Shown here: one piece after another, positions 1-27,625 of the stretch
How the letters are laid out: the number at the start of each line of letters is the position of its first letter
Position numbering within the stretch: the first letter of the stretch is position 1
DNA from: a virus
Taxonomy: Duplodnaviria; Heunggongvirae; Uroviricota; Caudoviricetes
Length of the DNA stretch: 27,625 nucleotides
Virus record (IMG/VR): IMGVR_UViG_2623620506_000008
Location: 1 to 27,625 of that record
Strand: one strand, 5' to 3'
Notes under the pieces: model-generated
What the model saw: the letters and a program-made list of their open reading frames with translations, nothing else
Database searches by the model: none
What the model was told of the DNA's origin: nothing
Translations under genes and position numbers: made by a program

Positions 1-945
1 TTAAGCTGCAGGCACGTCCATGTAGGCAATGGTGTTGCCGTACGGGGTTTCCACCTGACCCAGGCGGCCGTAGTAGGTTGTCAGCTGATACAGGCCGCGG
101 TATTCCAGCGGGGTATTCAGCAGCGGCACCAGCGGGAAGCGAATGAACTTCTCATCCTGGGTGTACGCTACAACGCGATGCGCGCCGGATGCGCCGCGTT
201 TGGACGCCCATTTCATGGACACGATTTCCAGCGGCTCGCCATTCTCCTGGAACGCAATACAGTTAATCTTCACGTACTCCAGCACGGAGACGTTGCCCGC
301 ATCAGAAACCTTCTTGCTTGCCAGCAGGCCGAATAACTCCGGCGCCAGGCCGACTTTTTTCGGGCAAATTGCGTAACCTGAAGTCACCCATGCCTGGGAA
401 AGAAGCAGGTTAAAGTCCTGCACGATTTCGTCAGGGCTGGCGGTGGCCCACGCTTTGGCTGCGCTGATCGGCGTTACCTGGGAAAGGTTCAACAGGCCGG
501 TGATGCCCATGTCGCTGTCGCCGATATAAACCTGCTCGTCGATGTCCATGTTCCATTTCAGCTGCATGGCATCATATTTTTGGCTGTCGATTGGGCGCCC
601 AACCTGCTGCGCTGAAGCAAGTTCCGGCAGGGTCCAGCCCAGCTCCATACCCCACAGACTAAGCGGCTGCGCGGTCTTCTCGATGTAGAGATTGGTTTGC
701 GGGAGCGCAGTGGAGTTTTTGCCGATCCAGTTTTTACCGTTCGGGTTTACACCACCAGCGGCTGCCAGATCGGTGTTGGTGAAAGATGACTGCTCGTCGG
801 CGATAGAAACGTCGCTACGCAGAGGCATATCGCGCGACCACTTATAGCTGACCAGCGGCAGGTTAAGCGTCTGGTCCAGGCGCTCAAGTTCACCAACCAG
901 AAATACGCCAGCAGCGTCTACGGTGGCCTTATCAATGGTAATCAT
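1..945 (-). CDS. Major capsid protein (possibly DUF2184-type)
   Basis: 314-aa ORF, ATG at 945 with AGGA RBS, last gene of a terminase-portal-scaffold-capsid series; family assigned from memory only. Confidence 0.6.
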   Translation of the reverse strand: MITIDKATVDAAGVFLVGELERLDQTLNLPLVSYKWSRDMPLRSDVSIADEQSSFTNTDLAAAGGVNPNGKNWIGKNSTALPQTNLYIEKTAQPLSLWGMELGWTLPELASAQQVGRPIDSQKYDAMQLKWNMDIDEQVYIGDSDMGITGLLNLSQVTPISAAKAWATASPDEIVQDFNLLLSQAWVTSGYAICPKKVGLAPELFGLLASKKVSDAGNVSVLEYVKINCIAFQENGEPLEIVSMKWASKRGASGAHRVVAYTQDEKFIRFPLVPLLNTPLEYRGLYQLTTYYGRLGQVETPYGNTIAYMDVPAA

Positions 946-956
946 TCATCGTTCCT

Positions 957-1475
957 TTAGATGTTGTAGGCGATTTCAACGTTGCCGTGGGTGGTGGTTG
1001 CCGCCGCATCGCCGGGGCCCATTACTTTCGCAATGGTCAGTTCCGGGGTGTTGGATGCAGTCGAGTCCGGCGTAAGAACTACAGAGCCCAGTGGACTGGA
1101 AGCCGTTGGGGCTGCGACGCGGATATAAACCTTGTCGCCCTTCTTGGCGGTACCGGCCTGAGCCGTAGGAACTGCCACGCAGATATAACCACGCTTCAGC
1201 TGGTCGCCGGTGTAGCCAGCCGTAATACCGAGAGATCGCGCGTCAGTCGGGTTGGTGGTTGGATACGGACGAACAAACAAGCCAGCGACATCATCGATGT
1301 CATCACCGGCTTCCAGCGGTACAAATTTACCGTTGAGGTTTTTGCCAGCCAGACCATACGAAGGGAATGGTTTAGCGGCATCGAGGATTGCAGGCTCTGC
1401 GGTGAGATCCTGCGGACGAGTAATAGCGCCAGGGAAACCAATCCCCATGCGAGTCAAATAAGCTTTACCAGCCAT
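957..1475 (-). CDS. Head structural / decoration-like protein
   Basis: 172-aa ORF between scaffold-like and capsid genes, Gly/Ala/Thr-rich; assigned by position. Confidence 0.4.
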   Translation of the reverse strand: MAGKAYLTRMGIGFPGAITRPQDLTAEPAILDAAKPFPSYGLAGKNLNGKFVPLEAGDDIDDVAGLFVRPYPTTNPTDARSLGITAGYTGDQLKRGYICVAVPTAQAGTAKKGDKVYIRVAAPTASSPLGSVVLTPDSTASNTPELTIAKVMGPGDAAATTTHGNVEIAYNI

Positions 1476-1486
1476 TGTTGGTTACC

Positions 1487-2743
1487 TTATTGGTTGCGTT
1501 TCCAGAATTCGGCGTTGTATTTGTTAATCTCTGCCGGGGTCATTGGGCCGCGGGCGCGGTCACCAGTTGGTTTGCCAGATGGCGGGGTGATGTGGTTCTT
1601 GGCCTTGCAGATCTCGACGGCAGCCTTAAACACCGCATCAACTGTGGCTTTCGGCGCTTTATCGAAATCGCTAATGCCAAACGCTTTGAGGCTGTCACCA
1701 GTACGCGCAGCATGTGCCAGCACCTGACGCTTCAGGCCTTTGTCGCTGGTAGGCTGGAAGCCCGGGCAGATGATTTCGGCGTCACCGATGATGTTGCGCT
1801 TATACGCCGCATCGCCGGTCACCTTCGCATCTTCTTCTGCGTCTTCGTCACCCGTCTTGGTGTCGTCATCCGGATCAGCGTCACCAGTTTTGCCTTCCAG
1901 CTTATCGAGGCGAGCAATCATTGCCTGCGCCCAAGCGGGCACCTCTTCGTCGCCGGTTTTCTTGTCATCTTCCGGATCTTCATCGGTCGTGGTCTTCTGG
2001 TCTGCCGGCAGCGCGGTAGCCTGTGAAGGCACGTTCATGTTGATGGTTAACCCGGGGATAGAACCCATGCCATCAGACGGCATGTCCGGCGCTTCGTCTG
2101 CAAGCTTAGCCAGCGCATCTTCATCCTTCGTGCGAATGGCGTTGGCCAGCTTCTGAAACCAGTTCTGCTGTTTCATGTTGCTTCCTTTGGTTGATGGGGC
2201 TGAATCCCCGATTGCACAGCGGGAACCCGCCCGACCCTTATCAACGATGGCCAGATGGTTTCCTGTGATTTCTGTTTGCTTGCCCTTACCCGGGCCGATT
2301 TGCACGTACTGGGCGTCGTAGCCGCAGCTGACCTGGTTCTTTCCGGCGTTGACCGCGTCGATACCCTCCTGCCGCTTCACCAGCACATCGGCGATCAGCA
2401 GGTCGGCTTTATCGCCGGTACCGCGCCGGACGTTCTGGATATGACCGTGGGCCAGCTCCGCGAAGTTCGCCGGGTTAACGAAAACGATGTTGCCTTCGCC
2501 GTCTTCCGGGTGGTCCAGCGTTACCGCCATGCCCTCGAAGCTCGCCATCGTCTCCGGGGAGAAAACCTCGTCCTCAGTGCGATAGACGACGACAAAGCCA
2601 TCAGCGCCGGGGATCAGGTCGATTTCTTCGGGGAGATAGGTTTGCGTGCCGGTGCGGGCGATCGGGACGTCTTTGCACAGCAGTGAGCCGTCCGCCAGCT
2701 GGTAGCGCGTTTCGCCCAGGCGGGTAGTGAAGAAGTATTTCAT
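1487..2743 (-). CDS. Capsid scaffolding / prohead protease-like protein (DUF2213-like)
   Basis: 418-aa ORF with a long acidic low-complexity middle (DEDPEDDKKTGDEE...) typical of scaffold proteins; sits upstream of the capsid gene. Confidence 0.5.
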   Translation of the reverse strand: MKYFFTTRLGETRYQLADGSLLCKDVPIARTGTQTYLPEEIDLIPGADGFVVVYRTEDEVFSPETMASFEGMAVTLDHPEDGEGNIVFVNPANFAELAHGHIQNVRRGTGDKADLLIADVLVKRQEGIDAVNAGKNQVSCGYDAQYVQIGPGKGKQTEITGNHLAIVDKGRAGSRCAIGDSAPSTKGSNMKQQNWFQKLANAIRTKDEDALAKLADEAPDMPSDGMGSIPGLTINMNVPSQATALPADQKTTTDEDPEDDKKTGDEEVPAWAQAMIARLDKLEGKTGDADPDDDTKTGDEDAEEDAKVTGDAAYKRNIIGDAEIICPGFQPTSDKGLKRQVLAHAARTGDSLKAFGISDFDKAPKATVDAVFKAAVEICKAKNHITPPSGKPTGDRARGPMTPAEINKYNAEFWKRNQ

Positions 2744-2769
2744 GGGTTACCTGCTGAATTGCGGGCAAT

Positions 2770-2794
2770 AAAAAAGGCCGCTCAGTGGCGGCCT
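2770..2794 (-). terminator. Rho-independent terminator after the 123-aa moron
   Basis: Minus-strand hairpin GGCCGCC-ACTGA-GCGGCC followed by TTTTTTATT, directly 3' of the ORF ending at 2816. Confidence 0.5.
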
Positions 2795-2815
2795 CGTTAT
2801 GAATTAACTCAGTTC

Positions 2816-3187
2816 TTATTCGTTATCGTCTTCATGGTTTTTAGTTGGCGGTAGCTTGAGCTTAACGATCGCCCGTTCAACCTCGTCATCAGAGGGCTTA
2901 ATGGCGTAAGCAATCAGATAAGCATCTGTGTTTCCGTCTTCCGTAGACCATACATAAGTTTCAATAGCATATTGCTCATACGACGGAGCTTTTGGACCCT
3001 TTAAATTAAAATGGGTATGTACCTTTTGCCCCGTCTGAACAATGAGCTTTTGCGGATCGCCCTCTGCAGGAAAATAAACATAGAAGTCCATGACAATCGC
3101 CTCGTTGAGAATATTACGGTCAATGTAACCTATTTCCTCGGAGGCGGCACCTGCACTTCCGGCCAGCATTTGCAGTTCGGCAGGCAC
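2816..3187 (-). CDS. Hypothetical protein (moron inside the head module); start uncertain
   Basis: ORF-track start is GTG and overlaps the upstream gene; ATG at 3169 or ATG at 3091 (GAGG RBS) are alternatives. GC is lower than the flanking head genes and it has its own terminator. Confidence 0.45.
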   Translation of the reverse strand: MPAELQMLAGSAGAASEEIGYIDRNILNEAIVMDFYVYFPAEGDPQKLIVQTGQKVHTHFNLKGPKAPSYEQYAIETYVWSTEDGNTDAYLIAYAIKPSDDEVERAIVKLKLPPTKNHEDDNE

Positions 3188-3888
3188 CCTGCGTGCCCGG
3201 TCATGCCGTCCAGCGTCGGCGGTTTATCCCAGCGCACAAATTTATTCCGCATTTTGTAGTGGGAATCCCGAGTTCCGGCCCCTTCTATACGCCACCAGTA
3301 GCCCTCTGAACCAATCGACTCTGCGCGCGCCTGGGTGAGTGCTGTCGTGGCCCTGCCGATTTCGGTGCGGGCGATCATCTTCGCGCGGCTCTCCGCCACG
3401 TCGCCGGACTCCATAATCATCCGGTAGAGCGCGTCGGGGCGTTCACCGTTGATGACGGCTTCCATTGCACGCGCCTGGATATCACGAACGCGGTCGGCAG
3501 CCTCCAGCGGCAGAGATTTAATCAGCTGCACCTGGCGGGATACGATGTCCTGAGCCACGAACCCCACCGGCGTATTGCCGACGACATCACGTAGCCCCTC
3601 AGAGATTTCCTGCGATACCGAGCGCCACTGGTTCCACTCCTCCTGCTCAACCTGCAGGAACATGCGTTTGGCTACCCGGTCGGCCCAGTCGTCAATCAGC
3701 AGTGAGTAATCCATCAGCCGGGCGCTAACCTGCTCGGCGCTGACCTCCGAACCATCGTAAGAGTCCGTTACGATCGCCCCTACCTGCTGCGCTATCTCCT
3801 GTAGGCTTTTCTGATACTGGCGCTCCGATTTGCGGCGGAGGTTCGGTTTCAGATTCAGCCTCCTCCCATTCTGCTTTGGCATCTTCAA
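3130..3888 (-). CDS. Head morphogenesis protein (Mu F / SPP1 gp7-like)
   Basis: Position right after portal; probable true start is ATG at 3882 with AAGGA RBS (the track start is TTG). Confidence 0.6.
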   Translation of the reverse strand: MKMPKQNGRRLNLKPNLRRKSERQYQKSLQEIAQQVGAIVTDSYDGSEVSAEQVSARLMDYSLLIDDWADRVAKRMFLQVEQEEWNQWRSVSQEISEGLRDVVGNTPVGFVAQDIVSRQVQLIKSLPLEAADRVRDIQARAMEAVINGERPDALYRMIMESGDVAESRAKMIARTEIGRATTALTQARAESIGSEGYWWRIEGAGTRDSHYKMRNKFVRWDKPPTLDGMTGHAGCLPNCKCWPEVQVPPPRK

Positions 3889-5203
3889 TATCCTTGTCGG
3901 TGATAGAGCCGCCGATCCCGATGATGTCGGACAGGTTGCGGAGGTCGTTCAGAGCAGCGTGCTGCGGCATACCGATATCGCGTACGGCAGTCGCCAGGGC
4001 GGTGGCCACGTTACTCGCCATCGTCGCCCGGTCGGTATCCGACATCTCCCAGAGTTTATTGAACTCAAAGGTGAAGTCTTCCGGCAGAGGCTGACCAAAC
4101 AGGGAGCGCCAGGAGATGTCCAGCAGCCAGCGGATGTGCCGGCGCAGACGTCGTTCTTGCAGCGAGTTAACGCGGCTGTAGTAGTTCTCCAGATCCCCGT
4201 CGCCGGTGCTGAAACCGGATGGGGATTGTCCGAACAGACGCACCAGCGGGATCCCAGTTGCACCGGACACCTGCTCAGCAAAGCGCAGGATGACATCGGC
4301 GATGCCAGCGAACGAGTAGCTGTGGGTCTGGAATTCGTCTGACTTATCCATGATGGTCATGCCTTCGATGGTCTGAAACTCACGGATCATGTCCATGTGC
4401 TTCATCAGCCCCTCTTCCAGCGTGCCGCCAGTGGCCAGAATCTTGCGCAGCCCGTCAATGCTGTACGTGCGCAGGTGCGCCTTGTGAATCAGCTGTGTGG
4501 TGCCGACGGTTGCGGTATCGAACGCCTGAATGCGCTCGTAGATACGCTCGACTACCGACATTCCCCAGCCGTTCTCGGTCTGCGCCTGCTGGAATGGCAG
4601 CGAGTCGCCTTCCATGCGGATAATGCGGCTGTGGTGGATCTTCCAGGGCGGGATCCCCTGCTGGTTGGTCACAACCTTGTAGAATTTCGGCTTGCCGAAC
4701 TCCGGGCCGTAATCGGTCACCAGGTCGTAATAGCTCGGGTTGACCTGCCAGCGGTCCAGGCACATCACCCCTTTAAACTGCCCCTCCTTGATGCGGTCAA
4801 GCTTCAGCGGGGTGGACATATCCTGCCCTTCCAGCAGCACCACCAGCAGCGCACCGCCGTAAAGACGAGACCACTTCAGTGTGTCATTCAGACCGTCCCA
4901 GATGGCAATGTCATCCCAGAACATCTCAAACTTACCCTTCTGTCCGGGCTCGAGCTTGGAGCTGATGTTTATGCCCGTGCGGGTCATATCATCAGCCATA
5001 GCGTCCACACCGGCGCCCACCAGAAACGATGAGCGATACGCAAATTCCAGCTGTACGCGGTTACGCGAGATGTAGCCAGGCTGGTAACCCCCACCGCTCT
5101 GGATGTTGGATGTATAGCCGCCGAGCTTGGCCGCGAAGTTGTTGTACCCGTCACGCGTCCGGACGGGCTTCTGTGCGCCGGTCTGGCGTTTCTTTCGGGA
5201 CAT
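3725..5203 (-). CDS. Portal protein
   Basis: 492-aa ORF immediately downstream of the large terminase, ATG at 5203 with GAGGGG RBS; size and position typical of portal. Confidence 0.7.
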   Translation of the reverse strand: MSRKKRQTGAQKPVRTRDGYNNFAAKLGGYTSNIQSGGGYQPGYISRNRVQLEFAYRSSFLVGAGVDAMADDMTRTGINISSKLEPGQKGKFEMFWDDIAIWDGLNDTLKWSRLYGGALLVVLLEGQDMSTPLKLDRIKEGQFKGVMCLDRWQVNPSYYDLVTDYGPEFGKPKFYKVVTNQQGIPPWKIHHSRIIRMEGDSLPFQQAQTENGWGMSVVERIYERIQAFDTATVGTTQLIHKAHLRTYSIDGLRKILATGGTLEEGLMKHMDMIREFQTIEGMTIMDKSDEFQTHSYSFAGIADVILRFAEQVSGATGIPLVRLFGQSPSGFSTGDGDLENYYSRVNSLQERRLRRHIRWLLDISWRSLFGQPLPEDFTFEFNKLWEMSDTDRATMASNVATALATAVRDIGMPQHAALNDLRNLSDIIGIGGSITDKDIEDAKAEWEEAESETEPPPQIGAPVSEKPTGDSAAGRGDRNGLLRWFGGQRRAG

Positions 5204-5215
5204 ATCCCCTCGCTG

Positions 5216-6421
5216 TTATTGTTTGCCCAGTGCGGCCCAGACGCCGAGATCGCCGACGCTTGTGATGTATCCATCCAGGGAATAACGCACGGCATCCCAC
5301 AGGTGGTTGTGCTTATCCACGACTACCGGCAGCACCTCGCCGGTCATGCGGTCGGTTTTATACGAGTACAGGCGCGCCTCATCGACCATGTGCTTACAGC
5401 GCTCATGGATGATGATCTCTTCGAACCCTTTCAGGTAGGTGATGCCGTCCTCAACGCTTCCCGGCCATTTGGTAGCGCCGTCGATGATGAAGCCCTGACG
5501 CGAAAGATAGCTGATGGTCTCCGGTCGGCTGCAGTCGCCATGGATAGGCCAGCGCCTGACCTCAGGCACCGAGTCATAGAACGACGCCATTTCGTCCAGT
5601 TCGACGCCGACGCCGTACGCTTCGTACTCGATGTAAAGCCTGGTGTCGATGATGAAGCAGCGAACCAGCGTGGAGGGATCGTTCGCAAAGCCGAAGTCAG
5701 CGCCAAAGAACAGGCGATCGGCGCTTTGCCACAGGTCGTCAGAGAATGCCTCAACCCGGTACTTGCCGGAGAAGATAACGGCCTCACTGAGCGCCTTCGG
5801 CAGCCCCAGCCAGATATGCTCGTAAGCCTCAAAGTCGATGCGTTTGCAGTATTCCATCTCATGCCTGAGCACGTCAGGAAAGAAGGCGTTATCGCAGTAG
5901 TTGACGCAGGTAATAATCGCTCCGCCATCAGGGGGGTCGGCGCGGTGCCGCTCCATCATGGCGTATGTCGGGTCGGTAGCTTCGCGCGGGTTGAACGACA
6001 CCCACACTTCGGATTTATTGGCGCGAACGGTCGGTCCGAGGATGTCCCAGCTGTCCTGCGATACGGTCTGCGCCTCCTCCACCCAGCATATTTTGATGCC
6101 GTGCATCGATTTTATGCTCTGGATGTTGTTGCGCAGGCCTTTGAAGGTAAACCGCGTGCCGTTGCTGCCCTCTATCTCGTTGTTCTTGACCTTGTAGAAG
6201 TGCGCAAGGCCAAGCGAGTGGATTTCAGCGTCCAGCAGCGCCAGCACCGAATCGTTAATAGAGTTCTGGAACTCACGAGCACACAGGATGATCATCGGCT
6301 CGATAGCGCCCAACAATACCAGCGCGCGGGCAATCTCTACCGACTTGCCGCCGCCACGGCCACCATACGTCCAGCGCCAGCGGACAGAGCCTATCGGTGC
6401 GTCGTACAGCGTCCCGAGCAC
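5216..6421 (-). CDS. terL: Terminase large subunit
   Basis: Walker A-like GGRGGGKS near the N-terminus, acidic nuclease-type C-terminal half, follows the small subunit; start appears to be GTG. Confidence 0.85.
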
Positions 6422-6456
6422 CCAGTCGCTACTGAATGAGTACAGGACACCATCGA

Positions 6457-7164
6457 TTATTGTTGGGCTGTCTGCTTTCCCTCGCGCAGCTTATCCATGT
6501 GCGCCGCCCACGCTTCAGGCGGGCAGTTCGACGGCGTGACGATGCAGACCTTTCCGTAGCTCAAACCAGCCAGATCGACATTCACTTCCGTTTTGTTGCT
6601 CATGTCGATGCCGGTCAGCTGCGCGGCGTTCTTGATGTTCGGGGCTACCTGCCCAAACTTTTCAGCGTCCAGCGCGGCTTTAGCCGATTTGTAGGAGAGT
6701 TCAGCCAGGTCCTTCGCATCGAATGATACGAGCAGCGCGGCATCCTGACGCAGCTCTCTGATGCGCCTGCGCACATCCGGGCGTTTGAACAGTATCGAGG
6801 CTTGGGAATCAGCGCGTGAAGGAGAATAGCCCGCGCATATCGCCGCTTCTTTCTGCGGCATGCCCCGCGCGATGTTCTGCGCAAACTGCTCATGCTGAGG
6901 CTTAAGGATGCCTGCGTTTTCCTGCGCAGTATCGCCCTCAGCTGGTGTAGATGCTTCAACCACTACCACATGCGGCATCTGGCTTTGCGCAGTTGTGCGC
7001 ACTTCCTTGTGCGCAGTTTTTTGCGCAGCTGGCTTTTTGATGTACCTGCGCGCAGATGTGTAATTCAGTCCCTGCGCTTCGCACCACTCTTTCGGCGATA
7101 TACCCGTTTTGGCATGCTCGGCGAGGAACCGTTTTTGGAGGTCTCCCCAGTCCGGTTTAGCCAT
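6457..7164 (-). CDS. terS: Terminase small subunit
   Basis: 235-aa ORF with N-terminal HTH-like segment, immediately upstream of terL; ATG at 7164 with GGAG RBS. Confidence 0.65.
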
Positions 7165-7250
7165 AGGTTACTCCGTTCTATCCCCTCTAAGGGATGCGAG
7201 TTACTTTATCCCCAAGTTGGGATAGAGCCATTACGATGGGACTGCCCATG

Positions 7251-7272
7251 GTGATGGCAATAAAAAACCGCC
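7251..7272 (-). terminator. Rho-independent terminator after the 62-aa gene
   Basis: Minus-strand CCGCC-TCCG-GGCGG stem followed by TTTTTTATT, just 3' of the ORF ending at 7302. Confidence 0.45.
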
Positions 7273-7301
7273 CGGAGGCGGCTGGATATAATTGGTGAGT
7301 T

Positions 7302-7490
7302 TTATTTCTTCAAGGCTGCCTGGATAGCATCAGCCAGCTTTTCGATCCTGTCTGTAGCTTGATCTAAGTTACTATGCATCACTCCACCAGAACCTGCCGA
7401 AGCTTTTACTATTTCAAGGGCAGCCTGTACTGCAAGTAAACGTTGTCTGTCCTTCGTCGATACTGTGTTACCAAAATAACCGTCTAACAT
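7302..7490 (-). CDS. Small hypothetical protein (moron between lysis cassette and terminase)
   Basis: 62-aa ORF, ATG at 7490 with strong AAGGGAG RBS, own terminator, GC lower than neighbours. Confidence 0.5.
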   Translation of the reverse strand: MLDGYFGNTVSTKDRQRLLAVQAALEIVKASAGSGGVMHSNLDQATDRIEKLADAIQAALKK

Positions 7491-7579
7491 GATGCTCCCT
7501 TATTTGTTACGATAAGTTAAGTTTCAAGAGCATAATGTAGGTAGGCTCATAGATTTCAAGGGCAAATCCCACCAAAATT

Positions 7580-7840
7580 TTATTGATGTGATGCTCGCTC
7601 AGTTTCTACATTCCTGATACCGACCTTATCAATATTGCACTGGCCCAGCGCCGATAGCAGACTGACATTCAGATCCAGACTGGCCCCGTAGGTCAGCGGT
7701 TCGGGAATGGCAGGCTGTGGTGTTTCAGCTGTCAGGTTCGCCGGCAGCGGCACCACCGGCACCTGCACGTAAACTGTCCGCGTATTCCCGCAACCGGTCA
7801 GCAGCTGCAGGAGGCACAGGCCGACGAGCGCAATCATCAT
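7580..7840 (-). CDS. Rz1: o-spanin (Rz1-like outer-membrane lipoprotein)
   Basis: Signal peptide MMIALVGLCLLQLLTGC with LTGC lipobox, proline-rich mature part, starts inside Rz in another frame. The ORF track extends it to 7906; Met at 7840 is preferred. Confidence 0.6.
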   Translation of the reverse strand: MMIALVGLCLLQLLTGCGNTRTVYVQVPVVPLPANLTAETPQPAIPEPLTYGASLDLNVSLLSALGQCNIDKVGIRNVETERASHQ

Positions 7841-8117
7841 CCGCAACAGCCACTTTGATATCTGCCTGGGCTCTCTGGGATTCCAGTGCGATCTTGTTCT
7901 TTGCATCCTGGTTGGCCTCTGAAATTGCGTTGATGATGTTCACGGCCTGAATGACGTTGGCGGTGATCGCCCCAGCGGCGTTAGCGCTCTGCTCAGCAGC
8001 ATCAGCGCGTTTCTTTTCCGCCTGGTACTTATCGTGGTAGTGACCAGCAGACCAGATGATTGCGCCGATAGCAGCCAGCAGGAACGCGGCGATAACAGCC
8101 TTATAGCGCAGGCTCAT
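7725..8117 (-). CDS. Rz: i-spanin (Rz-like)
   Basis: N-terminal transmembrane segment, then a charged coiled-coil-like region; ATG overlaps the endolysin stop (ATGA). Confidence 0.65.
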   Translation of the reverse strand: MSLRYKAVIAAFLLAAIGAIIWSAGHYHDKYQAEKKRADAAEQSANAAGAITANVIQAVNIINAISEANQDAKNKIALESQRAQADIKVAVADDDCARRPVPPAAADRLREYADSLRAGAGGAAAGEPDS

Positions 8118-8590
8118 GATTTGGGCTCCGCAATGAAACCACCAGCTTCTTCGAACTTCTTAAGGAGGTTCTCGATTTTGTGTTCGTGCTGACCATAGCC
8201 GGCGCCGGGGAGTGATGCCCAGATGTTGCTGCAGCGGTCAATGGCCTGCCGGATGTTGCCGTCGTCGATGAGCTGCAGTGCGCGACGCTCTTTAATCTGC
8301 TGTAGAGCCACCGCATCCTGGCTGGCCGGCGAGAAATCTTTCAGGCCCAGCTGTTTGCGGTAAGCATCCCAGTAGCGGGACAGCAGCTGATAGCGGCCGG
8401 CGGCCGTTGACTTCAGTTTCGGGTTAAGCGTGATCAGTTTGCGGGGGTGATCGTCGTAGCTGGTAAACAGCGAGCCGCCTACAATCACGTCATAGCCGCG
8501 GTTGCGGGTTGGCTGCCCGGGCTTATCAGTGCCTTCTGACCACGCCAGCATGTCCAGGAATGCGGTGCGCTGAGGATTAGTGCTTTGCAT
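8114..8590 (-). CDS. R: Endolysin, lambda R-like lytic transglycosylase
   Basis: Strong similarity to recalled lambda R (AFLDMLAWSEGTD, GYDVIVGG, HPRKL, NPKLKSTAAGRYQLL, QAIDRCSNIWASLPGAGYGQ). Confidence 0.9.
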   Translation of the reverse strand: MQSTNPQRTAFLDMLAWSEGTDKPGQPTRNRGYDVIVGGSLFTSYDDHPRKLITLNPKLKSTAAGRYQLLSRYWDAYRKQLGLKDFSPASQDAVALQQIKERRALQLIDDGNIRQAIDRCSNIWASLPGAGYGQHEHKIENLLKKFEEAGGFIAEPKS

Positions 8591-8865
8591 TATTCAGCCC
8601 TTACAACCTTTGCCAGGTTACCTTTGGCGCGCCATACCGCCGCGCATATCGCCAGATTGAGGAACAGCTCGCCCGGGTCTACGTACACGTAATGGCCGAG
8701 CAGGATGCGGAACGCGGTAAAGCCCGCGGCCAGGATCAGGAGGTAAGCCATCCAGGCGTAGCCCGGTCGGTGCTTTCGTCCTGTCTTACTGAAGAACATC
8801 AGGCGCATCACGATCGCCATGCATACGACCGCGTTTGCGTCCAGGATGACGGTTTGCCATGTCAT
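8590..8865 (-). CDS. Small lysis-cassette membrane protein (holin or antiholin candidate)
   Basis: 91-aa ORF with two or three hydrophobic segments, between the putative holin and endolysin. Confidence 0.4.
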   Translation of the reverse strand: MTWQTVILDANAVVCMAIVMRLMFFSKTGRKHRPGYAWMAYLLILAAGFTAFRILLGHYVYVDPGELFLNLAICAAVWRAKGNLAKVVRAE

Positions 8866-9311
8866 TTACCTTCCTCCTCCAGCCCTGGCATCTTGCCGCG
8901 CCGTGATTTGGCGACGATACGAAGCAGGACTGCGACGGAAATGGAAGCAGCAACAAGGGCGCCCACGTTCGGGGATACTTCGATGCTCGCCGGCGGCGTC
9001 AGCAGGCCCAGGGCGGCGTTAATCACCCCGGCCAGAATCTTCGCCATGGGTATGGAGAAGAACACGCCGCCGATAAATGAGATGACCGCGAACAGCATCT
9101 GCTTCCAGAGTTGGTGAGGTTCCGAGGTCAGCACGTACATTGCCGCCCCTGCAAGGGCGCACAACATTACGCCGGGCGTCGCCTCCGGGAACATTGAAGC
9201 GAAGGTGATCCCCACCGTTGCGGAAGTCACTCCACTGGCAATTGTGATTGGCTCAGCCATATGTATTCCGTGTGTAATTGAGGTCAGGCTCTCGGGCTGC
9301 ATTAACAACAA
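8862..9311 (-). CDS. Putative holin
   Basis: Several predicted transmembrane segments, charged C-terminus, first gene of the lysis cassette; real start probably ATG at 9302 or 9260. Confidence 0.5.
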   Translation of the reverse strand: MLLMQPESLTSITHGIHMAEPITIASGVTSATVGITFASMFPEATPGVMLCALAGAAMYVLTSEPHQLWKQMLFAVISFIGGVFFSIPMAKILAGVINAALGLLTPPASIEVSPNVGALVAASISVAVLLRIVAKSRRGKMPGLEEEGK

Positions 9312-9399
9312 GGCTTGTCGAGGGTGATTGCCCGGAGCCTGAAATAGAAAAGCCGCGGCGTAATCGCGATAAAGTGCGCGAAAAGAGGCTGCGGCTCAG

Positions 9400-9436
9400 A
9401 AACGAAAAAGCCCCACGGAGTTAACCGCAGGGCTTA
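9400..9436 (-). terminator. tR'-like terminator in the late leader
   Basis: Minus-strand stem AAGCCCTGCGG / CCGTGGGGCTT (two G-U pairs) followed by TTTTCGTTT, between Q and the lysis genes. Confidence 0.45.
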
Positions 9437-9604
9437 AATAGGGGTTGTGGCTTCATCTCAAGGCGTCTTTTGACCCGGTGTGCGATGTTTACTTATTTCC
9501 TCACCACTTCAACGAAGGCAGTAACCCATCGTTAGAAAGAAATTAACACAGATTCGGGAAAAGTAAATAGCTCACGATAAAATCGTTAGCGATTATTTAG
9601 CTCG

Positions 9605-10387
9605 TTATCGAGTTATTGCTCGCAGCTGCGATTCGGCCCACGCTTCTTCCATGTCGAATTTGGTGATCAGCCGGTCGTAAAACGGCTTCACTGACTTTTT
9701 CCAGGTGTCCAGAGTAATGGCGTCAGTAATCATGCATACAGCCGCATATGCCTCAGTCGAGGGGATCCGCTCGTATCCGCGCCCGCCGCAGCGTTTACAG
9801 TCGGCCAGCACCGGCACACCCTGCTTCTCAGTCAGGTCCTGATTCACCGCCTTTCCCCTCCCGTGGCAATCGCTGCATGCTGCACTGACCTGCCCGGCCC
9901 CCTTACACTTTTGGCAAAGCACCCTCACGGTCTCCTGGACCTTGATCATCCCGGCCACCTTCATCTTACCTTCCGGCTTACGGAATTTATTGGTGAACAC
10001 GTCAGCCTCGATGAACCCCTGCCCTGCGCAGCAATCGCATTGCTTCACACTGGCGGCGCTGCGGGAGTAGTCTTCAAAAGCGAAGGTGGCCAGTTGGCGC
10101 ATCACCAGCGGTTTAATCCCAGCGTCCAGCTTGCGCAGGGCCGCCACGCTATCGCATTTGGTCAACGCATACTGGGCCAGAAGCTCGATCGCCCTCTCCC
10201 GATCGTTGTTGCTGATGCCCATCTTTCCGAGAAAGGCACTGTAGCCCATGGCGGCGCGTTCCTGGGTCATGCCCATGGCTGCCATGATGTCTGTGCCGGT
10301 CAGTAAATCTGAAGCCGTAGCGCGCGGAGAATCGCTAATCAGCGTCGATTTGGCAAAGTGGTATTTCACGGTGTTTTCGAGGTTCAT
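9605..10387 (-). CDS. Q: Late-gene antitermination protein Q-like
   Basis: 260-aa ORF with clustered Cys motifs (CDCC, CQKCKG, CSDCHG, CKRCGG); sits between nin region and lysis cassette. Confidence 0.7.
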   Translation of the reverse strand: MNLENTVKYHFAKSTLISDSPRATASDLLTGTDIMAAMGMTQERAAMGYSAFLGKMGISNNDRERAIELLAQYALTKCDSVAALRKLDAGIKPLVMRQLATFAFEDYSRSAASVKQCDCCAGQGFIEADVFTNKFRKPEGKMKVAGMIKVQETVRVLCQKCKGAGQVSAACSDCHGRGKAVNQDLTEKQGVPVLADCKRCGGRGYERIPSTEAYAAVCMITDAITLDTWKKSVKPFYDRLITKFDMEEAWAESQLRAITR

Positions 10388-10524
10388 GCAGCAGCTCCTG
10401 CCAACTGGTTAATGCGTATAAAATTGCGAAGAATGCGATAGTCCACCAGCACCGAACCCGGGCGGCGATAAATGCGGAGGCGCAGCCAGCGCATGCGGAG
10501 GATCTCAATCAGTTCTGGTTTCAT
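10384..10524 (-). CDS. Small hypothetical protein, translationally coupled between NinG and Q
   Basis: ATG at 10524 overlaps the NinG stop and its stop overlaps the Q ATG (ATGA junctions); basic 46-aa product. Confidence 0.3.
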   Translation of the reverse strand: MKPELIEILRMRWLRLRIYRRPGSVLVDYRILRNFIRINQLAGAAA

Positions 10525-11138
10525 GCTGCCACCTGCTGTTTTAGTTCTTTGAGTTTTGCGCGGTATTCGTCGCGGATCCGGATGTAGTCGTCGCGCTTCC
10601 ATTTCGGTAATTCTTGCGGGCCCATCAGGGCATCAAATCGGGCCTGGCCAATTTTGGCGATTAGCGCCGGTCGGTAGTTGATGAGATTCCCGGATAGGTG
10701 GTTATTACAGGGGGCGCATTGCCTATGGCAGTTGTCTTCGTTAAAGCGCAGTTCCGGATTAGCACCGGTCGTGCGGAAATGCCCGGCGTGATATTGCCCG
10801 TCATGATGGCGGCCGCAACTAATGCAAGGCAGATGACGATCCCGGTACCGGATGAACTCGTTGAATGCCTGCTGGGCCTGTTTGATGAAATGGCTGAGCG
10901 GCTTAACAGCCTGTCGCCGTTCCGCCTGACGTGCCCGCTCCTCTTTCTCCTCTTCGCGCTGGCGCTTTTTCTGAGCACGCTGAGCATCGGCCCGATTCTT
11001 CGCGGTCTGCGCTTTGGCAACGGCGGTGGCGCACTCGTAGCAGCAGACTACCTGGCCGTCACGAACCGGGTGAAACCATTCGCGACAGCTCTGGTTTGCG
11101 CACTTACGGCGGGGTTTCTTTTTCAGAATGGCAGGCAT
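10521..11138 (-). CDS. ninG: NinG-like recombination protein
   Basis: About 205 aa, Cys/His-rich basic protein matching the recalled lambda NinG architecture and position upstream of Q. Confidence 0.8.
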   Translation of the reverse strand: MPAILKKKPRRKCANQSCREWFHPVRDGQVVCCYECATAVAKAQTAKNRADAQRAQKKRQREEEKEERARQAERRQAVKPLSHFIKQAQQAFNEFIRYRDRHLPCISCGRHHDGQYHAGHFRTTGANPELRFNEDNCHRQCAPCNNHLSGNLINYRPALIAKIGQARFDALMGPQELPKWKRDDYIRIRDEYRAKLKELKQQVAA

Positions 11139-11554
11139 TGTTGTCCACCTCCCTGTATCGCGTTCAACTCTCTACGATGCTCGTTCAGATAGCTGCTCCA
11201 GTGAGCTTGCCGGATGATGGCGGCCTGCTCTTTCAGCAGTGCTGGTTCGCGAATAGCCTTGCCTTTTCGGTTATCGTCCTCCCGGATGACATCGCCATTC
11301 ACATGCAGCGTCTGACATAGCGGGCAATAATCGCGGGTCTCCATTCCCCCAGCTTTTCCAGAGAAGAAGATATTGCCGTGCCACGTTCCGCACTCAGCGC
11401 ACATTGGCGCGTCGCAGGTGAAGATTCCTCGGGCATTGCTGAGGTGATGATTCTCGTCTTCATCAGCATCCCAGCCGATGATCCCATCGCATAGCAGGGT
11501 TGCAGGTTTTCCGCAGAACAGACATTTCGCTGATTTAGCCATGCTCACCCCCAT
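11123..11554 (-). CDS. Hypothetical Cys-rich zinc-finger protein (nin region)
   Basis: CLFCG...CDAPMCAECG...CPLCQ motifs; probable start is ATG at 11542. Confidence 0.45.
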   Translation of the reverse strand: MGVSMAKSAKCLFCGKPATLLCDGIIGWDADEDENHHLSNARGIFTCDAPMCAECGTWHGNIFFSGKAGGMETRDYCPLCQTLHVNGDVIREDDNRKGKAIREPALLKEQAAIIRQAHWSSYLNEHRRELNAIQGGGQQCLPF

Positions 11555-11751
11555 ACCTTCTGACGGAATGCCCCCGGCGTACGTTCCTGCCGGCGCGCCT
11601 CCGGCAGCCTGGCGCTGACGGTCCAGGTGAGATAATCACGGTTAAGGCTGCGCTCTACCTTCACGCCGCGGCGCCGGTATTCCCACATAAGCTCTTCGGC
11701 CTGCTCCGTGGTGCATTCGGTATGGTGAAACCAGGTATATTTCATTGGCAT
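11545..11751 (-). CDS. Hypothetical small nin-region protein
   Basis: Likely start is the ATG overlapping the upstream stop (TGATG at 11749-11753); the track ORF extends to 11835. Confidence 0.35.
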   Translation of the reverse strand: MPMKYTWFHHTECTTEQAEELMWEYRRRGVKVERSLNRDYLTWTVSARLPEARRQERTPGAFRQKVWG

Positions 11752-12347
11752 CACCCCGCGAAGCTCATGAGCTGCGCAGCGGCGTTCTCCGCGTCGCGCT
11801 GGCTCTTGAATGCCCTGGACAATATCCAGCGCCACAGGACATCAAGCGCAGCTTTGTACAGCTGCTGGAACTCGGTTTCGTCCATATTGGCGAAGGCAAT
11901 GCTGCGGGGATGTTTGCGGAGTGTGCCGTCAGGCAGCTGGATCGCGTCGTAGTGACCGGATTCGATGGTTACCCAGGCGCGGTAGGCATCGAATGACTTA
12001 CAGGCACTGATGCTGCCTGTGCGCTTATCAGCGATGCGATCGAGATATTGCTCAGCGGCATCCAGCAGCGCCCCTTCGTTCCCGCCGTAGGAGGCCAGAA
12101 ATCTGGCATAGCCGGTAACCAGCTTGCGTTCGTTGGAAGAGATCGCCCCGCCAGTTGGCTCCCAGTATTCAAACCCGAGGTTCAGAAGCGCGAAGAAGCG
12201 GCGATGGAAAGCCGGATTACGGACCTGTTTGAAGTCGGCCACCAGCACGGCGCCGAGCTTAATTTTTGATTGCAGTATGTCGCTGGTCTCCGGCGTGGCG
12301 GGGATCAGGATTCCTGAGGACTGCTTGATTAGTTGTAACTGCGCCAT
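11751..12347 (-). CDS. Hypothetical nin-region protein
   Basis: 198-aa ORF with ATG start and phage-like context; family not recognised with confidence. Confidence 0.5.
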   Translation of the reverse strand: MAQLQLIKQSSGILIPATPETSDILQSKIKLGAVLVADFKQVRNPAFHRRFFALLNLGFEYWEPTGGAISSNERKLVTGYARFLASYGGNEGALLDAAEQYLDRIADKRTGSISACKSFDAYRAWVTIESGHYDAIQLPDGTLRKHPRSIAFANMDETEFQQLYKAALDVLWRWILSRAFKSQRDAENAAAQLMSFAG

Positions 12348-12429
12348 GGGATTCTCCGTGGCGCATCGTGGTCAGGTTACCGGTTGTTCAGGCCGGTATA
12401 AACATTATGCTATTCAGACACTAAAAAGG

Positions 12430-12723
12430 TCAATTACTGGCTGATAACTCTCTGACGATCTCCACCAGAGTTTCGCGTGATATGACGCGTTCGTCCGTCT
12501 GAAGGCGCTTATAGCCAATTTCTGCGCCAGCAACATTCACCAGCACACGATCTCCTGGCCGGAGTTTAAACGAACACGCGGTAGCGCCATCAGAACGCCT
12601 CACGATATCGAAATACTCACCTCCATCAGAACACACCTCAGCCACATCAACCCCCTTCTTTGCTATCAACAAATTTATCTCTGCCGGCGGGAAAAGCTCC
12701 CCTTCATGAAACCAAGATAACAA
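12430..12723 (-). CDS. Hypothetical protein with no in-frame ATG
   Basis: ORF has no ATG; candidate starts are TTG at 12723 or GTG at 12648 (AAGGGGG RBS 5 nt upstream). Lies 78 bp downstream of the LexA box on the minus strand. Confidence 0.3.
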   Translation of the reverse strand: MLSWFHEGELFPPAEINLLIAKKGVDVAEVCSDGGEYFDIVRRSDGATACSFKLRPGDRVLVNVAGAEIGYKRLQTDERVISRETLVEIVRELSASN

Positions 12724-12800
12724 ATGGCTCTAATTTCCTAATAGGTTGGCCGACAAAGAATTCAAAAATTTTACTGCAGCTCTTAAACCATATCTCAAAA

Positions 12801-12820
12801 TACTGTATAAATAAACAGTG
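12801..12820. promoter_or_regulatory. LexA (SOS) box
   Basis: TACTGTATAAATAAACAGTG matches the E. coli LexA consensus TACTGTATATATATACAGTA at 17 of 20 positions with intact CTGT-N8-ACAG; overlaps a plus-strand TTAAAC-18 bp-TATAAA promoter-like pair. Confidence 0.6.
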
Positions 12821-13140
12821 TTTATCCGTTCGGCTTAAGTATGCACGTGAAAGGCATCTTTGCGCAAGGTCATTTATCTAATTGATTTGGATAATTTTTA
12901 TCGCTACTTACGTGTAAAAAATGATCGTTATTTTTAACACTCAGCGCAGAAAAGTATGCTGGTATAGATATCTTATTCCAATACTCTAGCTTACCACTCA
13001 GGGAGTAGGTCCCTACGCCAAGGGTATATAGAAGCACGGACGCATTCTGTCAGGTTGGTAATTTGTTACTGCAGAGTGTATGTTTCATAATCGTTTTAAT
13101 AGATTAATATCATTTCATCGATCCGTTAAGGCGATCAAGT

Positions 13141-14184
13141 ATGCACGGCTGGCCTTCATACGACCAATGCTTAGAAAAGCATTCTGAAGAAACCATAAGT
13201 GACTTGCACTTTGTTACCACACCACTTCGGAAATTTGAGCTGACCAGTGGCTGCGCAAACGGGGTAGCACATTGCCTATTTAATTCTATAGAAGTAAAGT
13301 ACCCAACATTATTCAGCTATTTGTTAAGGGAATTTATGAAAAGAGGAATGATAATCACGAGTAAAGTTGAGATAGATCAGGAAAATAACTCCGTTAAATT
13401 TAGACCAGAATTTAGCCAAAAGGCTCTGCGATATGGAGTGCTTTATCTTGATGAAATTTGTGTCGCGCAGACCTCTCTGTTTCAAATTGGATTGCCGGTT
13501 GATTGGCAACAACTAAAGAAGGAGAAAATAGTTAATGAGATCATTGGTAAGCCATCGCTCAGCGGAACGGTCGATTTTGCAAAAGCAGCTTTAGATGCAT
13601 ATTCCCAGTCGTTTTCTGAGTTAAACAAACGCCGAAATGAAACTTGGTGTCTCAATAAAGAATTCAAATTCCTCAATGAGCGCATTCCATTTATTGATTG
13701 TCATGGGGAAACTCTAACATTTTTGAATGCGCTTCCTGTGCCTACCGAAGACTTTCCTATAGGTGATCTTTATGAATTCCGCATAAAAAGAGATGATGAG
13801 CGCAAAGAGTTGATGAATTCAATTGATCGACTTAGGCTCAACGTTCTGAAAAGTGAAGATAAACACAATGCACTTAAAGTAGGCTTACTTGATGTTGAGA
13901 GTAATCTCATAACAATGAATCGCCTAATCAAAGAAACGAAGAGAGGTTTCTACCTTACTGATTTTTCATTGGATTACTCATCTAAAGATATGCTCGAAGT
14001 TTTCAAAGGAACATATGAAGCAACCACCACCTCAGGATTCGACAAACTTTCAGCATTAATCTTAGGTATGGGGGCATCACTAGCTTCAGGATTCAATTTT
14101 AAGGGGGGATACAGATATAAGCAGGCAAAACCAAACTCCCCTTATTTTTACGCAGCAGAGATAGTACATAAGTTTGATGTTTAA
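13141..14184 (+). CDS. Orphan low-GC protein, function unknown (moron)
   Basis: 347-aa ORF on the opposite strand to the surrounding early operon; GC about 32-43% against 55-60% flanks; alternative start ATG at 13336 with AAGGGA RBS; strong hairpin just after the stop. Confidence 0.6.
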   Translation: MHGWPSYDQCLEKHSEETISDLHFVTTPLRKFELTSGCANGVAHCLFNSIEVKYPTLFSYLLREFMKRGMIITSKVEIDQENNSVKFRPEFSQKALRYGVLYLDEICVAQTSLFQIGLPVDWQQLKKEKIVNEIIGKPSLSGTVDFAKAALDAYSQSFSELNKRRNETWCLNKEFKFLNERIPFIDCHGETLTFLNALPVPTEDFPIGDLYEFRIKRDDERKELMNSIDRLRLNVLKSEDKHNALKVGLLDVESNLITMNRLIKETKRGFYLTDFSLDYSSKDMLEVFKGTYEATTTSGFDKLSALILGMGASLASGFNFKGGYRYKQAKPNSPYFYAAEIVHKFDV

Positions 14185-14195
14185 TTCTTCAAAGT

Positions 14196-14228
14196 GAGGA
14201 TTCAAATTTTAAGCGCATTTGAATCCTC
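14196..14228 (+). terminator. Perfect 12-bp stem-loop after the orphan gene (terminator or insulator candidate)
   Basis: GAGGATTCAAAT-TTTAAGCGC-ATTTGAATCCTC, 12 nt after the stop; weak U-tract. Confidence 0.4.
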
Positions 14229-14458
14229 GTCTTACTAAGTATATATCGTTTATGCCTAGAGTTTAATTACTGGAGTAAGATTTTCACTGACTTAAAATAT
14301 TGAACATGAGACGTTTAGGTATTTTCGGAGTTTGCGAGCCGACTAAGTAAACACAGCGTCCTTGACGCCCTACACTGACAACCTAACCTAGTCAGCATCT
14401 TTTTACGCTGATTCACTAATTATGTATGCCTGCGCGTTTAAATGCTCATTGGTGAATG

Positions 14459-14953
14459 TCATGGGTTAGTCCTCGCTAAAACTCTGATTCCCTCAGCAAT
14501 GTCTACCAACGTTTCTGAATATTCTCGCTGCGCGTCATTTCCAAATTCAAACGAGCCAGTGTCGTTATCAACACGACCATGCTCGTTATCGAAAGACTCG
14601 CGCTGCTTATCAACCCAGTTCGCAGCAGCAGACACACCTTCACTAAAAGCTGATTCTGTAGGCATGAAAGACAGATCGGCGAAGAACTCACCAAAGCCAA
14701 AGCAGACTGAATATGCCAGGCGGCCATGCGGTTTGTAGCCAGGGTTAGTGATATCCGTTGTTGAGTACGTGGCGGTGATTTCCTCAACTACCGCCTCTGG
14801 CCGCGATGGGTTATCAGACCATGGGATGCAAATCAGGTCGAAGTCTCGCGCCATCGTTCCATGAATAGCCATGGCGTAACCGTGCTTACGAGCTATCTCT
14901 GCCAGTGCCGGGTAAAGCGCGCAATATACTGGTGCGAAGTTAGCTGGTTTCAT
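14459..14953 (-). CDS. Hypothetical early protein
   Basis: Probable start is the ATG at 14953 next to the upstream stop; the track ORF extends to 15034; no confident family. Confidence 0.45.
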   Translation of the reverse strand: MKPANFAPVYCALYPALAEIARKHGYAMAIHGTMARDFDLICIPWSDNPSRPEAVVEEITATYSTTDITNPGYKPHGRLAYSVCFGFGEFFADLSFMPTESAFSEGVSAAANWVDKQRESFDNEHGRVDNDTGSFEFGNDAQREYSETLVDIAEGIRVLARTNP

Positions 14954-14954
14954 A

Positions 14955-15323
14955 TCACCCCTCCCCGTTGATGCGGATACCAGCCATACGTAGGACATGC
15001 TCAACATCGAACCGTGACAGCCATGGTCCGCCATCTTTTGGAATCATTACGCTGCGCTCTGTTTCGTTAATCGGATGGCCTACGCGTGCTGCATAGCCAC
15101 CTGGAAGAGTGACCGTTATATGCCGCGCTTTAAGTAGAGCTTCAACGGCCGAATCGTTATTCGCCGACAGCTCAGCGATACGCCGTTCTGCGGCTTCCAG
15201 CTCATCAAGCACCGCCTCAGCCGCGATGTAAATCACCTGGCGATCGCGGTCAGCCGGGTCGCTATAGCACTCCTGCATCATCTTGAACTCTTCCCTTAGC
15301 TCCTGTTTGTCGATGTTGCTCAT
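14955..15323 (-). CDS. Hypothetical early protein (possibly Ead/Ea22-like)
   Basis: 122-aa acidic protein beginning MSNIDKQELREEF, typical of small lambdoid early-region proteins. Confidence 0.45.
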   Translation of the reverse strand: MSNIDKQELREEFKMMQECYSDPADRDRQVIYIAAEAVLDELEAAERRIAELSANNDSAVEALLKARHITVTLPGGYAARVGHPINETERSVMIPKDGGPWLSRFDVEHVLRMAGIRINGEG

Positions 15324-15826
15324 TGGGCTGCCTCCTGACTAAGCTGCTTGAGATACGACTCAGCCAGTTCCTGCGCCTTGCCGTAGACCTGCACCTGCCG
15401 GTCAAAGTATCCACCCGCCTGGCATTTGGCGTGGATAGCTCCCATCTCTGCGGCGAACTGCGCAACACCTTGAGCGCGAACCTCAGCTAGGAATTCTTCT
15501 GTGGCCGGTGTTTTTGTTGCGCCGCGCAGGACGTTGTAAGCTGCCATCATCCCTCGCTCCGGTACTACTTCATCACCGTAAAACACATCCAGGGCAGCCA
15601 TCATCGTTTGCAGGGTGGGTTTAAACTGTTTTAGCTCCGCATTTTCTACAGTAAGAGCATCCCGCTGCTTCGTCATCTCACGCAGTGCCGCGGTCGTGCA
15701 GTCCAGCCGTTCGGCCAGGCGAGACACCATCTTCGCAATATCGATGATCGCCGTGTCGCTGCTCAGCGCCTTCGCAAACTCATGGCCGGCAGCTACCAGC
15801 TCTTTGTTATTCAGTGAATCGTTCAT
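15320..15826 (-). CDS. Hypothetical early protein, coiled-coil
   Basis: Start ATG at 15826 overlaps the upstream stop (ATGA); the track ORF extends to 15883. Confidence 0.45.
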   Translation of the reverse strand: MNDSLNNKELVAAGHEFAKALSSDTAIIDIAKMVSRLAERLDCTTAALREMTKQRDALTVENAELKQFKPTLQTMMAALDVFYGDEVVPERGMMAAYNVLRGATKTPATEEFLAEVRAQGVAQFAAEMGAIHAKCQAGGYFDRQVQVYGKAQELAESYLKQLSQEAAQ

Positions 15827-16191
15827 ACCCGTGCGCTCCCGAAAATTTTGTGGATCTGATAGCCCTGCCAGTTCTGGCGGCAAACTTCTGCGATTTTGGG
15901 TGTGTGGCTTACCACTGGTTCTGGCCTGGTGCGGGCTTTCACCGCAGCTTTGGCAATACCAGGTTGCTTGTGCCTAACCGGTTTGATCCGTTTTTCACCA
16001 CCAGCCTGCAGTTCGTAAACCGGGTGGTAGGGTTTCCCGACGTTCTTCACCGCTTCCACCAGAACCAGATGCTCGAGCAGCCTGTGGGCCTTTTTGCAGC
16101 CACAGCCCAGCAGCTGGCGGACTTCACGAGGAGTGATGACCCCGCGGTGCTGGAGAGCATGGATGATTGTCCAGAGATTGTTGCTGGCCAT
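15823..16191 (-). CDS. Hypothetical winged-helix-like protein
   Basis: ATG at 16191 with GGGAGGG/GAGG RBS just after the P stop; basic C-terminus. Confidence 0.4.
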   Translation of the reverse strand: MASNNLWTIIHALQHRGVITPREVRQLLGCGCKKAHRLLEHLVLVEAVKNVGKPYHPVYELQAGGEKRIKPVRHKQPGIAKAAVKARTRPEPVVSHTPKIAEVCRQNWQGYQIHKIFGSARV

Positions 16192-16193
16192 CC

Positions 16194-16883
16194 TCACGCC
16201 CTCCCCTCGGATTTCATCTGTTCGTACTTAGCCTTGAGCATCTCTGCTGGTGTGGGGCCGCTGGCTTTAGCCGGCGCGGCGATGGCGCGGCGGATTGGCG
16301 GTACGGGCTTACCTGCGGCGACGCGCTCTTCCCATCCAGCCAGGACCTTGCCGGCGGCCTGGCGCATCTCGTTTTCGGTCATCTGCCGATCGGTACTCTG
16401 GCGTCGCAGCTCGGTGCAGATGTGGTAAAGCACCGGCGTTGGCCAGGGGTATTGCTCACTGGTCGGGAAACGGAACACCAGGCGGCGCCATTTCCAGTAC
16501 TCAGTCATCACGTCATCAACGGTGATCCCCAGCAGGCAGCGCTCCTCCTTGCACCAGGCGACGAACTGGCCCGGAGACGGCAGGAACGGCTTTTCCTGGC
16601 GGCGAGCGACACGCATGCCGGCGGCGACCTGGGCCATGGTGATGATCCCGTTCTCCTGAAACGCCATCAGCCACTGGCGGCGCAGCTCGTTGAAATCGCT
16701 CTGCTCACGGAAAACGGCCATTGCCGCCGGGAACGCGGCACGCAGCGCGCTGAACAGGTCGTTGAAAATCTCCGCCGTCTGCTCGACATCCGGGCGCTCT
16801 GCCGGAGCCTCAGGCATGCCATGGGCGATACGGCGGAAATTCTCGCGGTCACAGTTCGCCAGCTGCTCAGATAGTCTTTCCAT
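16194..16883 (-). CDS. P: Replication protein P-like (DnaB helicase loader)
   Basis: Clear similarity to recalled lambda P (RRIAHGMPE, IRRQW-AF-ENGI-TM-QV-AGMRVARRQ-PFLPSPGQFVAWC). Confidence 0.85.
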   Translation of the reverse strand: MERLSEQLANCDRENFRRIAHGMPEAPAERPDVEQTAEIFNDLFSALRAAFPAAMAVFREQSDFNELRRQWLMAFQENGIITMAQVAAGMRVARRQEKPFLPSPGQFVAWCKEERCLLGITVDDVMTEYWKWRRLVFRFPTSEQYPWPTPVLYHICTELRRQSTDRQMTENEMRQAAGKVLAGWEERVAAGKPVPPIRRAIAAPAKASGPTPAEMLKAKYEQMKSEGRA

Positions 16884-17910
16884 CGAACACCTCGTTGATC
16901 CAGTCTGTGTTGTTGAAGTCGATGCCCTGGGCAGCTGGGCGGGGAGCGGACGGGTTGCTCAGGCGCTTGGTGCTGAGCTTGTCCCATTGCTTACGCAGGC
17001 TGGACGGGCTCAGGATATTGGTCTTCCAGAACTCATCCTTGCTGGCCCATTTGAGAAGGTCGCAAATTTCGTAATGCGTGCGGTTATCCTGCTGGCGCAT
17101 CAGCCGGATGGTATTGGCCCACTCAACCCATTTCGGCTCGCTCAGAGTGGCGTTTACCGTCAGGAGTTGGGTGTATATCCAGCGAGCGGCTTTGAGGTCG
17201 TCAGCCGTTCCCCAGGATTTGCCGGAGGGGGTATAGATTCCATCTGCAGCTTCAGGGTGACGAGAAAGAAATTTTTCAATCGCGTCGTTTCGGGATTCGG
17301 CAGAATTCCGAGACGAAGAGATCTTATTATTTATATTGTTGTTATTACCTTGTTGTTCATGATGCGCGGCTAATTGCGCGGCCTTATGCGCGGGTAAATG
17401 CGCGGCATCTCCCTCACAAGCCCCGCCGTTACTGGGTTCTTCATGCGCGGCATTATGCTCGCCGTAATGCTCGCCGTAATGCGCGGGTAAATTGTCTATT
17501 TTTTGAGCGTAAAGGGCATAATTTGTGATGGTAATCACAGTGCCTTTTCGCTTCTCACCAGCGGTAGAAATCATCCCCTCTTTAACGAAAAGCGCCAGCA
17601 TCCGTTCCACTGCATGGCGACTTGTAGGCTCTCCAGCCCGGTCACATAATTTCAGGCCGAGATCGGCTGAGGTGGTCACCAGTTGTCCGGTTTGCAGCGG
17701 CCACTGACGGCCTTTAAAGTTCGCCGTGTAAGGCTGACGGGCTGCGCCCAAAAGAAGGTTCTCCCACAGCGTGCGCAGGTAAACATCTTTCGCCCAGGGC
17801 TTCTTCAATACACTCCGGTACAACGGGATGAATCCAGTCTTCTGGTTGTCCATCCGGTTGCTCCTGACGGCACTGCGTGCCGCAAAATCGGCGTAAGCGA
17901 CATTCGACAT
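16867..17910 (-). CDS. O: Replication initiator, O-like
   Basis: Immediately upstream of P; N-terminal DNA-binding-like domain, low-complexity middle encoded by iterons, C-terminal domain; preferred start ATG at 17910 with AAGGGG RBS (track start 17967 is TTG). Confidence 0.7.
   Translation of the reverse strand: MSNVAYADFAARSAVRSNRMDNQKTGFIPLYRSVLKKPWAKDVYLRTLWENLLLGAARQPYTANFKGRQWPLQTGQLVTTSADLGLKLCDRAGEPTSRHAVERMLALFVKEGMISTAGEKRKGTVITITNYALYAQKIDNLPAHYGEHYGEHNAAHEEPSNGGACEGDAAHLPAHKAAQLAAHHEQQGNNNNINNKISSSRNSAESRNDAIEKFLSRHPEAADGIYTPSGKSWGTADDLKAARWIYTQLLTVNATLSEPKWVEWANTIRLMRQQDNRTHYEICDLLKWASKDEFWKTNILSPSSLRKQWDKLSTKRLSNPSAPRPAAQGIDFNNTDWINEVFDGKTI
17311..17490. repeat. Origin-like iteron array with adjacent AT-rich tract inside the O-like gene
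   Basis: Two arrays of four 12-bp units (consensus ATGCGCGG plus 4 nt) at 17362-17409 and 17443-17490; AT-rich tract 17311-17357. Confidence 0.6.
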
Positions 17911-18037
17911 GGCTATGCCCCTTTCGCCTGGTGTTTTGTACATGTATTTGTCATAATGACCTCGCAATTACGTCCCGTTTTTGCACCCGAAAGCCGTTGG
18001 TGTTCACGCACCGCGGCTTTCACCATTTCTGAGCCCG

Positions 18038-18595
18038 TCATAGCGCACCACCCAGCATCGTTGTAACCATCGCCATAATGGGCGCCACAGAATCAGGTCC
18101 GTCCAGGTAGAGCTTGGCTACGATGCTCTCGCTGATTTCCTTAAGGCGCTCGTGTCTGGGGGCTTTGAGAACGACAGCCTGAATGGCTTCTGCATCCTCT
18201 TTCAACGACCTGGCTACACGGACCGCGAAGCAATCGTTCTTAACCACGCGATCCCGGTACGCCAGCGGCAGAACCGAAATTATTACCGGCGCCATCTGCT
18301 CGACGTTTGCCCGGTAGGCCGGTGATTTCTCGTGGTTGTCCAGCCAGCGAAAAAGCTTCACGTTCCACACGTCGGGGCTTCCGCTTGTGTCGATGCCATC
18401 GAGCCCGGATTCCTCAACTGCCATCTTAATGGCCAGCGCGACAGCCACGCGGCCCTCTGCCGCCGCCCAGGCGCGAACAGCAGAACAGAGGGCGCGGTGA
18501 TCGACCGGCTGACCTTCGGCTTCGCCATGTTGATACTGGAATTTCAGGCGCTCTGACGGCGCTCTGTTATTCTGTTGAAAAGAAAGTGTTTGCAT
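18038..18595 (-). CDS. YdaT/CII-like early regulator (tentative)
   Basis: 185-aa ORF directly downstream of the Cro-like gene, ATG with AGGAG RBS; assigned by position. Confidence 0.4.
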   Translation of the reverse strand: MQTLSFQQNNRAPSERLKFQYQHGEAEGQPVDHRALCSAVRAWAAAEGRVAVALAIKMAVEESGLDGIDTSGSPDVWNVKLFRWLDNHEKSPAYRANVEQMAPVIISVLPLAYRDRVVKNDCFAVRVARSLKEDAEAIQAVVLKAPRHERLKEISESIVAKLYLDGPDSVAPIMAMVTTMLGGAL

Positions 18596-18606
18596 TTTCA
18601 GTGCTC

Positions 18607-18828
18607 CTACTTTGGTAATCCGTCAGTGGGGTTAGGGTAAGCTTCAGGATCAATCTCGTGTGGTGTCACTTGCCATTCCAGGAACTGACAAAGGGGAATG
18701 ATTCTTTTTTGTGGCACTCCGCTCGCATAGATCCACTTGCCGACAGCCTGACTGCTAATACCGAAGTGCTTCCCGATACGAGTGCGCGTTGCAGCTTTGC
18801 TTATTTTTTCTTGGGTTTGTTTGTTCAT
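18607..18828 (-). CDS. cro: Cro-like HTH regulator
   Basis: 73-aa product with HTH (TRIGKHFGISSQAVGKWI), AAGGAG RBS, divergent from the repressor gene; the track ORF extends to 19134. Confidence 0.65.
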   Translation of the reverse strand: MNKQTQEKISKAATRTRIGKHFGISSQAVGKWIYASGVPQKRIIPLCQFLEWQVTPHEIDPEAYPNPTDGLPK

Positions 18829-18842
18829 GTGCTCTCCTTCAT

Positions 18843-18925
18843 TGATGAAACAAAGCATACATGACGAAAGTTTATGTTTCAACACAACGAAAGATAATGT
18901 TTTAATGCTGAGTGAAACCTTAGGT
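18843..18925. promoter_or_regulatory. OR-like operator/promoter region between cro and repressor
   Basis: 17-mer ACGAAAGTTTATGTTTC (18864-18880) nearly identical to a 17-mer after the repressor gene; extra GAAAC half-sites; palindrome AACCTTAGGTT (18915-18925). Confidence 0.5.
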
Positions 18926-18933
18926 TGTAAAAT

Positions 18934-19353
18934 GTGCGTATGAATGAAATTACTTTCCCGACCTTCGCTAGAAGAATTCAACAAGTAATGGCTGAAAACG
19001 GCTGGTCGAAATCTGACCTCGCCAAAAAGGTCATGCTTTCGCATACGGCCGTTCAAAATTGGGCTAAGGGTAGAAATGTAGCCAGTGGAGAGCGGTTGAA
19101 GAGGCTTGCTGCTGTAACAGGAAAGCCTGAGCATTGGTTCTTTATGGAGGAAGGTCAGGAAGATGCGGCGACAAACACCTTGGGTCAGTCGGCTGTAGAA
19201 CTTGATGAGAAAGAACAGGCCCTACTTTCCCTCTTTAACCAGCTCCCTGAAGCTGAAAAGTTAAGACTCATCCTTCACACTAAAGCTGTCCTTCATGAGA
19301 TTGAGCTTCTAAAAAACGACGTATACGACATTATCAACAGCTCTAAAACATAG
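18934..19353 (+). CDS. cI: Prophage repressor, RacR/CI-like HTH, no peptidase S24 domain
   Basis: N-terminal HTH (WSKSDLAKKVMLSHTAVQNWAKGR), 139 aa, no Ser/Lys autocleavage domain; divergent from cro; first ATG at 18940. Confidence 0.7.
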   Translation: MRMNEITFPTFARRIQQVMAENGWSKSDLAKKVMLSHTAVQNWAKGRNVASGERLKRLAAVTGKPEHWFFMEEGQEDAATNTLGQSAVELDEKEQALLSLFNQLPEAEKLRLILHTKAVLHEIELLKNDVYDIINSSKT

Positions 19354-19377
19354 CTTAGGATTGCAACCTAATAATTC

Positions 19378-19402
19378 AGCGCCTACCAGGGCGCTTTTTT
19401 TT
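19378..19402 (+). terminator. Rho-independent terminator after the repressor gene
   Basis: AGCGCC-TACCAG-GGCGCT followed by TTTTTTTT. Confidence 0.6.
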
Positions 19403-19404
19403 GC

Positions 19405-19470
19405 CCTCTCATGAAACTTTTACTTTTGCGCCCTTTACATACGAAACTTTATGTTGCAGTATTATCTGCA
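19405..19470 (+). promoter_or_regulatory. OL/pL-like operator-promoter for the plus-strand early operon
   Basis: 17-mer ACGAAACTTTATGTTGC (19441-19457) matches the OR 17-mer at 15 of 17; partial copy ATGAAACTTTTAC at 19411-19423; TTTACA and TATTAT hexamers nearby. Confidence 0.45.
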
Positions 19471-19549
19471 TCGACAACACGCGCACCGTTGTCAGGTTAA
19501 AGAAACGTTCCGCCAGCCTGGCGACAAGGGCAAATGAGAGGGAATCATC

Positions 19550-19756
19550 ATGGTTCATCAGCACTATGGCACCCAGACGGTCAACCGCGGCGCAGTTCTG
19601 CCCGGCATGCTCGTTAAGCACAAAGACAGCACCTGGACGGCATCCGCCAACAAGCGCGGCAAGCTATATCTGCATCGCGGCATTGAGCGTACTTACACCA
19701 CCGAGCTGCTGGTCGAAGTTTTTCTTAATGGTGTAGGGAATGGCCTGAGCCATTAA
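19550..19756 (+). CDS. Hypothetical small protein, first gene of the early-left operon
   Basis: 68-aa ORF with GAGGG RBS; no Arg-rich N-like motif. Confidence 0.45.
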   Translation: MVHQHYGTQTVNRGAVLPGMLVKHKDSTWTASANKRGKLYLHRGIERTYTTELLVEVFLNGVGNGLSH

Positions 19757-19767
19757 CGGAGGGAGTC

Positions 19768-19929
19768 ATGCAAGAGAAAAAATGCGCTTACTGCAGCAAG
19801 CCCATCGAGCAGGGGAAGGAAGTTAAAAACAAATTGCTCTTCATCCGCGGCGCGCAGCTGGCGCGCGAACAACGCAATTACTGTTCAGTTCGTTGTGCCT
19901 CTTACGACCAGATGGCCCACGAGGCATAA
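19768..19929 (+). CDS. Small zinc-ribbon protein (not in the supplied ORF track)
   Basis: ATG at 19768 after GGAGGGAG RBS; 53-aa product MQEKKCAYCSKPIEQGKEVKNKLLFIRGAQLAREQRNYCSVRCASYDQMAHEA with CxxC...CxxxC; TAA at 19927. Confidence 0.5.
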   Translation: MQEKKCAYCSKPIEQGKEVKNKLLFIRGAQLAREQRNYCSVRCASYDQMAHEA

Positions 19930-20068
19930 CGTAAAAGCCGCGCAAGGCGGCCCGTACGTCCGGTGACACCGACCAAAGTTCCACCGGAATTTTTACCAAA
20001 ACCAAAAACACACCCAATGGGCGCTATCTCTGGCCCGGGGATCTTACATCCAAAAATGAGGATCTGAC

Positions 20069-23000
20069 ATGGAATTTTTCTATGTGGTCAAAGCCACTCA
20101 GAAATCCGGTAAGAAAGATGCAGTGGTCTGGTTCACTGCCAAAACTCAATCTCGCGCCGCGCTGATGATGGACGTTGCGCTGGAAGACGCAGAAATTGAA
20201 AGTGGCCGCGGTAAAGACTACGCCAAGCCTGTACGCACCGATTTCCCAGTGTACGACGACCTCCCGGAAGAAGGTACCGTGGATTTCACCTGGTGCGAAC
20301 GCTATGAGCTGGCCGACGACCAGCGCACCTGGAACGTGATCCCCGGTGCCGCGGATCAGGGTGAAACCACCCTCGCCCCAGTGACCACCAGTGATGAAGA
20401 ACTGCCTGCCGCGCCGGTAACCTCTACTCATACCGCAGGCACCGGCAAAACGTCCCTGCTTGAAAATCGCACCCCGGCGGTTCGCTTCGCCGTCCATCTA
20501 TTGGGTGATAAATACCTTTCGGCGATCAGCCAGGAGCAGCACATCGTTGCCAACGAACTGGCGACCGATGAGGGGAATGCTTACTTCCAGAACCTGATGC
20601 AGGCCAAAAATGACGTTGGTGATATTGGCGATCTGAGCCTGCATACCGAGTGGAAACTGGTGCAGGCCGTTAAAGACGTTTTTCCTCAGGACAAAGTGCA
20701 CGAATCCGCGTCGCTGGCCGCCTTCATGTCGGGCTGGATTAACGCCGATGATCGCAACCAACTGGTTGATGACTGGAAGAGTGGAAAGCTCCCGGCCAAG
20801 AATGAGCCTGAACATTGGTATGAAGACGACCTGCAGATCTGCAAAGGCGATGATGAGTTTACTCGTTATCCGGTCTGCAAATTGCCATTCCGCCAACAGC
20901 TTCTCGCCCAACTGACGGTGGACGAACTGCGCCATCATGTCACCCGCGATGAACATACGGAACTGCATGCGCTGGAGAGTGATACCGACAACAGCTACGT
21001 CCAGACTCTTCTGCTTGCTGCTGAAAGCTGCCCAGAGTTGAAGGAATTCGATACCAAGGCCCTGTGGAGCTATACCAACGCGGTCCGAAAGGTATTCAGC
21101 CAGGAAAAACGTCACGAGTTGGCTCTGGTACTTCGCTTCACCAGAATCTGGGTGACTACTGAGGCCAGTGACCACGACATCCTGACCAGTGAATGGGCAG
21201 CCGGCCATCGCATTGATGATGTAGGTATTCAAAAAGACCAGAAATCCGAAGGGCCACAACCTTCAGAACCCTATAAGCGCGCAGTGCCGCAGAACATGGC
21301 GAACCTGAGCATCGAGATTGCGATCGCCATGCTATATCCAGACGCGGTACCCGGGAAAATCAACCGTGCGCAGCTGATGGCTGCCAAAGAACTGGCTGAC
21401 AAAAAAGACGAGACTCACTCCAGGGCGCTCAAGGTGCTCGGCAAAACCTCTGATATTACTGACTACAACGCTGACAGTATTTTTGGCATTGCCCGTGCAC
21501 TCCCCTGGAGTGGAGATATAACCACGGTCGAACTGCGTAAGCAGGTTCGTGAATGGTTCACCGCGAACGGTATCTATGAAAATGGCGAGCGTTCAAAGGG
21601 TTATCCAGAGTGGGATGAAGATCCTCGCGCAAGCCGCCAGGTGATGGTGGAAGAGCCAGTAGCTACCAGCCAGCCGCAGGTCGCGAACCTCGGCGGCGGC
21701 ATGTTCTCCATCGATGGCCTGCTGGGTGGAAATACTAACCCGGTCATCAATATCCCCTCACATGAAGTAGAAAAACCGGAAACCGTAGCGGAGACCACCA
21801 GCGATGTGCAGATGGAAGCGACTCAGCCAGAGAAAGACAAAACTGTTGATGCGGTACCAACAGGCGAAAGCGTTGATGCAGCTGATCCGCAAACAGATAC
21901 CCTGAACCCGGCTGAGGTGCTGGCCGCCGCGGCGCCGGAGCTGGCGAACGCCACCACGCAGGAATCGACCACCGAAGCGCCAGACGCGAAAGCGAGCGCG
22001 CCGGAAGAGCAATCCTCACAACCGGTCCCGGAATACCCGGCGTACTTTGAACCTGGCCGTTATGAAGGCCTGCCGAACGACGTTTATCACGCAGCAAACG
22101 GGATCAGCTCCACTCAGGTGAAAGATGCCCGGGTCAGCCTGATGTACTTCAACGCCCGCCACGTCGCCAAAACCATCCCGCGGGCCCCTTCCAAGGTGCT
22201 GGACATGGGTAATCTTGTTCACGCCCTGGCGCTTCAGCCCGAAAACCTCGAGGCAGAGTTCAGCGTAGAGCCGGAGATCCCGGAAGGTGCTTTCACCACC
22301 ACCGCCACCCTGCGCGAGTTCATCGACTCGCACAACGCCAGCCTGCCGGCGCTGCTGAGTGCTGACGATATCAAAGCGCTGCTTGAAGAGCACAACGCCA
22401 CCCTGCCCGCGCAGCTGACGCTGGGCGCCTGCATGGAGGAAACGGCGCAGAGTTACATGTCGCTGCCGGAAGAGTTCCAGCGTATTGAAGTGATTCAGAG
22501 AAAGACCGCGGCAGCCATGAAAGCCTGCATCAAAGAGTATAACGCCACCCTGCCCGTGCCGGTTAAAACCAGCGGCAGCCGCGATGCGCTGCTTGAACAG
22601 CTGGCAATCATCAACCCTGACCTGGTGGCGCAGGAAGCCCAGAAACCGGCACCACTGAAAGTGTCCGGCAGCAAAGCGGAAATGATCCAGGCGGTTAAGT
22701 CGGTCAAGCCTGACGCTGTATTCGCCGACGAGCTGCTGGACGCCTGGCGCGAAAATCCGGGCGACAAGATTCTGGTGACGCGCCAGCAGCTGGCGACCGC
22801 CCAGGCCATCCAGGCTGCCCTGCTGGCACACCCGACCGCCGGCATGCTGCTGACGCACCCGAGCCGCGCCGTTGAGGTGAGCTATTTCGGCTTTGACGAC
22901 GAAACCGGGCTGGAAGTGCGCGTGCGCCCAGACCTGGAACTGGACCTCAACAACCTGCGTATCGGTGCCGACCTGAAAACCATCAGCATGTGGAACGTTA

Positions 23001-23326
23001 AGCAGGAGAGCCTGCGCTCCCGGCTGCACCGGGAAATCATCGACCGTGATTATCACCTGAGTGCGGCCATGTATTGCGAGACCGCGGCGCTGGACCAGTT
23101 CTTCTGGATCTTCGTCAACAAAGACGAAAACTACCACTGGATCGCCATTATTGAGGCATCCGCAGAACTGCTGGAGCTGGGCATGCTCGAGTACCGCAAA
23201 ACCATGCGCGCTATCGCTACCGGATTCGACACCGGCAACTGGCCGGCGCCTATCACCGCTGATTACACCGACGAACTGAACGACTTCGACCTGCGCCGCC
23301 TTGAAGCGCTGCGTACTCAGGCATAA
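20069..23326 (+). CDS. recE: RecE-like exonuclease VIII, PD-(D/E)xK nuclease C-terminal domain with long N-terminal region
   Basis: 1085 aa; C-terminal region has nuclease-like D...E-L-D...D-L-K motifs (RPDLELDLNNLRIGADLKTIS); sits directly upstream of an annealase gene as in Rac recE-recT; N-terminus recalls RecE (FPVYDDLPEEGTVDFTWCERY). Confidence 0.65.
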   Translation: MEFFYVVKATQKSGKKDAVVWFTAKTQSRAALMMDVALEDAEIESGRGKDYAKPVRTDFPVYDDLPEEGTVDFTWCERYELADDQRTWNVIPGAADQGETTLAPVTTSDEELPAAPVTSTHTAGTGKTSLLENRTPAVRFAVHLLGDKYLSAISQEQHIVANELATDEGNAYFQNLMQAKNDVGDIGDLSLHTEWKLVQAVKDVFPQDKVHESASLAAFMSGWINADDRNQLVDDWKSGKLPAKNEPEHWYEDDLQICKGDDEFTRYPVCKLPFRQQLLAQLTVDELRHHVTRDEHTELHALESDTDNSYVQTLLLAAESCPELKEFDTKALWSYTNAVRKVFSQEKRHELALVLRFTRIWVTTEASDHDILTSEWAAGHRIDDVGIQKDQKSEGPQPSEPYKRAVPQNMANLSIEIAIAMLYPDAVPGKINRAQLMAAKELADKKDETHSRALKVLGKTSDITDYNADSIFGIARALPWSGDITTVELRKQVREWFTANGIYENGERSKGYPEWDEDPRASRQVMVEEPVATSQPQVANLGGGMFSIDGLLGGNTNPVINIPSHEVEKPETVAETTSDVQMEATQPEKDKTVDAVPTGESVDAADPQTDTLNPAEVLAAAAPELANATTQESTTEAPDAKASAPEEQSSQPVPEYPAYFEPGRYEGLPNDVYHAANGISSTQVKDARVSLMYFNARHVAKTIPRAPSKVLDMGNLVHALALQPENLEAEFSVEPEIPEGAFTTTATLREFIDSHNASLPALLSADDIKALLEEHNATLPAQLTLGACMEETAQSYMSLPEEFQRIEVIQRKTAAAMKACIKEYNATLPVPVKTSGSRDALLEQLAIINPDLVAQEAQKPAPLKVSGSKAEMIQAVKSVKPDAVFADELLDAWRENPGDKILVTRQQLATAQAIQAALLAHPTAGMLLTHPSRAVEVSYFGFDDETGLEVRVRPDLELDLNNLRIGADLKTISMWNVKQESLRSRLHREIIDRDYHLSAAMYCETAALDQFFWIFVNKDENYHWIAIIEASAELLELGMLEYRKTMRAIATGFDTGNWPAPITADYTDELNDFDLRRLEALRTQA

Positions 23327-23331
23327 GGGGA

Positions 23332-24450
23332 ATGACCATGGAAAACATGAACATCGTAACTGCAGAGCAACAGGCTCCGAACACAATTTCTGCAACCAAC
23401 TCCATTTTCAATGTCCAGGCGCTGACCCAACTCCAGGCGGTTGCTGGCTTAATGGCACAGGCGGCCGTGACAGTTCCCGAACACCTACGGGGCAACCCGG
23501 CTGACTGCATGGCGATTATCATGCAGGCCATGCAGTGGGGCATGAATCCTTACGCCGTAGCGCAGAAAACGCACCTGGTAAACGGCGTGCTGGGTTACGA
23601 GGCGCAGCTGGTTAATGCGGTGATCTCCAGCTCAAATGCCATCGTAGGCCGCTTCCATTATGAATATGAAGGCGACTGGTCGAAGTGCGCCCGGATACGC
23701 GAGGAGGTTGTTAAAAAGCCTGCCAAGGGTGGCGGGACCTATGAGAAAAAAGAAATTGTCCGCGGCTGGACCAGTGATGATGAGCAGGGACTCTCGGTTC
23801 GTGTGGGCGCAGTTCTCCGCGGTGAAAGTGAAATTACATGGGGCGAGCCGGTTTATCTGTCCAGCGTAATTACGCGCAACTCCCCTCTCTGGGTATCGAA
23901 CCCAAAACAGCAGATCGCCTATCTGGCGCTCAAATACTGGGCGCGCCTCTACTGCCCTGCAGTGGTGCTGGGCGTGTATACCCCTGATGAAGTTGAGCAA
24001 AGAACCGAAAAAGAGATTAACCCGGCACCAGCGCGCGTAAGCCTGTCTGATATTTCCGGTGACAACGTAACAACCACTCACAGCGCGCAGGAGTCGGCAG
24101 CCAACATCGATGCTATGGCCGATGAATTCCGGGATCGCATTGAGGCAGCCCAGGACGTGGACAATGCAAAAGCGCTGCGTGCCGACATCGAAACCGCTAA
24201 GGCAACGCTTGGAACTGCCCTGTACACCGAACTGAAGAATAAGGCCGTGAAACGCTATTACCACGTGGACGCGCGTAACAATGTCGAGGCAGCAATCAAC
24301 TCCCTGCCCCAGCCTGGCGAGCCGGATGCCGCCGAACAGTTCGCAGAAGCCGAGCGCGTGCTGGCATCTTCAAAGCGTCACCTGGGCGACGAACTGCACG
24401 ATCAGTTCAGCATCACCCTGGCGGATATGAAACCGGAATACGTGGCCTAA
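23332..24450 (+). CDS. recT: Single-strand annealing protein, RecT/Redbeta family
   Basis: Follows the exonuclease; segments resemble recalled lambda Bet (PLWVSNPKQQIAYLALKYWARLY versus PWQSHPKRMLRHKAMIQCARLAF); probable start ATG at 23338. Confidence 0.6.
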   Translation: MTMENMNIVTAEQQAPNTISATNSIFNVQALTQLQAVAGLMAQAAVTVPEHLRGNPADCMAIIMQAMQWGMNPYAVAQKTHLVNGVLGYEAQLVNAVISSSNAIVGRFHYEYEGDWSKCARIREEVVKKPAKGGGTYEKKEIVRGWTSDDEQGLSVRVGAVLRGESEITWGEPVYLSSVITRNSPLWVSNPKQQIAYLALKYWARLYCPAVVLGVYTPDEVEQRTEKEINPAPARVSLSDISGDNVTTTHSAQESAANIDAMADEFRDRIEAAQDVDNAKALRADIETAKATLGTALYTELKNKAVKRYYHVDARNNVEAAINSLPQPGEPDAAEQFAEAERVLASSKRHLGDELHDQFSITLADMKPEYVA

Positions 24451-24484
24451 GGGAGGCGGGAGGGTTCGCCCTCCCGGTAACGAT

Positions 24485-25318
24485 ATGTTAAGAGAAAAAC
24501 CTGTTAAGCACCCGGCGATCCGTTACCACGGCGGTAAATTCCGCTTGGCATCCTGGATTATCCCTCAGATGCCTGAGCACGTCTGCTACGTGGAACCGTT
24601 CGGCGGCGCAGCTGGCGTATTGCTGCAAAAGCCTCGCAGCTATGCGGAAGTTTATAACGACTTGGATGGTGAGGTGGTGAACCTGTTCCGGGTGCTGCGT
24701 GACGCAGAGATGAACCAGCGCCTGCAACATGCGTGCATGCTCACGCCTTATTCTCGTGATGAATTTTGCGCAGCGCATGAAGTCACCGAAGAACCGATTG
24801 AGCGAGCAAGACGCATGGTTGTCCGCGCCAGCATGGGCTTTGGTTCAGCAGCAGGAATTGGCGGTAATTCCGGCTTCCGTAGCGACAGCAAAAGGAAATA
24901 TGCGACAGCTGCGCATCTGTGGGAGCGTTATCCGGAAAATCTGGCAGCAGTATGTCAGCGCCTTCAGGGGGTCATTATCGAAAACAAAGATGCCCTGTCA
25001 GTAATGCGAGCCCATGACGCTGAAACAACCCTGCACTACATCGACCCGCCTTATGTACCCGAAACCCGCGTGCATGGTAACCGTTATTACAGCCACGAAA
25101 TGACTTTAGAGGGGCATGAGCAATTGCTCGCAGTAGCCAGAACGATGACCGGAATGGTGATGATCAGCGGCTACGACTCGGATGTGTACAACGACATGCT
25201 GGTCGGATGGAAGAAAACGAAAAAATCTTCACGCATTAGCGCCGGTAGGGGTACGAAGGTCCGCACTGAATGTATGTGGCTTAACCCAGCATCACAACAG
25301 GCGGAGCGTGCAGCATGA
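24485..25318 (+). CDS. DNA N6-adenine methyltransferase, Dam-like (orphan)
   Basis: YHGGK near the N-terminus, EPFGGAAGV, catalytic DPPY (HYIDPPYVPE); no restriction endonuclease gene adjacent. Confidence 0.85.
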   Translation: MLREKPVKHPAIRYHGGKFRLASWIIPQMPEHVCYVEPFGGAAGVLLQKPRSYAEVYNDLDGEVVNLFRVLRDAEMNQRLQHACMLTPYSRDEFCAAHEVTEEPIERARRMVVRASMGFGSAAGIGGNSGFRSDSKRKYATAAHLWERYPENLAAVCQRLQGVIIENKDALSVMRAHDAETTLHYIDPPYVPETRVHGNRYYSHEMTLEGHEQLLAVARTMTGMVMISGYDSDVYNDMLVGWKKTKKSSRISAGRGTKVRTECMWLNPASQQAERAA

Positions 25319-25554
25319 AACTGATTAACCGCAGCACACAATCCCCACTCGCGCGCCAGGCGTGCGATATCGCGCTGGCAGCCCATGCTGAGCGCTACGG
25401 CGATTATGGCCCCAGCAAGATGAAAGAGACGTACACCGTGCGGGTAGAAGGCGTGAAGGTCTGGGTGGAGGTGGTGAACCGGAAGGCAAGCTACGTGGCC
25501 ACTGCGATGACCGGCATGCGCAGGCTCCGCTCCCTGCCCGGGCAGGTTTCCTGA
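25315..25554 (+). CDS. Hypothetical small protein
   Basis: 79-aa ORF, ATG overlaps the dam stop (ATGA), GGAG RBS. Confidence 0.4.
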   Translation: MKLINRSTQSPLARQACDIALAAHAERYGDYGPSKMKETYTVRVEGVKVWVEVVNRKASYVATAMTGMRRLRSLPGQVS

Positions 25555-25567
25555 TACCAATATTTCA

Positions 25568-25891
25568 ATGACAAATTTCCGACAGCTTTATAATGAGTTG
25601 TCGGAAGCCGGAGGTAATATGGCCAAGCTTCTTAACCTGCAGGAATGGGCTAAAGAAACCTATTCAACACCGCCCTCTCTTTCTACCCTTCGCCGCTGGG
25701 CCAGGGAGGGGCGCATCTTTCCTGCACCAGCGCTTCATGGCAAAGAATATAAGGTTCAACCGGATGCTATCTATGTGGATCCGAGCAAAAAGAACCTGCG
25801 ACCGAAACCTAAACACATGACGCTGCCCGCCGGCGGCACCCTACTGGAGAGACTGACTCATGGCGAAAAGGCCAGTACGTTACGACGCTAA
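25568..25891 (+). CDS. xis: Excisionase, lambda Xis-like
   Basis: LNLQEWAKETYSTPPSLSTLRRWAREGRIFPAPALHGKEYKV resembles recalled lambda Xis; preferred start ATG at 25619 with GGAGG RBS; overlaps the int start. Confidence 0.75.
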   Translation: MTNFRQLYNELSEAGGNMAKLLNLQEWAKETYSTPPSLSTLRRWAREGRIFPAPALHGKEYKVQPDAIYVDPSKKNLRPKPKHMTLPAGGTLLERLTHGEKASTLRR

Positions 25892-26945
25892 TCTGCCCCG
25901 TAACCTGACCTATCGTAAAAGAGACAGGCTTTATAGCTGGCGCAACCCGACAACCGGCCAGGAAATATCTCTTGGCCGGATCGACAGGAAGGATGCCATC
26001 TCTCAGGCCATAGAGGCCAACAACTACATCGAACAGAATTACCTGCCCTCAGCTCTGCTTGACCGCATAAAGGAGACCCCTACCTTTACGGTTAAGAGCT
26101 GGCTTGAACGGTACGAGGTGATCCTTGAGCGAAGAGAGTTGAAGCCAAACACCATGAAGGTCAGGCGAAATCAGATCGCAACCATTAAGGATGAATTCGG
26201 CAAGATGCCGTTATCCTCAGTTAGCACGAAGGACATATCAAACTTTCTTGAGTCCTATATTTTATGCGACAAGAAAAGCATGGCCGCCGGCCTACGGTCC
26301 GTGCTGCTGGACATTTTCAGGGAGGCTATTGTCGAAGGGCATATAGAAAGGAACCCAGCGGATCCTACGCGAACGCCGACACCAAAGGTAAAACGGGAGC
26401 GTTTGCTGCTCGAGCATTTTATAGTTATCCGCGCGGCAGCTGCTTCCCACTCGGAGTGGTTGCCGAACGCCTGCAATCTTGCTCTGGTTACAGGACAGCG
26501 CCGCGAGGACATTTCGCTTTTTCGGTTCAGTGACGTTAAGGATGGTAGGCTATTTGTTACGCAGGAGAAGACGGGACACAAACTGGCGCTGCCGCTTGAT
26601 TTGAAATTGGAGGCCGTGGATCTTGTGCTTGAAGAGGTAATCGAACGCTGCAGAGTAAATAATCCCTCAGACTTTATGCTTTTCTCCCCAGTCAGGCGTG
26701 GGGGCAGAAAGCCGGGCCCCTTAACTCCAGATGGTTTAACCCAGGCTTTTGCGGATGTGCGAGATGCAACGGCGTTAAAATTTGGCCCGAACCCACCGCC
26801 CTACCATGAGATCAGAAGCCTGGCCAGCAGACTATATGAAAAGGAACGTGGAGAGGAATTCACGCAACGTTTGCTCGGCCACAAAAATTTAACAATGACA
26901 AAAAAATACCTGGACGCACGCGGTGCAGAGTATGTTATGGTTTAG
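25860..26945 (+). CDS. int: Tyrosine integrase, lambda Int-like
   Basis: Extensive similarity to recalled lambda Int (LALVTGQRREDI, HEIRSLASRLYEKE, LLGHK, Tyr near the C-terminus). Confidence 0.9.
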   Translation: MAKRPVRYDANLPRNLTYRKRDRLYSWRNPTTGQEISLGRIDRKDAISQAIEANNYIEQNYLPSALLDRIKETPTFTVKSWLERYEVILERRELKPNTMKVRRNQIATIKDEFGKMPLSSVSTKDISNFLESYILCDKKSMAAGLRSVLLDIFREAIVEGHIERNPADPTRTPTPKVKRERLLLEHFIVIRAAAASHSEWLPNACNLALVTGQRREDISLFRFSDVKDGRLFVTQEKTGHKLALPLDLKLEAVDLVLEEVIERCRVNNPSDFMLFSPVRRGGRKPGPLTPDGLTQAFADVRDATALKFGPNPPPYHEIRSLASRLYEKERGEEFTQRLLGHKNLTMTKKYLDARGAEYVMV

Positions 26946-27213
26946 ACAGGATATGGATTATTCGAGTAAGTTTCGGGGGATTTCGTGAGAACACCGAAAA
27001 AACCCTTAAGAAACAAATAGATAAAAAGAGACCGAATACGATTCCTGTATTCGGTCCAGGGAAATGGCTCTTGGGAGAGAGCCGTGCGCTAAAAGTTGGC
27101 ATTAATGCAGGCTTAGTTGCCTTGCCCTTTAAGAATAGATGACGACGCCAGGTTTTCCAGTTTGCGTGCAAAATGGTCAATAAAAAGCGCGGTGGTCATC
27201 AGCTTAAATGTTA

Positions 27214-27257
27214 AAAACCGCCCGTTCTGGTGAAAGAACTGAGGCGGTTTTTTTATT
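27214..27257. terminator. Bidirectional rho-independent terminator between int and the host gene
   Basis: AACCGCC...GGCGGTT stem with inner GTTCT/AGAAC pairing, flanked by AAAAA on one side and TTTTTTTATT on the other. Confidence 0.5.
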
Positions 27258-27283
27258 GGAAATCAAAACGCTAGTTTAGGTAA

Positions 27284-27625
27284 TTAACAGAGTTTTTCAG
27301 CTCGTTCTATAAACGGTGCCAGACTCATTTTTTCGCCGGGATTGTTAGGATCATCAATCTGAATCACCGAAATGGGTTGGGCTTTAGTCTTCCCACTGGC
27401 AACTTCCTTTTGTGCGATATCGTTTAAAGGATACTGCACGAGGGTACTTGGGTTGATGACATACAAAGCATTACCCGGTCGGCAAGTCAGCATCACCTCT
27501 TCGCGATTAAACGCCCATTTGTCTTTACCCACTTCAAAACGGCTGACGGTAATCACCTGCGGTGCAGCCAGCGCCGCTGCAGAACTGGTGAGTAACAGAA
27601 ACGCCAGAATACTTTTTTTCATCAT
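27284..27625 (-). CDS. yebY: Host periplasmic protein, YebY-like (DUF2511)
   Basis: 113-aa product with signal peptide [22 protein letters not shown]; closely matches the recalled E. coli YebY; ORF starts at the window edge. Confidence 0.6.

What the first reader, a model, noticed from the sequence alone, without database searches (positions are those of the whole stretch)
2770..3187. Moron with its own terminator inserted between head morphogenesis and scaffold genes
A 91-123 aa ORF (start ambiguous) of unknown function sits inside the otherwise tightly packed head operon. It is followed on its own strand by a clean GC hairpin plus T-run terminator, and its GC is lower than the flanking head genes. 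Autonomous morons in late operons often encode lysogenic-conversion or phage-exclusion functions.
Basis: partly seen in the sequence, partly recalled or inferred. Interest (0 to 1): 0.5.

Follow-up and report, generated by a model that had tools for sequence, protein, structure and literature searches.

The report
Passenger gene in phage head operon
A small, real but uncharacterised gene sits in a swap-prone slot of an E. coli prophage's head operon, and the terminator behind it belongs to the phage backbone, so this is an ordinary accessory gene rather than a self-contained insert.

Summary
On the minus strand there is an ORF ending at 2816, a strong hairpin plus T-run at 2795-2774, and a GC dip to 0.43 against 0.57-0.62 in the flanks.

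- **Real gene, short form.** The gene is 91 aa (ATG 3091, GAGG Shine-Dalgarno). Homologues all start there, and dN/dS is 0.11-0.38.
- **Dispensable insert.** A close Enterobacter relative has the exact empty site, with homology jumping from 2800 to 3131. Among 86 related head modules with both flanks, this MuF/scaffold slot is empty, holds a non-coding ~210-nt element, or carries one of at least 8 unrelated small ORFs.
- **The terminator is not the gene's own.** The same hairpin, T-run and leader precede the scaffold gene in 75 of 93 relatives, including 14 of 15 empty sites.
- **No promoter of its own was found.** The phage is lambdoid with a Q antiterminator, so the gene is probably read through as part of the late operon.

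The protein is soluble and acidic, with a confident predicted structure that matches nothing. Its family is tiny (14 clusters in 5.8 billion proteins), and all 15 copies examined lie in this slot. Function is unknown. My best guess is a host-directed late accessory protein. This is a new member of a known kind, of modest interest.

The parts
2816..3091 (-). ORF91: 91-aa acidic protein (pI 4.8, net charge -7), orphan family. This is the real coding sequence.
   Evidence: ORF list. Homologues of 88-97 aa start at the same M-D/N-x-Y. dN/dS 0.11-0.38. AF2 pLDDT 85.
3100..3103 (-). Shine-Dalgarno GAGG, 8 nt upstream of ATG 3091
   Evidence: Read from the sequence. An equivalent purine-rich motif is visible upstream of the start in the family members.
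3092..3187 (-). Upstream in-frame extension to GTG 3187 (the 123-aa reading, also used by some NCBI annotations). Judged not to be translated.
   Evidence: In 6 of 12 family members an in-frame stop lies between the MuF stop and the ORF start. No homologue is longer than 97 aa. PGAP 123-aa call seen.
2801..3130 (-). The inserted cassette as a whole (330 nt, low GC): 38-nt spacer, ORF91, and a 20-nt tail.
   Evidence: Enterobacter bugandensis locus L012 aligns to window 1-2800 and resumes at 3131. GC profile.
2774..2795 (-). Backbone hairpin of an intrinsic terminator (8 pairs, 6 of them G-C, loop of 6). It is not part of the insert.
   Evidence: Same element in relatives with an empty slot or other cargo. 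Different stem sequences at the same place in L015, L032 and L099.
2744..2773 (-). T-run plus conserved leader TTTTTTATTGCCCGCAATTCAGCAGGTAACCC of the scaffold gene
   Evidence: Near-invariant across 33 distinct sequences. Window 2658-2800 is the only stretch that megablast still detects in 12 Klebsiella/Wanchaivirus phage records and 27 E. coli genomes.
3130..3888 (-). MuF-like head morphogenesis gene (upstream flank). Its conserved 3' end is the other boundary of the slot.
   Evidence: PF04233 and phrog_324. Homology to relatives stops at its stop codon.
1487..2743 (-). DUF2213 / Pa193_gp24-type putative scaffold gene (downstream flank)
   Evidence: PF09979 at 6.7e-42. Pa193 gp24 is described as a putative scaffolding protein in PMC11456595.
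9605..10387 (-). Q-type antiterminator gene at the head of the late operon that contains the slot
   Evidence: PF03589 at 1.7e-44. All genes from here down to coordinate 1 lie on the minus strand.

Best explanation
Window 2801-3130 is a 330-bp passenger cassette in a hypervariable slot of the late operon of an E. coli lambdoid prophage. The slot lies between the MuF-like minor head gene and the scaffold gene. The cassette carries one genuine gene, 91 aa, starting at ATG 3091 with its own Shine-Dalgarno sequence. It has neither a promoter nor a terminator of its own.

Shown: the gene is real and under purifying selection. It is absent from close relatives, so it is not needed to build a head. 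The hairpin plus T-run after it is a conserved backbone element that precedes the scaffold gene whether the slot is empty or filled. Alleles of the gene are exchanged between backbones independently of the flanking genes.

Inferred: the gene is transcribed only by read-through from the Q-antiterminated late promoter, together with the head genes. Q-modified polymerase passes the hairpin, while any unmodified transcription stops there. The slot is refilled by homologous recombination between the conserved MuF 3' end and the conserved hairpin/leader.

Inferred with lower confidence (about 0.3): the product, a soluble acidic beta-rich protein with an unmatched predicted structure and a disordered acidic tail, acts on the host rather than on the capsid. 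It could serve as a counter-defence or host-takeover factor late in infection, or be delivered with the virion.
For: **Gene reality.** Sixteen homologues align over the full length with 10 invariant residues. dN/dS is 0.11-0.38. The AF2 model has pLDDT 85 and pTM 0.70.

**Insert status.** An exact empty site is seen in L012. Empty 51-nt sites occur in Klebsiella phage Mulock and E. coli ST540. Slot lengths in 86 loci are 46-52, 248-265, 324, 341, 369, 385-402, 455-477, 511, 773 and 2446 nt, carrying unrelated ORF families.

**Backbone terminator.** It is present in 75 of 93 loci: 14/15 empty sites, 36/36 of the non-coding type and 25/25 of other cargo. G.U pairs form only on the sense strand (22 of 33 sequences at one pair). 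Whole-stem replacements occur in L015, L032 and L099.

**No own signals.** There is no sigma-70-like site on the sense strand upstream of the ORF in the window or consistently in relatives. By contrast, the window's other moron (7559-7266) and the L001 cassette do carry their own signals.

**Late read-through context.** A Q antiterminator is followed by lysis, terminase and head genes, all on one strand.

**Shuffling.** ORF identity to the window is 55-60% where the flanks are 95-96% identical (L009, L100), and 61% where the portal is 55% identical (L008). The identity profile drops to 0.57-0.68 only inside the ORF body. dS is saturated between WIN and L009.

**Host-directed rather than structural.** There is no co-variation with MuF, portal or scaffold. 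The predicted structure does not match any solved structure, decoration proteins included. All members are acidic with an acidic tail. A positionally analogous slot just upstream of the protease/scaffold gene holds the anti-CRISPR genes of Mu-like Pseudomonas phages (PMC3993853; low GC there too, PMC4378225).
Against: - No expression data exist. A weak or non-consensus promoter cannot be excluded by a consensus scan.
- All 15 copies seen lie in this one slot of this one head-module type. That could equally mean a functional tie to the head.
- Late timing is awkward for a counter-defence protein unless it is packaged or counters late-acting defences.
- Nothing links the protein to any known anti-defence family: PADLOC, Pfam, PHROGs, NCBIfam, PDB and BFVD are all negative.
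- Statistical covariation support for the hairpin is absent because the stem is nearly invariant.
Confidence: 0.5

Rival explanations
1. Dispensable virion or assembly accessory. The protein would be made with the head proteins and either ride inside the capsid (an internal or ejected protein, perhaps recruited by MuF or by the scaffold's electrostatic interface through its acidic tail) or assist MuF or scaffold function in some hosts.
For: It lies inside the head gene block, with constant spacing to MuF (35-39 nt) and to the scaffold gene in every member. Every copy examined is in this slot. It probably shares late expression with the head genes. The Pa193 scaffold binds the capsid interior electrostatically through an acidic turn (PMC11456595). 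MuF-family proteins are proposed to carry cargo into the capsid (PMC5576092).
Against: It is absent from most related heads, including close relatives with 86-96% identical flanks. Its divergence is uncoupled from MuF, portal and scaffold. There is no structural similarity to any solved virion protein. Restriction to the slot is also explained by recombination at conserved flanks, and it applies equally to the unrelated cargoes.
Confidence: 0.2
2. One reading: an autonomous moron expressed from the prophage that gives the lysogen a conversion or phage-exclusion trait.
For: Low GC, presence/absence polymorphism, and a terminator immediately downstream that would stop non-antiterminated transcripts. 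Other cassettes in the same slot are clearly autonomous: L001 has an opposite-strand ORF with its own terminator.
Against: No promoter-like site was found upstream on the sense strand in the window, and none is conserved among relatives. Only 38 nt separate the MuF stop from the start codon. The terminator is a backbone element. The protein has no signal peptide or membrane segment visible in its sequence, unlike typical exclusion proteins (read from the sequence).
Confidence: 0.15
3. An immunity-type partner of a MuF polymorphic toxin system: the small ORF downstream of MuF protects against a MuF-borne toxin domain.
For: [quoted passage not shown] The ORF here directly follows a MuF gene.
Against: This MuF is the short form. 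The PF04233 match runs to residue 241 of 252 and there is no C-terminal extension. Relatives with the same MuF lack the ORF.
Confidence: 0.03
4. Not a gene: a chance ORF in an AT-rich spacer.
For: No database family. It is short. The commonest occupant of the slot in relatives is non-coding.
Against: Full-length conservation down to 31-34% identity with invariant residues, length differences confined to whole codons, dN/dS 0.11-0.38, and a confident AF2 model.
Confidence: 0.02

Closest known systems
Morons and variable moron slots in lambdoid late operons (for example the 'ant moron' of P22-like phages; PMC2629481)
   Same: An extra gene appears between two conserved morphogenetic genes when relatives are compared. 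It has atypical composition. One fixed location carries many alternative contents: ten types in sixteen P22-like genomes there, and at least ten states in 86 loci here. The operon is antiterminated.
   Different: The classical moron is usually independently expressed, with its own promoter and terminator. Here no promoter is detectable and the terminator is a pre-existing backbone element shared by all occupants and by empty sites.
Anti-CRISPR (acr-aca) locus of Mu-like Pseudomonas phages, between the gene G homologue and the protease/scaffold gene (PMC3993853; PMC4378225)
   Same: The position is analogous: immediately upstream of the scaffold gene within the head morphogenesis block. Both are low-GC, hold small unrelated orphan proteins that are mixed and matched among close relatives, and are dispensable for assembly.
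   Different: The acr locus has a conserved promoter at its 5' end and a conserved HTH gene (aca1) at its 3' end. Neither is present here. The head modules are not the same lineage. No anti-CRISPR or other anti-defence activity is known for ORF91.
MuF polymorphic toxin plus immunity modules (PMC5576092)
   Same: A small ORF lies directly downstream of a MuF-family gene in the packaging/head module of a temperate phage.
   Different: The MuF here is the short form without a toxin domain. The downstream ORF is optional among phages with the same MuF.
Optional head decoration / cement proteins (lambda gpD, T4 Soc, PaMx73 protein h; PMC4378225)
   Same: A small, beta-rich, dispensable protein encoded among head genes and variably present among relatives.
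   Different: Those genes usually lie between the scaffold and major capsid genes. A cement protein is already encoded there in this phage (1475-957). ORF91 has no structural similarity to any solved structure, these proteins included.

Membership tests
Moron (comparative definition: extra gene inserted in a phage operon relative to related phages) | Present in some and absent from other related genomes at the same junction, with conserved neighbours | tested here: met
   Exact empty site in L012. 15 empty sites among 86 loci.
Moron (comparative definition) | Nucleotide composition distinct from the surrounding operon | tested here: met
   GC 0.43-0.47 against 0.57-0.62 in the flanks. All family members are 0.36-0.45.
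Autonomous moron (own promoter and terminator, expressed from the prophage) | Own promoter upstream of the gene | tested here: not met
   No sigma-70-like site on the sense strand in 2800-3300. None is usable or conserved in L008, L095, L098 or L099. Caveat: this is a consensus scan only, so weak promoters are not excluded.
Autonomous moron (own promoter and terminator, expressed from the prophage) | Terminator that came with the insert | tested here: not met
   The hairpin lies outside the insert boundary (2801). It is present in 14/15 empty sites and behind all other hairpin-bearing cargo types.
Autonomous moron (own promoter and terminator, expressed from the prophage) | Transcribed in the uninduced lysogen | not testable with these tools
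   Needs RNA-seq or 5'-RACE.
acr-aca anti-CRISPR locus | Conserved promoter at the 5' end and an HTH (aca) gene at the 3' end | tested here: not met
   No promoter. The cassette holds a single ORF with no HTH and no Pfam match.
acr-aca anti-CRISPR locus | Inhibits a CRISPR-Cas system | not testable with these tools
   Functional assay needed. No sequence or structural similarity to any solved protein.
MuF polymorphic toxin / immunity pair | MuF protein with a C-terminal toxin extension | tested here: not met
   The PF04233 match ends at residue 241 of 252 and there is no further domain.
Head decoration / cement protein | Structural or sequence similarity to known decoration proteins, and retention across related capsids | tested here: not met
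Intrinsic (Rho-independent) terminator | G+C-rich stem-loop directly followed by a U-run on the transcribed strand | tested here: met
   8-pair stem, 6 G-C pairs, tail TTTTTTATT. Folding energy -14.9 kcal/mol, z -3.2. G.U pairs only on the sense strand. Actual termination was not tested.

The most novel reading that the evidence does not exclude
ORF91 founds a new family of phage counter-defence or capsid-delivered effector proteins with a fold not seen before. On this reading the MuF/scaffold slot of these enterobacterial lambdoid prophages is a counter-defence hotspot equivalent to the anti-CRISPR locus of Mu-like Pseudomonas phages. It would hold at least eight unrelated orphan protein families plus a conserved ~210-nt non-coding element, all docking in front of one shared backbone terminator.
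Probability: 0.2. Interest if true: 0.6.

Novelty: new member of a known kind. Interest (0 to 1): 0.3.

Why it matters
Variable slots in phage late operons are where anti-CRISPRs and other host-manipulating genes have been found before. This work defines another such slot precisely: the fixed MuF 3' end on one side, and a fixed terminator plus leader on the other. It catalogues the slot's occupants and shows that one of them is a real, selected gene for a protein whose confident predicted structure matches nothing known. That gives a short, testable list of candidates for accessory functions in E. coli, Enterobacter, Klebsiella and Citrobacter prophages. It also corrects the idea that a terminator next to a low-GC ORF marks a self-contained moron. 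For the window itself the result is ordinary: an uncharacterised passenger gene.

Tried and rejected
- **The 123-aa reading from GTG 3187.** Rejected. Homologues are 88-97 aa, and the upstream frame is closed in 6 of 12 members.
- **MuF-ORF91 fusion by frameshift or stop read-through.** Rejected. The frame relation and the open upstream frame are not conserved, and no canonical slippery heptamer is visible in the 58-nt overlap (sequence).
- **Homology between ORF91 and the other cargo ORFs of the slot.** None by profile search.
- **Protein family libraries.** Pfam, PHROGs, PADLOC and NCBIfam gave nothing beyond two PHROG matches at E = 0.016-0.055, which disappeared when all members were scanned.
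- **PDB sequence profile search.** Nothing.
- **Public sequence searches.** A metagenome contig scan with the family profile found nothing. tblastn against 50,697 phage records and blastn against 5,426 complete E. coli genomes gave no match.
- **Rfam on the non-coding slot occupant.** Nothing.
- **Covariation statistics on the hairpin.** Not significant, because the stem barely varies. The argument for structure rests on sense-strand G.U pairs and three whole-stem replacements.
- **Literature search by accession numbers.** Nothing.

Full report
**What is in the window**

All genes in the first 10 kb run on the minus strand:

| Gene | Coordinates |
|---|---|
| Q-type antiterminator | 10387-9605 |
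| Holin | 9311-8862 |
| Putative endolysin (assigned by position; no family match) | 8590-8114 |
| Spanins | 8117-7580 |
| Small terminase | 7164-6457 |
| Large terminase | 6421-5216 |
| Portal | 5203-3725 |
| MuF-like head morphogenesis protein | 3888-3130 |
| ORF in question | 3091-2816 |
| DUF2213 / Pa193_gp24-type putative scaffold | 2743-1487 |
| Cement protein | 1475-957 |
| Major capsid protein | 945-1 |

The far end of the window holds an integrase (25860-26945), then the host sRNA genes RyeA/RyeB and yebY at 97% identity to E. coli. So this is a lambdoid prophage of E. coli whose head module is of the E217/Pa193 type.

- The ORF runs from 3187 (GTG) or 3091 (ATG) down to 2816.
- A hairpin GAGGCCGC-CACTGA-GCGGCCTT lies at 2795-2774, followed by TTTTATTGCC. 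It is the best terminator-like site in the first 8 kb. It folds at -14.9 kcal/mol, z = -3.2.
- GC falls to 0.43-0.47 across 2701-3200, against 0.57-0.62 on either side.

**The gene is real and 91 aa long**

- A word-indexed search of 5.8 billion proteins found three relatives at about 60% identity. A full HMMER scan of 1.84 billion representatives and a profile re-search raised this to 14 clusters, down to 31-34% identity.
- Apart from two truncated calls of 61-62 aa, all are 88-97 aa and all begin M-D/N-x-Y at the position of ATG 3091. Ten residues are invariant.
- A GAGG Shine-Dalgarno sequence sits 8 nt upstream.
- In 6 of 12 members an in-frame stop lies between the MuF stop and the ORF start. 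This rules out the 123-aa form, which some NCBI records annotate, and any conserved frameshift fusion to MuF.
- dN/dS between pairs is 0.11-0.38.
- The exact 91-aa protein is already in NCBI as an E. coli 'hypothetical protein' on 17 contigs. It is absent from 5,426 complete E. coli genomes and from 50,697 phage records.

**It is an insert in a hypervariable slot**

An Enterobacter bugandensis prophage with 86-93% nucleotide identity aligns to window 1-2800 and resumes at 3131. This defines the insert as 2801-3130: from the base after the MuF stop codon to the base before the hairpin.

I collected 80 IMG/VR loci with the MuF protein, plus loci from E. coli genomes, cultured phages and public assemblies. 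I then measured the distance from the MuF stop to the scaffold start in the 86 loci that had both flanks.

| State of the slot | Gap (nt) | Loci |
|---|---|---|
| Empty | 46-52 | 15 |
| Conserved AT-rich stretch, stops in all six frames | 261-265 | 36 |
| ORF family translationally abutting the scaffold gene | 248-258, 455-460 | 17 (one also with an IS insertion; gap 2446) |
| ORF91 | 385-402 | 4 |
| 65-aa ORF on the opposite strand | 402 | 3 |
| 67-aa ORF | 324, 341 | 2 |
| 89-aa ORF | 369 | 1 |
| 80-aa ORF | 477 | 4 |
| 139-aa ORF | 511-512 | 3 |
| 214-aa HTH protein | 773 | 1 |

None of the other cargoes matches the ORF91 profile. None has a Pfam or PADLOC family, apart from weak HTH hits in the 214-aa protein.

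**The terminator is not the ORF's own**

Side-by-side reading shows the same element directly before the scaffold start codon in five kinds of locus: Klebsiella phage Mulock and E. coli ST540 (empty), E. coli PSJ-22 and GZ2408P (other cargo), phage EKP1 (non-coding occupant) and the window. The element is the hairpin, the T-run and the leader TTGCCCGCAATTCAGCAGGTAACCC.

- A uniform scan finds a terminator-like hairpin within 75 nt of the scaffold ATG in 75 of 93 loci. That is 14/15 empty sites, 36/36 of the non-coding type and 25/25 of other cargo types. It is missing only from the 17 loci whose ORF abuts the scaffold gene.
- The stretch 2658-2800 is the only part of the 2.6-kb query that megablast still detects in 12 Klebsiella/Wanchaivirus phage records and 27 E. 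coli genomes. It is an unusually conserved piece of DNA.
- Formal covariation statistics are not significant, because the stem hardly varies.
- However, 22 of 33 distinct sequences have a U.G pair that works only on the sense strand. Three loci (L015, L032, L099) have an entirely different stem at the same place. This points to a conserved RNA hairpin rather than a protein-binding palindrome.

**No promoter of its own was found**

- Only 38 nt separate the MuF stop from ATG 3091.
- The consensus scan finds no sigma-70-like site on the sense strand there. In four other family members it finds nothing usable or conserved.
- The same scan does pick up a clean promoter for a different small gene in this window. 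At 7559-7266 there is a promoter, a Shine-Dalgarno sequence, a 62-aa ORF and a terminator, all in a low-GC patch between the spanin and small terminase genes. That is a canonical autonomous moron, and ORF91 does not look like it.
- The opposite-strand cassette in E. coli PSJ-22 likewise brings its own terminator.
- Because the phage has a Q antiterminator upstream of an uninterrupted same-strand late block, I infer the following. ORF91 is transcribed with the head genes by Q-modified polymerase, which reads through the hairpin. Unmodified transcription stops there. This inference rests on established lambda biology and was not tested.

**How the slot is refilled**

Every one of the 15 ORF91 copies I could place lies in this slot, with a 35-39-nt spacer after MuF. 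Its divergence is nevertheless uncoupled from the backbone:

| Locus | Flank identity to the window | ORF91 identity to the window |
|---|---|---|
| L009, L100 | portal and MuF 95-96% | 55-60% |
| L099 | portal 87% | 37% |
| L008 | portal 55% | 61% |

Against L100 and L009, identity is 0.87-1.0 across most of MuF. It is 0.97 in the spacer and first codons, 0.57-0.68 in the ORF body, and 0.90-0.95 at the hairpin and leader. dS between WIN and L009 is saturated. So old alleles are being swapped between backbones. The most plausible route is homologous recombination in the conserved flanks. That would also explain why all cargo types are confined to this position.

**The protein**

- It is acidic (pI 4.0-5.1, net charge -4 to -17) and always ends in an acidic tail. 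I see no signal peptide or membrane segment in the sequence.
- With 16 sequences, AlphaFold2 gives pLDDT 85 and pTM 0.70. The model has six strands, one helix (68-77) and a disordered tail.
- The structure is therefore unmatched in what I could search. AFDB50 was unavailable.

**Function**

Function is unknown, so what follows is inference. The protein is dispensable for assembly. It does not co-vary with its head neighbours. It shares its slot with many unrelated orphan genes. These points favour a host-directed accessory role over a structural one.

The closest analogy is the anti-CRISPR locus of Mu-like Pseudomonas phages. That locus lies between the gene G homologue and the protease/scaffold gene, is low in GC, and is mixed and matched among relatives (PMC3993853; PMC4378225). 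It has a conserved promoter and an aca gene, and both are missing here, so this is an analogy of position and behaviour, not membership.

The main rival is a dispensable virion-associated protein. That would fit the exclusive association with this head module, the late timing and the acidic tail. MuF proteins are proposed capsid cargo carriers (PMC5576092). The Pa193 scaffold binds the capsid interior electrostatically (PMC11456595).

The MuF toxin/immunity idea fails because this MuF has no toxin extension.

**Comparison with what is known, and verdict**

By the comparative definition quoted in PMC2629481, a moron is a gene that appears inserted when relatives are compared and is usually independently expressed. 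ORF91 qualifies as a moron in that broad sense. The slot also behaves like the P22 'ant moron' region, which shows ten types in sixteen genomes. It is not an autonomous moron.

The kind of feature is known, while the protein family is uncharacterised and rare. I rate it a new member of a known kind, with interest about 0.3. There is a 0.2 chance that the slot is a counter-defence hotspot and ORF91 a new effector, which would be worth about 0.6.

Noticed in passing
window 7266-7559 (- strand): A canonical autonomous moron lies between the o-spanin and small terminase genes. It has a sigma-70-like promoter (TTGAAA-16-CATTAT, 7559..7532), SD AAGGGAG, a 62-aa ORF (7490..7302), and a hairpin terminator (7283..7266) whose tail TTTTATTGCC is identical to that of the 2795..2774 hairpin. 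GC is 0.42-0.46. No family match.
   Followed up: partly
window 3725-3888 (- strand): The portal 3' end and the MuF-like 5' end overlap by about 160 nt. Both frames stay open and are 60-70% conserved at protein level in loci whose portal is only 55% identical. tblastn supports a 252-aa MuF, whereas public annotations-221 aa. This is either a genuine long dual-coding overlap or a mis-set boundary.
   Followed up: partly
L039 3757-4017; also L003 (phage EKP1), L007 (phage YP3), and about 36 of 86 loci: The commonest occupant of the MuF/scaffold slot is a conserved AT-rich stretch of about 210 nt (GC about 0.42) with stops in all six frames. It ends at the backbone terminator. It has no Rfam match and no sigma-70-like promoter. 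It could be an sRNA, a regulatory region or a decayed cassette.
   Followed up: partly
window 12500-14500: A low-GC island (0.38-0.41) holds a 347-aa DUF6236 protein on the + strand (13141-14184), opposite to the surrounding phage genes. No NCBIfam match. It is a candidate prophage-expressed cargo.
   Followed up: no
window 25860-27625: The prophage/host junction: a lambda-type integrase (25860-26945), then the RyeA/SraC and SdsR/RyeB sRNA genes (27019-27163), then yebY at 97% identity to E. coli.
   Followed up: partly
L026, L029, L030, L035-L037, L052, L072, L076, L018-L022, L068, L086, L088: In 17 loci the slot holds a different conserved small ORF (ending ...KALLREFIRNxDPALI or similar). 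Its stop abuts the scaffold Shine-Dalgarno sequence, and the backbone hairpin is missing. In L027 this version also carries an IS element with a 483-aa transposase.
   Followed up: no
L099 4296-4317; L015; L032: At the same position as the backbone hairpin, these loci have unrelated stem sequences (CCCAGCC/GGCTGGG, GGCCTGC/GCAGGCC, GGCCCGC/GCGGGCC) followed by the same T-run and leader. So the structure is kept while the sequence is replaced.
   Followed up: partly
protein cluster holding the window's ORF91: In the 90%-identity protein collection, the exact 91-aa protein is filed in a cluster whose representative is a 217-aa protein and whose other members are MuF proteins. This is probably why the first homology search did not return the protein itself.
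   Followed up: no

Follow-up and report, generated by a model that had tools for sequence, protein, structure and literature searches.

A phrog_5901 moron gene between the spanin and terminase genes of an Escherichia coli prophage, and the putative sigma-32-type promoter of its relatives

A small gene between the spanin and terminase genes

The window, which is the whole 27,625-nucleotide stretch of DNA analysed here, carries its late genes on the minus strand. In the order listed here, they run from a Q antiterminator gene at the upstream end (9605-10387) through two holin-type ORFs (8862-9311 and 8590-8865), an endolysin (8114-8590) and Rz (7725-8117, DUF2570) with an embedded Rz1/LysC gene (PF23793, E = 2e-17; frame end at 7580), to terS (6457-7164, Terminase_2), terL (5216-6421) and the portal gene (3725-5203). 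Between Rz/Rz1 and terS, its downstream neighbour, lies an ORF on the same strand that begins with an ATG at 7490, ends with a TAA at 7302 and encodes 62 amino acids. A good Shine-Dalgarno sequence, AGGGAG, can be read at 7495-7500 on the minus strand, 4 nt before the ATG. The ORF is followed by an intrinsic terminator, GCCGCC-TCCG-GGCGG plus TTTTTT (7260-7283, minus strand; stem 7283-7266), with a predicted fold of -12.9 kcal/mol (z = -2.7). A preliminary description of this DNA, made from its letters, had reported an ORF with a very strong ribosome-binding site and its own terminator at this junction, and all three were recovered.

A moron has been defined as an obvious addition whose GC content differs from that of its neighbours and which has its own promoter and terminator (PMC3594210). 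The GC content is 0.39-0.46 over positions 7275-7650, as against 0.55-0.62 in the flanking Rz and terS genes. In Providencia phage PSTCR3, the deposited phage with the closest terS (68.6% identity), Rz is followed directly by terS across a 266-nt spacer, and no homologue of the 62-residue gene is found there. At the lysis-terminase junction, cargo of other kinds is present in further E. coli prophages. The same junction is occupied by homologues in unrelated phages, namely Pectobacterium phage ZF40 (gp38, which follows two genes, one Mom-like and one theta-subunit-like) and OS31 of Serratia (p32), and also in L003 and in metagenomic relatives. The gene is an insertion between genes that adjoin each other in a related phage, with a break in GC content and its own terminator. 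The comparison of lysis-terminase junctions for which the preliminary description had called, with the gene absent from PSTCR3 and present in ZF40, OS31 and L003, bears out its view of a moron cassette placed between the lysis genes and the terminase.

Many E. coli assemblies contain an identical segment (approximately 50 blocks of the collection), and positions 7150-7700 showed zero variation among near-identical prophages in other assemblies, so these provide no comparative information. When 5426 complete E. coli genomes were searched by megablast, matches were confined to the Rz1 part and to the terminator-hairpin part, and the ORF itself had none.

A hairpin, CCATCACCATGGGCAGTCCCATCGTAATGG, stands directly after the terminator (7228-7257, minus strand). 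The terminator together with this CCATCAC hairpin recurs at 87-96% identity behind other cargo in E. coli prophages, ZF40 and Enterobacter phages, and the hairpin seems to be a boundary element shared by cassettes of the lysis-terminase junction. As a separate observation, the 140 nt from the ORF stop to the terS start (7177-7300, minus strand) hold three hairpins with a z of -4.15 (also in L161, L162 and L001), namely the terminator, CCATCAC..GTAATGG (7257-7228) and a long TATCCC/GGGATA-repeat hairpin (7226-7177). The region may mark the boundary of a cassette, or be a site of processing or of terS binding.

The 62-residue protein and its family

The match of the protein to the phrog_5901 profile is full-length (E = 6.1e-21), with residues 1-62 aligned to positions 1-69 of a 70-position profile; the family carries no functional annotation. 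A word-indexed search recovered 78 homologous clusters (Escherichia, Citrobacter, Enterobacter, Salmonella, Serratia, Pectobacterium, Dickeya, Yersinia and others), and an exhaustive profile search of 1.84 billion representatives recovered approximately 134 clusters at 50% identity, almost all from Enterobacterales. All clusters from the profile search are small stand-alone proteins of approximately 60-100 residues, and among these relatives there was no fusion and no link to a named family. Three invariant or near-invariant blocks, an N-terminal ML-x-x-Y, RLLAVQAALEI-K and LADAIQ-AL (LADAIQAAL), are separated by variable linkers. Relative to the closest divergent relatives, L003 and L006 (82-84% identical), dN/dS is 0.05-0.08 with dS above 1.3. 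By these sequence measures the ORF is a genuine gene under selection. Other phrog_5901 members, including ZF40 gp38 and OS31 p32, share its length class and its place after the lysis genes and before the terminase. The window protein, one of the shortest members (62 residues as against 65-80), has no counterpart of their variable acidic linker.

An AF2 model built from a 62-sequence alignment is a helical hairpin of two amphipathic helices (residues 12-32 and 38-61; mean pLDDT 69.6). Direct reading of the 62 residues revealed neither a transmembrane segment nor a lipoprotein signal (no uncharged hydrophobic stretch and no lipobox), and together with the two predicted helices this agrees with the earlier impression of a helical, soluble product. 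A protein without membrane segment or lipobox is not a holin, antiholin or spanin, and these identities were therefore discarded. The homology and structure searches proposed in the preliminary description returned the phrog_5901 match and no informative fold match: Pfam, NCBIfam and PADLOC yielded nothing beyond coiled-coil-type noise below threshold, the best hit of a profile search of PDB sequences had an E of 1.8, and Foldseek with the AF2 model gave best E values of 2.9 against PDB and 1.6 against BFVD, where any helical hairpin would match equally. In size and predicted helix-loop-helix form the protein is like ColE1 Rop, which is among the weak Foldseek matches, and lambda CIII. However, there is no significant sequence or fold match to either (best E 2.9), and since the likeness is generic to helical hairpins we do not claim membership among regulators of the Rop/CIII type.

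For comparison of gene contexts and upstream regions, we used 128 non-redundant family loci collected from viral and genome collections. A spanin, endolysin or holin gene is recognisable upstream, or a terminase gene downstream, in 68 of them (hereafter, prophage context); the other 60 have no recognisable phage neighbours and are apparently chromosomal. A T-run occurs within 100 nt after the stop codon in 63 of the 68 prophage-context loci.

A heat-shock-type promoter motif upstream of family members

The E. coli sigma-32 consensus is CTTGAAA[11-15]CCCCATnT (PMC6699477). In the dnaK P1 scaffold of the sigma-32 open-complex structure, CTTGAA occupies -35 to -30, CC at -15/-14 forms an 'extended -10' and A is found at -11 (PMC10216364). 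We counted matches to this consensus (maximum 14; spacers of 12-14 nt) from -110 to -25 before the ATG. Scores of at least 12 were reached by 30 of the 128 family upstream regions, all in prophage context and 14 of them scoring 13, a count that overstates the number of independent observations because these class-1 loci are related by descent. The same threshold was reached by 0 of 4904 random 85-nt stretches from the same loci and by 2 of 1253 corresponding regions upstream of other ORFs; scores of at least 11 were found in 35 of the 68 prophage-context loci versus 1 of the 60 others. For calibration, eight E. coli K-12 heat-shock genes (dnaK, groS, htpG, clpP, lon, ibpA, clpB and hslV) scored 12-14 with spacers of 13-14 nt.

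The class-1 motif, CTTGAAA-N13-CCCCATnT, stands at a fixed distance before the gene. Among the scoring sites the spacer is mostly 13 nt (12-14 overall), and the -10 element ends 38-48 nt before the ATG. These sites share the spacing of the E. coli RpoH promoters (dnaK P1, groS, htpG, ibpA, clpB, lon, hslV and clpP), reach scores of 12-13 as compared with 12-14, and have the same register as the dnaK P1 scaffold (PMC10216364). In a 27-sequence upstream alignment, only the -35 (cTTGaaAT) and -10 blocks are kept and the spacer varies, with the -10 columns reading CCCCAT(T/n)T(A). In L022, the one locus checked by hand, none of the hexamers 16-18 nt after TTGAAA (CATTTA, ATTTAC, TTTACA) is an acceptable sigma-70 -10 element. 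We consider it probable that the class-1 sites are sigma-32 promoters, and this apparent heat-shock type of the conserved promoter in relatives is new with respect to the preliminary description.

Over the 120 nt that precede their start codons, these prophage copies show a recurrent order of elements: 5' to 3', a long hairpin with interruptions, bordered by invariant CATTACA and GATAATG, then CCTTGAAAT, a variable 13-nt spacer, CCCCAT(T)T(A), the block TTG(A/T)(A/T)AC, a short leader hairpin rich in GC, the Shine-Dalgarno sequence (a purine-rich GGAG/GGGA block) and the ATG. The CATTACA/GATAATG hairpin lies at approximately -120 to -72 before the gene (L009, L011, L013, L022, L045, L056 and others), directly upstream of the sigma-32-like -35, with compensatory changes in 10 of 12 pairs and with U-G pairs on the sense strand. 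The class-1 leader hairpin, at the 5' end of the predicted transcript, shows compensatory changes in 4 of 5 predicted pairs. Neither the window region nor the hairpins and leaders of the relatives had a match in Rfam. A 37-nt version of the upstream hairpin, CATTACAGCAGGCATTCACTGAGTGCCTGTGATAATG, also recurs in several intergenic stretches near morons, one of them separating the Mom-like and theta-like genes of ZF40, and TGTGATAAT resembles an extended -10 promoter too.

In approximately half of the prophage-borne copies the upstream region is differently built, so heat-shock control would not be universal in the family. One such group (L023, L031, L033, L037, L049, L063, L069, L070, L083 and L087) combines a TAATnT-type -10, within a conserved (G/C)NTAAT(C/G)TG block, with a following leader in which AACCTCC pairs with the Shine-Dalgarno sequence GGAGGTT across a loop of approximately 9-10 nt; where this hairpin is clearer, its energy is -11 to -17 kcal/mol. 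This pairing shows little covariation because the Shine-Dalgarno sequence is itself constrained. A clear anti-Shine-Dalgarno hairpin appears only in this second branch of the family, where it suggests possible translational control, perhaps temperature-dependent.

The putative promoter region of the window and its repeats

Two TTTCAAGRGCA copies upstream of the gene had been noted earlier as possible promoter or regulator-binding elements. Both are present, copy 1 (TTTCAAGAGCATAAT) at 7522-7536 and copy 2 (TTTCAAGGGCAAAT) at 7554-7567, with a 10/11 shared core and starts 32 nt apart. Of 1000 dinucleotide shuffles of the 89-nt spacer, 10 contained an 11-mer pair with at most one mismatch. A third copy, an exact 12-mer, lies inside the ORF at 7411-7422, and a repeat of this length arose in 0 of 1000 when ORF and spacer were shuffled together; both figures are local and uncorrected for the 27.6 kb that had been scanned for features. 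The third copy consists of the codons GCC-CTT-GAA-ATA of the invariant A-L-E-I motif, and TTGAAA occurs there in only 11 of 127 family loci; it was therefore rejected as a functional element and attributed to a lineage-specific coincidence of codons.

Read on the minus strand, the core of copy 2 is a -35 element, CTTGAAA (7554-7560), which is preceded by CC, and in the aligned register the perfect -35 is CCCTTGAAA (7562-7554). CTTGAAA matches the sigma-32 -35 at 7/7 positions and the sigma-70 TTGACA at 5/6, and copy 2 corresponds to the -35 box of the promoter kept at the same position in approximately half of the prophage-borne relatives. The core of copy 1, TTGAAAC (7521-7527, minus strand), aligns with the TTG(A/T)(A/T)AC block, which is TTGAAAC or TTGTAAC in relatives; copy 1 (CTCTTGAAAC) overlaps the predicted start and the first bases of the leader. 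L003 and L006 lack copy 1 and have GCTATGGGAAT in its place, and the likeness between the two copies beyond TTGAAA is specific to the window lineage. A second promoter using copy 1 as its -35 was rejected, as no -10 follows copy 1. According to these alignments, the 'direct repeat' is two different elements that share TTGAAA by chance and not a repeated operator, since copy 2 is a -35 box and copy 1 a start-site block. The earlier suggestion of promoter or regulator-binding elements thus survives for copy 2, as the -35 box of a conserved promoter-like site, and falls for the two copies as a repeated operator.

The -10 region, CTACATTAT (7532-7540, minus strand), is degenerate for sigma-32. CTACATTA matches CCCCATnT at 4/7 positions, which does not amount to a sigma-32 -10 element, after a spacer of 13 nt as in dnaK P1, lon, ibpA, clpB and hslV. 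The resulting total of 11/14 lies under all eight canonical promoters and is reached by approximately 0.6% of control stretches. C-12, A-11 and T-10 are retained, and two of the four C positions and T-8/A-7 are changed. The changes at -8 and -7 create CATTAT at 7537-7532, a sigma-70-like hexamer 16 nt after TTGAAA. The preliminary description had proposed promoter prediction for this region; in addition to the sigma-32 score, a consensus scan of 1.3 kb returned TTGAAA-16-CATTAT as its sole sigma-70-like match (9/12), where approximately one is expected by chance, at the position of the promoter conserved in relatives. Compared with the E. coli RpoH promoters, the window keeps the -35 and the spacing but not the -10, and the genes of the family are phage-borne and do not belong to core proteostasis.

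At the -10, L003 and L006 carry an intermediate, CCTCATGAT, and the nearest relative outside the window type (L008; 79% amino acid identity, same terS downstream) has kept TTTGAAA-13-CCCCACAT. Between the window and L003/L006 (64-66% identical overall, ungapped), the promoter part is apparently better kept than the leader, a comparison made by eye and subject to the caveat that synonymous sites are saturated at this distance. The simplest reading of these sequences is that the window promoter is a sigma-32-type site that drifted toward sigma-70 in the window lineage. From the -10 and the register with the dnaK P1 scaffold (PMC10216364), transcription is predicted to start near G7525, giving a 35-nt leader (7525-7491).

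This leader has no significant structure (-4.3 kcal/mol, z = -1.0), and a GCUCU-GGAGC pairing would need bases upstream of the predicted start; an RNA thermometer or Shine-Dalgarno-sequestering leader was rejected for the window on account of the insignificant fold. The counterpart of the relatives' CATTACA-stem-loop-GATAATG hairpin, CATCACATCAA..TTGGTGGGAT (7566-7593, minus strand), is also degenerate. It aligns with that element, overlaps the Rz1 stop codon and folds no better than shuffles (z = -0.2).

Interpretation and alternatives

Together, these observations appear to describe a self-contained moron cassette (7260-7560, minus strand) that a lambdoid E. coli prophage carries between its spanin genes and terS, and we give this explanation as a whole a probability of roughly 0.6. 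In this explanation, the cassette would be transcribed from its own promoter (-35 CTTGAAA at 7560-7554, -10 at approximately 7540-7532, start near 7525) into a monocistronic RNA of approximately 265 nt ending at 7260-7265, so that expression could occur while the prophage is repressed; in lytic growth the gene would also be reached by read-through from the Q-antiterminated late transcript. The promoter would be of sigma-32 (RpoH) ancestry, a type that appears intact in many relatives, and its -10 would have drifted from CCCCATTTA to CTACATTAT in the window lineage. Because of this drift, the window copy is more likely to be read by sigma-70, or possibly by both sigma factors, and to be less strictly heat-dependent.

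We suppose that the protein, probably a small helical bundle, acts by binding a protein partner from host or phage, a suggestion drawn from its size, fold and regulation. This modulator idea draws on the stress-type regulation of the relatives, on the invariant N-terminal ML-x-x-Y and on alanine-rich helix faces with conserved R17, Q22, E26, K29, D54 and Q57. The most likely role would lie in stress- or proteostasis-related host physiology, and not in lysis or packaging; it is proposed because of the putative heat-shock control in relatives. Extending this to the family, we tentatively suggest, at less than even odds, that phrog_5901 is a phage-borne extension of the host heat-shock regulon. 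Its ancestral and widespread form would be transcribed by E-sigma-32, its product would modulate proteostasis or stress (candidate targets being a chaperone, a protease or sigma-32 control) or sense infection-triggered heat shock, and the window copy would be a sigma-70-shifted derivative.

The alternative that survives best, although we regard it as doubtful, is that the window promoter is a still working sigma-32 promoter that places the gene in the heat-shock regulon of the strain. The perfect -35 (CCCTTGAAA), the 13-nt spacer, the kept C-12, A-11 and T-10 and the dnaK P1 register are consistent with this, and clpB, one of the canonical promoters, has an imperfect -10 too (CCTCATTT). However, with two of the four C positions and T-8/A-7 changed (4/7), the site scores 11, under all eight canonical promoters, and the changes create the sigma-70-type hexamer CATTAT.

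We consider it unlikely that the gene is an ordinary member of the late operon, transcribed only by Q-antiterminated polymerase and acting as a lysis or packaging accessory, with the window motif an inactive relic. Such an arrangement would fit the orientation shared with the late genes, the fixed post-spanin place in 68 loci, the degenerate -10 and the Q antiterminator gene upstream (9605-10387), owing to which the terminator would be read through. Against this stand the strong terminator directly before terS, the GC dip and the absence from a related phage, all moron traits, as well as a protein with neither membrane segment nor lipobox, the 60 of 128 non-redundant loci without recognisable lysis or terminase neighbours, and a promoter part that by eye seems better kept than the leader between the window and L003/L006.

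It is improbable that the two or three TTTCAAGRGCA copies are operators or iterons for the ORF or terS. The repeat is locally improbable (10/1000 and 0/1000 shuffles), but the pair is not conserved, with copy 1 absent from the closest divergent relatives, the internal copy is a codon coincidence (11/127 loci), there is no dyad symmetry, and a different conserved element, -35 box or start region, explains each upstream copy; the earlier idea of a regulator-binding repeat is not sustained. Finally, a chance open frame, to which the short length (62 residues) and the lack of a Pfam family might point, is refuted by the phrog_5901 match (E = 6e-21), 134 clusters, invariant motifs and dN/dS of 0.05-0.08.

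Prophages alter the phenotype of their hosts mainly through morons. To our knowledge, neither the function nor the regulation of most small morons is known. The phrog_5901 family combines a fixed insertion place and a recurrent terminator-hairpin boundary with, in many members, a promoter that by consensus is indistinguishable from host heat-shock promoters, which provides a testable hypothesis, namely that the RpoH regulon extends to prophage genes. The family also offers a natural promoter series, from canonical sigma-32 sites through hybrids to the sigma-70-like site of the window, that would show how mobile cassettes may retune their sigma-factor dependence. Taken alone, the window yields a modest result, an ordinary moron with a predicted promoter only; the conserved sigma-32-type promoter of the family is the single element that could make it more than ordinary. 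Like the lambdoid morons HK97 gene 15, lambda bor and lom (PMC3594210), it is an extra gene between conserved late genes, with differing GC content, its own promoter-like site, its own terminator and a distribution among unrelated phages. Unlike them, its family is uncharacterised and the promoter is of apparent sigma-32 heat-shock type in phrog_5901 relatives. A full-text literature search found no report of a sigma-32-controlled moron; a study of Salmonella prophage transcriptomes does not mention RpoH, with 'heat' and 'temperature' confined to methods text (PMC7067206).

Additional observations

Several features were noted beside the main analysis. In a Kosakonia cowanii chromosome (L140, 2913-4201), an HSP20/Ibp-like small heat-shock gene with a CTTGAAA-13-CATTATTT site of its own is followed, after approximately 600 nt, by a 73-residue family member, a single case and an anecdote, albeit one that points toward a stress role. 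Near family genes in L067 (5928-6251) and L079 (3318-3680), other ORFs of 107 and 120 residues are preceded by CTTGAAT-13/14-CCCCATTA sites scoring 12/14 and may be further heat-shock-type cassettes.

The terS coding region of the window contains four TGCGCA palindromes within 42 nt (6986-7027) and seven within 260 nt (also at 6768, 6878 and 6923), which may be pac or terS recognition repeats; over the whole window, TGCGCA occurs 23 times as against 15 expected, an excess that is not significant.

At seven chromosomal loci (L120, L123, L125, L128, L129, L133 and L148), a conserved tRNA-like gene of 77-79 nt lies approximately 80-160 nt upstream of the family gene. It has canonical acceptor, D and T arms and a TCCA end, and its anticodon region is irregular and variable; on orthologous loci ARAGORN assigned Gln, Thr, Lys or a 4-base anticodon, and the gene falls below the Rfam gathering score. 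Records titled Vagococcus sp. (L086/L150), Martelella alba (L093) and Chryseobacterium sp. (L112) carry family loci typical of Enterobacterales prophages and are probably contaminated or mislabelled assemblies.

What the first reader, a model, noticed from the sequence alone, without database searches (positions are those of the whole stretch)
12430..12723. Conserved-looking ORF with no ATG start, next to the LexA box
The 97-codon frame has no ATG. Plausible starts are TTG at 12723 or GTG at 12648 with a good AAGGGGG RBS, giving about 72 aa. The C-terminal half looks like a small beta-rich DNA-binding or antitoxin-like fold. It may be the first SOS-controlled gene on the minus strand.
Basis: inference. 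Interest (0 to 1): 0.4.

Follow-up and report, generated by a model that had tools for sequence, protein, structure and literature searches.

The report
SOS-controlled Gifsy-type prophage antirepressor gene
The ORF is a real 71-codon gene that starts at a GTG and is a relative of GftA, the small LexA-controlled protein that Gifsy prophages of Salmonella use to switch off their repressor after DNA damage, so it is an unannotated member of a known kind, not a new system.

Summary
A 97-codon frame without ATG lies at 12430-12723 (-), downstream of the only strong LexA box in the window (12801-12820).

The gene is shorter than the frame. It runs from GTG 12645 (not 12648) to TGA 12430, 71 aa, behind the Shine-Dalgarno AAGGGGG. 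In 47 related loci:
- the GTG, the 71-codon length and the TGA never change;
- the coding part has no indels, variation is highest at third codon positions, and dN/dS is 0.08-0.35;
- the 78-nt upstream extension carries frame-shifting indels and in-frame stops.

The protein belongs to PHROG 4847 ("unknown function"), which matches Gifsy-1/-2 GftA over its whole length. GftA is an experimentally shown LexA-repressed antirepressor that also starts at GUG (Lemire 2011). The window protein matches GftA at 30% identity end to end (BLASTP E 3e-11; hhalign 98%). It sits in the same slot, just upstream of the irsA/DUF1367 gene. The prophage's 137-aa HTH-only repressor is 65% identical to GftA's target.

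One difference: no dinI gene lies between the LexA box and the antirepressor.

The suggested DNA-binding or antitoxin fold has no support.

Verdict: new member of a known kind, of modest interest.

The parts
12430..12645 (-). Antirepressor gene, GftA family: GTG start at 12645-12643, 71 codons (MAEVCSDGGEYFDIV...VRELSASN), stop TGA at 12432-12430.
   Evidence: GTG, 71-codon length and TGA are invariant in 48 loci with no indels; variable columns by codon position 44/36/64. dN/dS 0.08-0.35. PHROG 4847 E 7e-11. BLASTP to Gifsy GftA 30% identity over the full length, E 3e-11. hhalign 98%, E 1.5e-13. The exact 71-aa protein is in NCBI as an E. coli 'hypothetical protein'.
12646..12723 (-). This is untranslated leader, not coding sequence.
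   Evidence: Relatives have 74-86 nt here, with frame-shifting indels, and in-frame stops 12-57 nt upstream of the GTG in most.
12651..12657 (-). Shine-Dalgarno sequence AAGGGGG, 5 nt upstream of the GTG.
   Evidence: Sequence. A GGGG(G) run at the same spacing is present in 46 of 48 loci and in Gifsy gftA.
12801..12820 (-). LexA (SOS) box CACTGTTTATTTATACAGTA.
   Evidence: 17 of 20 matches to the consensus; the only hit in the window and none in 100 shuffles. Conserved 148-203 nt upstream of the GTG in 45 of 47 relatives.
12787..12815 (-). Candidate promoter overlapping the LexA box: TTTATT, 17 nt, TATGGT. Inferred and weak. An alternative is a -10 overlapping the left edge of the box, as in Gifsy.
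   Evidence: Read from the sequence and from the alignment of relatives, where GTATGGTT is conserved in most leader types. In Gifsy-1 and in relatives L005/L007 a clear TTGAAT or TTGATC, 17 nt, TA(TA)CTGT promoter overlaps the box. The consensus scanner did not call a promoter here.
12404..12433 (-). Promoter-like TTGACC, 18 nt, CATAAT, overlapping the antirepressor stop codon.
   Evidence: 10 of 12 consensus matches. Present in all 48 loci of this clade and as TTGACT, 18 nt, CATAAT in Gifsy-1. Function not tested.
12378..12398 (-). Conserved hairpin TACCGG / CCTGAACAA / CCGGTA between the antirepressor gene and the DUF1367 gene.
   Evidence: The loop YCTGAACAN is invariant and the stem covaries across loci: AACGG/CCGTT, ATCGG/CCGAT, ACTGG/CCAGT, TGTAGG/CCTGCA and others. 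No Rfam match.
11751..12347 (-). DUF1367 gene (irsA homologue), the next gene downstream.
   Evidence: Pfam PF07105 E 4e-94. 86% identical to Gifsy-1 STM2620. [quoted passage not shown]
18940..19353 (+). Prophage repressor, 137 aa. The only Pfam domain is an HTH, with no S24 peptidase domain. This is the presumed target of the antirepressor.
   Evidence: Pfam HTH_3 at residues 12-66 and nothing else. 65% identity over the full length to the Gifsy-1/-2 LT2 repressor STM2628, E 2e-66.
18038..18828 (-). Cro-like (YdaS family) gene 18607-18828 and CII-like (YdaT family) gene 18038-18595, divergent from the repressor gene. Together these form a Gifsy/Rac-type immunity region.
   Evidence: Pfam YdaS_toxin and YdaT_toxin. 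PHROG 35 and PHROG 163.

Best explanation
The gene at 12645-12430 (-) encodes a 71-aa LexA-controlled antirepressor of the Gifsy GftA family, and the window is part of a Gifsy/Rac-like lambdoid prophage (E. coli-type).

Proposed mechanism:
1. In the lysogen, host LexA sits on the box at 12801-12820 and keeps the gene silent.
2. DNA damage activates RecA and LexA cleaves itself.
3. The gene is transcribed with a leader of about 115-160 nt and translated from a GUG behind a strong Shine-Dalgarno sequence.
4. The small protein binds the prophage's short, non-cleavable HTH repressor (18940-19353) and takes it off its operators.
5. This de-represses the early operons and induces the prophage.

Shown here: the gene is real, its start codon, the conserved LexA box, homology to GftA, the same genomic slot, and a GtgR-type repressor in the same prophage.

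Inferred from the Gifsy experiments (Lemire et al. 2011): LexA repression, binding to the repressor, and induction.
For: Coding and start codon. The 71 codons carry no indels in 48 loci, variation is highest at third positions, and dN/dS is 0.08-0.35. The GTG is invariant and the upstream frame is broken in relatives.

Family. The window protein matches PHROG 4847 at E 7e-11. Gifsy-1/-2 GftA (STM2621.1n) matches the same PHROG over its full length at E 1e-45. BLASTP of window protein against GftA gives 30% identity from residue 1 to the last, E 3e-11. Profile-profile comparison gives 98% probability, E 1.5e-13.

Shared gene-level features with gftA. Both have a GGGGG Shine-Dalgarno, a GTG start, an MAE N-terminus, a ...E(I/V)VRE(L/M)...N C-terminus, and a stop codon inside TTGAC.

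What is known of GftA. [quoted passage not shown] It is sufficient to induce the prophage, binds the repressor, and releases it from DNA (PMC3121763).

Context. The DUF1367/irsA homologue starts 82 nt downstream of the stop. The LexA box is conserved in 45 of 47 relatives.

Target. The repressor has only an HTH domain and is 65% identical to the Gifsy-1/-2 LT2 repressor. At least 14 IMG/VR phage contigs, plus L006 and L007, carry both this antirepressor clade and a repressor 63-81% identical to the window's.
Against: - Identity to GftA is only 30%, although the repressors are 65% identical, so specificity for this repressor is assumed and not shown.
- No dinI homologue lies between the LexA box and the gene, unlike in the Gifsy operons.
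- A sigma-70 promoter at the LexA box is not clear-cut in this window. The base at the position of the Gifsy -10 T is C, and the scanner called nothing.
- The structure model is only moderate (pLDDT 73) and has no informative structural neighbour.
- No detectable similarity to the other experimentally tested small antirepressor checked directly, Rem of Qin, or to the protein in the same slot of phage SPN3UB.
- There are no expression or binding data for this locus.
Confidence: 0.84

Rival explanations
1. A real SOS-induced small protein of the GftA fold that has taken on another role in this dinI-less clade. Examples would be acting on a host protein such as RecA or the division machinery, or on repressors of other resident prophages, instead of inactivating its own repressor.
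For: Only 30% identity to GftA while the repressor is 65% identical. dinI, the usual operon partner, is missing in all 48 loci of the clade. Lemire 2011 shows that such antirepressors can act on non-cognate repressors.
Against: Same slot, same size, same start-codon architecture and same LexA control as GftA. It co-occurs with GtgR-type repressors in at least 17 genomes counting the window. A repressor without a cleavage domain needs some inducer, and no other candidate sits behind a LexA box in the window.
Confidence: 0.1
2. The protein is the full 97-aa product initiated at TTG 12723.
For: The frame is open from 12723 in this window, and a few database entries are called with N-terminal extensions.
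Against: In relatives the extension is 74-86 nt long, so it is frame-shifted. 41 of 47 have an in-frame stop within 57 nt of the GTG, and 30 of 47 have no upstream in-frame start codon. The amino-acid sequence of the extension is not conserved except where it overlaps the Shine-Dalgarno sequence. No Shine-Dalgarno sequence precedes the TTG.
Confidence: 0.02
3. A small beta-rich DNA-binding protein or antitoxin, the reader's fold guess, that acts on DNA or on a toxin partner.
For: Predicted secondary structure is four beta-strands plus one helix in a protein of about 70 aa, which is superficially like some antitoxins.
Confidence: 0.03
4. A chance open frame in an untranslated or regulatory region, with no protein product.
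For: No ATG. Several gene callers skip it: it is not called in 2 of 3 contigs that carry this prophage.
Against: 48 loci with 39 distinct DNA sequences show no indel or stop in 71 codons, variation is highest at third positions, and dN/dS is well below 1. The Shine-Dalgarno sequence and GTG are conserved. In Gifsy-2 a frameshift in gftA abolishes activity.
Confidence: 0.01

Closest known systems
GftA (Gifsy-2, and Gifsy-1 of strain LT2; STM2621.1n), a LexA-controlled antirepressor (Lemire, Figueroa-Bossi and Bossi 2011, PMC3121763)
   Same: Homologous: PHROG 4847, BLASTP E 3e-11 end to end, hhalign 98%. Similar size (71 vs 73 aa). GUG start behind a GGGGG Shine-Dalgarno sequence. LexA box upstream and the irsA/DUF1367 gene immediately downstream. 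The stop codon is embedded in a TTGAC..CATAAT promoter-like element. The partner repressor is of the same short HTH type and 65% identical.
   Different: Only 30% identical in sequence. No dinI gene lies between the LexA box and the antirepressor; there is a leader of about 155 nt instead. The activity of the window protein is untested.
GfoA / GfhA (Gifsy-1 and Gifsy-3 of strain ATCC14028), and the protein in the same slot of Salmonella phage SPN3UB
   Same: Same function class, same slot between dinI and irsA, same LexA control, small size.
   Different: A different sequence clade. The SPN3UB slot protein, which I assumed to be GfoA-like without having the GfoA sequence, shows no significant profile match to the window's family (hhalign probability 4%). 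Its partner repressor is only 32% identical to the window's.
Rem of the E. coli K-12 Qin prophage, antirepressor of DicA (Ragunathan and Vanderpool 2023, PMC10448788)
   Same: A small (83 aa) prophage protein that relieves repression by a short DicA/RacR-type HTH repressor.
   Different: No detectable sequence similarity (hhalign probability 0.7%). The signal that induces Rem is unknown, and LexA control is not reported.
Tum of coliphage 186, and AntC of N15
   Same: LexA-repressed antirepressors that bind a non-cleavable phage repressor. This is the same logic of coupling induction to the SOS response.
   Different: Tum is 146 aa and carries a DinI-like C-terminal half (per PMC3121763). Here there is no DinI-like sequence in the protein or in the window. 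Sequence relationship to Tum or AntC was not tested directly. Pfam gave no family and the PHROG scan only PHROG 4847.

Membership tests
GftA-type small antirepressors (PHROG 4847) | Significant sequence homology to GftA over the whole protein | tested here: met
   Window protein vs PHROG 4847, E 7e-11. GftA vs the same PHROG, E 1e-45. BLASTP 30% identity over residues 1-71 vs 1-73, E 3e-11. hhalign 98%, E 1.5e-13.
GftA-type small antirepressors (PHROG 4847) | Protein of about 70 aa translated from a non-canonical GUG start | tested here: met
   GTG at 12645, 71 codons, invariant in 48 loci. Lemire 2011 reports a GUG start for gftA, and the Gifsy-1 sequence shows GGGGGTTACGTG.
Gifsy-type LexA/antirepressor induction module | Gene lies outside the immunity region, downstream of the replication genes and immediately upstream of the irsA (DUF1367) homologue | tested here: met
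   Replication genes at 16194-17967. DUF1367 gene at 11751-12347, 82 nt after the stop. The arrangement is the same in all relatives whose flank extends far enough.
Gifsy-type LexA/antirepressor induction module | LexA box at the operon promoter | tested here: met
   A 17-of-20 consensus box at 12801-12820, unique in the window with 0 of 100 shuffles matching, conserved in 45 of 47 relatives. Overlap with a functional promoter is inferred only.
Gifsy-type LexA/antirepressor induction module | dinI homologue as first gene of the operon (dinI - antirepressor - irsA) | tested here: not met
   tblastn with Gifsy DinI finds nothing in the window or in any of the 47 loci of this clade, but does find it in the more distant clade L051-L088. 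Lemire 2011 reports that dinI deletion has no significant effect on induction, so this is a feature of the operon layout and not of antirepressor function.
Gifsy-type LexA/antirepressor induction module | Cognate repressor is short and lacks the RecA-stimulated self-cleavage (S24) domain | tested here: met
   137 aa with the HTH_3 domain only. 65% identical over the full length to the Gifsy-1/-2 LT2 repressor.
Gifsy-type LexA/antirepressor induction module | The protein binds the repressor, releases it from DNA, and is sufficient for induction | not testable with these tools
   Needs genetics and biochemistry.
GfoA / Rem-type antirepressors | Sequence homology to Rem or to the SPN3UB slot protein (taken as GfoA-like) | tested here: not met
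   hhalign of the family profile A4 vs Rem: probability 0.7%. vs the SPN3UB protein: probability 4%.

The most novel reading that the evidence does not exclude
In this dinI-less clade, antirepressor output may be set by more than LexA. Three features point that way:
- an invariant weak GUG start;
- a leader of about 150 nt that keeps a 10-13 bp long-range helix at the same place in sequence-unrelated leader types;
- a conserved promoter-like element and a hairpin with a covarying stem and invariant loop straddling the gene's 3' end.

Together these could form a post-transcriptional threshold device that decides how much SOS signal is needed to induce the prophage. This would fit the observation that gftA mRNA is detectable in uninduced Salmonella lysogens (Owen et al. 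2020).
Probability: 0.2. Interest if true: 0.45.

Novelty: new member of a known kind. Interest (0 to 1): 0.25.

Why it matters
Practical value is mainly for annotation. The family has no Pfam model, its PHROG (4847) is labelled "unknown function", NCBI calls the identical E. coli protein "hypothetical", and gene callers often miss it or extend it because of the GTG start.

Recognising it identifies this prophage, and at least 47 related ones, as inducible by the LexA/antirepressor route and not by repressor self-cleavage. That affects predictions of which prophages fire under DNA-damaging antibiotics, and of cross-talk between co-resident prophages.

It does not open a new biological question.

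Tried and rejected
- Megablast against complete E. coli genomes and blastn against phage genomes matched only the DUF1367 end of the query. The antirepressor region is too diverged at DNA level.
- Pfam and PADLOC gave nothing for the ORF.
- The PDB sequence-profile search gave no credible hit.
- Rfam had no match in 11500-14500.
- Leader RNA structure. The minimum free energy is not unusual (z = 0.17 for the window, mean z = +0.44 over 32 leaders). RNAalifold finds no consensus beyond the LexA palindrome. I therefore do not claim a leader structure and only note the recurrent helix.
- The search for related loci with the broad alignment A4 failed because it has no conserved stretch. I used A1 instead.
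- The consensus promoter scan did not find a promoter at the LexA box. Promoter placement remains inferred.
- I looked for a second copy of the YCTGAACAN hairpin in the window, as expected for a nut-like pair. The two other loop-motif hits have no stem.
- I rejected the idea that the leader is a dinI remnant. There is no tblastn similarity to DinI anywhere in the window.

Full report
**1. The observation**

The window has a 97-codon open frame at 12430-12723 on the minus strand. It begins at TTG and contains no ATG.

Bases 12648-12646 read GAT, and the GTG is at 12645-12643. The purine-rich AAGGGGG lies at 12657-12651, 5 nt before that GTG.

A near-consensus LexA box, CACTGTTTATTTATACAGTA, lies at 12820-12801 on the same strand, 155 nt upstream of the GTG. 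It matches 17 of 20 consensus positions. It is the only such site in 27.6 kb, and no shuffle of the window produced one.

**2. Where the gene starts and whether it is coding**

A search of 5.8 billion proteins returned 38 relatives. Most are called as 71-aa proteins beginning MAEVCSDGGEY, which corresponds to the GTG at 12645. Longer calls have unrelated N-terminal extensions of variable length.

I collected 5 genomic loci (Silvania, Pseudescherichia, Escherichia sp. and two metagenome-assembled genomes) and 42 IMG/VR phage contigs of the same clade. In all 47, as in the window:
- the start is GTG;
- the frame is exactly 71 codons;
- the stop is TGA;
- a G-run Shine-Dalgarno sequence sits at the same distance in all but two loci.

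Across 39 distinct DNA sequences there is no indel. Variable columns by codon position are 44/36/64, and pairwise dN/dS in six diverged sequences is 0.08-0.35.

The 78 nt between TTG 12723 and the GTG behave differently. They are 74-86 nt long in relatives, so the frame shifts. 22 of 47 relatives have an in-frame stop 18 nt upstream of the GTG, and 41 of 47 have one within 57 nt. 30 of 47 have no alternative in-frame start codon.

So the gene is 12645-12430 and encodes 71 aa, and the extension is leader. The exact 71-aa protein is already deposited as an E. coli "hypothetical protein". Of three public contigs carrying this same prophage, only one has the gene called.

**3. What it is**

Pfam and PADLOC give nothing. 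The PHROG scan gives one hit, PHROG 4847 ("unknown function"), E 7e-11.

tblastn against phage genomes found weak hits at one position in Gifsy-1 and Gifsy-2 of Salmonella LT2, and in a Klebsiella prophage. In Gifsy-1 the hit is STM2621.1n, a 73-aa "hypothetical protein" between the DinI homologue STM2621 and the DUF1367 gene STM2620. STM2621.1n matches PHROG 4847 over its whole length, E 1e-45.

This gene is gftA. [quoted passage not shown] They found a small ORF starting at GUG and showed the following:
- its expression alone induces the prophage;
- a frameshift abolishes the activity;
- the operon is LexA-controlled;
- the protein binds the non-cleavable repressor and removes it from DNA.

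The window protein aligns with GftA from first to last residue: 30% identity, 58% positives, E 3e-11. A profile of the window clade against a profile of the GftA clade gives 98% probability, E 1.5e-13.

The DNA-level anatomy is also shared:
- GGGGG, 5 nt, GTG GC(A/T) GAG at the start;
- a C-terminus ...E(I/V)VRE(L/M)..N;
- a stop codon inside AATTGAC, followed 18 nt later by CATAAT.

**4. Context**

The window is a Gifsy/Rac-like lambdoid prophage read on the minus strand:
- RecE-like exonuclease, on the plus strand;
- divergent immunity region;
- O- and P-like replication genes;
- a low-GC island with an opposite-strand DUF6236 gene;
- the LexA box and antirepressor gene;
- DUF1367/irsA, NinG and Q.

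The repressor (18940-19353, 137 aa) has an HTH_3 domain only and no S24 cleavage domain. It is 65% identical over its full length to the Gifsy-1/-2 LT2 repressor, which is GftA's target. Cro and CII equivalents belong to the YdaS and YdaT families.

L006 and L007 carry both this antirepressor clade and a repressor 63% identical to the window's. At least 14 of the IMG/VR contigs with this antirepressor clade appear among the best 80 repressor matches, at 64-81% identity. The repressor list was truncated, so absence from it means nothing.

**5. How it most likely works**

- LexA occupies the box and blocks the promoter.
- After DNA damage, LexA self-cleavage allows transcription.
- The 71-aa protein is made and binds the repressor. 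The Gifsy GfoR-GfoA complex behaves as an A2B2 heterotetramer.
- The repressor leaves its operators and lytic development starts.

Shown here: gene, start codon, LexA box, homology, synteny and repressor type. Inferred from Gifsy: every biochemical step.

The promoter itself is uncertain in this window. In Gifsy-1 and in relatives such as L005 and L007, a clear TTGAAT or TTGATC, 17 nt, TA(TA)CTGT promoter overlaps the left half of the box. The window and most of its clade instead have a conserved GTGCATACTT block at the -35 position. They also have a possible TTTATT, 17 nt, TATGGT promoter overlapping the box from the other side.

**6. Differences from the known system**

No dinI homologue exists in the window or in any of the 47 clade members. 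The LexA box is followed directly by a leader of 148-203 nt and the antirepressor gene.

A more distant clade in the same search (L051-L088, 29-36% identical) keeps dinI between the box and the gene. The Gifsy authors found dinI dispensable for induction. So this is a layout variant and not a different mechanism.

The family profile shows no detectable similarity to Rem of Qin, or to the SPN3UB protein that occupies the same slot next to a GfoR-like repressor. I therefore file the window protein under the GftA clade specifically.

**7. Structure**

With the combined alignment, AlphaFold gives a moderate model (pLDDT 73). It has four beta-strands at residues 11-48 and a C-terminal helix at 57-69. 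There is no significant neighbour in PDB or BFVD and no PDB sequence relative.

The fold of this antirepressor family appears not to have been solved.

**8. Verdict**

This is a correct and careful observation of a real gene that gene callers and family databases mostly miss. The biology is known: a LexA-controlled GftA-type antirepressor paired with a GtgR-type repressor.

Novelty: new member of a known kind, in a dinI-less operon layout. Interest is modest.

The side observations might repay transcript mapping, but none is established here. They are the invariant GUG, the recurrent leader helix, the promoter-like element on the stop codon, and the covarying hairpin upstream of DUF1367.

Noticed in passing
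window 12378-12398 (-): Hairpin TACCGG/CCTGAACAA/CCGGTA between the antirepressor stop and the DUF1367 start. Across about 88 loci, including Gifsy-1 and SPN3UB, the 9-nt loop YCTGAACAN is invariant. The 4-7 bp stem covaries: AACGG/CCGTT, ATCGG/CCGAT, ACTGG/CCAGT, GCTGG/CCAGC, TGTAGG/CCTGCA. No Rfam family matches. There is only one copy in the window, but L051 and L054 have a second copy elsewhere with a different stem. Function unknown; it could be a protein-binding or processing site.
   Followed up: partly
window 12404-12433 (-): Promoter-like TTGACC, 18 nt, CATAAT (10 of 12 consensus matches) whose -35 element contains the antirepressor stop codon. It is conserved in all 48 loci of the clade and in Gifsy-1. 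It would start transcription at about the hairpin above. It may give LexA-independent expression of the DUF1367/nin genes.
   Followed up: partly
window 12646-12800 (-), arms about 12749-12759 and 12678-12688: The leader contains an 11-bp long-range helix, UCUUUGUCGGC / GCCGGCAGAGA. A helix of 8-13 bp ending about 52-54 nt from the 3' end of the folded segment, about 32 nt upstream of the GTG, appears in the minimum-free-energy fold of 13 of 32 leaders. These include a sequence-unrelated leader type (GAAUUUAUUUAUU / AAUGAAUAAAUUU). However, overall folding energy is not unusual (mean z +0.44) and RNAalifold finds no consensus.
   Followed up: partly
window 12700-14450; gene 13141-14184 (+): Low-GC island (37-40% against about 55%) just upstream of the LexA box. 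It carries an opposite-strand 347-aa DUF6236 gene (Pfam E 5e-10; PHROG 23128). This looks like a moron insertion. It has no PADLOC defence-system match. The relatives compared (L001-L007) lack this gene.
   Followed up: partly
proteins P0055 and P0056 (Salmonella enterica), not in the window: Proteins of 86 and 104 aa in which a phage CII-type N-terminus (PF05269) is joined to the C-terminal 50 or so residues of GftA. This is an apparent recombinant between cII and the antirepressor gene.
   Followed up: no
L015 (IMGVR_UViG_3300014667_000007), upstream of 2991: One relative has lost the left half of the LexA box at what looks like a recombination junction: only ...TTATATATACAGTG remains. Its antirepressor gene may have escaped LexA control.
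   Followed up: no
L051-L088 (IMG/VR): A distant clade of the same family, 29-36% identical, keeps the Gifsy layout of LexA box, dinI, antirepressor and DUF1367. Its longer open frame (about 76-92 codons) has a start I did not determine. L059, L086 and L087 again show GGGGGATAATGTG, so a GTG start.
   Followed up: no

What the first reader, a model, noticed from the sequence alone, without database searches (positions are those of the whole stretch)
12724..14458. A 1.7-kb compositional island with a strong hairpin at its 3' boundary
GC drops sharply exactly between the minus-strand gene ending at 14459 and the one starting at 12723. The island holds the LexA box, a long AT-rich leader, the orphan gene and a perfect 12-bp stem-loop at 14196-14228 with a weak U-tract. 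The hairpin sits where plus-strand transcripts from the orphan gene and minus-strand early-right transcripts collide, so it may be a bidirectional terminator or RNA-processing site.
Basis: seen in the sequence. Interest (0 to 1): 0.55.

Follow-up and report, generated by a model that had tools for sequence, protein, structure and literature searches.

The report
Prophage cargo gene beside SOS switch
The AT-rich island is real but is two adjacent things: the conserved SOS-controlled switch region of a Gifsy-like prophage, and an inserted, backwards-facing cargo gene of unknown function (DUF6236) that carries its own 3' hairpin. Both are ordinary kinds of phage feature.

Summary
GC falls to 0.38 over 12646-14458, against 0.55 elsewhere. 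The 12-bp perfect hairpin at 14196-14228 is real and unlikely by chance.

The island is composite. (a) 12646-13137 is the conserved AT-rich control region of the minus-strand 71-aa gene (12430-12645, GTG start). That gene is a full-length homologue of the Gifsy-2 antirepressor GftA. It sits next to an irsA/DUF1367 homologue, and the prophage repressor is 65% identical to GtgR. The LexA box (12801-20) keeps its position in five loci of other prophages that lack the orphan gene. It therefore belongs to the antirepressor, not to the orphan gene. (b) 13138-14445 is a 1.3-kb cassette absent from sister prophages. It carries a 282-aa DUF6236 gene (true start 13336, not 13141) antisense to the early-right operon.

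DUF6236 homologues occupy the same slot, antisense, in three other lambdoid backbones. They lie at prophage ends elsewhere and are always AT-richer than their phage. Six of eight cassettes have an unrelated hairpin just after the stop codon. The hairpin is therefore most likely the cassette's own 3' terminator or stabiliser, but it lacks a U-tract on either strand.

DUF6236 function is unknown: there is no fold, defence-database or literature match.

The parts
12430..12645 (-). 71-aa gene with a GTG start. It is a homologue of the Gifsy-2 antirepressor GftA.
   Evidence: Most database homologues are 71 aa. It aligns end to end with Gifsy-2 STM1020.1n, the only gene between dinI and the irsA homologue: 30% identity, 58% positives, pairwise E 3e-11. 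The database-wide tblastn E is 3e-3. The RBS AAGAAGGGGG lies 5 nt before the GTG.
12646..12800 (-). Promoter-proximal region and roughly 135-nt leader of the antirepressor gene. A candidate -10 (TATGGT) lies at 12792-12787.
   Evidence: Nearly invariant in L024 and L025, and conserved in L040-L042, including TAT.GTT. The promoter assignment is inferred.
12801..12820 (.). LexA box TACTGTATAAATAAACAGTG.
   Evidence: It is the only CTGT-N8-ACAG in the window. The box occupies the same position (-174 to -176 from the GTG) in L024, L025, L040, L041 and L042, with the CTGT/ACAG arms kept and the spacer varying.
12821..13137 (.). Conserved AT-rich non-coding region upstream of the LexA box. It includes a GATC/ATCGAT-rich block at about 13040-13130.
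   Evidence: Homologous in all antirepressor loci: 89-91% to L024-L029 and 74-81% to L040-L042. The 55-aa ORF 12870-13037(-) is frameshifted in L024. No RNA covariation was found, and the fold z-score is -1.1.
13138..13335 (+). 5' non-coding part of the DUF6236 cassette. It holds the left junction, the spurious ORF extension from 13141, and a 7-bp hairpin at 13166-13183.
   Evidence: Homology to sister prophages stops at 13137. The 65-aa extension has no homologue in any family member. Homologues all start at MKRG. No similarity to the flanks of other cassettes.
13336..14184 (+). DUF6236 (PF19749) gene of 282 aa, antisense to the early-right operon.
   Evidence: Pfam 39.4 bits against a cut-off of 26.2, and phrog_23128 at E 4e-20. 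Homologues of 282 aa at 41-66% identity. There are 866 family clusters. GC 0.38, GC3 0.34.
14196..14228 (.). Perfect 12-bp stem with a 9-nt loop, 11 nt after the DUF6236 stop codon.
   Evidence: Unrelated hairpins lie within about 30 nt of the stop codon in L011, L017, L021, L038 and L045.
14229..14445 (.). 3' non-coding tail of the cassette. It contains a minus-strand terminator-like hairpin at 14369-14355.
   Evidence: No homology to any other fetched locus. GC 0.38.
14446..14477 (.). Right junction: a 32-nt gene-boundary sequence shared with prophage L025. It spans the stop of the 164-aa gene (14459-14953, minus strand).
   Evidence: blastn match of window 14446-14477 to L025 1747-1778 at 97% identity.
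18940..19353 (+). Prophage repressor of 137 aa, HTH only with no S24 cleavage domain. It is the presumed target of the antirepressor and is listed as context.
   Evidence: Pfam finds HTH_3 only. It is 65% identical to Gifsy-2 GtgR (STM1012), E 2e-66.

Best explanation
The 1.7-kb low-GC stretch consists of two adjacent modules in a Gifsy-2-like lambdoid prophage of E. coli.

Module 1 (12430-13137, minus strand) is the prophage's SOS switch. A LexA-repressed promoter (box at 12801-12820) and a leader of about 135 nt drive a 71-aa GftA-type antirepressor. After DNA damage, that protein would bind and inactivate the non-cleavable GtgR-like repressor encoded at 18940-19353. Its 490-nt AT-rich upstream region is conserved phage DNA, not cargo.

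Module 2 (13138-14445) is a moron-type cassette inserted immediately upstream of that switch, in the variable slot between the replication-proximal genes and the nin genes. It encodes one 282-aa DUF6236 protein, transcribed against the early-right operon, so the gene can be expressed independently of lytic transcription. The 12-bp hairpin 11 nt past its stop codon is the cassette's own 3' element. It would end or stabilise the DUF6236 transcript and limit antisense read-through into the 164-aa gene.

Shown: the module boundaries, the homologies, the conservation of the LexA box, the recurrence of DUF6236 in accessory slots, and the recurrence of 3' hairpins.

Inferred: promoter positions, termination at the hairpin, expression in the lysogen, and a lysogen-benefit role for DUF6236 (most likely exclusion of, or defence against, other phages).
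For: Boundaries. Sister prophages L024-L029 match the window from 11701 to 13137 at 93-94% and then diverge. A 32-nt junction match marks the right edge at 14446-14477.

Antirepressor identity.
- Full-length alignment to Gifsy-2 STM1020.1n.
- The neighbouring DUF1367 gene is 86% identical to Gifsy-2 STM1020.
- The same gene order lies between the replication genes and ninG/Q.
- The repressor is 65% identical to GtgR and lacks S24.
- PMC3121763 maps gftA to the dinI-irsA interval, gives it a GUG start and LexA control, and shows it inactivates GtgR.

LexA box. It is conserved at the same distance in five loci of other prophages.

Cargo status of DUF6236.
- GC 0.38 and GC3 0.34, against 0.55 and 0.6-0.77.
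- Homologues sit antisense in the same slot in three other backbones.
- Others lie between int and the tail-fibre gene in Klebsiella phage Mulock, at a Vibrio prophage end, and at an element edge next to lepA.
- The gene is AT-richer than its host phage in all five cases measured.

Hairpin. It exceeds chance, and six of eight cassettes have a hairpin just after the stop.
Against: - No promoter for DUF6236 could be identified. Promoter-like hits are no more frequent than in shuffles.
- The hairpin fails the intrinsic-terminator criteria: no U-tract on either strand and a 9-nt loop.
- Two of eight cassettes (L039, L047) show no 3' hairpin.
- The GftA match is weak database-wide (E 3e-3). There is no dinI gene in the operon, unlike Gifsy.
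- Nothing links DUF6236 to defence. PADLOC gives only a non-significant SduA hit (E 0.023). PDB and BFVD fold searches give nothing. No paper mentions the family.
Confidence: 0.75

Rival explanations
1. One reading: one island in which the LexA box drives a long AT-rich leader and the orphan gene, making DUF6236 an SOS-induced gene.
For: On the plus strand, a TTAAAC-17-TATAAA arrangement overlaps the box (my reading of the sequence). The box lies between the two divergent genes.
Against: - The box and its flanks are conserved with the minus-strand gene in five loci of other prophages that lack DUF6236.
- The plus-strand hexamers are not conserved in L040 (my reading).
- The box is 516 nt from the true DUF6236 start, and a homology breakpoint lies in between.
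- Other DUF6236 cassettes have no adjacent LexA box.
Confidence: 0.07
2. The hairpin, together with the antisense cassette, acts mainly on the minus strand. It would be the terminator or insulator that shields the LexA-controlled antirepressor promoter from early-right read-through. That is the role of the palindromes that precede the LexA box in the Gifsy prophages.
For: - PMC3121763 reports terminator-like palindromes before the LexA box in all Gifsy prophages, and they are visible in Gifsy-2.
- L024 has a canonical terminator (GGCCTC-TGCG-GAGGCC followed by TTTTTCTT) and L025 a hairpin exactly at the junction with the conserved block.
- In the window no such element lies at the junction, so the cassette's hairpins (14228-14196, 14369-14355, 13183-13166) are the only candidates.
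Against: - The minus-strand tail is ACUUUGAAGAAUU, not a U-tract.
- Efficient termination here would also cut off the nin genes and Q from early-right transcription, and no antiterminator was identified.
- The hairpin's position tracks the DUF6236 stop codon in unrelated backbones.
Confidence: 0.2
3. The inverted repeat works at the DNA level, as a binding site for a dimeric protein or as a recombination site used to move the cassette.
For: The arms are perfect 12-bp repeats with a 9-bp spacer. The cassette is clearly mobile between backbones.
Against: - Other cassettes carry hairpins of unrelated sequence at the same place. This fits an RNA-level role, not a shared protein-recognition site.
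- There is no matching repeat at the other cassette end.
- There are no attC-like core sites (my reading).
- Cassette flanks share no homology between backbones.
Confidence: 0.05
4. DUF6236 is a lytic-cycle accessory protein of the phage (for example in replication or recombination) rather than a lysogen-expressed gene.
For: It lies among nin/ea-type early genes. The family is also found in phage records.
Against: - It is antisense to the early operon in all four lambdoid backbones.
- It is absent from sister prophages.
- Elsewhere it sits at att-proximal moron positions.
- Its composition is foreign.
Confidence: 0.15

Closest known systems
Morons of lambdoid phages (in the sense of Hendrix and Juhala: an extra gene with its own promoter and terminator and deviant composition, inserted between two genes of a related phage). 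This definition is from my own knowledge.
   Same: The 1.3-kb DUF6236 segment is present or absent between otherwise homologous prophages. It has much lower GC than its flanks, holds a single gene, has a stem-loop right after the stop, and is oriented so that it can be expressed independently of lytic operons.
   Different: No promoter could be identified. The stem-loop lacks a U-tract. The gene family has no known function.
Gifsy-1/-2/-3 LexA-controlled antirepressor operon (dinI-gftA/gfoA-irsA) with non-cleavable repressors GtgR/GfoR (Lemire et al. 2011, PMC3121763).
   Same: A small protein with a GUG start, homologous to GftA. It lies directly upstream of an irsA/DUF1367 homologue that is 86% identical. 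A LexA box lies upstream. The module sits downstream of the replication genes. The repressor is 65% identical to GtgR and has no S24 domain.
   Different: There is no dinI gene. Instead the box is followed by a leader of about 135 nt and preceded by about 320 nt of conserved AT-rich non-coding DNA. No canonical terminators lie directly before the box. The antirepressor is only 30% identical to GftA.
Rho-independent terminators at convergent gene ends, including bidirectional ones.
   Same: A stable stem-loop between convergent transcription units, immediately after a stop codon. The L021 cassette has a textbook bidirectional one at the same place.
   Different: In the window the stem is AT-rich (4 GC pairs of 12), the loop is 9 nt, and neither strand has a U-tract.
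Pfam DUF6236 (PF19749) / phrog_23128.
   Same: The window protein scores above the Pfam gathering threshold and aligns over its full length with family members.
   Different: The family is uncharacterised, so membership says nothing about function.

Membership tests
Moron (accessory cassette in a temperate phage) | Present in one phage and absent at the same position in close relatives | tested here: met
   L024-L029 share window 11701-13137 at 93-94% identity and then carry other genes.
Moron (accessory cassette in a temperate phage) | Base composition differs from the surrounding phage genome | tested here: met
   The cassette has GC 0.385 against 0.553, and GC3 0.34 against 0.6-0.77. The same holds in five other host phages.
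Moron (accessory cassette in a temperate phage) | Own promoter | tested here: inconclusive
   Only 9/12 matches (13063-13091, 13084-13113), and these are no more frequent than in shuffles.
Moron (accessory cassette in a temperate phage) | Own terminator | tested here: inconclusive
   A strong hairpin lies 11 nt after the stop, and hairpins recur in six of eight cassettes. There is no U-tract.
Moron (accessory cassette in a temperate phage) | Expressed from the repressed prophage | not testable with these tools
   Needs RNA-seq or a reporter in a lysogen.
Pfam DUF6236 (PF19749) | Score above the gathering threshold | tested here: met
   39.4 bits against 26.2. The profile search finds 866 clusters.
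Gifsy-type LexA-controlled antirepressor module | Small protein homologous to GftA/GfoA | tested here: met
   71 aa aligned with 73 aa end to end, 30% identity, pairwise E 3e-11. The database-wide E is 3e-3, so the match is weak but consistent with synteny.
Gifsy-type LexA-controlled antirepressor module | LexA box upstream of the operon | tested here: met
   The box at 12801-12820 is conserved in position in five loci of other prophages.
Gifsy-type LexA-controlled antirepressor module | Located after the replication genes and directly before the irsA homologue | tested here: met
   The gene order matches Gifsy-2, and the DUF1367 gene is 86% identical to STM1020.
Gifsy-type LexA-controlled antirepressor module | Cognate short repressor without a self-cleavage domain | tested here: met
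   137 aa, HTH_3 only, 65% identical to GtgR.
Gifsy-type LexA-controlled antirepressor module | dinI homologue as first gene of the operon | tested here: not met
   There is no ORF or DinI match between the box and the GTG, only a leader of about 135 nt.
Gifsy-type LexA-controlled antirepressor module | Terminator-like palindromes just before the LexA box | tested here: inconclusive
   None is canonical in 12821-13137. L024 and L025 have one at the junction.
Gifsy-type LexA-controlled antirepressor module | Protein binds the repressor and releases it from the operator | not testable with these tools
   Needs a pull-down or EMSA, as in PMC3121763.
Intrinsic (Rho-independent) terminator | G+C-rich stem, short loop, then a U-tract | tested here: not met
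   4 GC pairs of 12 and a 9-nt loop. The tails are GUCUUACU (+) and ACUUUGAA (-). The scan does not call it.
Known anti-phage defence systems (PADLOC-DB 2.0) | Significant match to a defence protein model | tested here: not met
   Only SduA at E 0.023 and 11.8 bits.

The most novel reading that the evidence does not exclude
DUF6236 is an undescribed single-gene prophage determinant for phage exclusion or defence. Its cassettes repeatedly land, antisense and with their own 3' hairpin, in the slot just upstream of the SOS/nin module of lambdoid prophages. There the convergent transcription unit would also replace the terminators that normally insulate the LexA-controlled antirepressor promoter.
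Probability: 0.25. Interest if true: 0.55.

Novelty: new member of a known kind. Interest (0 to 1): 0.3.

Why it matters
The result corrects how this region should be annotated.
- The LexA box marks a Gifsy-type antirepressor switch. This predicts that the E. coli prophage is SOS-inducible through an antirepressor, not through repressor cleavage.
- The 347-aa 'DUF6236 family protein' annotation is most likely 65 residues too long.

It also flags DUF6236 as a testable candidate for a lysogen-benefit function. The family has 866 clusters, no literature and no recognisable fold. It is recurrent, compositionally foreign, single-gene prophage cargo.

None of this overturns current understanding.

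Tried and rejected
- Close DNA matches: megablast of the island against phage records and 5,426 complete E. coli genomes found no close copy.
- Species-representative genomes: the scan with DUF6236 peptide patterns found nothing.
- Viral contigs: the exact LexA-region pattern found nothing.
- Rfam on 12300-14800 gave only chance-level hits.
- Long family members carry no extra Pfam domain.
- The 65-aa N-terminal extension has no homologue.
- No transmembrane segment is evident (maximum hydropathy 1.18).
- The 55-aa ORF at 12870-13037(-) was rejected because of a frameshift in L024.
- A conserved RNA structure in the distal upstream block was rejected for lack of covariation.
Its phage homologues did not help define an empty slot.
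- An attC-like recombination site was considered and rejected from my reading of the sequence.

Full report
**Observation**

The compositional island is real. GC is 0.380 over 12724-14458, against 0.553 for the rest of the window. The lowest 1.3-kb window of the whole sequence starts at 12701 and lies 3.4 sd below the mean.

The stem-loop GAGGATTCAAAT-N9-ATTTGAATCCTC at 14196-14228 is exact. It folds at -16.9 kcal/mol on the plus strand and -16.3 on the minus strand, with z about -4. It is the longest perfect inverted repeat in the window. Only 2% of dinucleotide shuffles contain any 12-bp perfect stem with a 3-12 nt loop.

A LexA-type box, TACTGTATAAATAAACAGTG, lies at 12801-12820. It is the only CTGT-N8-ACAG in the window. 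That alone is not significant, since 32% of shuffles have one.

**Context**

The window is a lambdoid prophage, and all named copies come from E. coli. It is rare: no complete E. coli RefSeq genome carries the island.

The minus strand carries the early-right operon. In order it holds YdaS/YdaT-like genes, O, P, small genes, DUF1367, NinG, Q, lysis genes and terminase. The repressor, kilR, recE and recT are on the plus strand.

**Gene starts**

- The orphan ORF 13141-14184 belongs to Pfam DUF6236 (39.4 bits against a cut-off of 26.2) and to phrog_23128.
- All homologues at 41-66% identity are 280-285 aa and begin MKRG, which corresponds to ATG 13336 preceded by AAGGGA.
- The 65 upstream codons match nothing in any family member. 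They begin exactly at a homology breakpoint.
- The real gene is therefore most probably 13336-14184 (282 aa).
- The minus-strand gene is 71 aa and starts at GTG 12645 with the RBS AAGAAGGGGG. Most of its 34 database homologues are 71 aa.

**The island is composite**

Prophages L024-L029 encode the identical 71-aa protein. They match the window at 93-94% identity from 11701 up to exactly 13137 and then diverge completely. What they carry beyond that point differs:

- L024-type prophages have two antisense genes of 142 and 125 aa, plus methylase fragments.
- L025 has a 659-aa C5-methylase.

More distant copies (L040 from Citrobacter gillenii, L041 and L042) retain homology over the same roughly 490 nt at 74-81% identity. 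They have DNA polymerase III theta-like genes upstream.

On the right, a 32-nt gene-boundary sequence (14446-14477) is shared with L025.

The island therefore divides as follows:

- 12646-13137 is conserved phage DNA attached to the 71-aa gene.
- 13138-14445 (1308 nt, GC 0.385) is the true insertion.

**Module 1 is a Gifsy-type SOS switch**

- The LexA box sits at the same distance (-174 to -176) from the GTG in five loci of other prophages, besides the window itself. The CTGT/ACAG arms are invariant and the spacer varies.
- A TAT.GTT -10 candidate downstream of the box is conserved.
- The 71-aa protein aligns end to end with Gifsy-2 STM1020.1n (73 aa, also starting MAE from a GTG): 30% identity, 58% positives, pairwise E 3e-11. 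The database-wide tblastn E is 3e-3.
- STM1020.1n is the only gene between dinI and the irsA homologue in Gifsy-2. Lemire et al. mapped the GUG-initiated antirepressor gene gftA to exactly that interval. They showed that it is LexA-controlled and that GftA inactivates the non-cleavable repressor GtgR (PMC3121763).
- The window's next gene (DUF1367) is 86% identical to Gifsy-2 STM1020.
- Its 137-aa repressor has only an HTH domain and is 65% identical to GtgR.

The LexA box therefore controls the antirepressor on the minus strand.

This module differs from Gifsy in three ways:

- It has no dinI gene.
- It has a leader of about 135 nt.
- It has about 320 nt of conserved AT-rich non-coding DNA upstream of the box, whose distal block is rich in GATC/ATCGAT repeats.

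That upstream DNA shows no conserved ORF, because the 55-aa ORF is frameshifted in L024. It shows no significant fold and no covariation. Its role is unexplained.

**Module 2 is a moron-type cassette**

DUF6236 homologues occupy the equivalent slot in three further lambdoid backbones. In each they lie between the replication-proximal genes and NinB or the nin/SOS genes, and are antisense to the early-right operon (L011-16, L017-20, L021-22).

More distant members lie in other accessory positions:

- between integrase and the tail-fibre gene in Klebsiella phage Mulock;
- at the end of a Vibrio prophage;
- at an element edge next to lepA in Klebsiella;
- beside an IS1-like gene;
- on one plasmid out of 72,556.

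In all five host phages measured, the gene is 4-20 GC points poorer than its surroundings. There is no conserved partner gene. Cassette flanks share no homology between backbones, and other cassettes lack a nearby LexA box.

The family is large, with 866 clusters at E < 1e-3, but it is uncharacterised:

- No paper mentions it.
- PADLOC gives no significant hit.
- An AlphaFold model (pLDDT 73) shows an N-terminal alpha/beta domain, a long helical hairpin and a poorly defined C-terminus. It has no significant match in PDB or BFVD.
- No transmembrane segment is evident.

A lysogen-benefit role such as phage exclusion is an inference from the genomic behaviour only.

**The hairpin**

It lies 11 nt after the DUF6236 stop codon. 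Unrelated hairpins lie within about 30 nt of the stop in five of the seven other cassettes examined:

- L021 has a textbook bidirectional terminator.
- L017 and L011 each have a hairpin.
- L045 has a 13-bp perfect stem, again without a U-tract.
- L038 has a hairpin.
- L039 and L047 have none.

This recurrence, with no sequence conservation, points to an RNA-level 3' element of the cassette. It could be a terminator or a 3'-end stabiliser that also limits antisense transcription into the 164-aa gene.

It nevertheless fails the criteria for an intrinsic terminator on both strands. The stem has 4 GC pairs, the loop is 9 nt, and the tails are GUCUUACU and ACUUUGAA. The window's clear terminators, after Q and after the repressor, do have U-tracts.

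A rival reading has some support. In Gifsy prophages, terminator-like palindromes precede the LexA box. L024 and L025 have a terminator or hairpin exactly at the junction with the conserved block. In the window that position is occupied by the cassette, so the cassette's hairpins and convergent transcription could supply the insulation. This cannot be decided from sequence.

**Verdict**

A cargo slot and a convergent-end hairpin exist, but the LexA box and the 'leader' belong to the neighbouring conserved antirepressor module.

Both modules are new members of known kinds: a moron and a Gifsy-type antirepressor switch. The residual novelty is the unknown function of DUF6236 and the unexplained conserved non-coding DNA upstream of the LexA box.

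Noticed in passing
window 13040-13130: The distal block of the conserved antirepressor upstream region is packed with GATC/ATCGAT-type repeats (TGATCG, GGATCGAT, TAATCTAT, ACGATTAT on the minus strand). It is conserved in five other prophage loci and shows no RNA covariation. It may be a DNA-level binding or Dam-methylation cluster. Its function is unknown.
   Followed up: partly
window 12837-12847 and 13137-13147: An exact 11-nt direct repeat, AAGTATGCACG. The second copy sits on the left cassette junction and supplies the ATG of the over-long 347-aa ORF. It may be junction microhomology or chance.
   Followed up: no
window 12690-12722 (minus strand): The antirepressor leader contains a 10-codon upstream ORF (ATGAAGGGG...GATAA) overlapping a small GC hairpin. 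It is kept in L040 and L042 (with a GTG start) but truncated in L041.
   Followed up: partly
window 12433-12404 (minus strand): The best sigma-70-like match in the region (TTGACC-18-CATAAT, 10/12) lies between the antirepressor stop and the DUF1367 start. It may be a separate promoter for the nin genes.
   Followed up: no
window 27030-27056: The second perfect hairpin of the window, GACCGAATAC-7 nt-GTATTCGGTC, lies in another low-GC stretch near the right end.
   Followed up: no
window 7200-7600, 2800-3200, 9200-9800, 26800-27600: Further GC dips (0.43-0.49). The one at 7200-7600 holds a 62-aa ORF (7302-7490, minus strand) between the lysis and terminase genes. These may be other small morons or regulatory regions.
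   Followed up: no
L024 2629-3431 (also L026-L029): Sister E. coli prophages carry, in the same slot, two overlapping antisense genes of 142 aa (weak DUF2157 membrane-protein match) and 125 aa. Neither has a defence-database hit. This is another uncharacterised antisense cargo pair.
   Followed up: partly
L011 5561-6849: In one backbone the DUF6236 gene is preceded, on the same strand, by a 97-aa VCH_CASS14 protein, a family named from Vibrio cholerae integron cassettes. A theta-like gene and a LexA-boxed dinI lie next to it.
   Followed up: no
whole window: The prophage GC (0.55) is above what I recall as typical for E. coli. The 164-aa neighbour gene's cluster is mostly from Enterobacter. 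This suggests a recent arrival from Enterobacter or Klebsiella-type hosts.
   Followed up: no
window 14459-14953 (minus strand): The N-terminal roughly 100 residues of the 164-aa protein form a domain found in jumbo phages of Vibrio, Pseudomonas, Burkholderia and Caulobacter (45-60% identity). The C-terminal 65 residues are unrelated to these.
   Followed up: no

What the first reader, a model, noticed from the sequence alone, without database searches (positions are those of the whole stretch)
12801..12820. Near-consensus LexA box in the low-GC island
TACTGTATAAATAAACAGTG matches the LexA consensus at 17 of 20 positions with intact CTGT-N8-ACAG. It overlaps a plus-strand -35/-10-like pair (TTAAAC, 18 bp, TATAAA) pointing at the orphan gene, and it is also 78 bp upstream of the minus-strand 97-aa ORF. 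Either gene could be SOS-controlled. Because the repressor at 18934-19353 has no S24 autocleavage domain, a LexA-controlled antirepressor is an attractive explanation for how this prophage senses DNA damage.
Basis: partly seen in the sequence, partly recalled or inferred. Interest (0 to 1): 0.75.

Follow-up and report, generated by a model that had tools for sequence, protein, structure and literature searches.

The report
LexA switch for a prophage antirepressor
The site is very probably a real binding site for the DNA-damage repressor LexA, placed in front of a small gene related to the Salmonella Gifsy "antirepressors", so this E. coli prophage most likely senses DNA damage in an already described way.

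Summary
TACTGTATAAATAAACAGTG lies at 12801-12820 and matches the LexA consensus at 17 of 20 positions. It is unique in the window and is not expected by chance, even in AT-rich DNA.

The site belongs to the minus-strand gene, not to the 347-aa orphan gene. That minus-strand gene is not 97 aa. It is a 71-aa gene starting at a GTG (12645..12430) behind a strong ribosome-binding site.

The product aligns end to end with GftA, the LexA-controlled antirepressor of Salmonella prophages Gifsy-1/2 (30% identity, same PHROG family). It sits in the same place, directly upstream of the irsA/DUF1367 gene (86% identical to Gifsy-1). The window's 137-aa repressor has only a helix-turn-helix domain and is 65% identical to the non-cleavable Gifsy repressor.

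In 39 of 40 related loci, a strong LexA box lies 130-172 nt upstream of the homologous GTG. The CTGT/ACAG arms never change, the centre varies, and the upstream cargo genes differ.

The one architectural difference from Gifsy is that no dinI gene follows the box. A conserved leader of about 155 nt takes its place.

This is a new, unannotated member of a known kind.

The parts
12801..12820 (.). LexA (SOS) box, TACTGTATAAATAAACAGTG; on the gene's strand it reads CACTGTTTATTTATACAGTA
   Evidence: 17 of 20 to consensus, unique, 0 of 100 shuffles. 24.9 bits, against 24.0 for the experimentally required Gifsy box. 0 of 5000 local-composition simulations reach it. Positions 3-6 and 15-19 are invariant in 30 distinct homologous sequences, while positions 11-13 vary freely.
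12862..12867 (-). Candidate -35 hexamer TTGCGC of the best-conserved promoter (inferred)
   Evidence: TTGnnn, 17-18 nt, CAyACT, then 15-18 nt to the box is kept in 27 of 30 distinct upstream sequences, while the spacer sequence varies. It was not called by the simple scan. It is unmapped.
12838..12843 (-). Candidate -10 hexamer CATACT. It implies a transcription start near 12831, with the LexA box at about +12 to +31 (inferred)
   Evidence: An alternative -10, TATGGT at 12787-12792 (kept in 23 of 30), would place the box over the -35 and spacer.
12646..12800 (-). Conserved leader of about 155 nt between the box and the start codon, in place of the dinI gene of Gifsy phages
   Evidence: Aligns across 10 loci. 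No dinI is present anywhere. No covariation, and it is not unusually stable as RNA (z = 0.40).
12651..12657 (-). Ribosome-binding site AAGGGGG, 5 nt before the GTG
   Evidence: Conserved in all homologous loci and in Gifsy gftA.
12430..12645 (-). 71-aa antirepressor gene with a GTG start, GftA/GfoA family
   Evidence: 30% identity over the full length to Gifsy-1/2 STM2621.1n = GftA, pairwise E 3e-11. Both fall in phrog_4847. Most homologues are 71 aa and the N-terminal extension is not conserved. NCBI calls the same 71-aa protein in E. coli.
11751..12347 (-). irsA / DUF1367 (NinB-like) gene immediately downstream, as in the Gifsy operon
   Evidence: Pfam DUF1367, E 4e-94. 86% identical to Gifsy-1 STM2620.
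18940..19353 (+). Prophage repressor, 137 aa, HTH only; the presumed target of the antirepressor
   Evidence: Only HTH_3 matches, no S24. 65% identical over the full length to the 136-aa Gifsy-1/2 repressor, E 2e-66.
18607..18828 (-). Cro-like gene (YdaS family), the first gene of the lytic operon that the repressor holds off
12821..13137 (-). AT-rich conserved non-coding block upstream of the box. It travels with the antirepressor module and ends at the cargo junction
   Evidence: Homology to relatives runs to 13126-13140 and stops there. No Rfam match. Function unknown.
13141..14184 (+). 347-aa DUF6236 gene: a swapped-in cargo gene, not part of the SOS module
   Evidence: Pfam DUF6236. Absent from relatives that keep the box. 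It has its own promoter-like sites at 13063-13113 and a 12-bp hairpin after its stop codon.

Best explanation
The 20-mer is the operator through which host LexA keeps a small prophage antirepressor gene (12645..12430, minus strand) silent in the lysogen.

Proposed sequence of events:
1. DNA damage activates RecA and LexA cleaves itself.
2. The promoter next to the box fires and the 71-aa protein is made.
3. The protein binds the 137-aa HTH-only repressor (18940-19353) and takes it off its operators.
4. The cro/cII/replication operon is switched on and the prophage is induced.

This is the Gifsy-1/2/3 strategy. Here the antirepressor is the first gene after the box, behind a leader of about 155 nt, and there is no dinI gene.

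What is shown here: the quality and conservation of the site, the gene model, the homologies and the synteny. What is inferred: LexA binding, the promoter position, the protein-protein interaction and its consequence.
For: **Site quality.** 17 of 20 to consensus and unique. It scores 24.9 bits, equal to or better than the Gifsy box at 24.0 bits, which Lemire et al. showed is required for mitomycin induction. Nothing comparable arises under a local AT-rich null model.

**Conservation of the box.**
- A box of 19.5-28.3 bits lies 150-156 nt upstream of the GTG in all 10 distinct genome and metagenome loci.
- It lies 130-172 nt upstream in 29 of 30 IMG/VR loci.
- The CTGT/ACAG(T) arms are invariant and the centre is free to vary.
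- In L007 the palindrome is flipped yet intact.
- The box stays when the upstream cargo changes.

**The gene.**
- It starts at a GTG behind AAGGGGG, as gftA does.
- It aligns end to end with GftA and falls in the same PHROG family.
- It lies directly upstream of an irsA homologue that is 86% identical to the Gifsy one.

**The repressor.**
- It has only an HTH domain and is 65% identical to the Gifsy-1/2 repressor.
- At least 8 IMG/VR contigs carry both this antirepressor type and a repressor of this type.

**The host.** It is E. coli, so the E. coli LexA matrix applies directly.

**Precedent for distance.** Salmonella tisB has its LexA box 236 bp from the ATG and is strongly induced.
Against: - No experiment was possible.
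- The antirepressor is only 30% identical to GftA, while the repressor is 65% identical to its Gifsy counterpart. Cognate pairing is therefore not demonstrated, and Gifsy antirepressors are known to act in trans on other prophages.
- The promoter is unmapped. Two candidates exist, and the better-conserved one puts the box downstream of the start site (about +12 to +31) rather than over the hexamers.
- The conserved 155-nt leader and the 320-nt block upstream have no assigned role and could add other controls.
- No terminator was found just upstream of the box, unlike in Gifsy.
- The structure model has moderate confidence and matches nothing informative.
- The LexA matrix was built from boxes recalled from memory.
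Confidence: 0.85

Rival explanations
1. The LexA box controls the divergent 347-aa DUF6236 gene on the plus strand, alone or together with the antirepressor. That would make the cargo gene an SOS-induced function.
For: The box lies between the two divergent genes. A weak -35/-10-like pair (TTAAAC, 17 nt, TATAAA) overlaps it on the plus strand. A palindromic operator can in principle act on both strands.
Against: The box is 320 nt from that gene's ATG. Better promoter-like sites lie much closer to the gene, at 13063-13113. The hexamer at the -10 position reads TATGGA, TATGCA, TACGGA or TATGTA in most relatives. The box is kept in loci that have quite different cargo or co-directional genes there, and homology stops at 13137, just before the gene.
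Confidence: 0.07
2. The box and gene form a working SOS unit, but the 71-aa protein does not inactivate the resident repressor. It acts on another prophage's repressor in trans, or has another SOS-related role.
For: There is only 30% identity to GftA. Gifsy and Fels-1 antirepressors show non-cognate specificity. A distant homologue in Klebsiella phage ST16-OXA48phi5.1 lacks any LexA box. Rem of Qin is only marginally similar.
Against: The repressor has no other evident route to sense damage. The module sits in the same phage position as in Gifsy. This antirepressor type co-occurs with GtgR-like repressors on at least 8 viral contigs.
Confidence: 0.08
3. It is a chance palindrome in AT-rich DNA with no function.
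For: The core CTGT-N8-ACAG alone is expected 0.43 times per window, and the surrounding DNA is AT-rich.
Against: 0 of 100 shuffles and 0 of 5000 local simulations reach the full match. The arms are invariant and the position is fixed in 39 of 40 related loci, despite 20-30% divergence around the box.
Confidence: 0.01

Closest known systems
GftA / GfoA / GfhA antirepressors of Salmonella prophages Gifsy-2, -1 and -3, with their LexA-controlled dinI-antirepressor-irsA operon (Lemire, Figueroa-Bossi & Bossi 2011, PMC3121763)
   Same: A small protein of about 70 aa with a GUG start and a strong ribosome-binding site. Full-length sequence homology and the same PHROG family. The gene lies directly upstream of irsA/DUF1367, downstream of the replication genes and far from the immunity region. 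A high-affinity LexA box sits at the head of the unit. The partner repressor is about 136 aa, HTH-only and not self-cleaving (65% identical).
   Different: There is no dinI gene between the box and the antirepressor; a conserved non-coding leader of about 155 nt is there instead. The promoter region differs: in Gifsy the -10 overlaps the left arm of the box. No terminator was recognised just upstream. The antirepressor sequence is divergent (30% identity). The host is E. coli or another Enterobacteriaceae rather than Salmonella.
FsoA (Fels-1) and Rem (Qin cryptic prophage, antirepressor of DicA; PMC10448788)
   Same: Small antirepressors aimed at DicA/GtgR-type short repressors.
   Different: FsoA is controlled by the Fels-1 repressor, not by LexA, and the signal for Rem is unknown. 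Rem is only marginally similar to the window protein (E 0.079).
Tum of coliphage 186 and AntC of phage N15
   Same: The logic is the same: a LexA-repressed gene encodes a protein that inactivates a non-cleavable phage repressor.
   Different: These are unrelated phage types (P2-like; linear plasmid prophage). Tum is 146 aa with a DinI-like half. Sequence relatedness was not compared directly here; the window protein matches only phrog_4847.
Lambda CI / P22 C2 induction by RecA-stimulated self-cleavage
   Same: Both couple prophage induction to the SOS signal.
   Different: The window repressor lacks the S24 peptidase domain. The damage sensor is host LexA acting at a separate locus, so induction is in principle reversible.

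Membership tests
Gifsy-type LexA-controlled antirepressor module | Small (about 70 aa) protein homologous to GftA/GfoA | tested here: met
   71 aa against 73 aa, aligned end to end, 30% identity, 58% positives, pairwise E 3e-11. Both hit phrog_4847: E 7e-11 for the window protein and 1e-45 for GftA.
Gifsy-type LexA-controlled antirepressor module | Non-canonical GUG start behind a G-rich ribosome-binding site | tested here: met
   GTG at 12645 preceded by AAGGGGG-N5. The same holds in all homologues and in gftA.
Gifsy-type LexA-controlled antirepressor module | Location outside the immunity region, after the replication genes and immediately upstream of irsA (DUF1367) | tested here: met
   Gene order in the window and in L002-L013 matches Gifsy-1. 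The irsA homologue is 86% identical.
Gifsy-type LexA-controlled antirepressor module | LexA box at the promoter of the unit | tested here: met
   A 24.9-bit box, conserved in 39 of 40 loci. Its position relative to the true promoter is only inferred.
Gifsy-type LexA-controlled antirepressor module | dinI homologue as first gene of the operon | tested here: not met
   tblastn with Gifsy DinI finds nothing in the window or in any related locus. Lemire et al. report that deleting dinI does not affect induction, so this feature belongs to the canonical layout and is not needed for the mechanism.
Gifsy-type LexA-controlled antirepressor module | Rho-independent terminator just upstream of the LexA box | tested here: inconclusive
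   None was called next to the box in the window. Relatives L005 and L025 have a clear terminator plus a Gifsy-like promoter joined to the box.
Gifsy-type LexA-controlled antirepressor module | Partner repressor short, HTH-only, without the Ala-Gly / Ser-Lys self-cleavage apparatus | tested here: met
   137 aa with only HTH_3 / HTH_31 / HTH_26 matches. 65% identical to the 136-aa Gifsy-1/2 repressor.
Gifsy-type LexA-controlled antirepressor module | Antirepressor binds the repressor and releases it from DNA; induction requires LexA cleavage | not testable with these tools
   This needs pull-down or EMSA, a lexA(Ind-) background and reporter fusions.
Gammaproteobacterial LexA (SOS) box | CTGT-N8-ACAG palindrome in an AT-rich 20-mer with a low heterology index | tested here: met
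   The HI-like value is 3.2. Published values for Gifsy dinI boxes are 3.9-4.6 with 14-23-fold induction. The matrix was built from recalled sites.
Gammaproteobacterial LexA (SOS) box | Physical binding by LexA and DNA-damage-dependent transcription | not testable with these tools
   EMSA or ChIP and RNA-seq with and without mitomycin C are required.
P22 Ant-type antirepressors (ANT / KilAC domain proteins) | Large protein carrying ANT or Bro/KilAC domains | tested here: not met
   There are no Pfam matches for the 71/97-aa protein.

The most novel reading that the evidence does not exclude
The antirepressor travels as a conserved AT-rich unit of about 700 bp (12430-13137). Its non-coding parts may do more than carry a LexA operator. 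These parts are:
- an array of GATC/ATCGAT motifs that ends exactly at the cargo junction;
- a 120-nt block upstream of the promoter;
- a 155-nt leader.

The reading is that they provide a second input on induction, for example Dam/SeqA methylation state or an unknown DNA-binding protein. Alternatively they act as a docking site where cargo genes such as DUF6236 are exchanged. Under this reading the LexA box itself also serves as a recombination joint between promoter modules: the breakpoint in L030 lies inside the box, and L005 and L025 have a Gifsy-type promoter joined to this module's leader at the box.
Probability: 0.15. Interest if true: 0.5.

Novelty: new member of a known kind. Interest (0 to 1): 0.3.

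Why it matters
It assigns a function to a gene that databases list only as a 71-aa "hypothetical protein" of E. coli, or miscall as a 97-119-aa ORF. It also explains how a prophage with a non-cleavable repressor can respond to DNA damage. That response matters for predicting which prophages are induced by quinolones, mitomycin C and other SOS-inducing drugs.

It also shows that the Gifsy strategy exists outside Salmonella in a variant without dinI, found in E. coli, Enterobacter, Citrobacter, Leclercia and Silvania genomes and in about 30 viral contigs. This agrees with the earlier observation that dinI is dispensable for induction.

It does not open a new question. The mechanism has been known since 2011.

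Tried and rejected
1. **The 97-aa gene model.** Rejected. Most homologues are 71 aa, the N-terminal extension is not conserved and is frameshifted in some, and a conserved ribosome-binding site plus GTG sits at 12645.
2. **A structured RNA or riboswitch in the leader or upstream block.** There is no Rfam match. RNAalifold gives almost no covariation. The leader is not more stable than shuffles (z = 0.40).
3. **The leader as a decayed dinI.** tblastn and blastn find no similarity.
4. **A conserved small ORF in the block.** An upstream ORF (MNFSSGEPIRKFAPFVILAL...) recurs in many relatives and is sometimes fused in frame to the antirepressor. It is broken in the window and its close relatives, while the nucleotides stay conserved.
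5. **Shared operators between the immunity region and the antirepressor upstream region.** The immunity region has TGAAAC-type inverted repeats. The upstream block has GATC/ATCGAT motifs. There is no overlap.
6. **Structure-based clues.**
   - The AlphaFold2 model has pLDDT 70.7, with four strands and a C-terminal helix.
   - Foldseek against the PDB gives nothing with E < 0.5.
   - The PDB sequence search gave no significant match (best E 0.39).
7. **Defence-system models (PADLOC)** for the DUF6236 protein and its neighbours: no hits.
8. **The genome-contig scan** returned only 3 loci. The viral-contig scan and the exact-protein look-ups were more productive.
9. **E. coli complete-genome and phage DNA searches** with 12300-13200 matched only the start of the DUF1367 gene.

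Full report
**1. The observation**

Window 12801-12820 reads TACTGTATAAATAAACAGTG. It differs from the 20-nt LexA consensus at three positions. It is the only such match in 27.6 kb, and none arose in 100 dinucleotide shuffles. The bare CTGT-N8-ACAG core is also unique, but on its own it would occur by chance in about a third of shuffles.

I built a symmetrised weight matrix from 25 E. coli LexA boxes recalled from the literature. This is my own recollection, not a curated file.
- The site scores 24.9 bits with a heterology-index-like value of 3.2. It would rank third among the 25 real sites.
- The next best site in the window scores 13.1 bits.
- The site lies in AT-rich DNA (GC about 0.40 over 12501-14500), so I simulated 5000 regions of 2 kb from a first-order Markov model of that local sequence. 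None reached 24.9 bits; the maximum was 23.7.

**2. The gene it serves**

The minus-strand "97-aa ORF" (TTG 12723) is a mechanical artefact. Of 38 database homologues, most are 71 aa. The residues before position 27 are not conserved and are frameshifted in some. A GTG at 12645 follows AAGGGGG-N5 in the window and in every homologous locus. NCBI annotates exactly this 71-aa protein in E. coli assemblies. The gene is therefore 12645..12430, and the box ends 155 nt upstream of it, not 78.

**3. What the gene is**

tblastn against phage genomes found weak hits only in Gifsy-1, Gifsy-2 and one Klebsiella phage. The Gifsy hit is STM2621.1n, a 73-aa GUG-initiated ORF between a dinI homologue and STM2620. 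Lemire, Figueroa-Bossi and Bossi (PMC3121763) identified this ORF as gftA. It is the antirepressor that inactivates the Gifsy-2 repressor (and, in LT2, the Gifsy-1 repressor) by binding it. It lies in a LexA-controlled operon, dinI-gftA-irsA, outside the immunity region.

| Window feature | Gifsy counterpart | Result |
|---|---|---|
| 71-aa protein | GftA (73 aa) | aligned end to end, 30% identity, 58% positives, pairwise E 3e-11 |
| 71-aa protein | GftA | both in phrog_4847, E 7e-11 and 1e-45 |
| DUF1367 gene 11751-12347 | irsA (STM2620) | 86% identical |
| 137-aa repressor 18940-19353 | 136-aa Gifsy-1/2 repressor | 65% identical over the full length; only HTH families match |

That paper reports that the Gifsy repressor is not cleaved on induction. 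The Cro-like (YdaS) and CII-like (YdaT) neighbours complete a Gifsy/Rac-type immunity region.

**4. Is the box tied to this gene?**

I collected homologous loci by three routes: exact-protein look-up, a genome scan and a viral-contig scan.
- In all 10 distinct genome and metagenome loci, the best LexA-matrix hit in the whole locus (19.5-27.4 bits) lies 150-156 nt upstream of the GTG.
- In 29 of 30 IMG/VR loci it lies 130-172 nt upstream, scoring 19.5-28.3 bits.
- The exception, L030, has a rearrangement whose breakpoint falls inside the box, so only the right arm remains.
- Among 30 distinct sequences, box positions 3-6 (CTGT) and 15-19 (ACAGT) never vary. Positions 11-13 take up to all four bases. 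This is the pattern expected for selection on LexA contacts.
- In L007 the palindrome is present in the flipped orientation.

The genes upstream of the box differ from locus to locus. They include a DNA methylase, a pol III theta homologue, small reverse-strand ORFs and others. Three contigs that are 93% identical to the window from 13137 down to 12300 carry a different, co-directional gene where the window has the 347-aa DUF6236 gene, and they still have the box. Homology to all relatives stops at 13126-13140, immediately before that gene's ATG at 13141.

Two conclusions follow. First, the "low-GC island" is composite: a conserved AT-rich antirepressor module (12430-13137) plus a swapped-in cargo gene (13141-14184) with its own hairpin at 14196-14228. 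Second, the box belongs to the module, not to the cargo.

**5. Promoter**

Its -10 position reads TATGGA, TATGCA, TACGGA or TATGTA in most relatives.

On the gene's strand there are two candidates.
- **TTGCGC (12867-12862), 18 nt, CATACT (12843-12838).** The pattern TTGnnn, 17-18 nt, CAyACT at 15-18 nt from the box is kept in 27 of 30 distinct sequences, with a variable spacer. It implies a start near 12831, with LexA bound at about +12 to +31, inside the RNA polymerase footprint.
- **A TATGGT-like -10 (12792-12787) with a weak -35 inside the box.** It is kept in 23 of 30 sequences.

Both candidates would be blocked by LexA. Which one is used is an inference that needs transcript mapping. Two relatives (L005, L025) instead have a terminator and a Gifsy-like promoter, whose -10 overlaps the left arm of the box, joined to this module's leader.

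**6. Differences from Gifsy**

No dinI homologue exists in the window or in any related locus. The antirepressor is the first gene after the box, behind a leader of about 155 nt that is conserved at the nucleotide level. That leader shows no covariation and no unusual RNA stability. An upstream ORF present in many relatives is broken in the window.

Lemire et al. found that dinI is dispensable for induction. Its absence therefore alters the layout, not the expected mechanism. I did not find a terminator directly upstream of the box in the window.

**7. Mechanism**

Inferred from points 1-6 and from the Gifsy experiments:
1. In the lysogen, LexA occupies the box and keeps the 71-aa gene off.
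2. SOS-induced LexA cleavage allows the gene to be expressed.
3. The protein binds the 137-aa repressor and displaces it from its operators. These are probably the TGAAAC-type inverted repeats at about 18844-18900.
4. The cro-side operon is switched on.

Read-through from that operon would then reinforce antirepressor expression.

The weakest link is cognate pairing. The antirepressor is far more diverged from GftA (30%) than the repressor is from its Gifsy counterpart (65%), and Gifsy antirepressors are known to cross-react. At least 8 viral contigs carry both this antirepressor type and a repressor 65-72% identical to the window's. This is consistent with pairing but also reflects shared phage ancestry.

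**8. Other checks**

- The family is small: 23 clusters at E <= 0.001 among 1.8 billion representatives.
- Rem of Qin, an experimentally supported antirepressor of DicA, is only marginally similar.
- A distant homologue in Klebsiella phage ST16-OXA48phi5.1 has no LexA box. This parallels Fels-1 FsoA, which is not LexA-controlled.
- The AlphaFold2 model (pLDDT 70.7; four strands and a C-terminal helix) has no significant PDB neighbour. No solved relative exists by sequence either.
- Published heterology indices for the Gifsy dinI boxes are 3.9-4.6, with 14-23-fold induction by nalidixic acid. A LexA box 236 bp from the tisB ATG is functional. So neither the score nor the 155-nt distance argues against function.

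**9. Verdict**

It is a new, unannotated member of the known Gifsy-type LexA/antirepressor kind, in a layout without dinI, in an E. coli prophage. Interest is modest. The conserved non-coding DNA around the box is the only part with unexplained features.

Noticed in passing
window 13080-13135 (read on the minus strand); consensus from L002, L004, L006, L009, L010, L013: There is an array of GATC/ATCGAT motifs arranged as nested inverted repeats: TGATCGATAnTACCGATCGATAnAATnAnATTGATCTATGAAATCGATTAT. It lies at the far end of the conserved block and ends exactly at the junction where cargo genes are exchanged. It is partly degenerate in the window. It has no Rfam match and no resemblance to the immunity operators. 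Function unknown.
   Followed up: partly
window 13141-14184 (+), hairpin 14196-14228: The 347-aa DUF6236 gene is a cargo swap. Close relatives (L021-L023) have other genes at this position, with the breakpoint at about 13138. The identical protein occurs on at least 22 contigs of E. coli assemblies. There is no PADLOC hit. It has its own promoter-like sites at 13063-13113 and a perfect 12-bp hairpin after the stop codon.
   Followed up: partly
L030 about 2815-2835; L005 and L025 upstream of the box: Mosaic joints fall at or inside the LexA box. In L030 only the right arm is left, fused to an unrelated upstream gene. In L005 and L025 a terminator plus a Gifsy-like promoter (TTGATC...TGTACTGT) is joined at the box to this module's leader without dinI.
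   Followed up: partly
L007 3924-3943 (Enterobacter soli): The LexA palindrome is present in the opposite orientation relative to the antirepressor gene (TGCTGTATAAATAAACAGTG on the sense strand), while the flanks remain collinear.
   Followed up: no
leader of relatives (e.g. L003, L009, L010, L024, L027, L034, L042); window 12700-12765: A recurrent upstream ORF beginning MNFSSGEPIRKFAPFVILAL lies in the leader. In some loci it is in frame with the antirepressor, giving 111-119-aa gene calls. In the window it has no ATG and stops after 11 codons, although the nucleotides (CGGCnAACCTATTAGGAAA) stay conserved.
   Followed up: partly
window 17165-17184: This is the second-best LexA-matrix hit in the window (AGTTGGGTGTATATCCAGCG, 13.1 bits), inside the 16867-17967 minus-strand ORF; related loci have a replication-protein O gene at the corresponding position. 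The Salmonella SOS survey also lists weak LexA boxes at Gifsy replication genes. It is probably too weak to matter.
   Followed up: no
window 12404-12433 (-): A good promoter-like site (TTGACC, 18 nt, CATAAT; 10 of 12) lies in the 82-nt gap between the antirepressor stop codon and the DUF1367/irsA start. The irsA homologue may therefore also have its own promoter.
   Followed up: no
L014 (Klebsiella phage ST16-OXA48phi5.1) 2399-2692: A distant homologue of the antirepressor lies upstream of DUF1367 with no LexA-like site anywhere in the 5-kb locus (best 3.8 bits). It may be a member of the family that LexA does not control, as with Fels-1 FsoA.
   Followed up: partly
window 18835-18935: The intergenic region between the cro-like and repressor genes contains TGAAAC/GTTTCA inverted repeats (e.g. 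TGAAACAAAGCATACATGACGAAAGTTTATGTTTCA). These are probably the repressor's operators.
   Followed up: no
whole window: The prophage GC content (about 55-59% outside the island) is well above that of E. coli, although the exact proteins are found in E. coli assemblies. Close relatives occur in Enterobacter, Leclercia, Citrobacter and Silvania, which suggests a phage lineage shared across Enterobacteriaceae.
   Followed up: no

Follow-up and report, generated by a model that had tools for sequence, protein, structure and literature searches.

Within the window, i.e. the whole stretch of 27,625 bp that was analysed, positions 17286-17490 very probably constitute the replication origin of a lambda-like (Rac-like) prophage, lying inside its O-like gene and expected, by analogy, to work like ori-lambda via O, P and the host DnaB. 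This reading draws on the anatomy of the segment, the selection acting at the DNA level on its repeat units, the co-inheritance and co-variation of these units with the N-terminal domain of O, the low stability of an A+T-rich tract and, for the right half of the segment, homology with ori-lambda and the phi80 origin. The element itself is of a common type, though arranged in a less familiar way, and an origin at such a place would be expected by phage biologists; no description of the 12-bp iteron type was found in the literature searched, where older papers are thinly covered and might contain an earlier one.

The O-like gene and its repeat arrays

The identification of an O-like replication gene, as put forward in the earlier note, was borne out. 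This gene (16867-17910, - strand; 347 aa from the ATG at 17910, with many database homologues annotated from Met20 at 17853) encodes an N-terminal domain of the Pfam family Phage_rep_O (17518-17856, - strand; aa 19-131, E = 2.9e-14), which is presumed to bind the iterons, and its end is overlapped by the downstream gene of a lambda-P-like helicase loader (16194-16883, - strand; PF06992, E = 4.5e-50; phrog_109). As assigned with PHROGs, the gene order is that of lambda, namely the repressor on the + strand, then cro-like, cII-like (YdaT), O, P and Ren-like genes on the - strand. The divergent intergenic region holds a match to a pR-like promoter (18882-18854), in a scan whose promoter matches were no commoner than in shuffled sequence. 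Farther right are genes for RecE- and RecT-like proteins, for a Dam-type methyltransferase and for an integrase (25860-26945), followed on the chromosomal side by the RyeA/RyeB sRNA locus (27019-27163) and a yebY-like gene; since the integrase stands next to the chromosomal RyeA/RyeB locus and yebY-like gene, the window is taken as a prophage of the Rac or lambda kind together with its junction to the chromosome.

Along the O-like gene, the N-domain is followed by array A, a spacer, array B, the A+T tract (encoding HEQQG-NNNNINNK) and the C-domain, the arrays encoding aa 141-183 and the A+T tract aa 184-198, i.e. the region between the N-terminal and C-terminal domains. On the + strand, each of the two arrays consists of four head-to-tail 12-bp units, at 17362-17409 and 17443-17490. 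The eight units in two arrays of four announced by the earlier note are thus present, and a period of 12 was called for both arrays by Tandem Repeats Finder. Read on the + strand, array B comprises ATGCGCGGCTAA (17362-17373), TTGCGCGGCCTT (17374-17385), ATGCGCGGGTAA (17386-17397) and ATGCGCGGCATC (17398-17409), while array A comprises ATGCGCGGCATT (17443-17454), ATGCTCGCCGTA twice in succession (17455-17466 and 17467-17478) and ATGCGCGGGTAA again (17479-17490). Five of these eight units match ATGCGCGG exactly, one has a single mismatch and two have two mismatches, the non-exact ones starting with TTGCGCGG (one unit) or ATGCTCGC (two units). The layout of the unit is an 8-bp core (CCGMGCAT on the coding strand, ATGCKCGG on the + strand) and a 4-bp variable spacer. 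The pattern [AT]TGC[GT]CG[GC] has eight matches within 130 bp, where 300 Markov-1 simulations of the window gave clusters of three at most.

On the coding strand, i.e. the - strand, a unit reads NNN-NCC-GCG-CAT and so encodes x-(P/A/G)-(A/E)-H, four times, twice over. Array A (17443-17490), distal from the A+T tract, reads TTACCCGCGCAT / TACGGCGAGCAT / TACGGCGAGCAT / AATGCCGCGCAT and encodes LPAH-YGEH-YGEH-NAAH; array B (17362-17409), which adjoins the A+T tract, reads GATGCCGCGCAT / TTACCCGCGCAT / AAGGCCGCGCAA / TTAGCCGCGCAT and encodes DAAH-LPAH-KAAQ-LAAH. The Ala/His-rich linker that the iterons were said to encode is therefore a genuine feature of the O-like protein. Between the arrays, the 33-bp spacer (17410-17442, - strand) encodes E-E-P-S-N-G-G-A-C-E-G. 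Regarding protein structure, no solved structure of any relative of the O-like protein was found, and an AlphaFold2 model built from a shallow alignment, of low overall confidence (mean pLDDT 52), has a helix-strand pattern at aa 38-137 and a C-domain made of helices (pLDDT 70-79), while aa 135-208 are without secondary structure (pLDDT ~30). As modelled, the repeat-encoded segment is probably a tolerant, disordered linker able to carry a peptide imposed by the DNA.

The description of the arrays as perfectly phased holds within each of them, where the spacing is exactly 12 bp (a period of ~1.14 helical turns), but not between them, as the 81-bp offset is divisible by 3 and not by 12, leaving the arrays in phase as codons and not as 12-mers. 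At this same offset, array A is a diverged copy of array B (51 nt, 71% identity). Dyad symmetry within the arrays is not significant, the best score of 7 of 9 being equalled in 217/500 shuffles, whereas the lambda iterons reach 8 of 9 in the same test, equalled in 4/500 shuffles; lambda-like half-sites forming a hidden dyad in the units were rejected on this ground. The arrays are devoid of A- or T-runs of at least 4, the signals of A-tract bending. A terminator-like match at 17468-17489 was rejected as a by-product of the repeats, and Rfam gave no match in the origin region. The idea that the 12-bp unit is half of a 24-bp dimer site was weakened by lineages with three units per array, although the identity within array B is higher at lag 24 than at lag 12, which points the other way.

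Nucleotide conservation of the repeat units

By megablast, the O gene had no match in phage records, and in E. coli genomes the overlap with P alone was matched; homologues were thus gathered via protein searches. The sample comprised 19 genomic loci, three phage records and 80 viral contigs, yielding 79 unique linkers, 77 of which have the standard layout of 4 units, 33 bp and 4 units and were used for the codon counts. According to the earlier note, its reading would be refuted by functional homologues lacking the repeats; the arrays are instead kept in every homologue examined, among which are phage isolates of Klebsiella, Yersinia and E. coli (CUS-3 and the Stx2a phages).

Such conservation could belong to the protein and not to the DNA, i.e. 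the repeats would be a (x-P/A-A-H)n linker of low complexity that arose through replication slippage and is devoid of any DNA function. The units are indeed in frame and encode a repetitive Ala/His-rich segment, and their number steps by one in a few homologues, such as the Yersinia phage (3+3) and L079 (4+3). The nucleotides, however, are conserved where the amino acids are not, the core CCGMGCAT being maintained in the 77 unique linkers while the encoded peptide drifts. At the fourth codon of the units, His is written CAT 481 times and CAC never, against 258 CAT to 255 CAC elsewhere in those genes; for the first 20 sequences, the CAT:CAC ratio was 113:0 in the units vs. 67:50 (Fisher p = 3e-18), a figure which, like the p-values given below, overstates the number of independent events as the compared sequences are mutually related, the same pattern being found in four or five lineages with different units. 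At position 6 of the unit, where the second codon ends, C occurs in 611/616 units, while the residue varies between P, A, G, S and T. The replacements of His (by Q, L, N or R) arise via single-base changes that leave most of the core intact.

Synonymous sites are likewise far more conserved in the arrays than in the folded domains. Third-position entropy is 0.3-0.7 in the arrays for an amino-acid entropy of 1.0-1.5, the respective values for the N-domain being ~1.0 and ~0.3; the arrays thus show the opposite of what normal coding DNA does. Compared pairwise, array sequences are 38-66% identical in amino acids and 84-88% identical at third bases, and where residues are identical, their codons also agree in 18/19, 12/12 and 20/21 cases in the arrays vs. 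67/103, 50/91 and 54/97 in the N-domain. Besides, the four inter-core bases vary freely among homologues, which argues against a simple homogenisation of the repeats and gives the arrays the look of a series of binding sites. The conservation of the spacer is of another nature. At first impression, this segment was also considered as a conserved DNA site, but this was rejected on account of its synonymous drift (AGT/AGC, AAC/AAT, GGC/GGT); the peptide K/E-P/A-S-x-G-A-x-L is retained throughout the N-domain family, which suggests at the sequence level that the spacer is conserved as protein rather than DNA, and this K-P-S-x-G-A-x-L peptide could be a separate protein-level motif.

The repeats co-vary with the N-domain. 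In the clade at ~75% N-domain identity, which includes Klebsiella ST16-OXA48phi5.2, Yersinia vB_YenM_29.18, E. coli CUS-3 and a set of Stx2a phages, nearly all units carry GCA-CAT, whereas those of the clade of the window carry GCG-CAT, i.e. a concerted synonymous change. Lineages at ~50% identity have different unit sequences, of the CCGATGAA, GTCGAAGG and GGTAACAAA types, in an unchanged layout of two arrays with a 12-bp period, separated by 33 bp and accompanied by an A+T tract; units read xCC-GAT-xAA-CCA in Salmonella phage S.Inf 5-2 and GTCGAAGG/GACGAGCC in Enterobacter phage BHUENT3. In the sister lineage of the GGTAACAAA type, whose units read xAG-GTA-ACA-AAx, the same signature is repeated with rare codons, Val being encoded by GTA in 91/101 cases in the units vs. 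19/121 in the N-domain (p = 6e-31) and Thr by ACA in 64/74 vs. 21/103 (p = 4e-19). Taken with this recurrence, the codon evidence makes a purely protein-level explanation of the repeats very improbable.

More broadly, among 1.84 billion cluster representatives searched, only 180 relatives of the N-domain were found. For 28 of the 33 full-length family representatives, the strongest periodicity of the linker is 4 or 8 residues, and about 27 of the 33, as counted by eye, have two period-4 arrays flanking a conserved K-P/A-S-x-G-A-x-L spacer; a few family members have one or three arrays. Each representative has its own repeat type, be it xPAH, DEPSDKPS, EVTN, GTLN, NDQx, PVTP or others. As the number of units changes by ones, the 12-bp unit appears as the element that is gained and lost.

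The A+T-rich tract, the palindrome and modular inheritance

Directly beside array B, and downstream of the repeats in the reading direction of O, lies the A+T-rich tract of ~45 bp that the earlier note had placed next to the arrays (~17316-17361, 78-80% A+T), a presumed DNA-unwinding element whose position matches that of the 40-bp A+T region of lambda. Of all 40-mers in the 27.6-kb window, it ranks second from the bottom in duplex stability (-42 kcal/mol vs. a mean of -57.4, z = 3.4), comparable instability being found only in a low-GC island at 12.4-14.3 kb, and its third-codon positions are nearly invariant among homologues (entropy 0.12). At the border of this tract and the palindrome, AGATCT (17319-17324, with GATC at 17320-17323) is retained in most homologues as well as in phi80, being read in two different frames; any part played in Dam methylation or SeqA binding is a matter of conjecture.

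The imperfect palindrome that follows (17286-17315) has 13-bp arms around a 4-nt centre, reading CGTCTCGGAATTC tgcc GAATCCCGAAACG on the coding strand. In an alignment with lambda and 25 homologues, it proved homologous to the lambda inverted repeat that stands immediately right of the A+T tract there (TCAGAGAATTCTGGCGAATCCTCTGA), and it is also homologous to that of phi80. Four pairs of the stem show compensatory changes on both sides, involving 29 cells (27 variants), for a covariation of 0.18 vs. 0.08 in shuffles (0/500 reach it); 83.5% of the cells are paired, and at most 52% when the partner is slid.

Regarding inheritance, the N-domain and the arrays co-occur in the window, as in the Klebsiella and Yersinia phages, with a lambda-type C-domain and P; CUS-3, the Stx2a phages and S.Inf 5-2 combine them with a P22-type C-domain and a DnaB-like helicase. 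The point where the C-domain is switched lies in or next to the A+T tract, where the clade L011-L014 and CUS-3 change downstream sequence, and the lambda record itself has recombinant joints at 39157 and 39165, in the A+T tract of the lambda origin. The arrays are thus inherited with the N-domain of O only, and not with the immunity region or the helicase loader. As judged from sequence, homology with ori-lambda covers the right half, the left half being a specificity module of another kind.

These mosaic joints, together with the report that cloned lambda iterons can silence replication in trans (PMC3349717), lend some substance to the view that the units are functional DNA without being an origin, e.g. 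sites for O autoregulation or replication silencing, sites for other phage or host proteins, or boundary sequences for module exchange. This is nonetheless very unlikely considering that the sites co-vary and travel with the N-domain of O only and that the full anatomy is present in the lambda order, from the iterons to the A+T tract and the homologous palindrome; moreover, neither a DnaA box (TTATNCACA, at most 1 mismatch) nor an IHF consensus was found in 16800-18100, and Tandem Repeats Finder reported no other repeat cluster in the replication module. An origin thus remains the favoured reading, and it can further be asked whether it is a true origin by descent that is inactive here, the prophage being a decaying remnant integrated beside chromosomal genes (integrase, RyeA/RyeB, yebY-like). 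The reading frames of O and P are intact, the eight units, the A+T tract and the palindrome all match the family consensus, and near-identical modules occur in viral contigs of ~50 kb and in isolated phages, all of which makes such a decay unlikely.

Predicted origin function and known replication origins

Binding of O, unwinding and initiation at 17286-17490 are inferred by analogy with the O/ori mechanism of lambda (PMC5043065; PMC7466680). The operon cro - cII-like - O - P would be transcribed across the origin, and the N-terminal winged-helix-type domain of O would bind the eight 12-bp units to form a nucleoprotein complex. On supercoiled DNA, this complex would open the adjoining 45-bp A+T-rich tract, onto which the lambda-type C-terminal domain of O would recruit the host DnaB bound to P. 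As the units are without dyads and A-tracts, the binding mode cannot simply be copied from lambda. It may tentatively be proposed, though the odds are somewhat against it, that this branch of the O family recognises its origin differently, with single N-domains or a head-to-tail chain of them on 12-bp direct repeats, coating one to three arrays of 36-48 bp, and not with four dimers on palindromes. Since a unit is exactly four codons, each lineage would co-evolve the DNA site, the binding domain and the peptide repeat that is tolerated.

For a widespread group of enterobacterial prophages and phages, including those of Klebsiella, Yersinia and E. coli and the Stx2a-converting phages, the predicted origin is hereby narrowed to ~200 bp. 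The consensus site obtained for each lineage would aid annotation and the building of lambda-dv-like replicons, and would help predict replication incompatibility or cross-silencing between co-resident prophages. The lambda paradigm, where the initiator gene holds its own origin and the A+T tract is the joint between modules, would extend to a branch with 12-bp direct repeats. Besides, the signature of synonymous sites more conserved than amino acids, with a period of four codons, can find such origins without experiments, and the lineage series xPAH, DEPSDKPS, EVTN and GTLN is suited to the study of initiator-site co-evolution under coding constraint.

Compared with lambdoid origins, the segment has the position inside O, the DNA-selected repeats, the A+T tract, the inverted repeat and the P gene downstream, but its 12-bp period departs from iterons that are inverted repeats of ~15-19 bp, ~20-24 bp apart. 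In ori-lambda as in the window, the origin is inside the initiator gene, between the regions for the N-terminal DNA-binding and the C-terminal P-binding domains, the repeats are followed by an A+T tract of ~40-45 bp and then by an inverted repeat, and the P-like gene comes next in an operon of the order cro-cII-O-P-ren. Sequence homology is moreover seen at the end of the A+T tract, in the palindrome and in the C-terminal domain (TTCGTC..GAATTCTG.CGAATCC). Lambda differs by its four inverted-repeat sites of ~18-19 bp, 20-24 bp apart, which bind O dimers and come with A-tracts, where the eight repeats of the window are direct and 12 bp long, form two arrays with a 33-bp spacer between them, and show neither a significant dyad nor A-tracts. 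As for the N-domains, the Pfam family alone is held in common, and tblastn with the N-domain of the window did not find lambda O. The earlier view of the segment as a mirror of the lambda origin consequently stands for the location in O, the A+T tract and the homologous right half, and fails for the repeats, which are 12-bp and direct in place of 19-bp and inverted.

Two other phages frame this comparison. The right half of phi80 is nearly identical in type (AAAAGATCTTCGTCCGAGAATTCTGACGAATCCTCTGACG, GATC included) and its origin is also inside an O-like gene, but its four annotated gp15 sites in gene 15 have a 21-bp period and clear dyads (TTCCCGAAAACGGGAA). In P22, the origin in gene 18 (rep_origin 32840-32984) similarly combines repeats, an A+T tract and a palindrome inside the initiator gene, but with dyad repeats (CGGTAAA..TTTACCG) ~21-24 bp apart, whereas the window has a lambda-type right half and a P loader; in the relatives CUS-3, Stx2a and S.Inf 5-2, the right half is of the P22 type, with a CCCCC..GGGGG palindrome, and the partner is a DnaB-like helicase.

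Beyond phages, the theta plasmids (P1, F, RK2, pSC101, R6K) also have direct, non-palindromic initiator sites beside an A+T-rich unwinding element. Their iterons are ~17-22 bp long, and DnaA and IHF sites are frequent in their origins. The region of the arrays differs from the plasmid type, having neither helix-phased repeats (~11 or 22 bp) nor DnaA or IHF consensus sites. Plasmid iterons bind initiator monomers and are usually helix-phased (PMC5043065), and they may be the better analogy for the direct 12-bp units. The initiator of these plasmids belongs to the Rep family, while that of the window belongs to the O family and has its sites inside its own coding sequence.

The presumed origin as a mosaic joint

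The presumed replication origin, in which two arrays of four 12-bp units (17362-17409 and 17443-17490) within the O-like initiator gene adjoin an A+T tract and a palindrome, is a mosaic joint. In the loci compared in this respect (L011-L014, ~40 viral contigs, L021 and L105), one clade, comprising L011-L014 and the viral contigs, switches directly after the last unit to another A+T tract, GTAATATTAAATACTAACGTATTTAAT, and another C-terminal domain, while a P22-type right half with a CCCCC..GGGGG palindrome is found in CUS-3, Stx2a phages and S.Inf 5-2, where a DnaB-like helicase replaces the lambda-P-like helicase loader P. Besides, the number of arrays differs among members of the family sharing the Phage_rep_O N-terminal domain: three occur in locus L110 (IMGVR_UViG_2872672955_000002) and in family representative P0164, the third arising from an additional 81-bp-type duplication, and a single one, without spacer, in P0126, P0156 and P0172.

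At the border between A+T tract and palindrome stands an AGATCT (17319-17324), containing GATC, which is present in most homologues of alignment A2 as well as in phi80 (~7774-7779 in locus L109) and is read in two reading frames, as K-I-S-S and K-R-S-S. A Dam-type methyltransferase gene is encoded by the prophage (24485-25318), and the site might conceivably be connected with control of the origin by methylation or SeqA.

Conserved stretches within O

The peptide encoded between the arrays (17410-17442), K/E-P/A-S-x-G-A-x-L, was compared in the window, L104, L105, L110-L163 and P0122-P0174, and is retained throughout the N-terminal domain family, to ~35% identity; the repeat units on either side are wholly different between family members. 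Because this segment drifts synonymously, its sequence suggests a motif kept at the protein level, within a linker that is presumably disordered.

Third-codon positions are unusually conserved near the beginning of O, at codons ~12-30 (~17820-17875), with an entropy of 0.18-0.5 across R-S-N-R-M-E-N-Q-K-T-G-F-I-P-L-Y; this stretch includes Met20, the annotated start in many database homologues. Translation may start internally here, or a DNA/RNA signal may overlap the coding sequence, comparable to the lambda oop/pO region.

Prophage boundary, apparent cargo and early region

The prophage meets the chromosome beside the ryeA/ryeB locus, since the sRNA genes RyeA/SraC and RyeB/SdsR (27019-27163), which score 178 and 116 bits in Rfam, lie together with a yebY-like gene (DUF2511; 27284-27625) immediately outside the lambda-type integrase gene (25860-26945). 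Further inside, a low-GC island (~12400-14600; 39-48% GC vs. 54% for the whole window) holds the majority of the least stable 40-mers. A lone plus-strand ORF matching DUF6236 (13141-14184) lies in it, as does a tandem repeat with a 21-bp unit in 2.1 copies (14547-14590), and the island resembles acquired cargo, inserted as a moron. Three long plus-strand ORFs of 204-235 aa lie antisense to P (16167-16874), O (16690-17373) and the ren-like gene (15814-16428); they most likely reflect the GC-richness of the coding strand and do not represent genes.

The early region is Rac-like, given that YdaS/YdaT-like genes occupy the cro and cII positions and that a RecE-like and RecT-like gene pair is present (20069-24450), the 1085-aa RecE-like protein combining an exonuclease VIII N-terminus with a PDDEXK domain; the Rac prophage likewise has a RecE/RecT gene pair.

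What the first reader, a model, noticed from the sequence alone, without database searches (positions are those of the whole stretch)
18829..19470. Immunity region: S24-less repressor with a shared 17-mer operator on both sides
The cro-repressor intergenic region contains ACGAAAGTTTATGTTTC and the region after the repressor terminator contains ACGAAACTTTATGTTGC (15 of 17 identical). Both have approximate dyad symmetry (GAAAC ... GTTTC) and extra GAAAC half-sites nearby. This looks like OR and OL bound by the same repressor. The repressor lacks the RecA-stimulated autocleavage domain, so induction is probably indirect.
Basis: partly seen in the sequence, partly recalled or inferred. Interest (0 to 1): 0.55.

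Follow-up and report, generated by a model that had tools for sequence, protein, structure and literature searches.

The report
Gifsy-type prophage immunity switch
This is the on/off switch of a lambda-like prophage: a short repressor that cannot cut itself binds five matching DNA sites around its own gene and is probably switched off by a small DNA-damage-induced protein, a design already known from Salmonella Gifsy phages, so it is well formed but ordinary.

Summary
The two 17-mers are at 18864-18880 and 19441-19457 and are 15/17 identical. A third copy lies at 18887-18903, giving 3 matches where 0.05 are expected by chance.

OR1, OR2 and OR3 lie between the cro-like gene and the repressor gene. 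OL2 and OL1 lie after the repressor's terminator. They overlap the inferred promoters PR, PRM and PL, much as in phage lambda.

In 91 related immunity regions the same five positions are kept, and the half-site sequence changes together with the repressor's recognition helix.

The repressor is 137 aa with only an HTH_3 domain, no peptidase S24 domain and no Ala-Gly bond. It is 65% identical to the Salmonella LT2 Gifsy repressor (GtgR/GftR per Lemire 2011), which is not cleaved but is inactivated by a LexA-controlled antirepressor. The window has a near-consensus LexA box (12801-12820) directly upstream of a 71-aa GftA-family gene (12645..12430, minus strand).

The system is a new member, with its own immunity specificity, of a known kind. 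Interest is low.

The parts
18607..18828 (-). Cro-like gene (YdaS family, 73 aa), first gene of the rightward (PR) operon
   Evidence: ORF. Pfam YdaS_toxin at E 5.9e-07, 29.7 bits, just under the 30-bit cut-off. phrog_35 at E 3.5e-17. Its sequence co-varies with the repressor class across loci.
18854..18882 (-). PR promoter: -35 TTGAAA (18882-18877), 17-bp spacer, -10 TATGCT (18859-18854)
   Evidence: It is the only sigma-70-like site found in 18700-19600, which is no more than the 0.9 expected by chance. The support is therefore its position and the conserved AGCATA (-10) in relatives. OR1 covers its spacer and five bases of its -35.
18865..18881 (.). OR1, CGAAAG-TTTAT-GTTTCA, the best site
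   Evidence: 23.4 bits with a matrix trained on other loci. It sits at -75/-74 from the repressor ATG in nearly all class-A loci; L058/L060 are offset.
18888..18904 (.). OR2, CGAAAG-ATAAT-GTTTTA, centre 23 bp from OR1, abutting the weak -35 region of PRM
   Evidence: 21.95 bits. It sits at -52 in nearly all class-A loci. Its role as an activating site is inferred by analogy with lambda CI and PaaR2.
18913..18929 (.). OR3, TGAAAC-CTTAG-GTTGTA, centre 25 bp from OR2, overlapping the PRM -10
   Evidence: 18.3 bits and at -27 in nearly all class-A loci. Its left half changes with immunity class, while its right half GGTTGTA is constant because it overlaps TTGTAAAAT.
18928..18933 (+). PRM -10 hexamer TAAAAT, six bases before the repressor ATG; the repressor mRNA is probably leaderless
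   Evidence: TTGTAAAAT plus six variable bases plus ATG is kept in most relatives, and there is no Shine-Dalgarno sequence. The lambda cI and paaR2 mRNAs are leaderless (PMC8630535). This part is inferred, not shown.
18940..19353 (+). Repressor gene: 137 aa, HTH_3 at residues 13-67, helical C-terminal part with the motif LLSLFNQLPEAEK, no S24 domain and no Ala-Gly bond
   Evidence: Pfam. 65% identity to the LT2 Gifsy repressor, 75% to an E. coli prophage repressor, 32% to DicA. NCBIfam DicA model scores 53.8 bits against a cut-off of 101.
19378..19403 (+). Intrinsic terminator of the repressor transcript
   Evidence: Stem of 7 pairs, 5 of them G-C, followed by a T run. A hairpin plus T run is present at the same place in relatives.
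19412..19428 (.). OL2, TGAAAC-TTTTA-CTTTTG, 5 bp upstream of the PL -35
   Evidence: 20.6 bits. A site is kept at +59 to +77 after the repressor stop codon in all class-A loci.
19434..19462 (+). PL promoter (inferred): -35 TTTACA (19434-19439), 17-bp spacer, -10 CAGTAT (19457-19462)
   Evidence: Read by eye. TTTACA or TTGACC, a 17-bp spacer and a weak -10 sit at the same place in most relatives and at Qin dicBp. The site falls below the threshold of the promoter scan.
19442..19458 (.). OL1, CGAAAC-TTTAT-GTTGCA, inside the PL spacer and overlapping its -10
   Evidence: 21.96 bits. It is kept at +89 to +107 in all class-A loci.
19469..19497 (+). Invariant inverted repeat CATC-GACAAC-N9-GTTGTC-AGGT at the start of the inferred PL transcript; function unknown
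   Evidence: The arms are identical in 35 non-redundant loci of all immunity classes. Qin has AACAC/GTGTT arms at the same place. There is no Rfam match.
19550..19756 (+). First PL gene, Kil-like (68 aa)
   Evidence: phrog_294 at E 6.1e-35. DNA match to the mEp237 kil gene.
18038..18595 (-). YdaT / CII-like regulator gene following cro
   Evidence: Pfam YdaT_toxin at E 1.5e-16. phrog_163, CII-like, at E 1.7e-38.
12801..12820 (-). LexA box, minus strand CACTGTTTATTTATACAGTA (core CTGT-N8-ACAG at 12803-12818)
   Evidence: It is the only CTGT-N8-ACAG in the window, which is not significant on its own (0.43 expected). A LexA box lies roughly 80-370 bp upstream of the GftA-family ORF in 41 of the 45 loci with such an ORF, as described for Gifsy phages.
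12430..12645 (-). Candidate antirepressor gene: 71 aa, GTG start after the ribosome-binding sequence AAGGGGG
   Evidence: phrog_4847 at E 1.7e-10, the same PHROG as Gifsy-2 STM1020.1n (E 1.3e-45). 31% identity over 52 aa to that protein. It shares the GUG-Ala-Glu start. STM1020.1n is equated with GftA by its position between dinI and the next gene and by its GUG start.

Best explanation
The region is the immunity switch of an apparently complete lambdoid prophage of the Gifsy/DicA type.

In the lysogen, dimers of the 137-aa helix-turn-helix repressor bind five 17-bp dyad operators of form yGAAAs-N5-sTTkyr.
- OR1 lies over the spacer and -35 of PR and shuts off cro, the CII-like gene and the replication genes.
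- OR2, 23 bp away, abuts the weak -35 of the repressor's own promoter PRM and probably activates it.
- OR3 overlaps the PRM -10 and probably limits repressor synthesis at high concentration.
- OL1, inside PL, and OL2, just upstream of it, shut off the kil-recE-recT-xis-int operon.

The repressor has no self-cleavage domain. After DNA damage, LexA cleavage would free a promoter 6 kb away, beyond the replication genes. That promoter drives a 71-aa GftA-family antirepressor, which would bind the repressor and take it off the DNA. Cro would then keep PRM off.

Shown here: the sites, their positions, their co-variation with the repressor's recognition helix, the homologies, and the absence of an S24 domain. 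Inferred: binding itself, activation at OR2, the leaderless mRNA, the PL and PRM hexamers, and the antirepressor's action.
For: Sites. Three 17-mer copies occur against 0.05 expected. A matrix trained only on three other loci ranks five window sites as the top five, all within 18865-19458. All class-A regions keep five sites, most at the same offsets. Only 5 hits above 14 bits occur outside immunity regions in 405 kb of class-A loci.

Specificity. Half-sites switch with the recognition helix. HTAVQNWAKG goes with CGAAAG..GTTTCA, HTAVQNWSKG with CGAAAC..GTTGyA, HTSVRKWA[SN]G (the Gifsy type) with TnGAAC..GTTCCA, and the L011 type with ACAAG..CTTGT. The flanking promoter elements stay constant.

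The sites sit differently relative to PR and PL, in both offset and orientation, so they are not copies of a promoter.

Repressor. Only HTH domains are found. It is 65% identical to the LT2 Gifsy repressor. Published work shows that repressor binds the Gifsy-2 right-operator fragment, is not cleaved, and is released from DNA by GftA, whose gene is under LexA control (PMC3121763).

Antirepressor. The window has a LexA box followed by a phrog_4847 ORF with the same GUG start as the Gifsy-2 gene. The same pairing is seen in 41 of the 45 loci with such an ORF.

Analogous systems with experimental OR/OL maps exist: PaaR2/YdaS, which has a leaderless repressor mRNA and PRM activation (PMC8630535), and DicA/Rem (PMC10448788).
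Against: No binding, transcription or induction data exist for this element.

The training sites for the matrix are orthologous to the window's sites, so shared descent contributes to that score.

The PL -10 (CAGTAT) is weak and was assigned by position only. PRM has no recognisable -35.

The antirepressor candidate is only 31% identical to the Gifsy-2 protein, over its C-terminal 52 residues. Lemire et al. found that antirepressor-repressor pairing is specific and sometimes crosses between prophages, so this protein may not be the cognate inducer.

A single CTGT-N8-ACAG in 27.6 kb is not significant by itself (0.43 expected).

About half of the related loci gave no antirepressor hit within the 8 kb examined.
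Confidence: 0.8

Rival explanations
1. The repeated 17-mers are mainly operators for the Cro-like (YdaS-family) protein, or for the YdaT/CII-like protein, rather than for the repressor.
For: Cro sequences also co-vary with the site class. In CP-933P the YdaS and PaaR2 footprints overlap.
Against: In lambda and CP-933P both proteins use the same operators, so this reading adds to the main one rather than replacing it. Sites at PL, with no cro gene nearby, fit a lysogenic repressor. The published YdaT site, TTGATT-N6-AATCAA (abstract of PMC9986795), is unlike these sites. The Gifsy-2 relatives have the same site layout, and their right-operator fragment is bound by the repressor.
Confidence: 0.07
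2. The similarity between the two sides reflects duplicated promoter sequence (PR and PL) or plain shared ancestry, not protein binding sites.
For: Both main copies lie inside promoters.
Against: The sites lie at different offsets and in opposite orientation relative to the -35 and -10 hexamers of PR and PL. Two further copies (OR2, OL2) lie outside the core promoters. Across immunity classes the promoter hexamers stay the same while the half-sites change in concert at all five positions.
Confidence: 0.03
3. The operators are as described, but induction does not run through the LexA-controlled ORF at 12430-12645. The repressor could be inactivated by an antirepressor from another prophage, by a stress-driven bistable flip, or by proteolysis.
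For: [quoted passage not shown] Qin dicBp is induced spontaneously and by urea or heat independently of Rem and RecA. The candidate here is only 31% identical to the Gifsy-2 protein.
Against: The LexA box plus GftA-family ORF sits at the expected place, downstream of the replication genes. That pairing is found in 41 of the 45 loci with such an ORF, including immunity classes A and A'.
Confidence: 0.12

Closest known systems
Salmonella Gifsy-2 (and LT2 Gifsy-1) immunity system: repressor GtgR/GftR with LexA-controlled antirepressor GftA (Lemire, Figueroa-Bossi & Bossi 2011, PMC3121763)
   Same: The repressor is 65% identical over 136 aa and of the same length. Gene order is the same: RecE operon, repressor, cro, cII analogue, O. 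The layout of three OR sites plus two OL sites is the same. A LexA box and a small GUG-start antirepressor gene lie downstream of the replication genes.
   Different: The recognition helix differs (HTAVQNWAKG versus HTSVRKWASG), and so do the half-sites (yGAAAs versus TnGAAC), so the phages are presumably heteroimmune. The cII analogue here is YdaT-type. There is no dinI homologue between the LexA box and the antirepressor gene. The antirepressor is only 31% identical, over 52 aa.
E. coli Qin prophage DicA / DicC / Rem (PMC10448788)
   Same: DicA is a short HTH repressor without an Ala-Gly bond and is 32% identical over 100 aa, including the LLxLFNxLPExE motif. It has a divergent cro-like gene (dicC). 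Paired dyad sites lie at the downstream promoter dicBp, followed by a homologous leader. It is relieved by a small antirepressor.
   Different: The match is below the NCBIfam DicA cut-off, 53.8 against 101 bits. The operators are different (GTTAG..CTAAC type). The inducing signal for Rem is unknown. Qin is defective, whereas this prophage looks complete.
CP-933P PaaR2 / YdaS / YdaT switch of E. coli O157:H7 (PMC8630535)
   Same: It has a CI-like repressor with a leaderless mRNA, a YdaS Cro analogue and a YdaT CII analogue. Operators are repeated in OR and again at a PL-like promoter. PRM is activated at low repressor levels.
   Different: Homology between PaaR2 and this repressor was not tested. 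The published half-site is GTTTAGTAA. PaaR2 is co-transcribed with a toxin-antitoxin pair. No antirepressor is described in the passages read.
Phage lambda CI / Cro with OR1-3 and OL1-3
   Same: The operators are 17-bp dyad sites. OR is tripartite with 23-25 bp between centres. OR1 lies over PR, OR2 next to the PRM -35 and OR3 over PRM. A second operator set lies at PL beyond the repressor's terminator. The repressor mRNA is probably leaderless. These lambda features are established knowledge and are restated.
   Different: There is no S24 self-cleavage domain. OL has two sites rather than three. Induction is by an antirepressor rather than by RecA-stimulated cleavage. Cooperativity and OL-OR looping are unknown.
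E. coli Rac prophage RacR / YdaS / YdaT
   Same: Cro and CII partners belong to the YdaS and YdaT families. The layout is the same, with repeated sites on both sides of the repressor gene.
   Different: The repressor shows no detectable similarity to RacR. Rac sites are TTAGGC..GCCTAA.

Membership tests
Gifsy/DicA-type non-cleavable prophage repressors (GtgR, GfoR, DicA) | N-terminal Cro/CI-type HTH domain | tested here: met
   Pfam HTH_3 at E 2.6e-10, residues 13-67.
Gifsy/DicA-type non-cleavable prophage repressors (GtgR, GfoR, DicA) | Short protein (about 135-150 aa) with no S24 domain and no Ala-Gly cleavage bond | tested here: met
   137 aa. No Peptidase_S24 hit at E <= 1. There is no AG dipeptide in the translated sequence.
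Gifsy/DicA-type non-cleavable prophage repressors (GtgR, GfoR, DicA) | Full-length sequence homology to a characterised member | tested here: met
   65% identity over 136 aa, E 2e-66, to the LT2 Gifsy-1/2 repressor. 32% over 100 aa to DicA.
Gifsy/DicA-type non-cleavable prophage repressors (GtgR, GfoR, DicA) | Not cleaved on induction; dissociated from its operator by a small antirepressor | not testable with these tools
   Only the genetic components are seen: a LexA box plus a GftA-family ORF.
Gifsy-type antirepressors (GftA/GfoA; phrog_4847) | Small protein of about 70 aa homologous to GftA, with a non-canonical GUG start | tested here: met
   phrog_4847 at E 1.7e-10. BLASTP E 1e-10, 31% over 52 aa. 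GTG GCT GAG follows AAGGGGG, matching GTG GCA GAG after GGGGGG in Gifsy-2. STM1020.1n is equated with GftA by position and start codon only.
Gifsy-type antirepressors (GftA/GfoA; phrog_4847) | LexA box at the promoter, located outside the immunity region downstream of the replication genes | tested here: met
   The box at 12801-12820 lies about 155 bp upstream of the GTG and 6.2 kb from the repressor gene. The same arrangement is seen in 41 of the 45 loci with such an ORF.
Lambda CI / LexA-type self-cleaving repressors | C-terminal peptidase S24 domain with a Ser-Lys dyad and an Ala-Gly (or Cys-Gly) cleavage site | tested here: not met
   No S24 hit. Only about 70 residues follow the HTH, and a low-confidence model predicts them to be helical.
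DicA proper (NCBIfam NF007257) | Score at or above the curated cut-off | tested here: not met
   53.8 bits against a cut-off of 101. It is a relative, not DicA itself.
Lambda-like bipartite operator architecture (OR + OL) | Several similar dyad sites overlapping divergent PR/PRM promoters, and further sites at PL | tested here: met
   Five sites. Their positions relative to promoters are given. They are conserved and class-specific.
Lambda-like bipartite operator architecture (OR + OL) | Occupancy by repressor and Cro in opposite order; cooperative binding | not testable with these tools
   This needs footprinting or titration experiments.

The most novel reading that the evidence does not exclude
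The invariant inverted repeat CATC-GACAAC-N9-GTTGTC-AGGT at the very start of the PL transcript (19469-19497) is unchanged in every immunity class examined, and its arms are changed on both sides in Qin. It could be an undescribed cis-regulatory element of Gifsy/DicA-type prophages, shared across heteroimmune phages and acting on the kil/recET operon independently of the repressor. It might be a 5' RNA hairpin for antitermination, processing or stability, or a DNA site for a host protein. A second possibility: because the right half of OR3 is fixed by the PRM -10 in all classes, OR3 is built to be weak whatever the immunity specificity.
Probability: 0.2. Interest if true: 0.45.

Novelty: new member of a known kind. 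Interest (0 to 1): 0.2.

Why it matters
This is a clean example of a well-understood design, a lambda-like switch in which self-cleavage is replaced by a LexA-controlled antirepressor. It confirms that the Gifsy design extends to Enterobacter-like hosts. The comparison across 91 loci gives predicted operator sequences and recognition-helix/half-site pairs for several immunity classes. These could be used to predict superinfection immunity and cross-induction between co-resident prophages. It does not open a new question.

Tried and rejected
- Single-sequence AlphaFold2 of the repressor gave a poor model (mean pLDDT 51.6). It showed only that the protein is predicted to be all-helical, and no fold search was run on it.
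- A sequence search of the PDB found no relative.
- Rfam found nothing in the immunity region apart from a chance-level suhB match. At gathering threshold it found only SraC/SdsR at the end of the window.
- tblastn of the antirepressor ORF against GenBank phages gave one weak hit. The PHROG comparison was what linked it to Gifsy-2.
- Folding the PL leader alone gave z = -0.45. RNAalifold found only invariant pairs, so there is no covariation evidence within the family.
- The DicA-related viral loci were 93-100% identical to DicA and added little diversity.
- RacR shows no similarity to this repressor.
- A sixth possible site at 19362-19378 (12.2 bits) is present only in the window and was rejected as chance.
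- The GAAAC at 18846-18850 is not conserved.
- The degenerate pattern YGAAASNNNNNSTTKYR matches only the five sites at 0 mismatches. It was derived from those sites, so this is not an independent test.
- The genome-collection scan did not find the source genome. The best match was 92% identity, in Enterobacter soli.
- The large protein-homologue searches were not run, because the S24 question was already settled.

Full report
**Observation**

A search allowing three mismatches finds a third copy at 18887-18903, 23 bp after the first. That is three matches against 0.05 expected, and none of 100 shuffles reached three. The repeat finder reports the same three-member family.

The dyad symmetry is best described one base to the right, as CGAAAG-TTTAT-GTTTCA at 18865-18881. 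The half-sites have the form yGAAAs.

**Gene layout**

- A 73-aa YdaS/Cro-like gene lies at 18607..18828 on the minus strand.
- Further along that strand are a YdaT/CII-like gene (18038..18595), lambda O-like and P-like replication genes, and nin genes.
- The repressor gene is 18940..19353 on the plus strand, followed by an intrinsic terminator at 19378-19395.
- Then come kil-like, YdaE-like, RecE-like, RecT, Dam-like methylase, xis and int genes.
- The rest of the window carries Q, lysis, terminase, portal, protease and major head genes, so the prophage looks complete on this arm.

**The sites**

Reading the region in the new register gives five sites:

| Site | Coordinates | Sequence |
|---|---|---|
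| OR1 | 18865-18881 | CGAAAG-TTTAT-GTTTCA |
| OR2 | 18888-18904 | CGAAAG-ATAAT-GTTTTA |
| OR3 | 18913-18929 | TGAAAC-CTTAG-GTTGTA |
| OL2 | 19412-19428 | TGAAAC-TTTTA-CTTTTG |
| OL1 | 19442-19458 | CGAAAC-TTTAT-GTTGCA |

I built a symmetric weight matrix from the corresponding sites of three other loci only (L002, L004, L005). Scanned over the whole window, it ranks these five sites first, at 18.3-23.4 bits. The next hit is 12.2 bits and everything else is 8.7 or less. The training sites are orthologous to the window's, so part of this score reflects common descent.

The stronger evidence is comparative.

**Comparison with related loci**

I collected 91 related immunity regions: 10 from reference genomes (best match 92% identity, Enterobacter soli), 80 from IMG/VR, plus Gifsy-1 and an E. 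coli prophage.

All 22 distinct regions that share the window's recognition helix (HTAVQNWAKG) keep five sites. Most sit at about -75, -52 and -27 from the repressor ATG, and the two OL sites lie about 30 bp apart at +59 to +107 after the stop codon. In 405 kb of those loci, only five hits above 14 bits lie outside the immunity region.

Across classes the half-sites change together with the helix:

| Recognition helix | Half-sites |
|---|---|
| HTAVQNWAKG | CGAAAG..GTTTCA |
| HTAVQNWSKG | CGAAAC..GTTGyA |
| HTSVRKWA[SN]G (Gifsy type) | TnGAAC..GTTCCA |
| VTPQA.QKWAKG | TGAAAC..GTTTCA |
| L011 type | ACAAG..CTTGT |

The change is seen at all five positions. Meanwhile the flanking TTGTAAAAT, TTTACA and CATCGACAAC stay constant. 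The Cro-like proteins co-vary in the same way, as expected for an immunity module inherited as a unit.

**Promoters**

- **PR:** the scan finds one sigma-70-like site, on the minus strand: -35 TTGAAA (18882-18877), a 17-bp spacer, -10 TATGCT (18859-18854). OR1 covers its spacer and most of its -35.
- **PRM:** a conserved TAAAAT (18928-18933) lies six variable bases before the ATG. There is no Shine-Dalgarno sequence, and this spacing is kept in most relatives. That argues for a leaderless repressor mRNA, as in lambda cI and paaR2. OR3 overlaps this -10, and OR2 ends where a weak -35 would begin.
- **PL:** I assigned it by its conserved position: TTTACA (19434-19439), a 17-bp spacer, CAGTAT (19457-19462). 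OL1 lies in the spacer and OL2 is 5 bp upstream. The same arrangement is seen at Qin dicBp.

The sites sit at different offsets and in opposite orientation relative to the hexamers of PR and PL. They are therefore not simply duplicated promoters.

**The repressor and its induction**

hmmscan at E <= 1 reports only helix-turn-helix families (HTH_3 at residues 13-67) and no Peptidase_S24. The protein is 137 aa and has no Ala-Gly bond.

- It is 65% identical over its full length to the repressor of LT2 Gifsy-1/2.
- It is 75% identical to an E. coli prophage repressor.
- It is 32% identical to DicA, and below the NCBIfam DicA cut-off.
- It shows no similarity to RacR.

Lemire et al. 2011 (PMC3121763) showed that Gifsy repressors are not cleaved on induction. 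They showed that GtgR binds the Gifsy-2 right-operator fragment and is released from it by the small antirepressor GftA. The gftA gene starts with GUG and lies behind a LexA box downstream of the replication genes.

In the window, the only CTGT-N8-ACAG (12803-12818, within TACTGTATAAATAAACAGTG) lies just upstream, on the minus strand, of an ORF that hits phrog_4847. The Gifsy-2 gene lying between dinI and the next gene belongs to the same PHROG. The two proteins align at 31% identity over 52 aa. Both start with GTG-Ala-Glu after a G-rich ribosome-binding site, which gives a 71-aa product from 12645..12430.

A GftA-family ORF was found in 45 of the loci examined, and 41 of those have a LexA box roughly 80-370 bp upstream. 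The function itself is untested.

**Mechanism proposed**

- Repressor dimers at OR1 and OR2 block PR and, by analogy with lambda and PaaR2, stimulate PRM.
- OR3 limits PRM at high repressor levels.
- OL1 and OL2 block PL.
- DNA damage removes LexA from the antirepressor promoter.
- The antirepressor then strips the repressor from the DNA, and Cro locks the lytic state.

The sites, their geometry, their co-variation and the homologies are shown here. Binding, activation, the transcription start sites and antirepressor action are inferred.

**Comparison with known systems and novelty**

The element meets the testable criteria for the Gifsy/DicA class of non-cleavable repressors and fails the criterion for CI/LexA-type self-cleaving repressors. 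It works like lambda's OR/OL switch but has two sites at OL and a different induction route.

It is a new member, with its own immunity specificity, of a known kind. A specialist would not be surprised by it.

**What led nowhere**

- The single-sequence structure model was poor.
- The PDB sequence search found nothing.
- Rfam found nothing in the region.
- Folding of the PL leader gave no signal.
- The DicA-related loci were too similar to one another to be informative.

**Side observations**

- An invariant inverted repeat lies at the start of the PL transcript (19469-19497). Its arms are changed on both sides in Qin. It is unexplained.
- The right half of OR3 is the same in all immunity classes because it overlaps the PRM -10.
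- A low-GC insert carrying a DUF6236 gene sits next to the LexA box.
- The SraC/SdsR small-RNA pair lies just beyond int.

Noticed in passing
window 19469-19497 (and the stretch to 19548): An invariant inverted repeat, CATC-GACAAC-N9-GTTGTC-AGGT, lies at about +1 to +29 of the inferred PL transcript. Its arms are identical in 35 non-redundant loci of every immunity class. The Qin dicB leader has AACAC/GTGTT arms at the same place, a change on both sides. It is not in Rfam and its function is unknown. A second, variable hairpin-like stretch, GTTCCGC..GGCG..AAGG, precedes the first PL gene and is also seen in Rac.
   Followed up: partly
window 12801-12820 and 12430-12645 (minus strand): A near-consensus LexA box lies directly upstream of a 71-aa GUG-start ORF of the Gifsy GftA antirepressor family (phrog_4847). 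It is 6.2 kb from the repressor gene. Unlike in Gifsy-2, there is no dinI homologue between the box and the ORF.
   Followed up: yes
window 18928-18942: The repressor mRNA is probably leaderless. The -10 TAAAAT is followed by six non-conserved bases and then the ATG, with no ribosome-binding site. This spacing is kept in most relatives.
   Followed up: partly
window 18913-18929 and the equivalent position in L001-L095: The right half of OR3 (GGTTGTA) is the same in all immunity classes because it overlaps the PRM -10 (TTGTAAAAT). Only the left half is class-specific, so OR3 is built as a half-consensus site in every class.
   Followed up: partly
window 12700-14450: A low-GC insert (35-40% GC against about 55-58% in the flanks) carries a 347-aa plus-strand ORF at 13141..14184. 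The ORF hits Pfam DUF6236 and phrog_23128 and has no PADLOC hit. It looks like a moron lying between the replication-side early genes and the LexA box.
   Followed up: partly
window 27019-27163: The SraC/RyeA and SdsR/RyeB small-RNA pair (Rfam 178 and 116 bits) lies just beyond the integrase gene (25860..26945) and xis (25568..25891). The prophage end therefore abuts this sRNA locus.
   Followed up: no
window 24485-25318: A D12-class (Dam-like) adenine methyltransferase gene lies in the PL operon between recT and xis. Its best PADLOC matches are Type II methyltransferase models, with weaker matches to orphan-methyltransferase models.
   Followed up: no
L034-L063 (IMG/VR loci) compared with the window: A second, common immunity class differs from the window's by a single residue in the recognition helix (A to S: HTAVQNWSKG). 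Its half-sites are very similar (CGAAAC..GTTGyA). Cross-immunity between the two classes is possible but untested.
   Followed up: no
L008 (Leclercia adecarboxylata NCTC13032) 8001-8403: The repressor homologue in this genome reads as a 61-aa truncated ORF, with the rest of the protein encoded in another frame. This may be a frameshifted repressor, although its operators look intact.
   Followed up: no

What the first reader, a model, noticed from the sequence alone, without database searches (positions are those of the whole stretch)
19550..19929. Two small genes at the head of the early-left operon, one missing from the ORF track
Right after the OL-like region are a 68-aa ORF and a 53-aa zinc-ribbon ORF (19768-19929, strong GGAGGGAG RBS). 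This is the position where lambdoid phages carry N, kil, sieB or host-takeover genes. A GC hairpin (GCCGC-GCAAG-GCGGC, 19937-19951) follows.
Basis: seen in the sequence. Interest (0 to 1): 0.4.

Follow-up and report, generated by a model that had tools for sequence, protein, structure and literature searches.

The report
Kil and YdaE genes, plus antisense sRNA
The two small ORFs are real, conserved prophage genes of already catalogued families: a KilR-type cell-division inhibitor and a YdaE zinc-finger protein that always travels with the RecE/RecT recombinase genes. The GC hairpin after them is most likely the terminator of a small IsrB-like RNA transcribed from the opposite strand, so the finding is largely ordinary.

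Summary
The 68-aa ORF (19550-19756) is a KilR-family cell-division inhibitor (PHROG 294 E 6e-35; 39% identical to E. coli K-12 Rac KilR). The 53-aa ORF (19768-19929) is a YdaE-family protein (NCBIfam NF041288, 97.8 bits vs cutoff 35), modelled as a four-Cys TRASH/eL24-like zinc finger.

The locus is the head of the early-left operon of a Rac/Gifsy-like prophage: repressor, terminator, operator-like site, kil, ydaE, recE, recT, methylase, xis, int.

Two refinements:
- The hairpin (19937-19951) is the terminal stem-loop of an IsrB-family sRNA on the minus strand (about 20034 to 19932). Support comes from covariation, strong strand asymmetry of folding, a conserved -10 box and exact synteny with experimentally mapped Salmonella IsrB.
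- YdaE is linked to RecE (48/49 species-level loci) and to this RNA (48/49). It is not tightly linked to Kil (15/49). In other prophages the same Kil family precedes Gam-Bet-Exo, so YdaE sits in the "Gam slot".

YdaE's function is still unknown, and that is the only open question here. Overall these are new members of known kinds, of low to moderate interest.

The parts
18859..18904 (.). Two tandem 23-nt operator-like repeats in the repressor/cro (YdaS-like) intergenic region (context)
   Evidence: Repeat family D1; core ACGAAANNTNATGTT at 18864 and 18887. They overlap the best sigma-70-like promoter for the minus-strand cro-like gene, TTGAAA-17-TATGCT.
18934..19353 (+). HTH_3 (DicA/RacR-like) repressor gene, same strand as kil (context)
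   Evidence: Pfam HTH_3 E 2.7e-10; NCBIfam DicA-like 53.8 bits, below cutoff.
19378..19402 (+). Intrinsic terminator of the repressor gene (7-bp stem followed by T8)
   Evidence: Terminator scan.
19436..19458 (+).
   Evidence: Third member of repeat family D1 and third and last exact match of the core motif in the window. It lies immediately upstream of, and adjoins, the candidate -10.
19460..19465 (+). Candidate -10 hexamer (TATTAT) of the kil-operon promoter. The -35 is poor (TACATA with an 18-nt spacer, or TTTACA with a 20-nt spacer). Inferred, weak.
   Evidence: Relaxed hexamer scan. The strict scan found no promoter here.
19502..19535 (+). Conserved kil-leader element (GAAACGTTCCGCCAGCCTGGCGACAAGGGCAAA) shared with mEp237 and AR_0119; function unknown
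   Evidence: Alignment A6. About 100 nt of leader present in those relatives is absent from the window.
19550..19756 (+). kil: 68-aa KilR-family cell-division inhibitor
   Evidence: PHROG 294 E 6e-35; NF008465 67 bits; 39% identity to K-12 KilR, E 1e-14; homologues carry PF27398. The model has an all-beta SH3/KOW-like core plus a flexible C-tail.
19758..19765 (+). Shine-Dalgarno GGAGGGAG for ydaE, 2 nt after the kil stop codon
   Evidence: Read directly from the sequence.
19768..19929 (+). ydaE: 53-aa YdaE-family four-Cys zinc-finger protein with an invariant C-terminal DQMAHE helix
19932..20034 (-). IsrB-family sRNA gene (about 100 nt, three hairpins), convergent with and antisense to the ydaE-recE spacer. 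The 5' end is inferred.
   Evidence: Rfam RF01386 24.9 bits, below GA 35, with the full model aligned. Bona fide isrB occupies the same position in Gifsy-2. MFE -46.7 kcal/mol, z -4.0, vs -29.7, z -1.4, for the plus strand. Custom model R1 finds it in 48/49 species-level YdaE loci.
19937..19951 (-).
   Evidence: Aligned to the terminal helix of the isrB model. Covariation: CG 34/GC 6 and GC 30/AU 7/GU 3; 97% of cells paired vs 38-48% when slid; 0/500 shuffles.
19959..19988 (-). Second sRNA hairpin with the invariant loop CUUUGGUCGGU
   Evidence: Invariant in 71 distinct spacer sequences, partly by ascertainment; fold.
20041..20046 (-). Conserved -10-like box (TAAGAT here; TAGAAT or TAATAT in relatives) for the sRNA. 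Its -35 region overlaps the recE SD and start codon.
   Evidence: Alignment A3 and spacer listing; hexamer scan.
20069..23326 (+). recE (1085 aa; Exonuc_VIII N-terminus plus PDDEXK C-terminus)
   Evidence: Pfam; 80-83% DNA identity to phage recE genes.
23332..24450 (+). recT
   Evidence: Pfam RecT E 9.8e-39.

Best explanation
Window 19400-20070 is the head of the repressor-controlled early-left operon of a Rac/Gifsy-like lambdoid prophage. The host is probably an enterobacterium of the Leclercia/Silvania/Enterobacter group.

Regulation. In the lysogen, the DicA/RacR-like repressor (18934-19353) is inferred to bind one operator-like site (19436-19458) lying over the promoter region upstream of kil. 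It is also inferred to bind two tandem copies at the divergent repressor/cro promoters.

On derepression, one transcript carries kil, ydaE, recE, recT, a Dam-type methylase, DUF4060, xis and int.

- Kil (68 aa) has a small SH3/KOW-like beta-barrel with a flexible C-terminal tail. By homology to Rac KilR it blocks FtsZ ring assembly (and possibly MreB), arresting division.
- YdaE (53 aa) is translated from a strong SD 2 nt after the kil stop. It is a four-Cys TRASH/eL24-type zinc finger with an invariant C-terminal helix (CAxYDQMAHE). It is a fixed component of the RecE/RecT module rather than a Kil partner, and it sits where lambda-Red modules carry Gam. My best guess is that it is a small accessory or regulatory factor of RecET recombination that binds a protein or nucleic-acid partner. 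This is inference only.
- The GC hairpin after ydaE is not a plus-strand signal. It is the Rho-independent terminator of an IsrB-family sRNA of about 100 nt. That sRNA is transcribed convergently from a promoter overlapping the recE start region, so it is fully antisense to the ydaE-recE junction. By analogy with Gifsy IsrB, which is expressed in lysogens, it most plausibly dampens leaky recET (and downstream xis/int) expression. It may also act in trans through its invariant loop.
For: Gene identities. The same order kilR-ydaE-(racC)-recE-recT is annotated in K-12 Rac, mEp237 and E. coli AR_0119. In Rac, silencing racR derepresses kilR, ydaE, racC, recE and recT together (bioRxiv 10.64898/2026.09.06.749655).

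Operator motif: the three copies all lie in the immunity region and adjoin candidate promoters.

Linkage: RecE lies downstream in 78/78 viral and 48/49 species-level YdaE loci, while Kil lies upstream in 32/80 and 15/49. Kil followed by Gam-Bet-Exo is seen in E. coli O157 and ST131-type prophages.

sRNA:
- Rfam isrB match on the minus strand.
- True isrB (99 bits) at the syntenic site of Gifsy-2.
- Covariation and G.U pairs that work only on the minus strand.
- Folding asymmetry of z -4.0 vs -1.4.
- Model R1 hits in 48/49 loci, always on the minus strand between ydaE and recE.
- Salmonella IsrB was mapped by primer extension and northern blot as an 88/94-nt RNA antiparallel to sbcA and STM1010 (PMC2330248). 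It is expressed from the Gifsy-2 prophage in lysogens (PMC7067206) and is ProQ-associated (PMC5391140).
Against: - Nothing here is experimental for this prophage.
- The NCBIfam KilR model scores below its curated cutoff (67 vs 92). The Kil C-terminal tail, which carries the toxicity in K-12 KilR, is not conserved in sequence and is a few residues shorter.
- No canonical sigma-70 promoter was found upstream of kil. The candidate has a poor -35 or a 20-nt spacer, so the operon might instead be fed by read-through or need an activator.
- The operator motif was defined from the same three copies that were then counted.
- The Rfam isrB score is below the gathering threshold (24.9 vs 35). The U-tract is short (UUUU). 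Model R1 partly measures plain sequence conservation of the spacer. Helix 1 of the sRNA's middle hairpin (hairpin 2) is invariant and so gives no evidence for or against pairing. Part of the loop and 3' arm were fixed by the search pattern.
- K-12 Rac has YdaE and RecE without the RNA, so YdaE does not strictly need it.
- The YdaE function proposed is inferred from position only. Distant YdaE-domain proteins occur in phage contexts with no RecE nearby.
Confidence: 0.8

Rival explanations
1. The hairpin is a plus-strand mRNA feature. It could be an intrinsic terminator or attenuator separating kil-ydaE from recET, a 3' stabiliser, or a nut/boxB-like antitermination site.
For: A hairpin forms on either strand, and it lies 8 nt after the ydaE stop codon. 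Lambdoid early-left operons often carry nut sites. The outer stems are perfectly complementary on both strands.
Against: - On the plus strand the stem is followed by CCGTACG with no T-run.
- Plus-strand folding of the spacer is unremarkable: z -1.4, with 19/200 shuffles folding as well, against z -4.0 for the minus strand.
- Many conserved pairs are G.U on the minus strand, which would be A.C mismatches on the plus strand.
- The homologous Salmonella element was mapped as a minus-sense RNA (PMC2330248).
- The family scans of the named ORFs in this part of the window turned up no N-like protein. The loop GCAAG is not a GNRA-like boxB pentaloop (own knowledge).
Confidence: 0.08
2. YdaE is a dedicated partner of Kil, either an antitoxin-like modulator or a co-effector, and the two genes form a two-gene host-takeover cassette.
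For: The genes are adjacent and tightly packed here (11-nt gap) and overlap in K-12 Rac. The gap is constant where both are present. Rare single ORFs fuse KilR and YdaE domains: P0060 and P0266.
Against: YdaE occurs without Kil in 48/80 viral and 34/49 species-level loci. Gifsy-2 has YdaE but no Kil. The same Kil family occurs without YdaE, followed by Gam-Bet-Exo. Two loci were inspected directly; kil-only DNA matches in about 2,200 further E. coli genomes fit the same picture, but what lies downstream of kil was not checked there. The fusions are single-contig observations and could be stop-codon loss or assembly error.
Confidence: 0.1
3. YdaE is a YacG-like inhibitor of DNA gyrase, as some automatic annotations say.
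Against: - The similarity covers only the generic zinc-finger core (YacG residues 7-36 of 65), and YdaE has a 14-residue beta-hairpin insertion.
- YdaE ends 10 residues after the last Cys and has nothing aligned to YacG's C-terminal half. The role of that half in gyrase inhibition is stated from my own knowledge.
- The Pfam scan lists no YacG hit at E <= 0.1.
- eL24 and TRASH domains match better than YacG.
- The strict linkage is to RecE, not to anything gyrase-related.
Confidence: 0.1
4. YdaE is an RNA-binding translational regulator, Com-like or eL24-like. It would act on the structured ydaE-recE junction or on the IsrB-like RNA to gate recE translation.
For: YdaE, the structured spacer and recE are almost never separated. 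The closest folds are rRNA-binding eL24 zinc fingers. The sRNA promoter overlaps the recE translation start.
Confidence: 0.15
5. One or both ORFs are chance open frames and not genes.
For: Both are short, and the list contains many overlapping spurious ORFs.
Against: Both have full-length matches to curated families, dozens to hundreds of homologues with conserved length and start, good SD sequences and confident predicted folds.
Confidence: 0.01

Closest known systems
KilR (ydaD) of E. coli K-12 Rac prophage: FtsZ/MreB inhibitor (Pfam PF27398, NCBIfam NF008465, PHROG 294)
   Same: Homologous over the full length (39% identity). Same position as first gene upstream of ydaE and recET on the repressor's strand. 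Same predicted architecture of a folded beta core plus flexible C-terminal tail (PMC12482147).
   Different: 68 vs 73 aa, with a C-terminal tail unrelated in sequence. It belongs to the 67-68-aa subfamily that PGAP names 'phage encoded cell division inhibitor protein' and scores below the NCBIfam KilR cutoff. The leader is short, with no KilS/DicF-like sRNA and no sieB/ydaF/ydaG between the repressor and kil.
YdaE of E. coli K-12 Rac prophage ('zinc-binding protein'; NCBIfam NF041288, Pfam PF27493, PHROG 1520)
   Same: 48% identity, with the four Cys and the C-terminal DQMAHE invariant. It lies immediately after kil and upstream of recE.
   Different: The first knuckle is CxxC here and CxxxxC in Rac. 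Here ydaE is followed directly by the IsrB-like spacer and recE; in Rac racC intervenes and the RNA is absent.
IsrB-1/IsrB-2 sRNAs of Salmonella Gifsy-2/Gifsy-1 (Rfam RF01386)
   Same: Same location and orientation: antiparallel, in the spacer immediately upstream of the recE/sbcA start. Same three-hairpin layout, an identical middle-hairpin loop CUUUGGUCGGU, a GC-rich terminator and a conserved -10 box.
   Different: The window scores only 24.9 bits against the Rfam model (GA 35). The 5' hairpin and linker differ and are about 10 nt longer. The upstream neighbour is ydaE rather than STM1010.
Lambda Kil and the lambda early-left gene order kil-gam-bet-exo
   Same: Analogous position and presumably an analogous role, with division arrest during lytic growth. 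KilR-family genes actually replace lambda kil ahead of Gam-Bet-Exo in many E. coli prophages.
   Different: No sequence relationship to the lambda Kil Pfam family was detected (0 Pfam hits). The recombination module here is YdaE-RecE-RecT instead of Gam-Bet-Exo. In the published comparison, lambda Kil does not disturb MreB whereas KilR does (PMC12482147).
YacG (DNA gyrase inhibitor) and the TRASH/eL24/MYM-FCS zinc fingers
   Same: Same CxxC...[FY]CSxxC zinc-knuckle pattern and treble-clef-like fold.
   Different: Only the metal-binding core matches. YdaE has an inserted beta-hairpin and its own invariant C-terminal helix, and it lacks YacG's C-terminal half.

Membership tests
KilR family (PF27398 / NF008465 / PHROG 294) | Significant full-length sequence similarity to KilR-family models | tested here: met
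   PHROG 294 E 6e-35 over residues 1-67. BLASTP to K-12 KilR 39% identity, E 1e-14. All 120 listed homologues carry precomputed PF27398. Caveat: NCBIfam NF008465 scores 67.3 bits, below its subfamily cutoff of 92.
KilR family (PF27398 / NF008465 / PHROG 294) | Small folded core followed by an unstructured C-terminal tail that mediates toxicity | tested here: inconclusive
   The AF2 model has a beta core at residues 8-59 with pLDDT >90 and lower confidence over the last ~9 residues. The tail sequence differs from K-12 KilR, and its function cannot be judged in silico.
KilR family (PF27398 / NF008465 / PHROG 294) | Location in the early-left operon upstream of the recombination genes | tested here: met
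KilR family (PF27398 / NF008465 / PHROG 294) | Inhibits FtsZ ring formation; toxicity suppressed by excess FtsZ | not testable with these tools
   Known only for K-12 KilR (PMC12482147, PMC5793797).
YdaE family (NF041288 / PF27493 / PHROG 1520) | Score above the curated family cutoff | tested here: met
   NF041288 97.8 bits vs cutoff 35, covering profile positions 1-50 of 50. PHROG 1520 E 2.9e-29.
YdaE family (NF041288 / PF27493 / PHROG 1520) | Four conserved Cys (Cx2-4C ... CxxxC) and the C-terminal DQMAHE motif | tested here: met
   C6, C9, C39, C43, D47, Q48, M49 and E52 are invariant in 24 sequences.
YdaE family (NF041288 / PF27493 / PHROG 1520) | Binds zinc | not testable with these tools
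   K-12 YdaE is annotated 'zinc-binding protein' in RefSeq. Here it is only inferred from the Cys pattern and the TRASH-like model.
IsrB sRNA (Rfam RF01386) | Reaches Rfam's gathering score | tested here: not met
   24.9 bits vs GA 35; E 0.0085 on 201 nt and 0.076 on 1.8 kb. E. coli AR_0119 scores 30.4 bits and Gifsy-2 scores 99.3 bits.
IsrB sRNA (Rfam RF01386) | Position and orientation: antiparallel, in the spacer immediately upstream of recE/sbcA | tested here: met
   Window 19932-20028(-) vs recE at 20069(+). Gifsy-2 L004 3274-3361(-) vs recE at 3399(+). PMC2330248 Table 1.
IsrB sRNA (Rfam RF01386) | Conserved secondary structure with a terminator hairpin and U-tail on the RNA strand | tested here: met
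   97.1% of cells paired vs 38-48% when slid. 37 doubly changed cells vs 9.7 in shuffles (0/500). Terminator pairs CG/GC and GC/AU/GU. Strand asymmetry. The middle helix is invariant and so uninformative.
IsrB sRNA (Rfam RF01386) | Actually transcribed as a small RNA of about 90-100 nt | not testable with these tools
   Shown only for Salmonella (PMC2330248, PMC7067206).
YacG / DUF329 gyrase inhibitors | Match to the YacG family model and presence of the C-terminal region beyond the zinc finger | tested here: not met
Lambda Kil family | Sequence similarity to lambda Kil | tested here: not met
   Pfam-A scan of the 68-aa protein returned 0 families at E <= 0.1.
Lambda-type N/nut antitermination site (boxB hairpin) | A plus-strand boxB hairpin together with an N-like protein at the operon head | tested here: not met
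   The two genes at the operon head are Kil and YdaE, and no N-like protein turned up in the family scans of the named ORFs. The structure and its G.U pairs favour the minus strand.

The most novel reading that the evidence does not exclude
YdaE, the IsrB-like antisense RNA and RecE/RecT form one co-inherited functional unit. In it YdaE would be the RecET counterpart of lambda Gam: a tiny zinc-finger factor that neutralises a host DNA enzyme such as RecBCD or gyrase, or that licenses RecE. The convergent sRNA would keep the module silent in the lysogen. That would assign a first function to a widespread orphan protein and reveal an unrecognised third component of the RecET system used for recombineering.
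Probability: 0.2. Interest if true: 0.55.

Novelty: new member of a known kind. Interest (0 to 1): 0.27.

Why it matters
For annotation, it settles that a sub-60-aa ORF missed by the ORF track is a real gene (ydaE). It also settles that the neighbouring ORF is a KilR-type division inhibitor, and that an unannotated IsrB-like sRNA gene lies on the opposite strand just upstream of recE.

Biologically, the useful point is the linkage pattern. YdaE is virtually never separated from RecE and almost always carries the antisense RNA between them, whereas Kil is an interchangeable neighbour that also precedes Gam-Bet-Exo. YdaE is still uncharacterised in the literature searched here, and RecET is a workhorse of recombineering. 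The 'Gam-slot' hypothesis is therefore cheap to test and could matter practically. Otherwise the locus is a standard Rac/Gifsy-type early-left region.

Tried and rejected
- Pfam-A on both peptides gave no hit for Kil and only sub-threshold DUF7576 and L24e hits for YdaE. The local Pfam copy predates PF27398 and PF27493, which appear only as precomputed labels.
- PDB sequence search with the YdaE profile found nothing significant; the best hits were eL24 and MYM at E 0.1-1.
- Foldseek against viral structures returned only uncharacterised small zinc proteins.
- The PADLOC defence library gave no hit for Kil and one marginal sub-threshold PtuB hit for YdaE (E 0.0068, 14 bits).
- A trans target for the invariant sRNA loop inside the prophage was not found: 4 near-matches vs 6.3 expected by chance.
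- The N-terminal domain of the YdaE-domain proteins of about 200 aa has no Pfam family, and their neighbourhoods showed no RecE.
- The strict sigma-70 scan found no promoter upstream of kil. The relaxed scan gives only a weak candidate.
- A weak Rfam suhB/mmgR hit at 19336-19409 (E 0.75) is just the repressor terminator and was dismissed.
- The 34-aa plus-strand ORF 19963-20067 inside the spacer was rejected as coding, because relatives differ there by 1-2-nt indels.
It was redone with A5.
- The host species was not pinned down. The closest YdaE relatives are in Silvania and Leclercia, at 92%.
Full report
**Observation**

The region reads as the first-stage reader described it.
- An ATG ORF of 68 aa lies at 19550-19756.
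- Its TAA stop is followed 2 nt later by GGAGGGAG (19758-19765).
- An ATG ORF of 53 aa lies at 19768-19929.
- The perfect 5-bp GC hairpin GCCGC-GCAAG-GCGGC lies at 19937-19951.

**Context**

The window is a lambdoid prophage.
- Portal, replication O and P, a YdaT-like gene (18038-18595) and a YdaS/Cro-like gene (18607-18828) are on the minus strand.
- A 139-aa HTH_3 DicA/RacR-like repressor (18934-19353) is on the plus strand, followed by a strong intrinsic terminator at 19378-19402.
- Then come the two small ORFs, RecE (20069-23326), RecT (23332-24450), a Dam-class methyltransferase, DUF4060, excisionase and integrase (25860-26945).
- A host DUF2511 gene lies at the right edge.

This mirrors E. 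coli K-12 Rac, which has racR ... kilR-ydaE-racC-recE-recT ... xisR-intR. The same arrangement is found in phage mEp237 and an E. coli AR_0119 prophage. The best E. coli DNA match over the kil-ydaE segment is about 84% and the best phage match over the wider 18000-23400 stretch is about 83%. The closest YdaE proteins are in Silvania and Leclercia. The host is therefore probably an enterobacterium outside E. coli.

**The 68-aa ORF is a Kil**

- It matches PHROG 294, 'Kil protein for bacterial septation inhibition', at E 6e-35 over its whole length.
- It scores 67 bits against NCBIfam NF008465, 'FtsZ inhibitor protein', below that model's strict cutoff of 92.
- It is 39% identical to K-12 KilR (E 1e-14) and 85-88% identical to the annotated Kil of mEp237 and AR_0119.
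- More than 120 cluster representatives, all carrying the precomputed Pfam label PF27398 (KilR), occur across Enterobacteriaceae. Many are named 'cell division inhibitor protein'.
- It has no similarity to the lambda Kil Pfam family.

This matches the published picture of KilR: a small protein whose disordered C-terminal ~12 residues mediate inhibition of FtsZ and, at higher dose, MreB (PMC12482147). KilR is normally silenced, with NusG/Rho termination contributing (PMC5793797). The tail sequence here differs from K-12 KilR, so equivalence of activity is inferred and not shown.

**The 53-aa ORF is a YdaE**

- It passes NCBI's curated YdaE model (NF041288, 97.8 bits vs cutoff 35) and matches PHROG 1520 end to end.
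- It is 48% identical to K-12 YdaE, which RefSeq annotates as a 'zinc-binding protein'.
- C6, C9, C39 and C43 and the C-terminal DQM.HE are invariant.
- The model (pLDDT 86) is a zinc knuckle, a beta-hairpin (19-27/30-38) and a helix (41-52) that starts at the second Cys pair.
- A profile comparison with authentic E. coli YacG gives 83% probability, but only over the zinc knuckles. The Pfam scan lists no YacG hit.

So the 'YacG-family gyrase inhibitor' label that some sources attach is not supported as family membership.

The papers that mention ydaE give no function. They show only co-derepression with the rest of the Rac early genes when racR is silenced and Tn-seq fitness effects.

**What YdaE travels with**

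| Sample | RecE downstream | Conserved RNA motif | Kil upstream |
|---|---|---|---|
| 80 YdaE-anchored viral contigs | 78/78 with enough flank, usually 140-144 nt away | 76/78 | 32/80 |
| 49 species-level genome loci | 48/49 (the exception is truncated) | see model R1 below | 15/49 |

- Gifsy-2 has YdaE (STM1010.1n) but no Kil.
- Conversely, the same 68-aa Kil family is followed by Gam-Bet-Exo in E. coli O157:H7 and other prophages. Kil-only DNA matches occur in about 2,200 E. coli genomes.

Kil is therefore an interchangeable neighbour, while YdaE belongs to the RecE/RecT module and occupies the slot that Gam holds in Red modules. This argues against YdaE being Kil's obligate partner. Two rare fused KilR-YdaE ORFs exist but are anecdotal. 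A profile search of 1.84 billion representatives found only 96 relatives. They include phage proteins of about 190-215 aa with a C-terminal YdaE domain and an unknown N-terminal domain, in contexts without RecE.

**The hairpin**

Rfam's isrB model (RF01386) aligns end to end to the minus strand of 19932-20028. The score is 24.9 bits, below the gathering score of 35. Bona fide isrB (99 bits) sits at the same place and orientation in Gifsy-2, in the spacer just upstream of the RecE-like gene. The AR_0119 prophage scores 30 bits there.

A search for the conserved loop motif recovered more than 120 viral contigs and 71 distinct spacer sequences.

In a 40-sequence alignment the terminator helix covaries:
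- Pair types are CG 34/GC 6 and GC 30/AU 7/GU 3.
- 97% of cells pair, against 38-48% when the partner is slid.
- Doubly changed cells number 37, against 9.7 in shuffles (0/500).
- Many pairs are G.U on the minus strand, which would be A.C mismatches on the plus strand.

The minus strand of the window folds into three hairpins at -46.7 kcal/mol (z -4.0, 0/200 shuffles). The plus strand reaches only -29.7 kcal/mol (z -1.4). A -10-like box (TAAGAT here, TAGAAT in relatives) is conserved about 7 nt upstream of the inferred start, and its -35 region overlaps the recE SD and ATG.

A covariance model built from the alignment finds the element in 48/49 species-level YdaE loci, always on the minus strand between ydaE (or STM1010) and recE. 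It occurs once in the window and not in K-12 Rac or in Kil-Gam-Bet-Exo prophages.

Salmonella IsrB was mapped experimentally:
- It is an 88/94-nt RNA antiparallel to both neighbours and is starvation-induced (PMC2330248).
- It is expressed from the prophage in lysogens (PMC7067206).
- It is ProQ-associated, with only a presumed role in lysogeny maintenance (PMC5391140).

Caveats. The Rfam score is sub-threshold. The middle helix is invariant and therefore uninformative. Part of it was fixed by the search pattern. The custom model also captures plain sequence conservation.

**Regulation**

A 23-nt motif occurs twice in tandem in the repressor/cro intergenic region (18859-18904) and once upstream of kil (19436-19458). 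Its core, ACGAAANNTNATGTT, is found nowhere else in the window. The upstream copy adjoins the only plausible -10 (TATTAT, 19460-19465), whose -35 is poor. This fits a shared-operator, PL/OL-like arrangement, but it is inference.

Only 19502-19535 of the leader is shared with relatives that have different immunity regions. About 100 nt of their leader is missing here.

**Verdict**

Both genes belong to already catalogued families, so the finding is ordinary. Two refinements add value: an unannotated IsrB-like antisense sRNA explains the hairpin, and YdaE's near-obligate linkage to RecET and that RNA yields a testable 'Gam-slot' hypothesis for an orphan protein.

Noticed in passing
window 18859-18904 and 19436-19458: A 23-nt operator-like motif (core ACGAAANNTNATGTT) occurs twice in tandem between the repressor and cro-like genes and once upstream of kil, and nowhere else in the window. 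These are probably the repressor's operators.
   Followed up: partly
window 19502-19535: A 34-nt kil-leader element containing the palindrome CGCCAGCCTGGCG is conserved in mEp237 and E. coli AR_0119. Those relatives have about 100 nt more leader between it and the kil ATG, which is missing here.
   Followed up: partly
L002 (E. coli K-12 Rac) 7411-7466 minus strand: The annotated sRNA KilS upstream of kilR matches the Rfam DicF model at 39 bits (GA 48), and the kilR leader weakly matches STnc100. No equivalent was found upstream of kil in the window.
   Followed up: no
L206 and L207 (E. coli O157:H7 Rafaela_II and KBN10P04869), 3501-5547: The same 68-aa Kil family is followed by Gam-Bet-Exo instead of YdaE-RecE-RecT. 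This shows a clean module swap immediately downstream of kil.
   Followed up: partly
L210 1740-2114 (Logan SRR28527046 contig); also protein P0266: Single ORFs carry both KilR and YdaE domains. In L210 kil lacks its stop codon and runs in frame into ydaE. This is either a real fusion or a mutation or assembly artefact.
   Followed up: partly
proteins P0072, P0076, P0085, P0094, P0104; loci L208 and L209 at 5001-5612: Phage proteins of about 190-215 aa have a C-terminal YdaE domain and an N-terminal domain with no Pfam match. They are encoded in early regions (YopX, T5orf172, Dam, NinG nearby) without a RecE neighbour.
   Followed up: partly
window 24485-25318 (+): A Dam-class (D12) N6-adenine methyltransferase lies inside the early-left operon, between recT and DUF4060-xis-int. 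It looks like an orphan or anti-restriction methylase (PADLOC MTase_II E 4e-58).
   Followed up: no
window 13141-14184 (+): A 347-aa DUF6236 ORF lies on the plus strand in a stretch where most of the long ORFs read on the minus strand. It may be a moron or accessory gene. It has no PADLOC hit.
   Followed up: no
window 18934-19353 (+): The repressor is only 139 aa, with an HTH_3 domain and no S24 peptidase domain. Induction is therefore unlikely to be by RecA-stimulated self-cleavage. The related O157/KBN10P prophages carry a 229-aa HTH/S24-type repressor instead.
   Followed up: no
L004 (Gifsy-2) 2793-2951 and 3036-3272: Gifsy-2 STM1010.1n, annotated as hypothetical, is a YdaE-family protein. 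An unrelated 78-aa gene (STM1010) is inserted between it and isrB. The same variant occurs in Citrobacter loci L237 and L248.
   Followed up: partly
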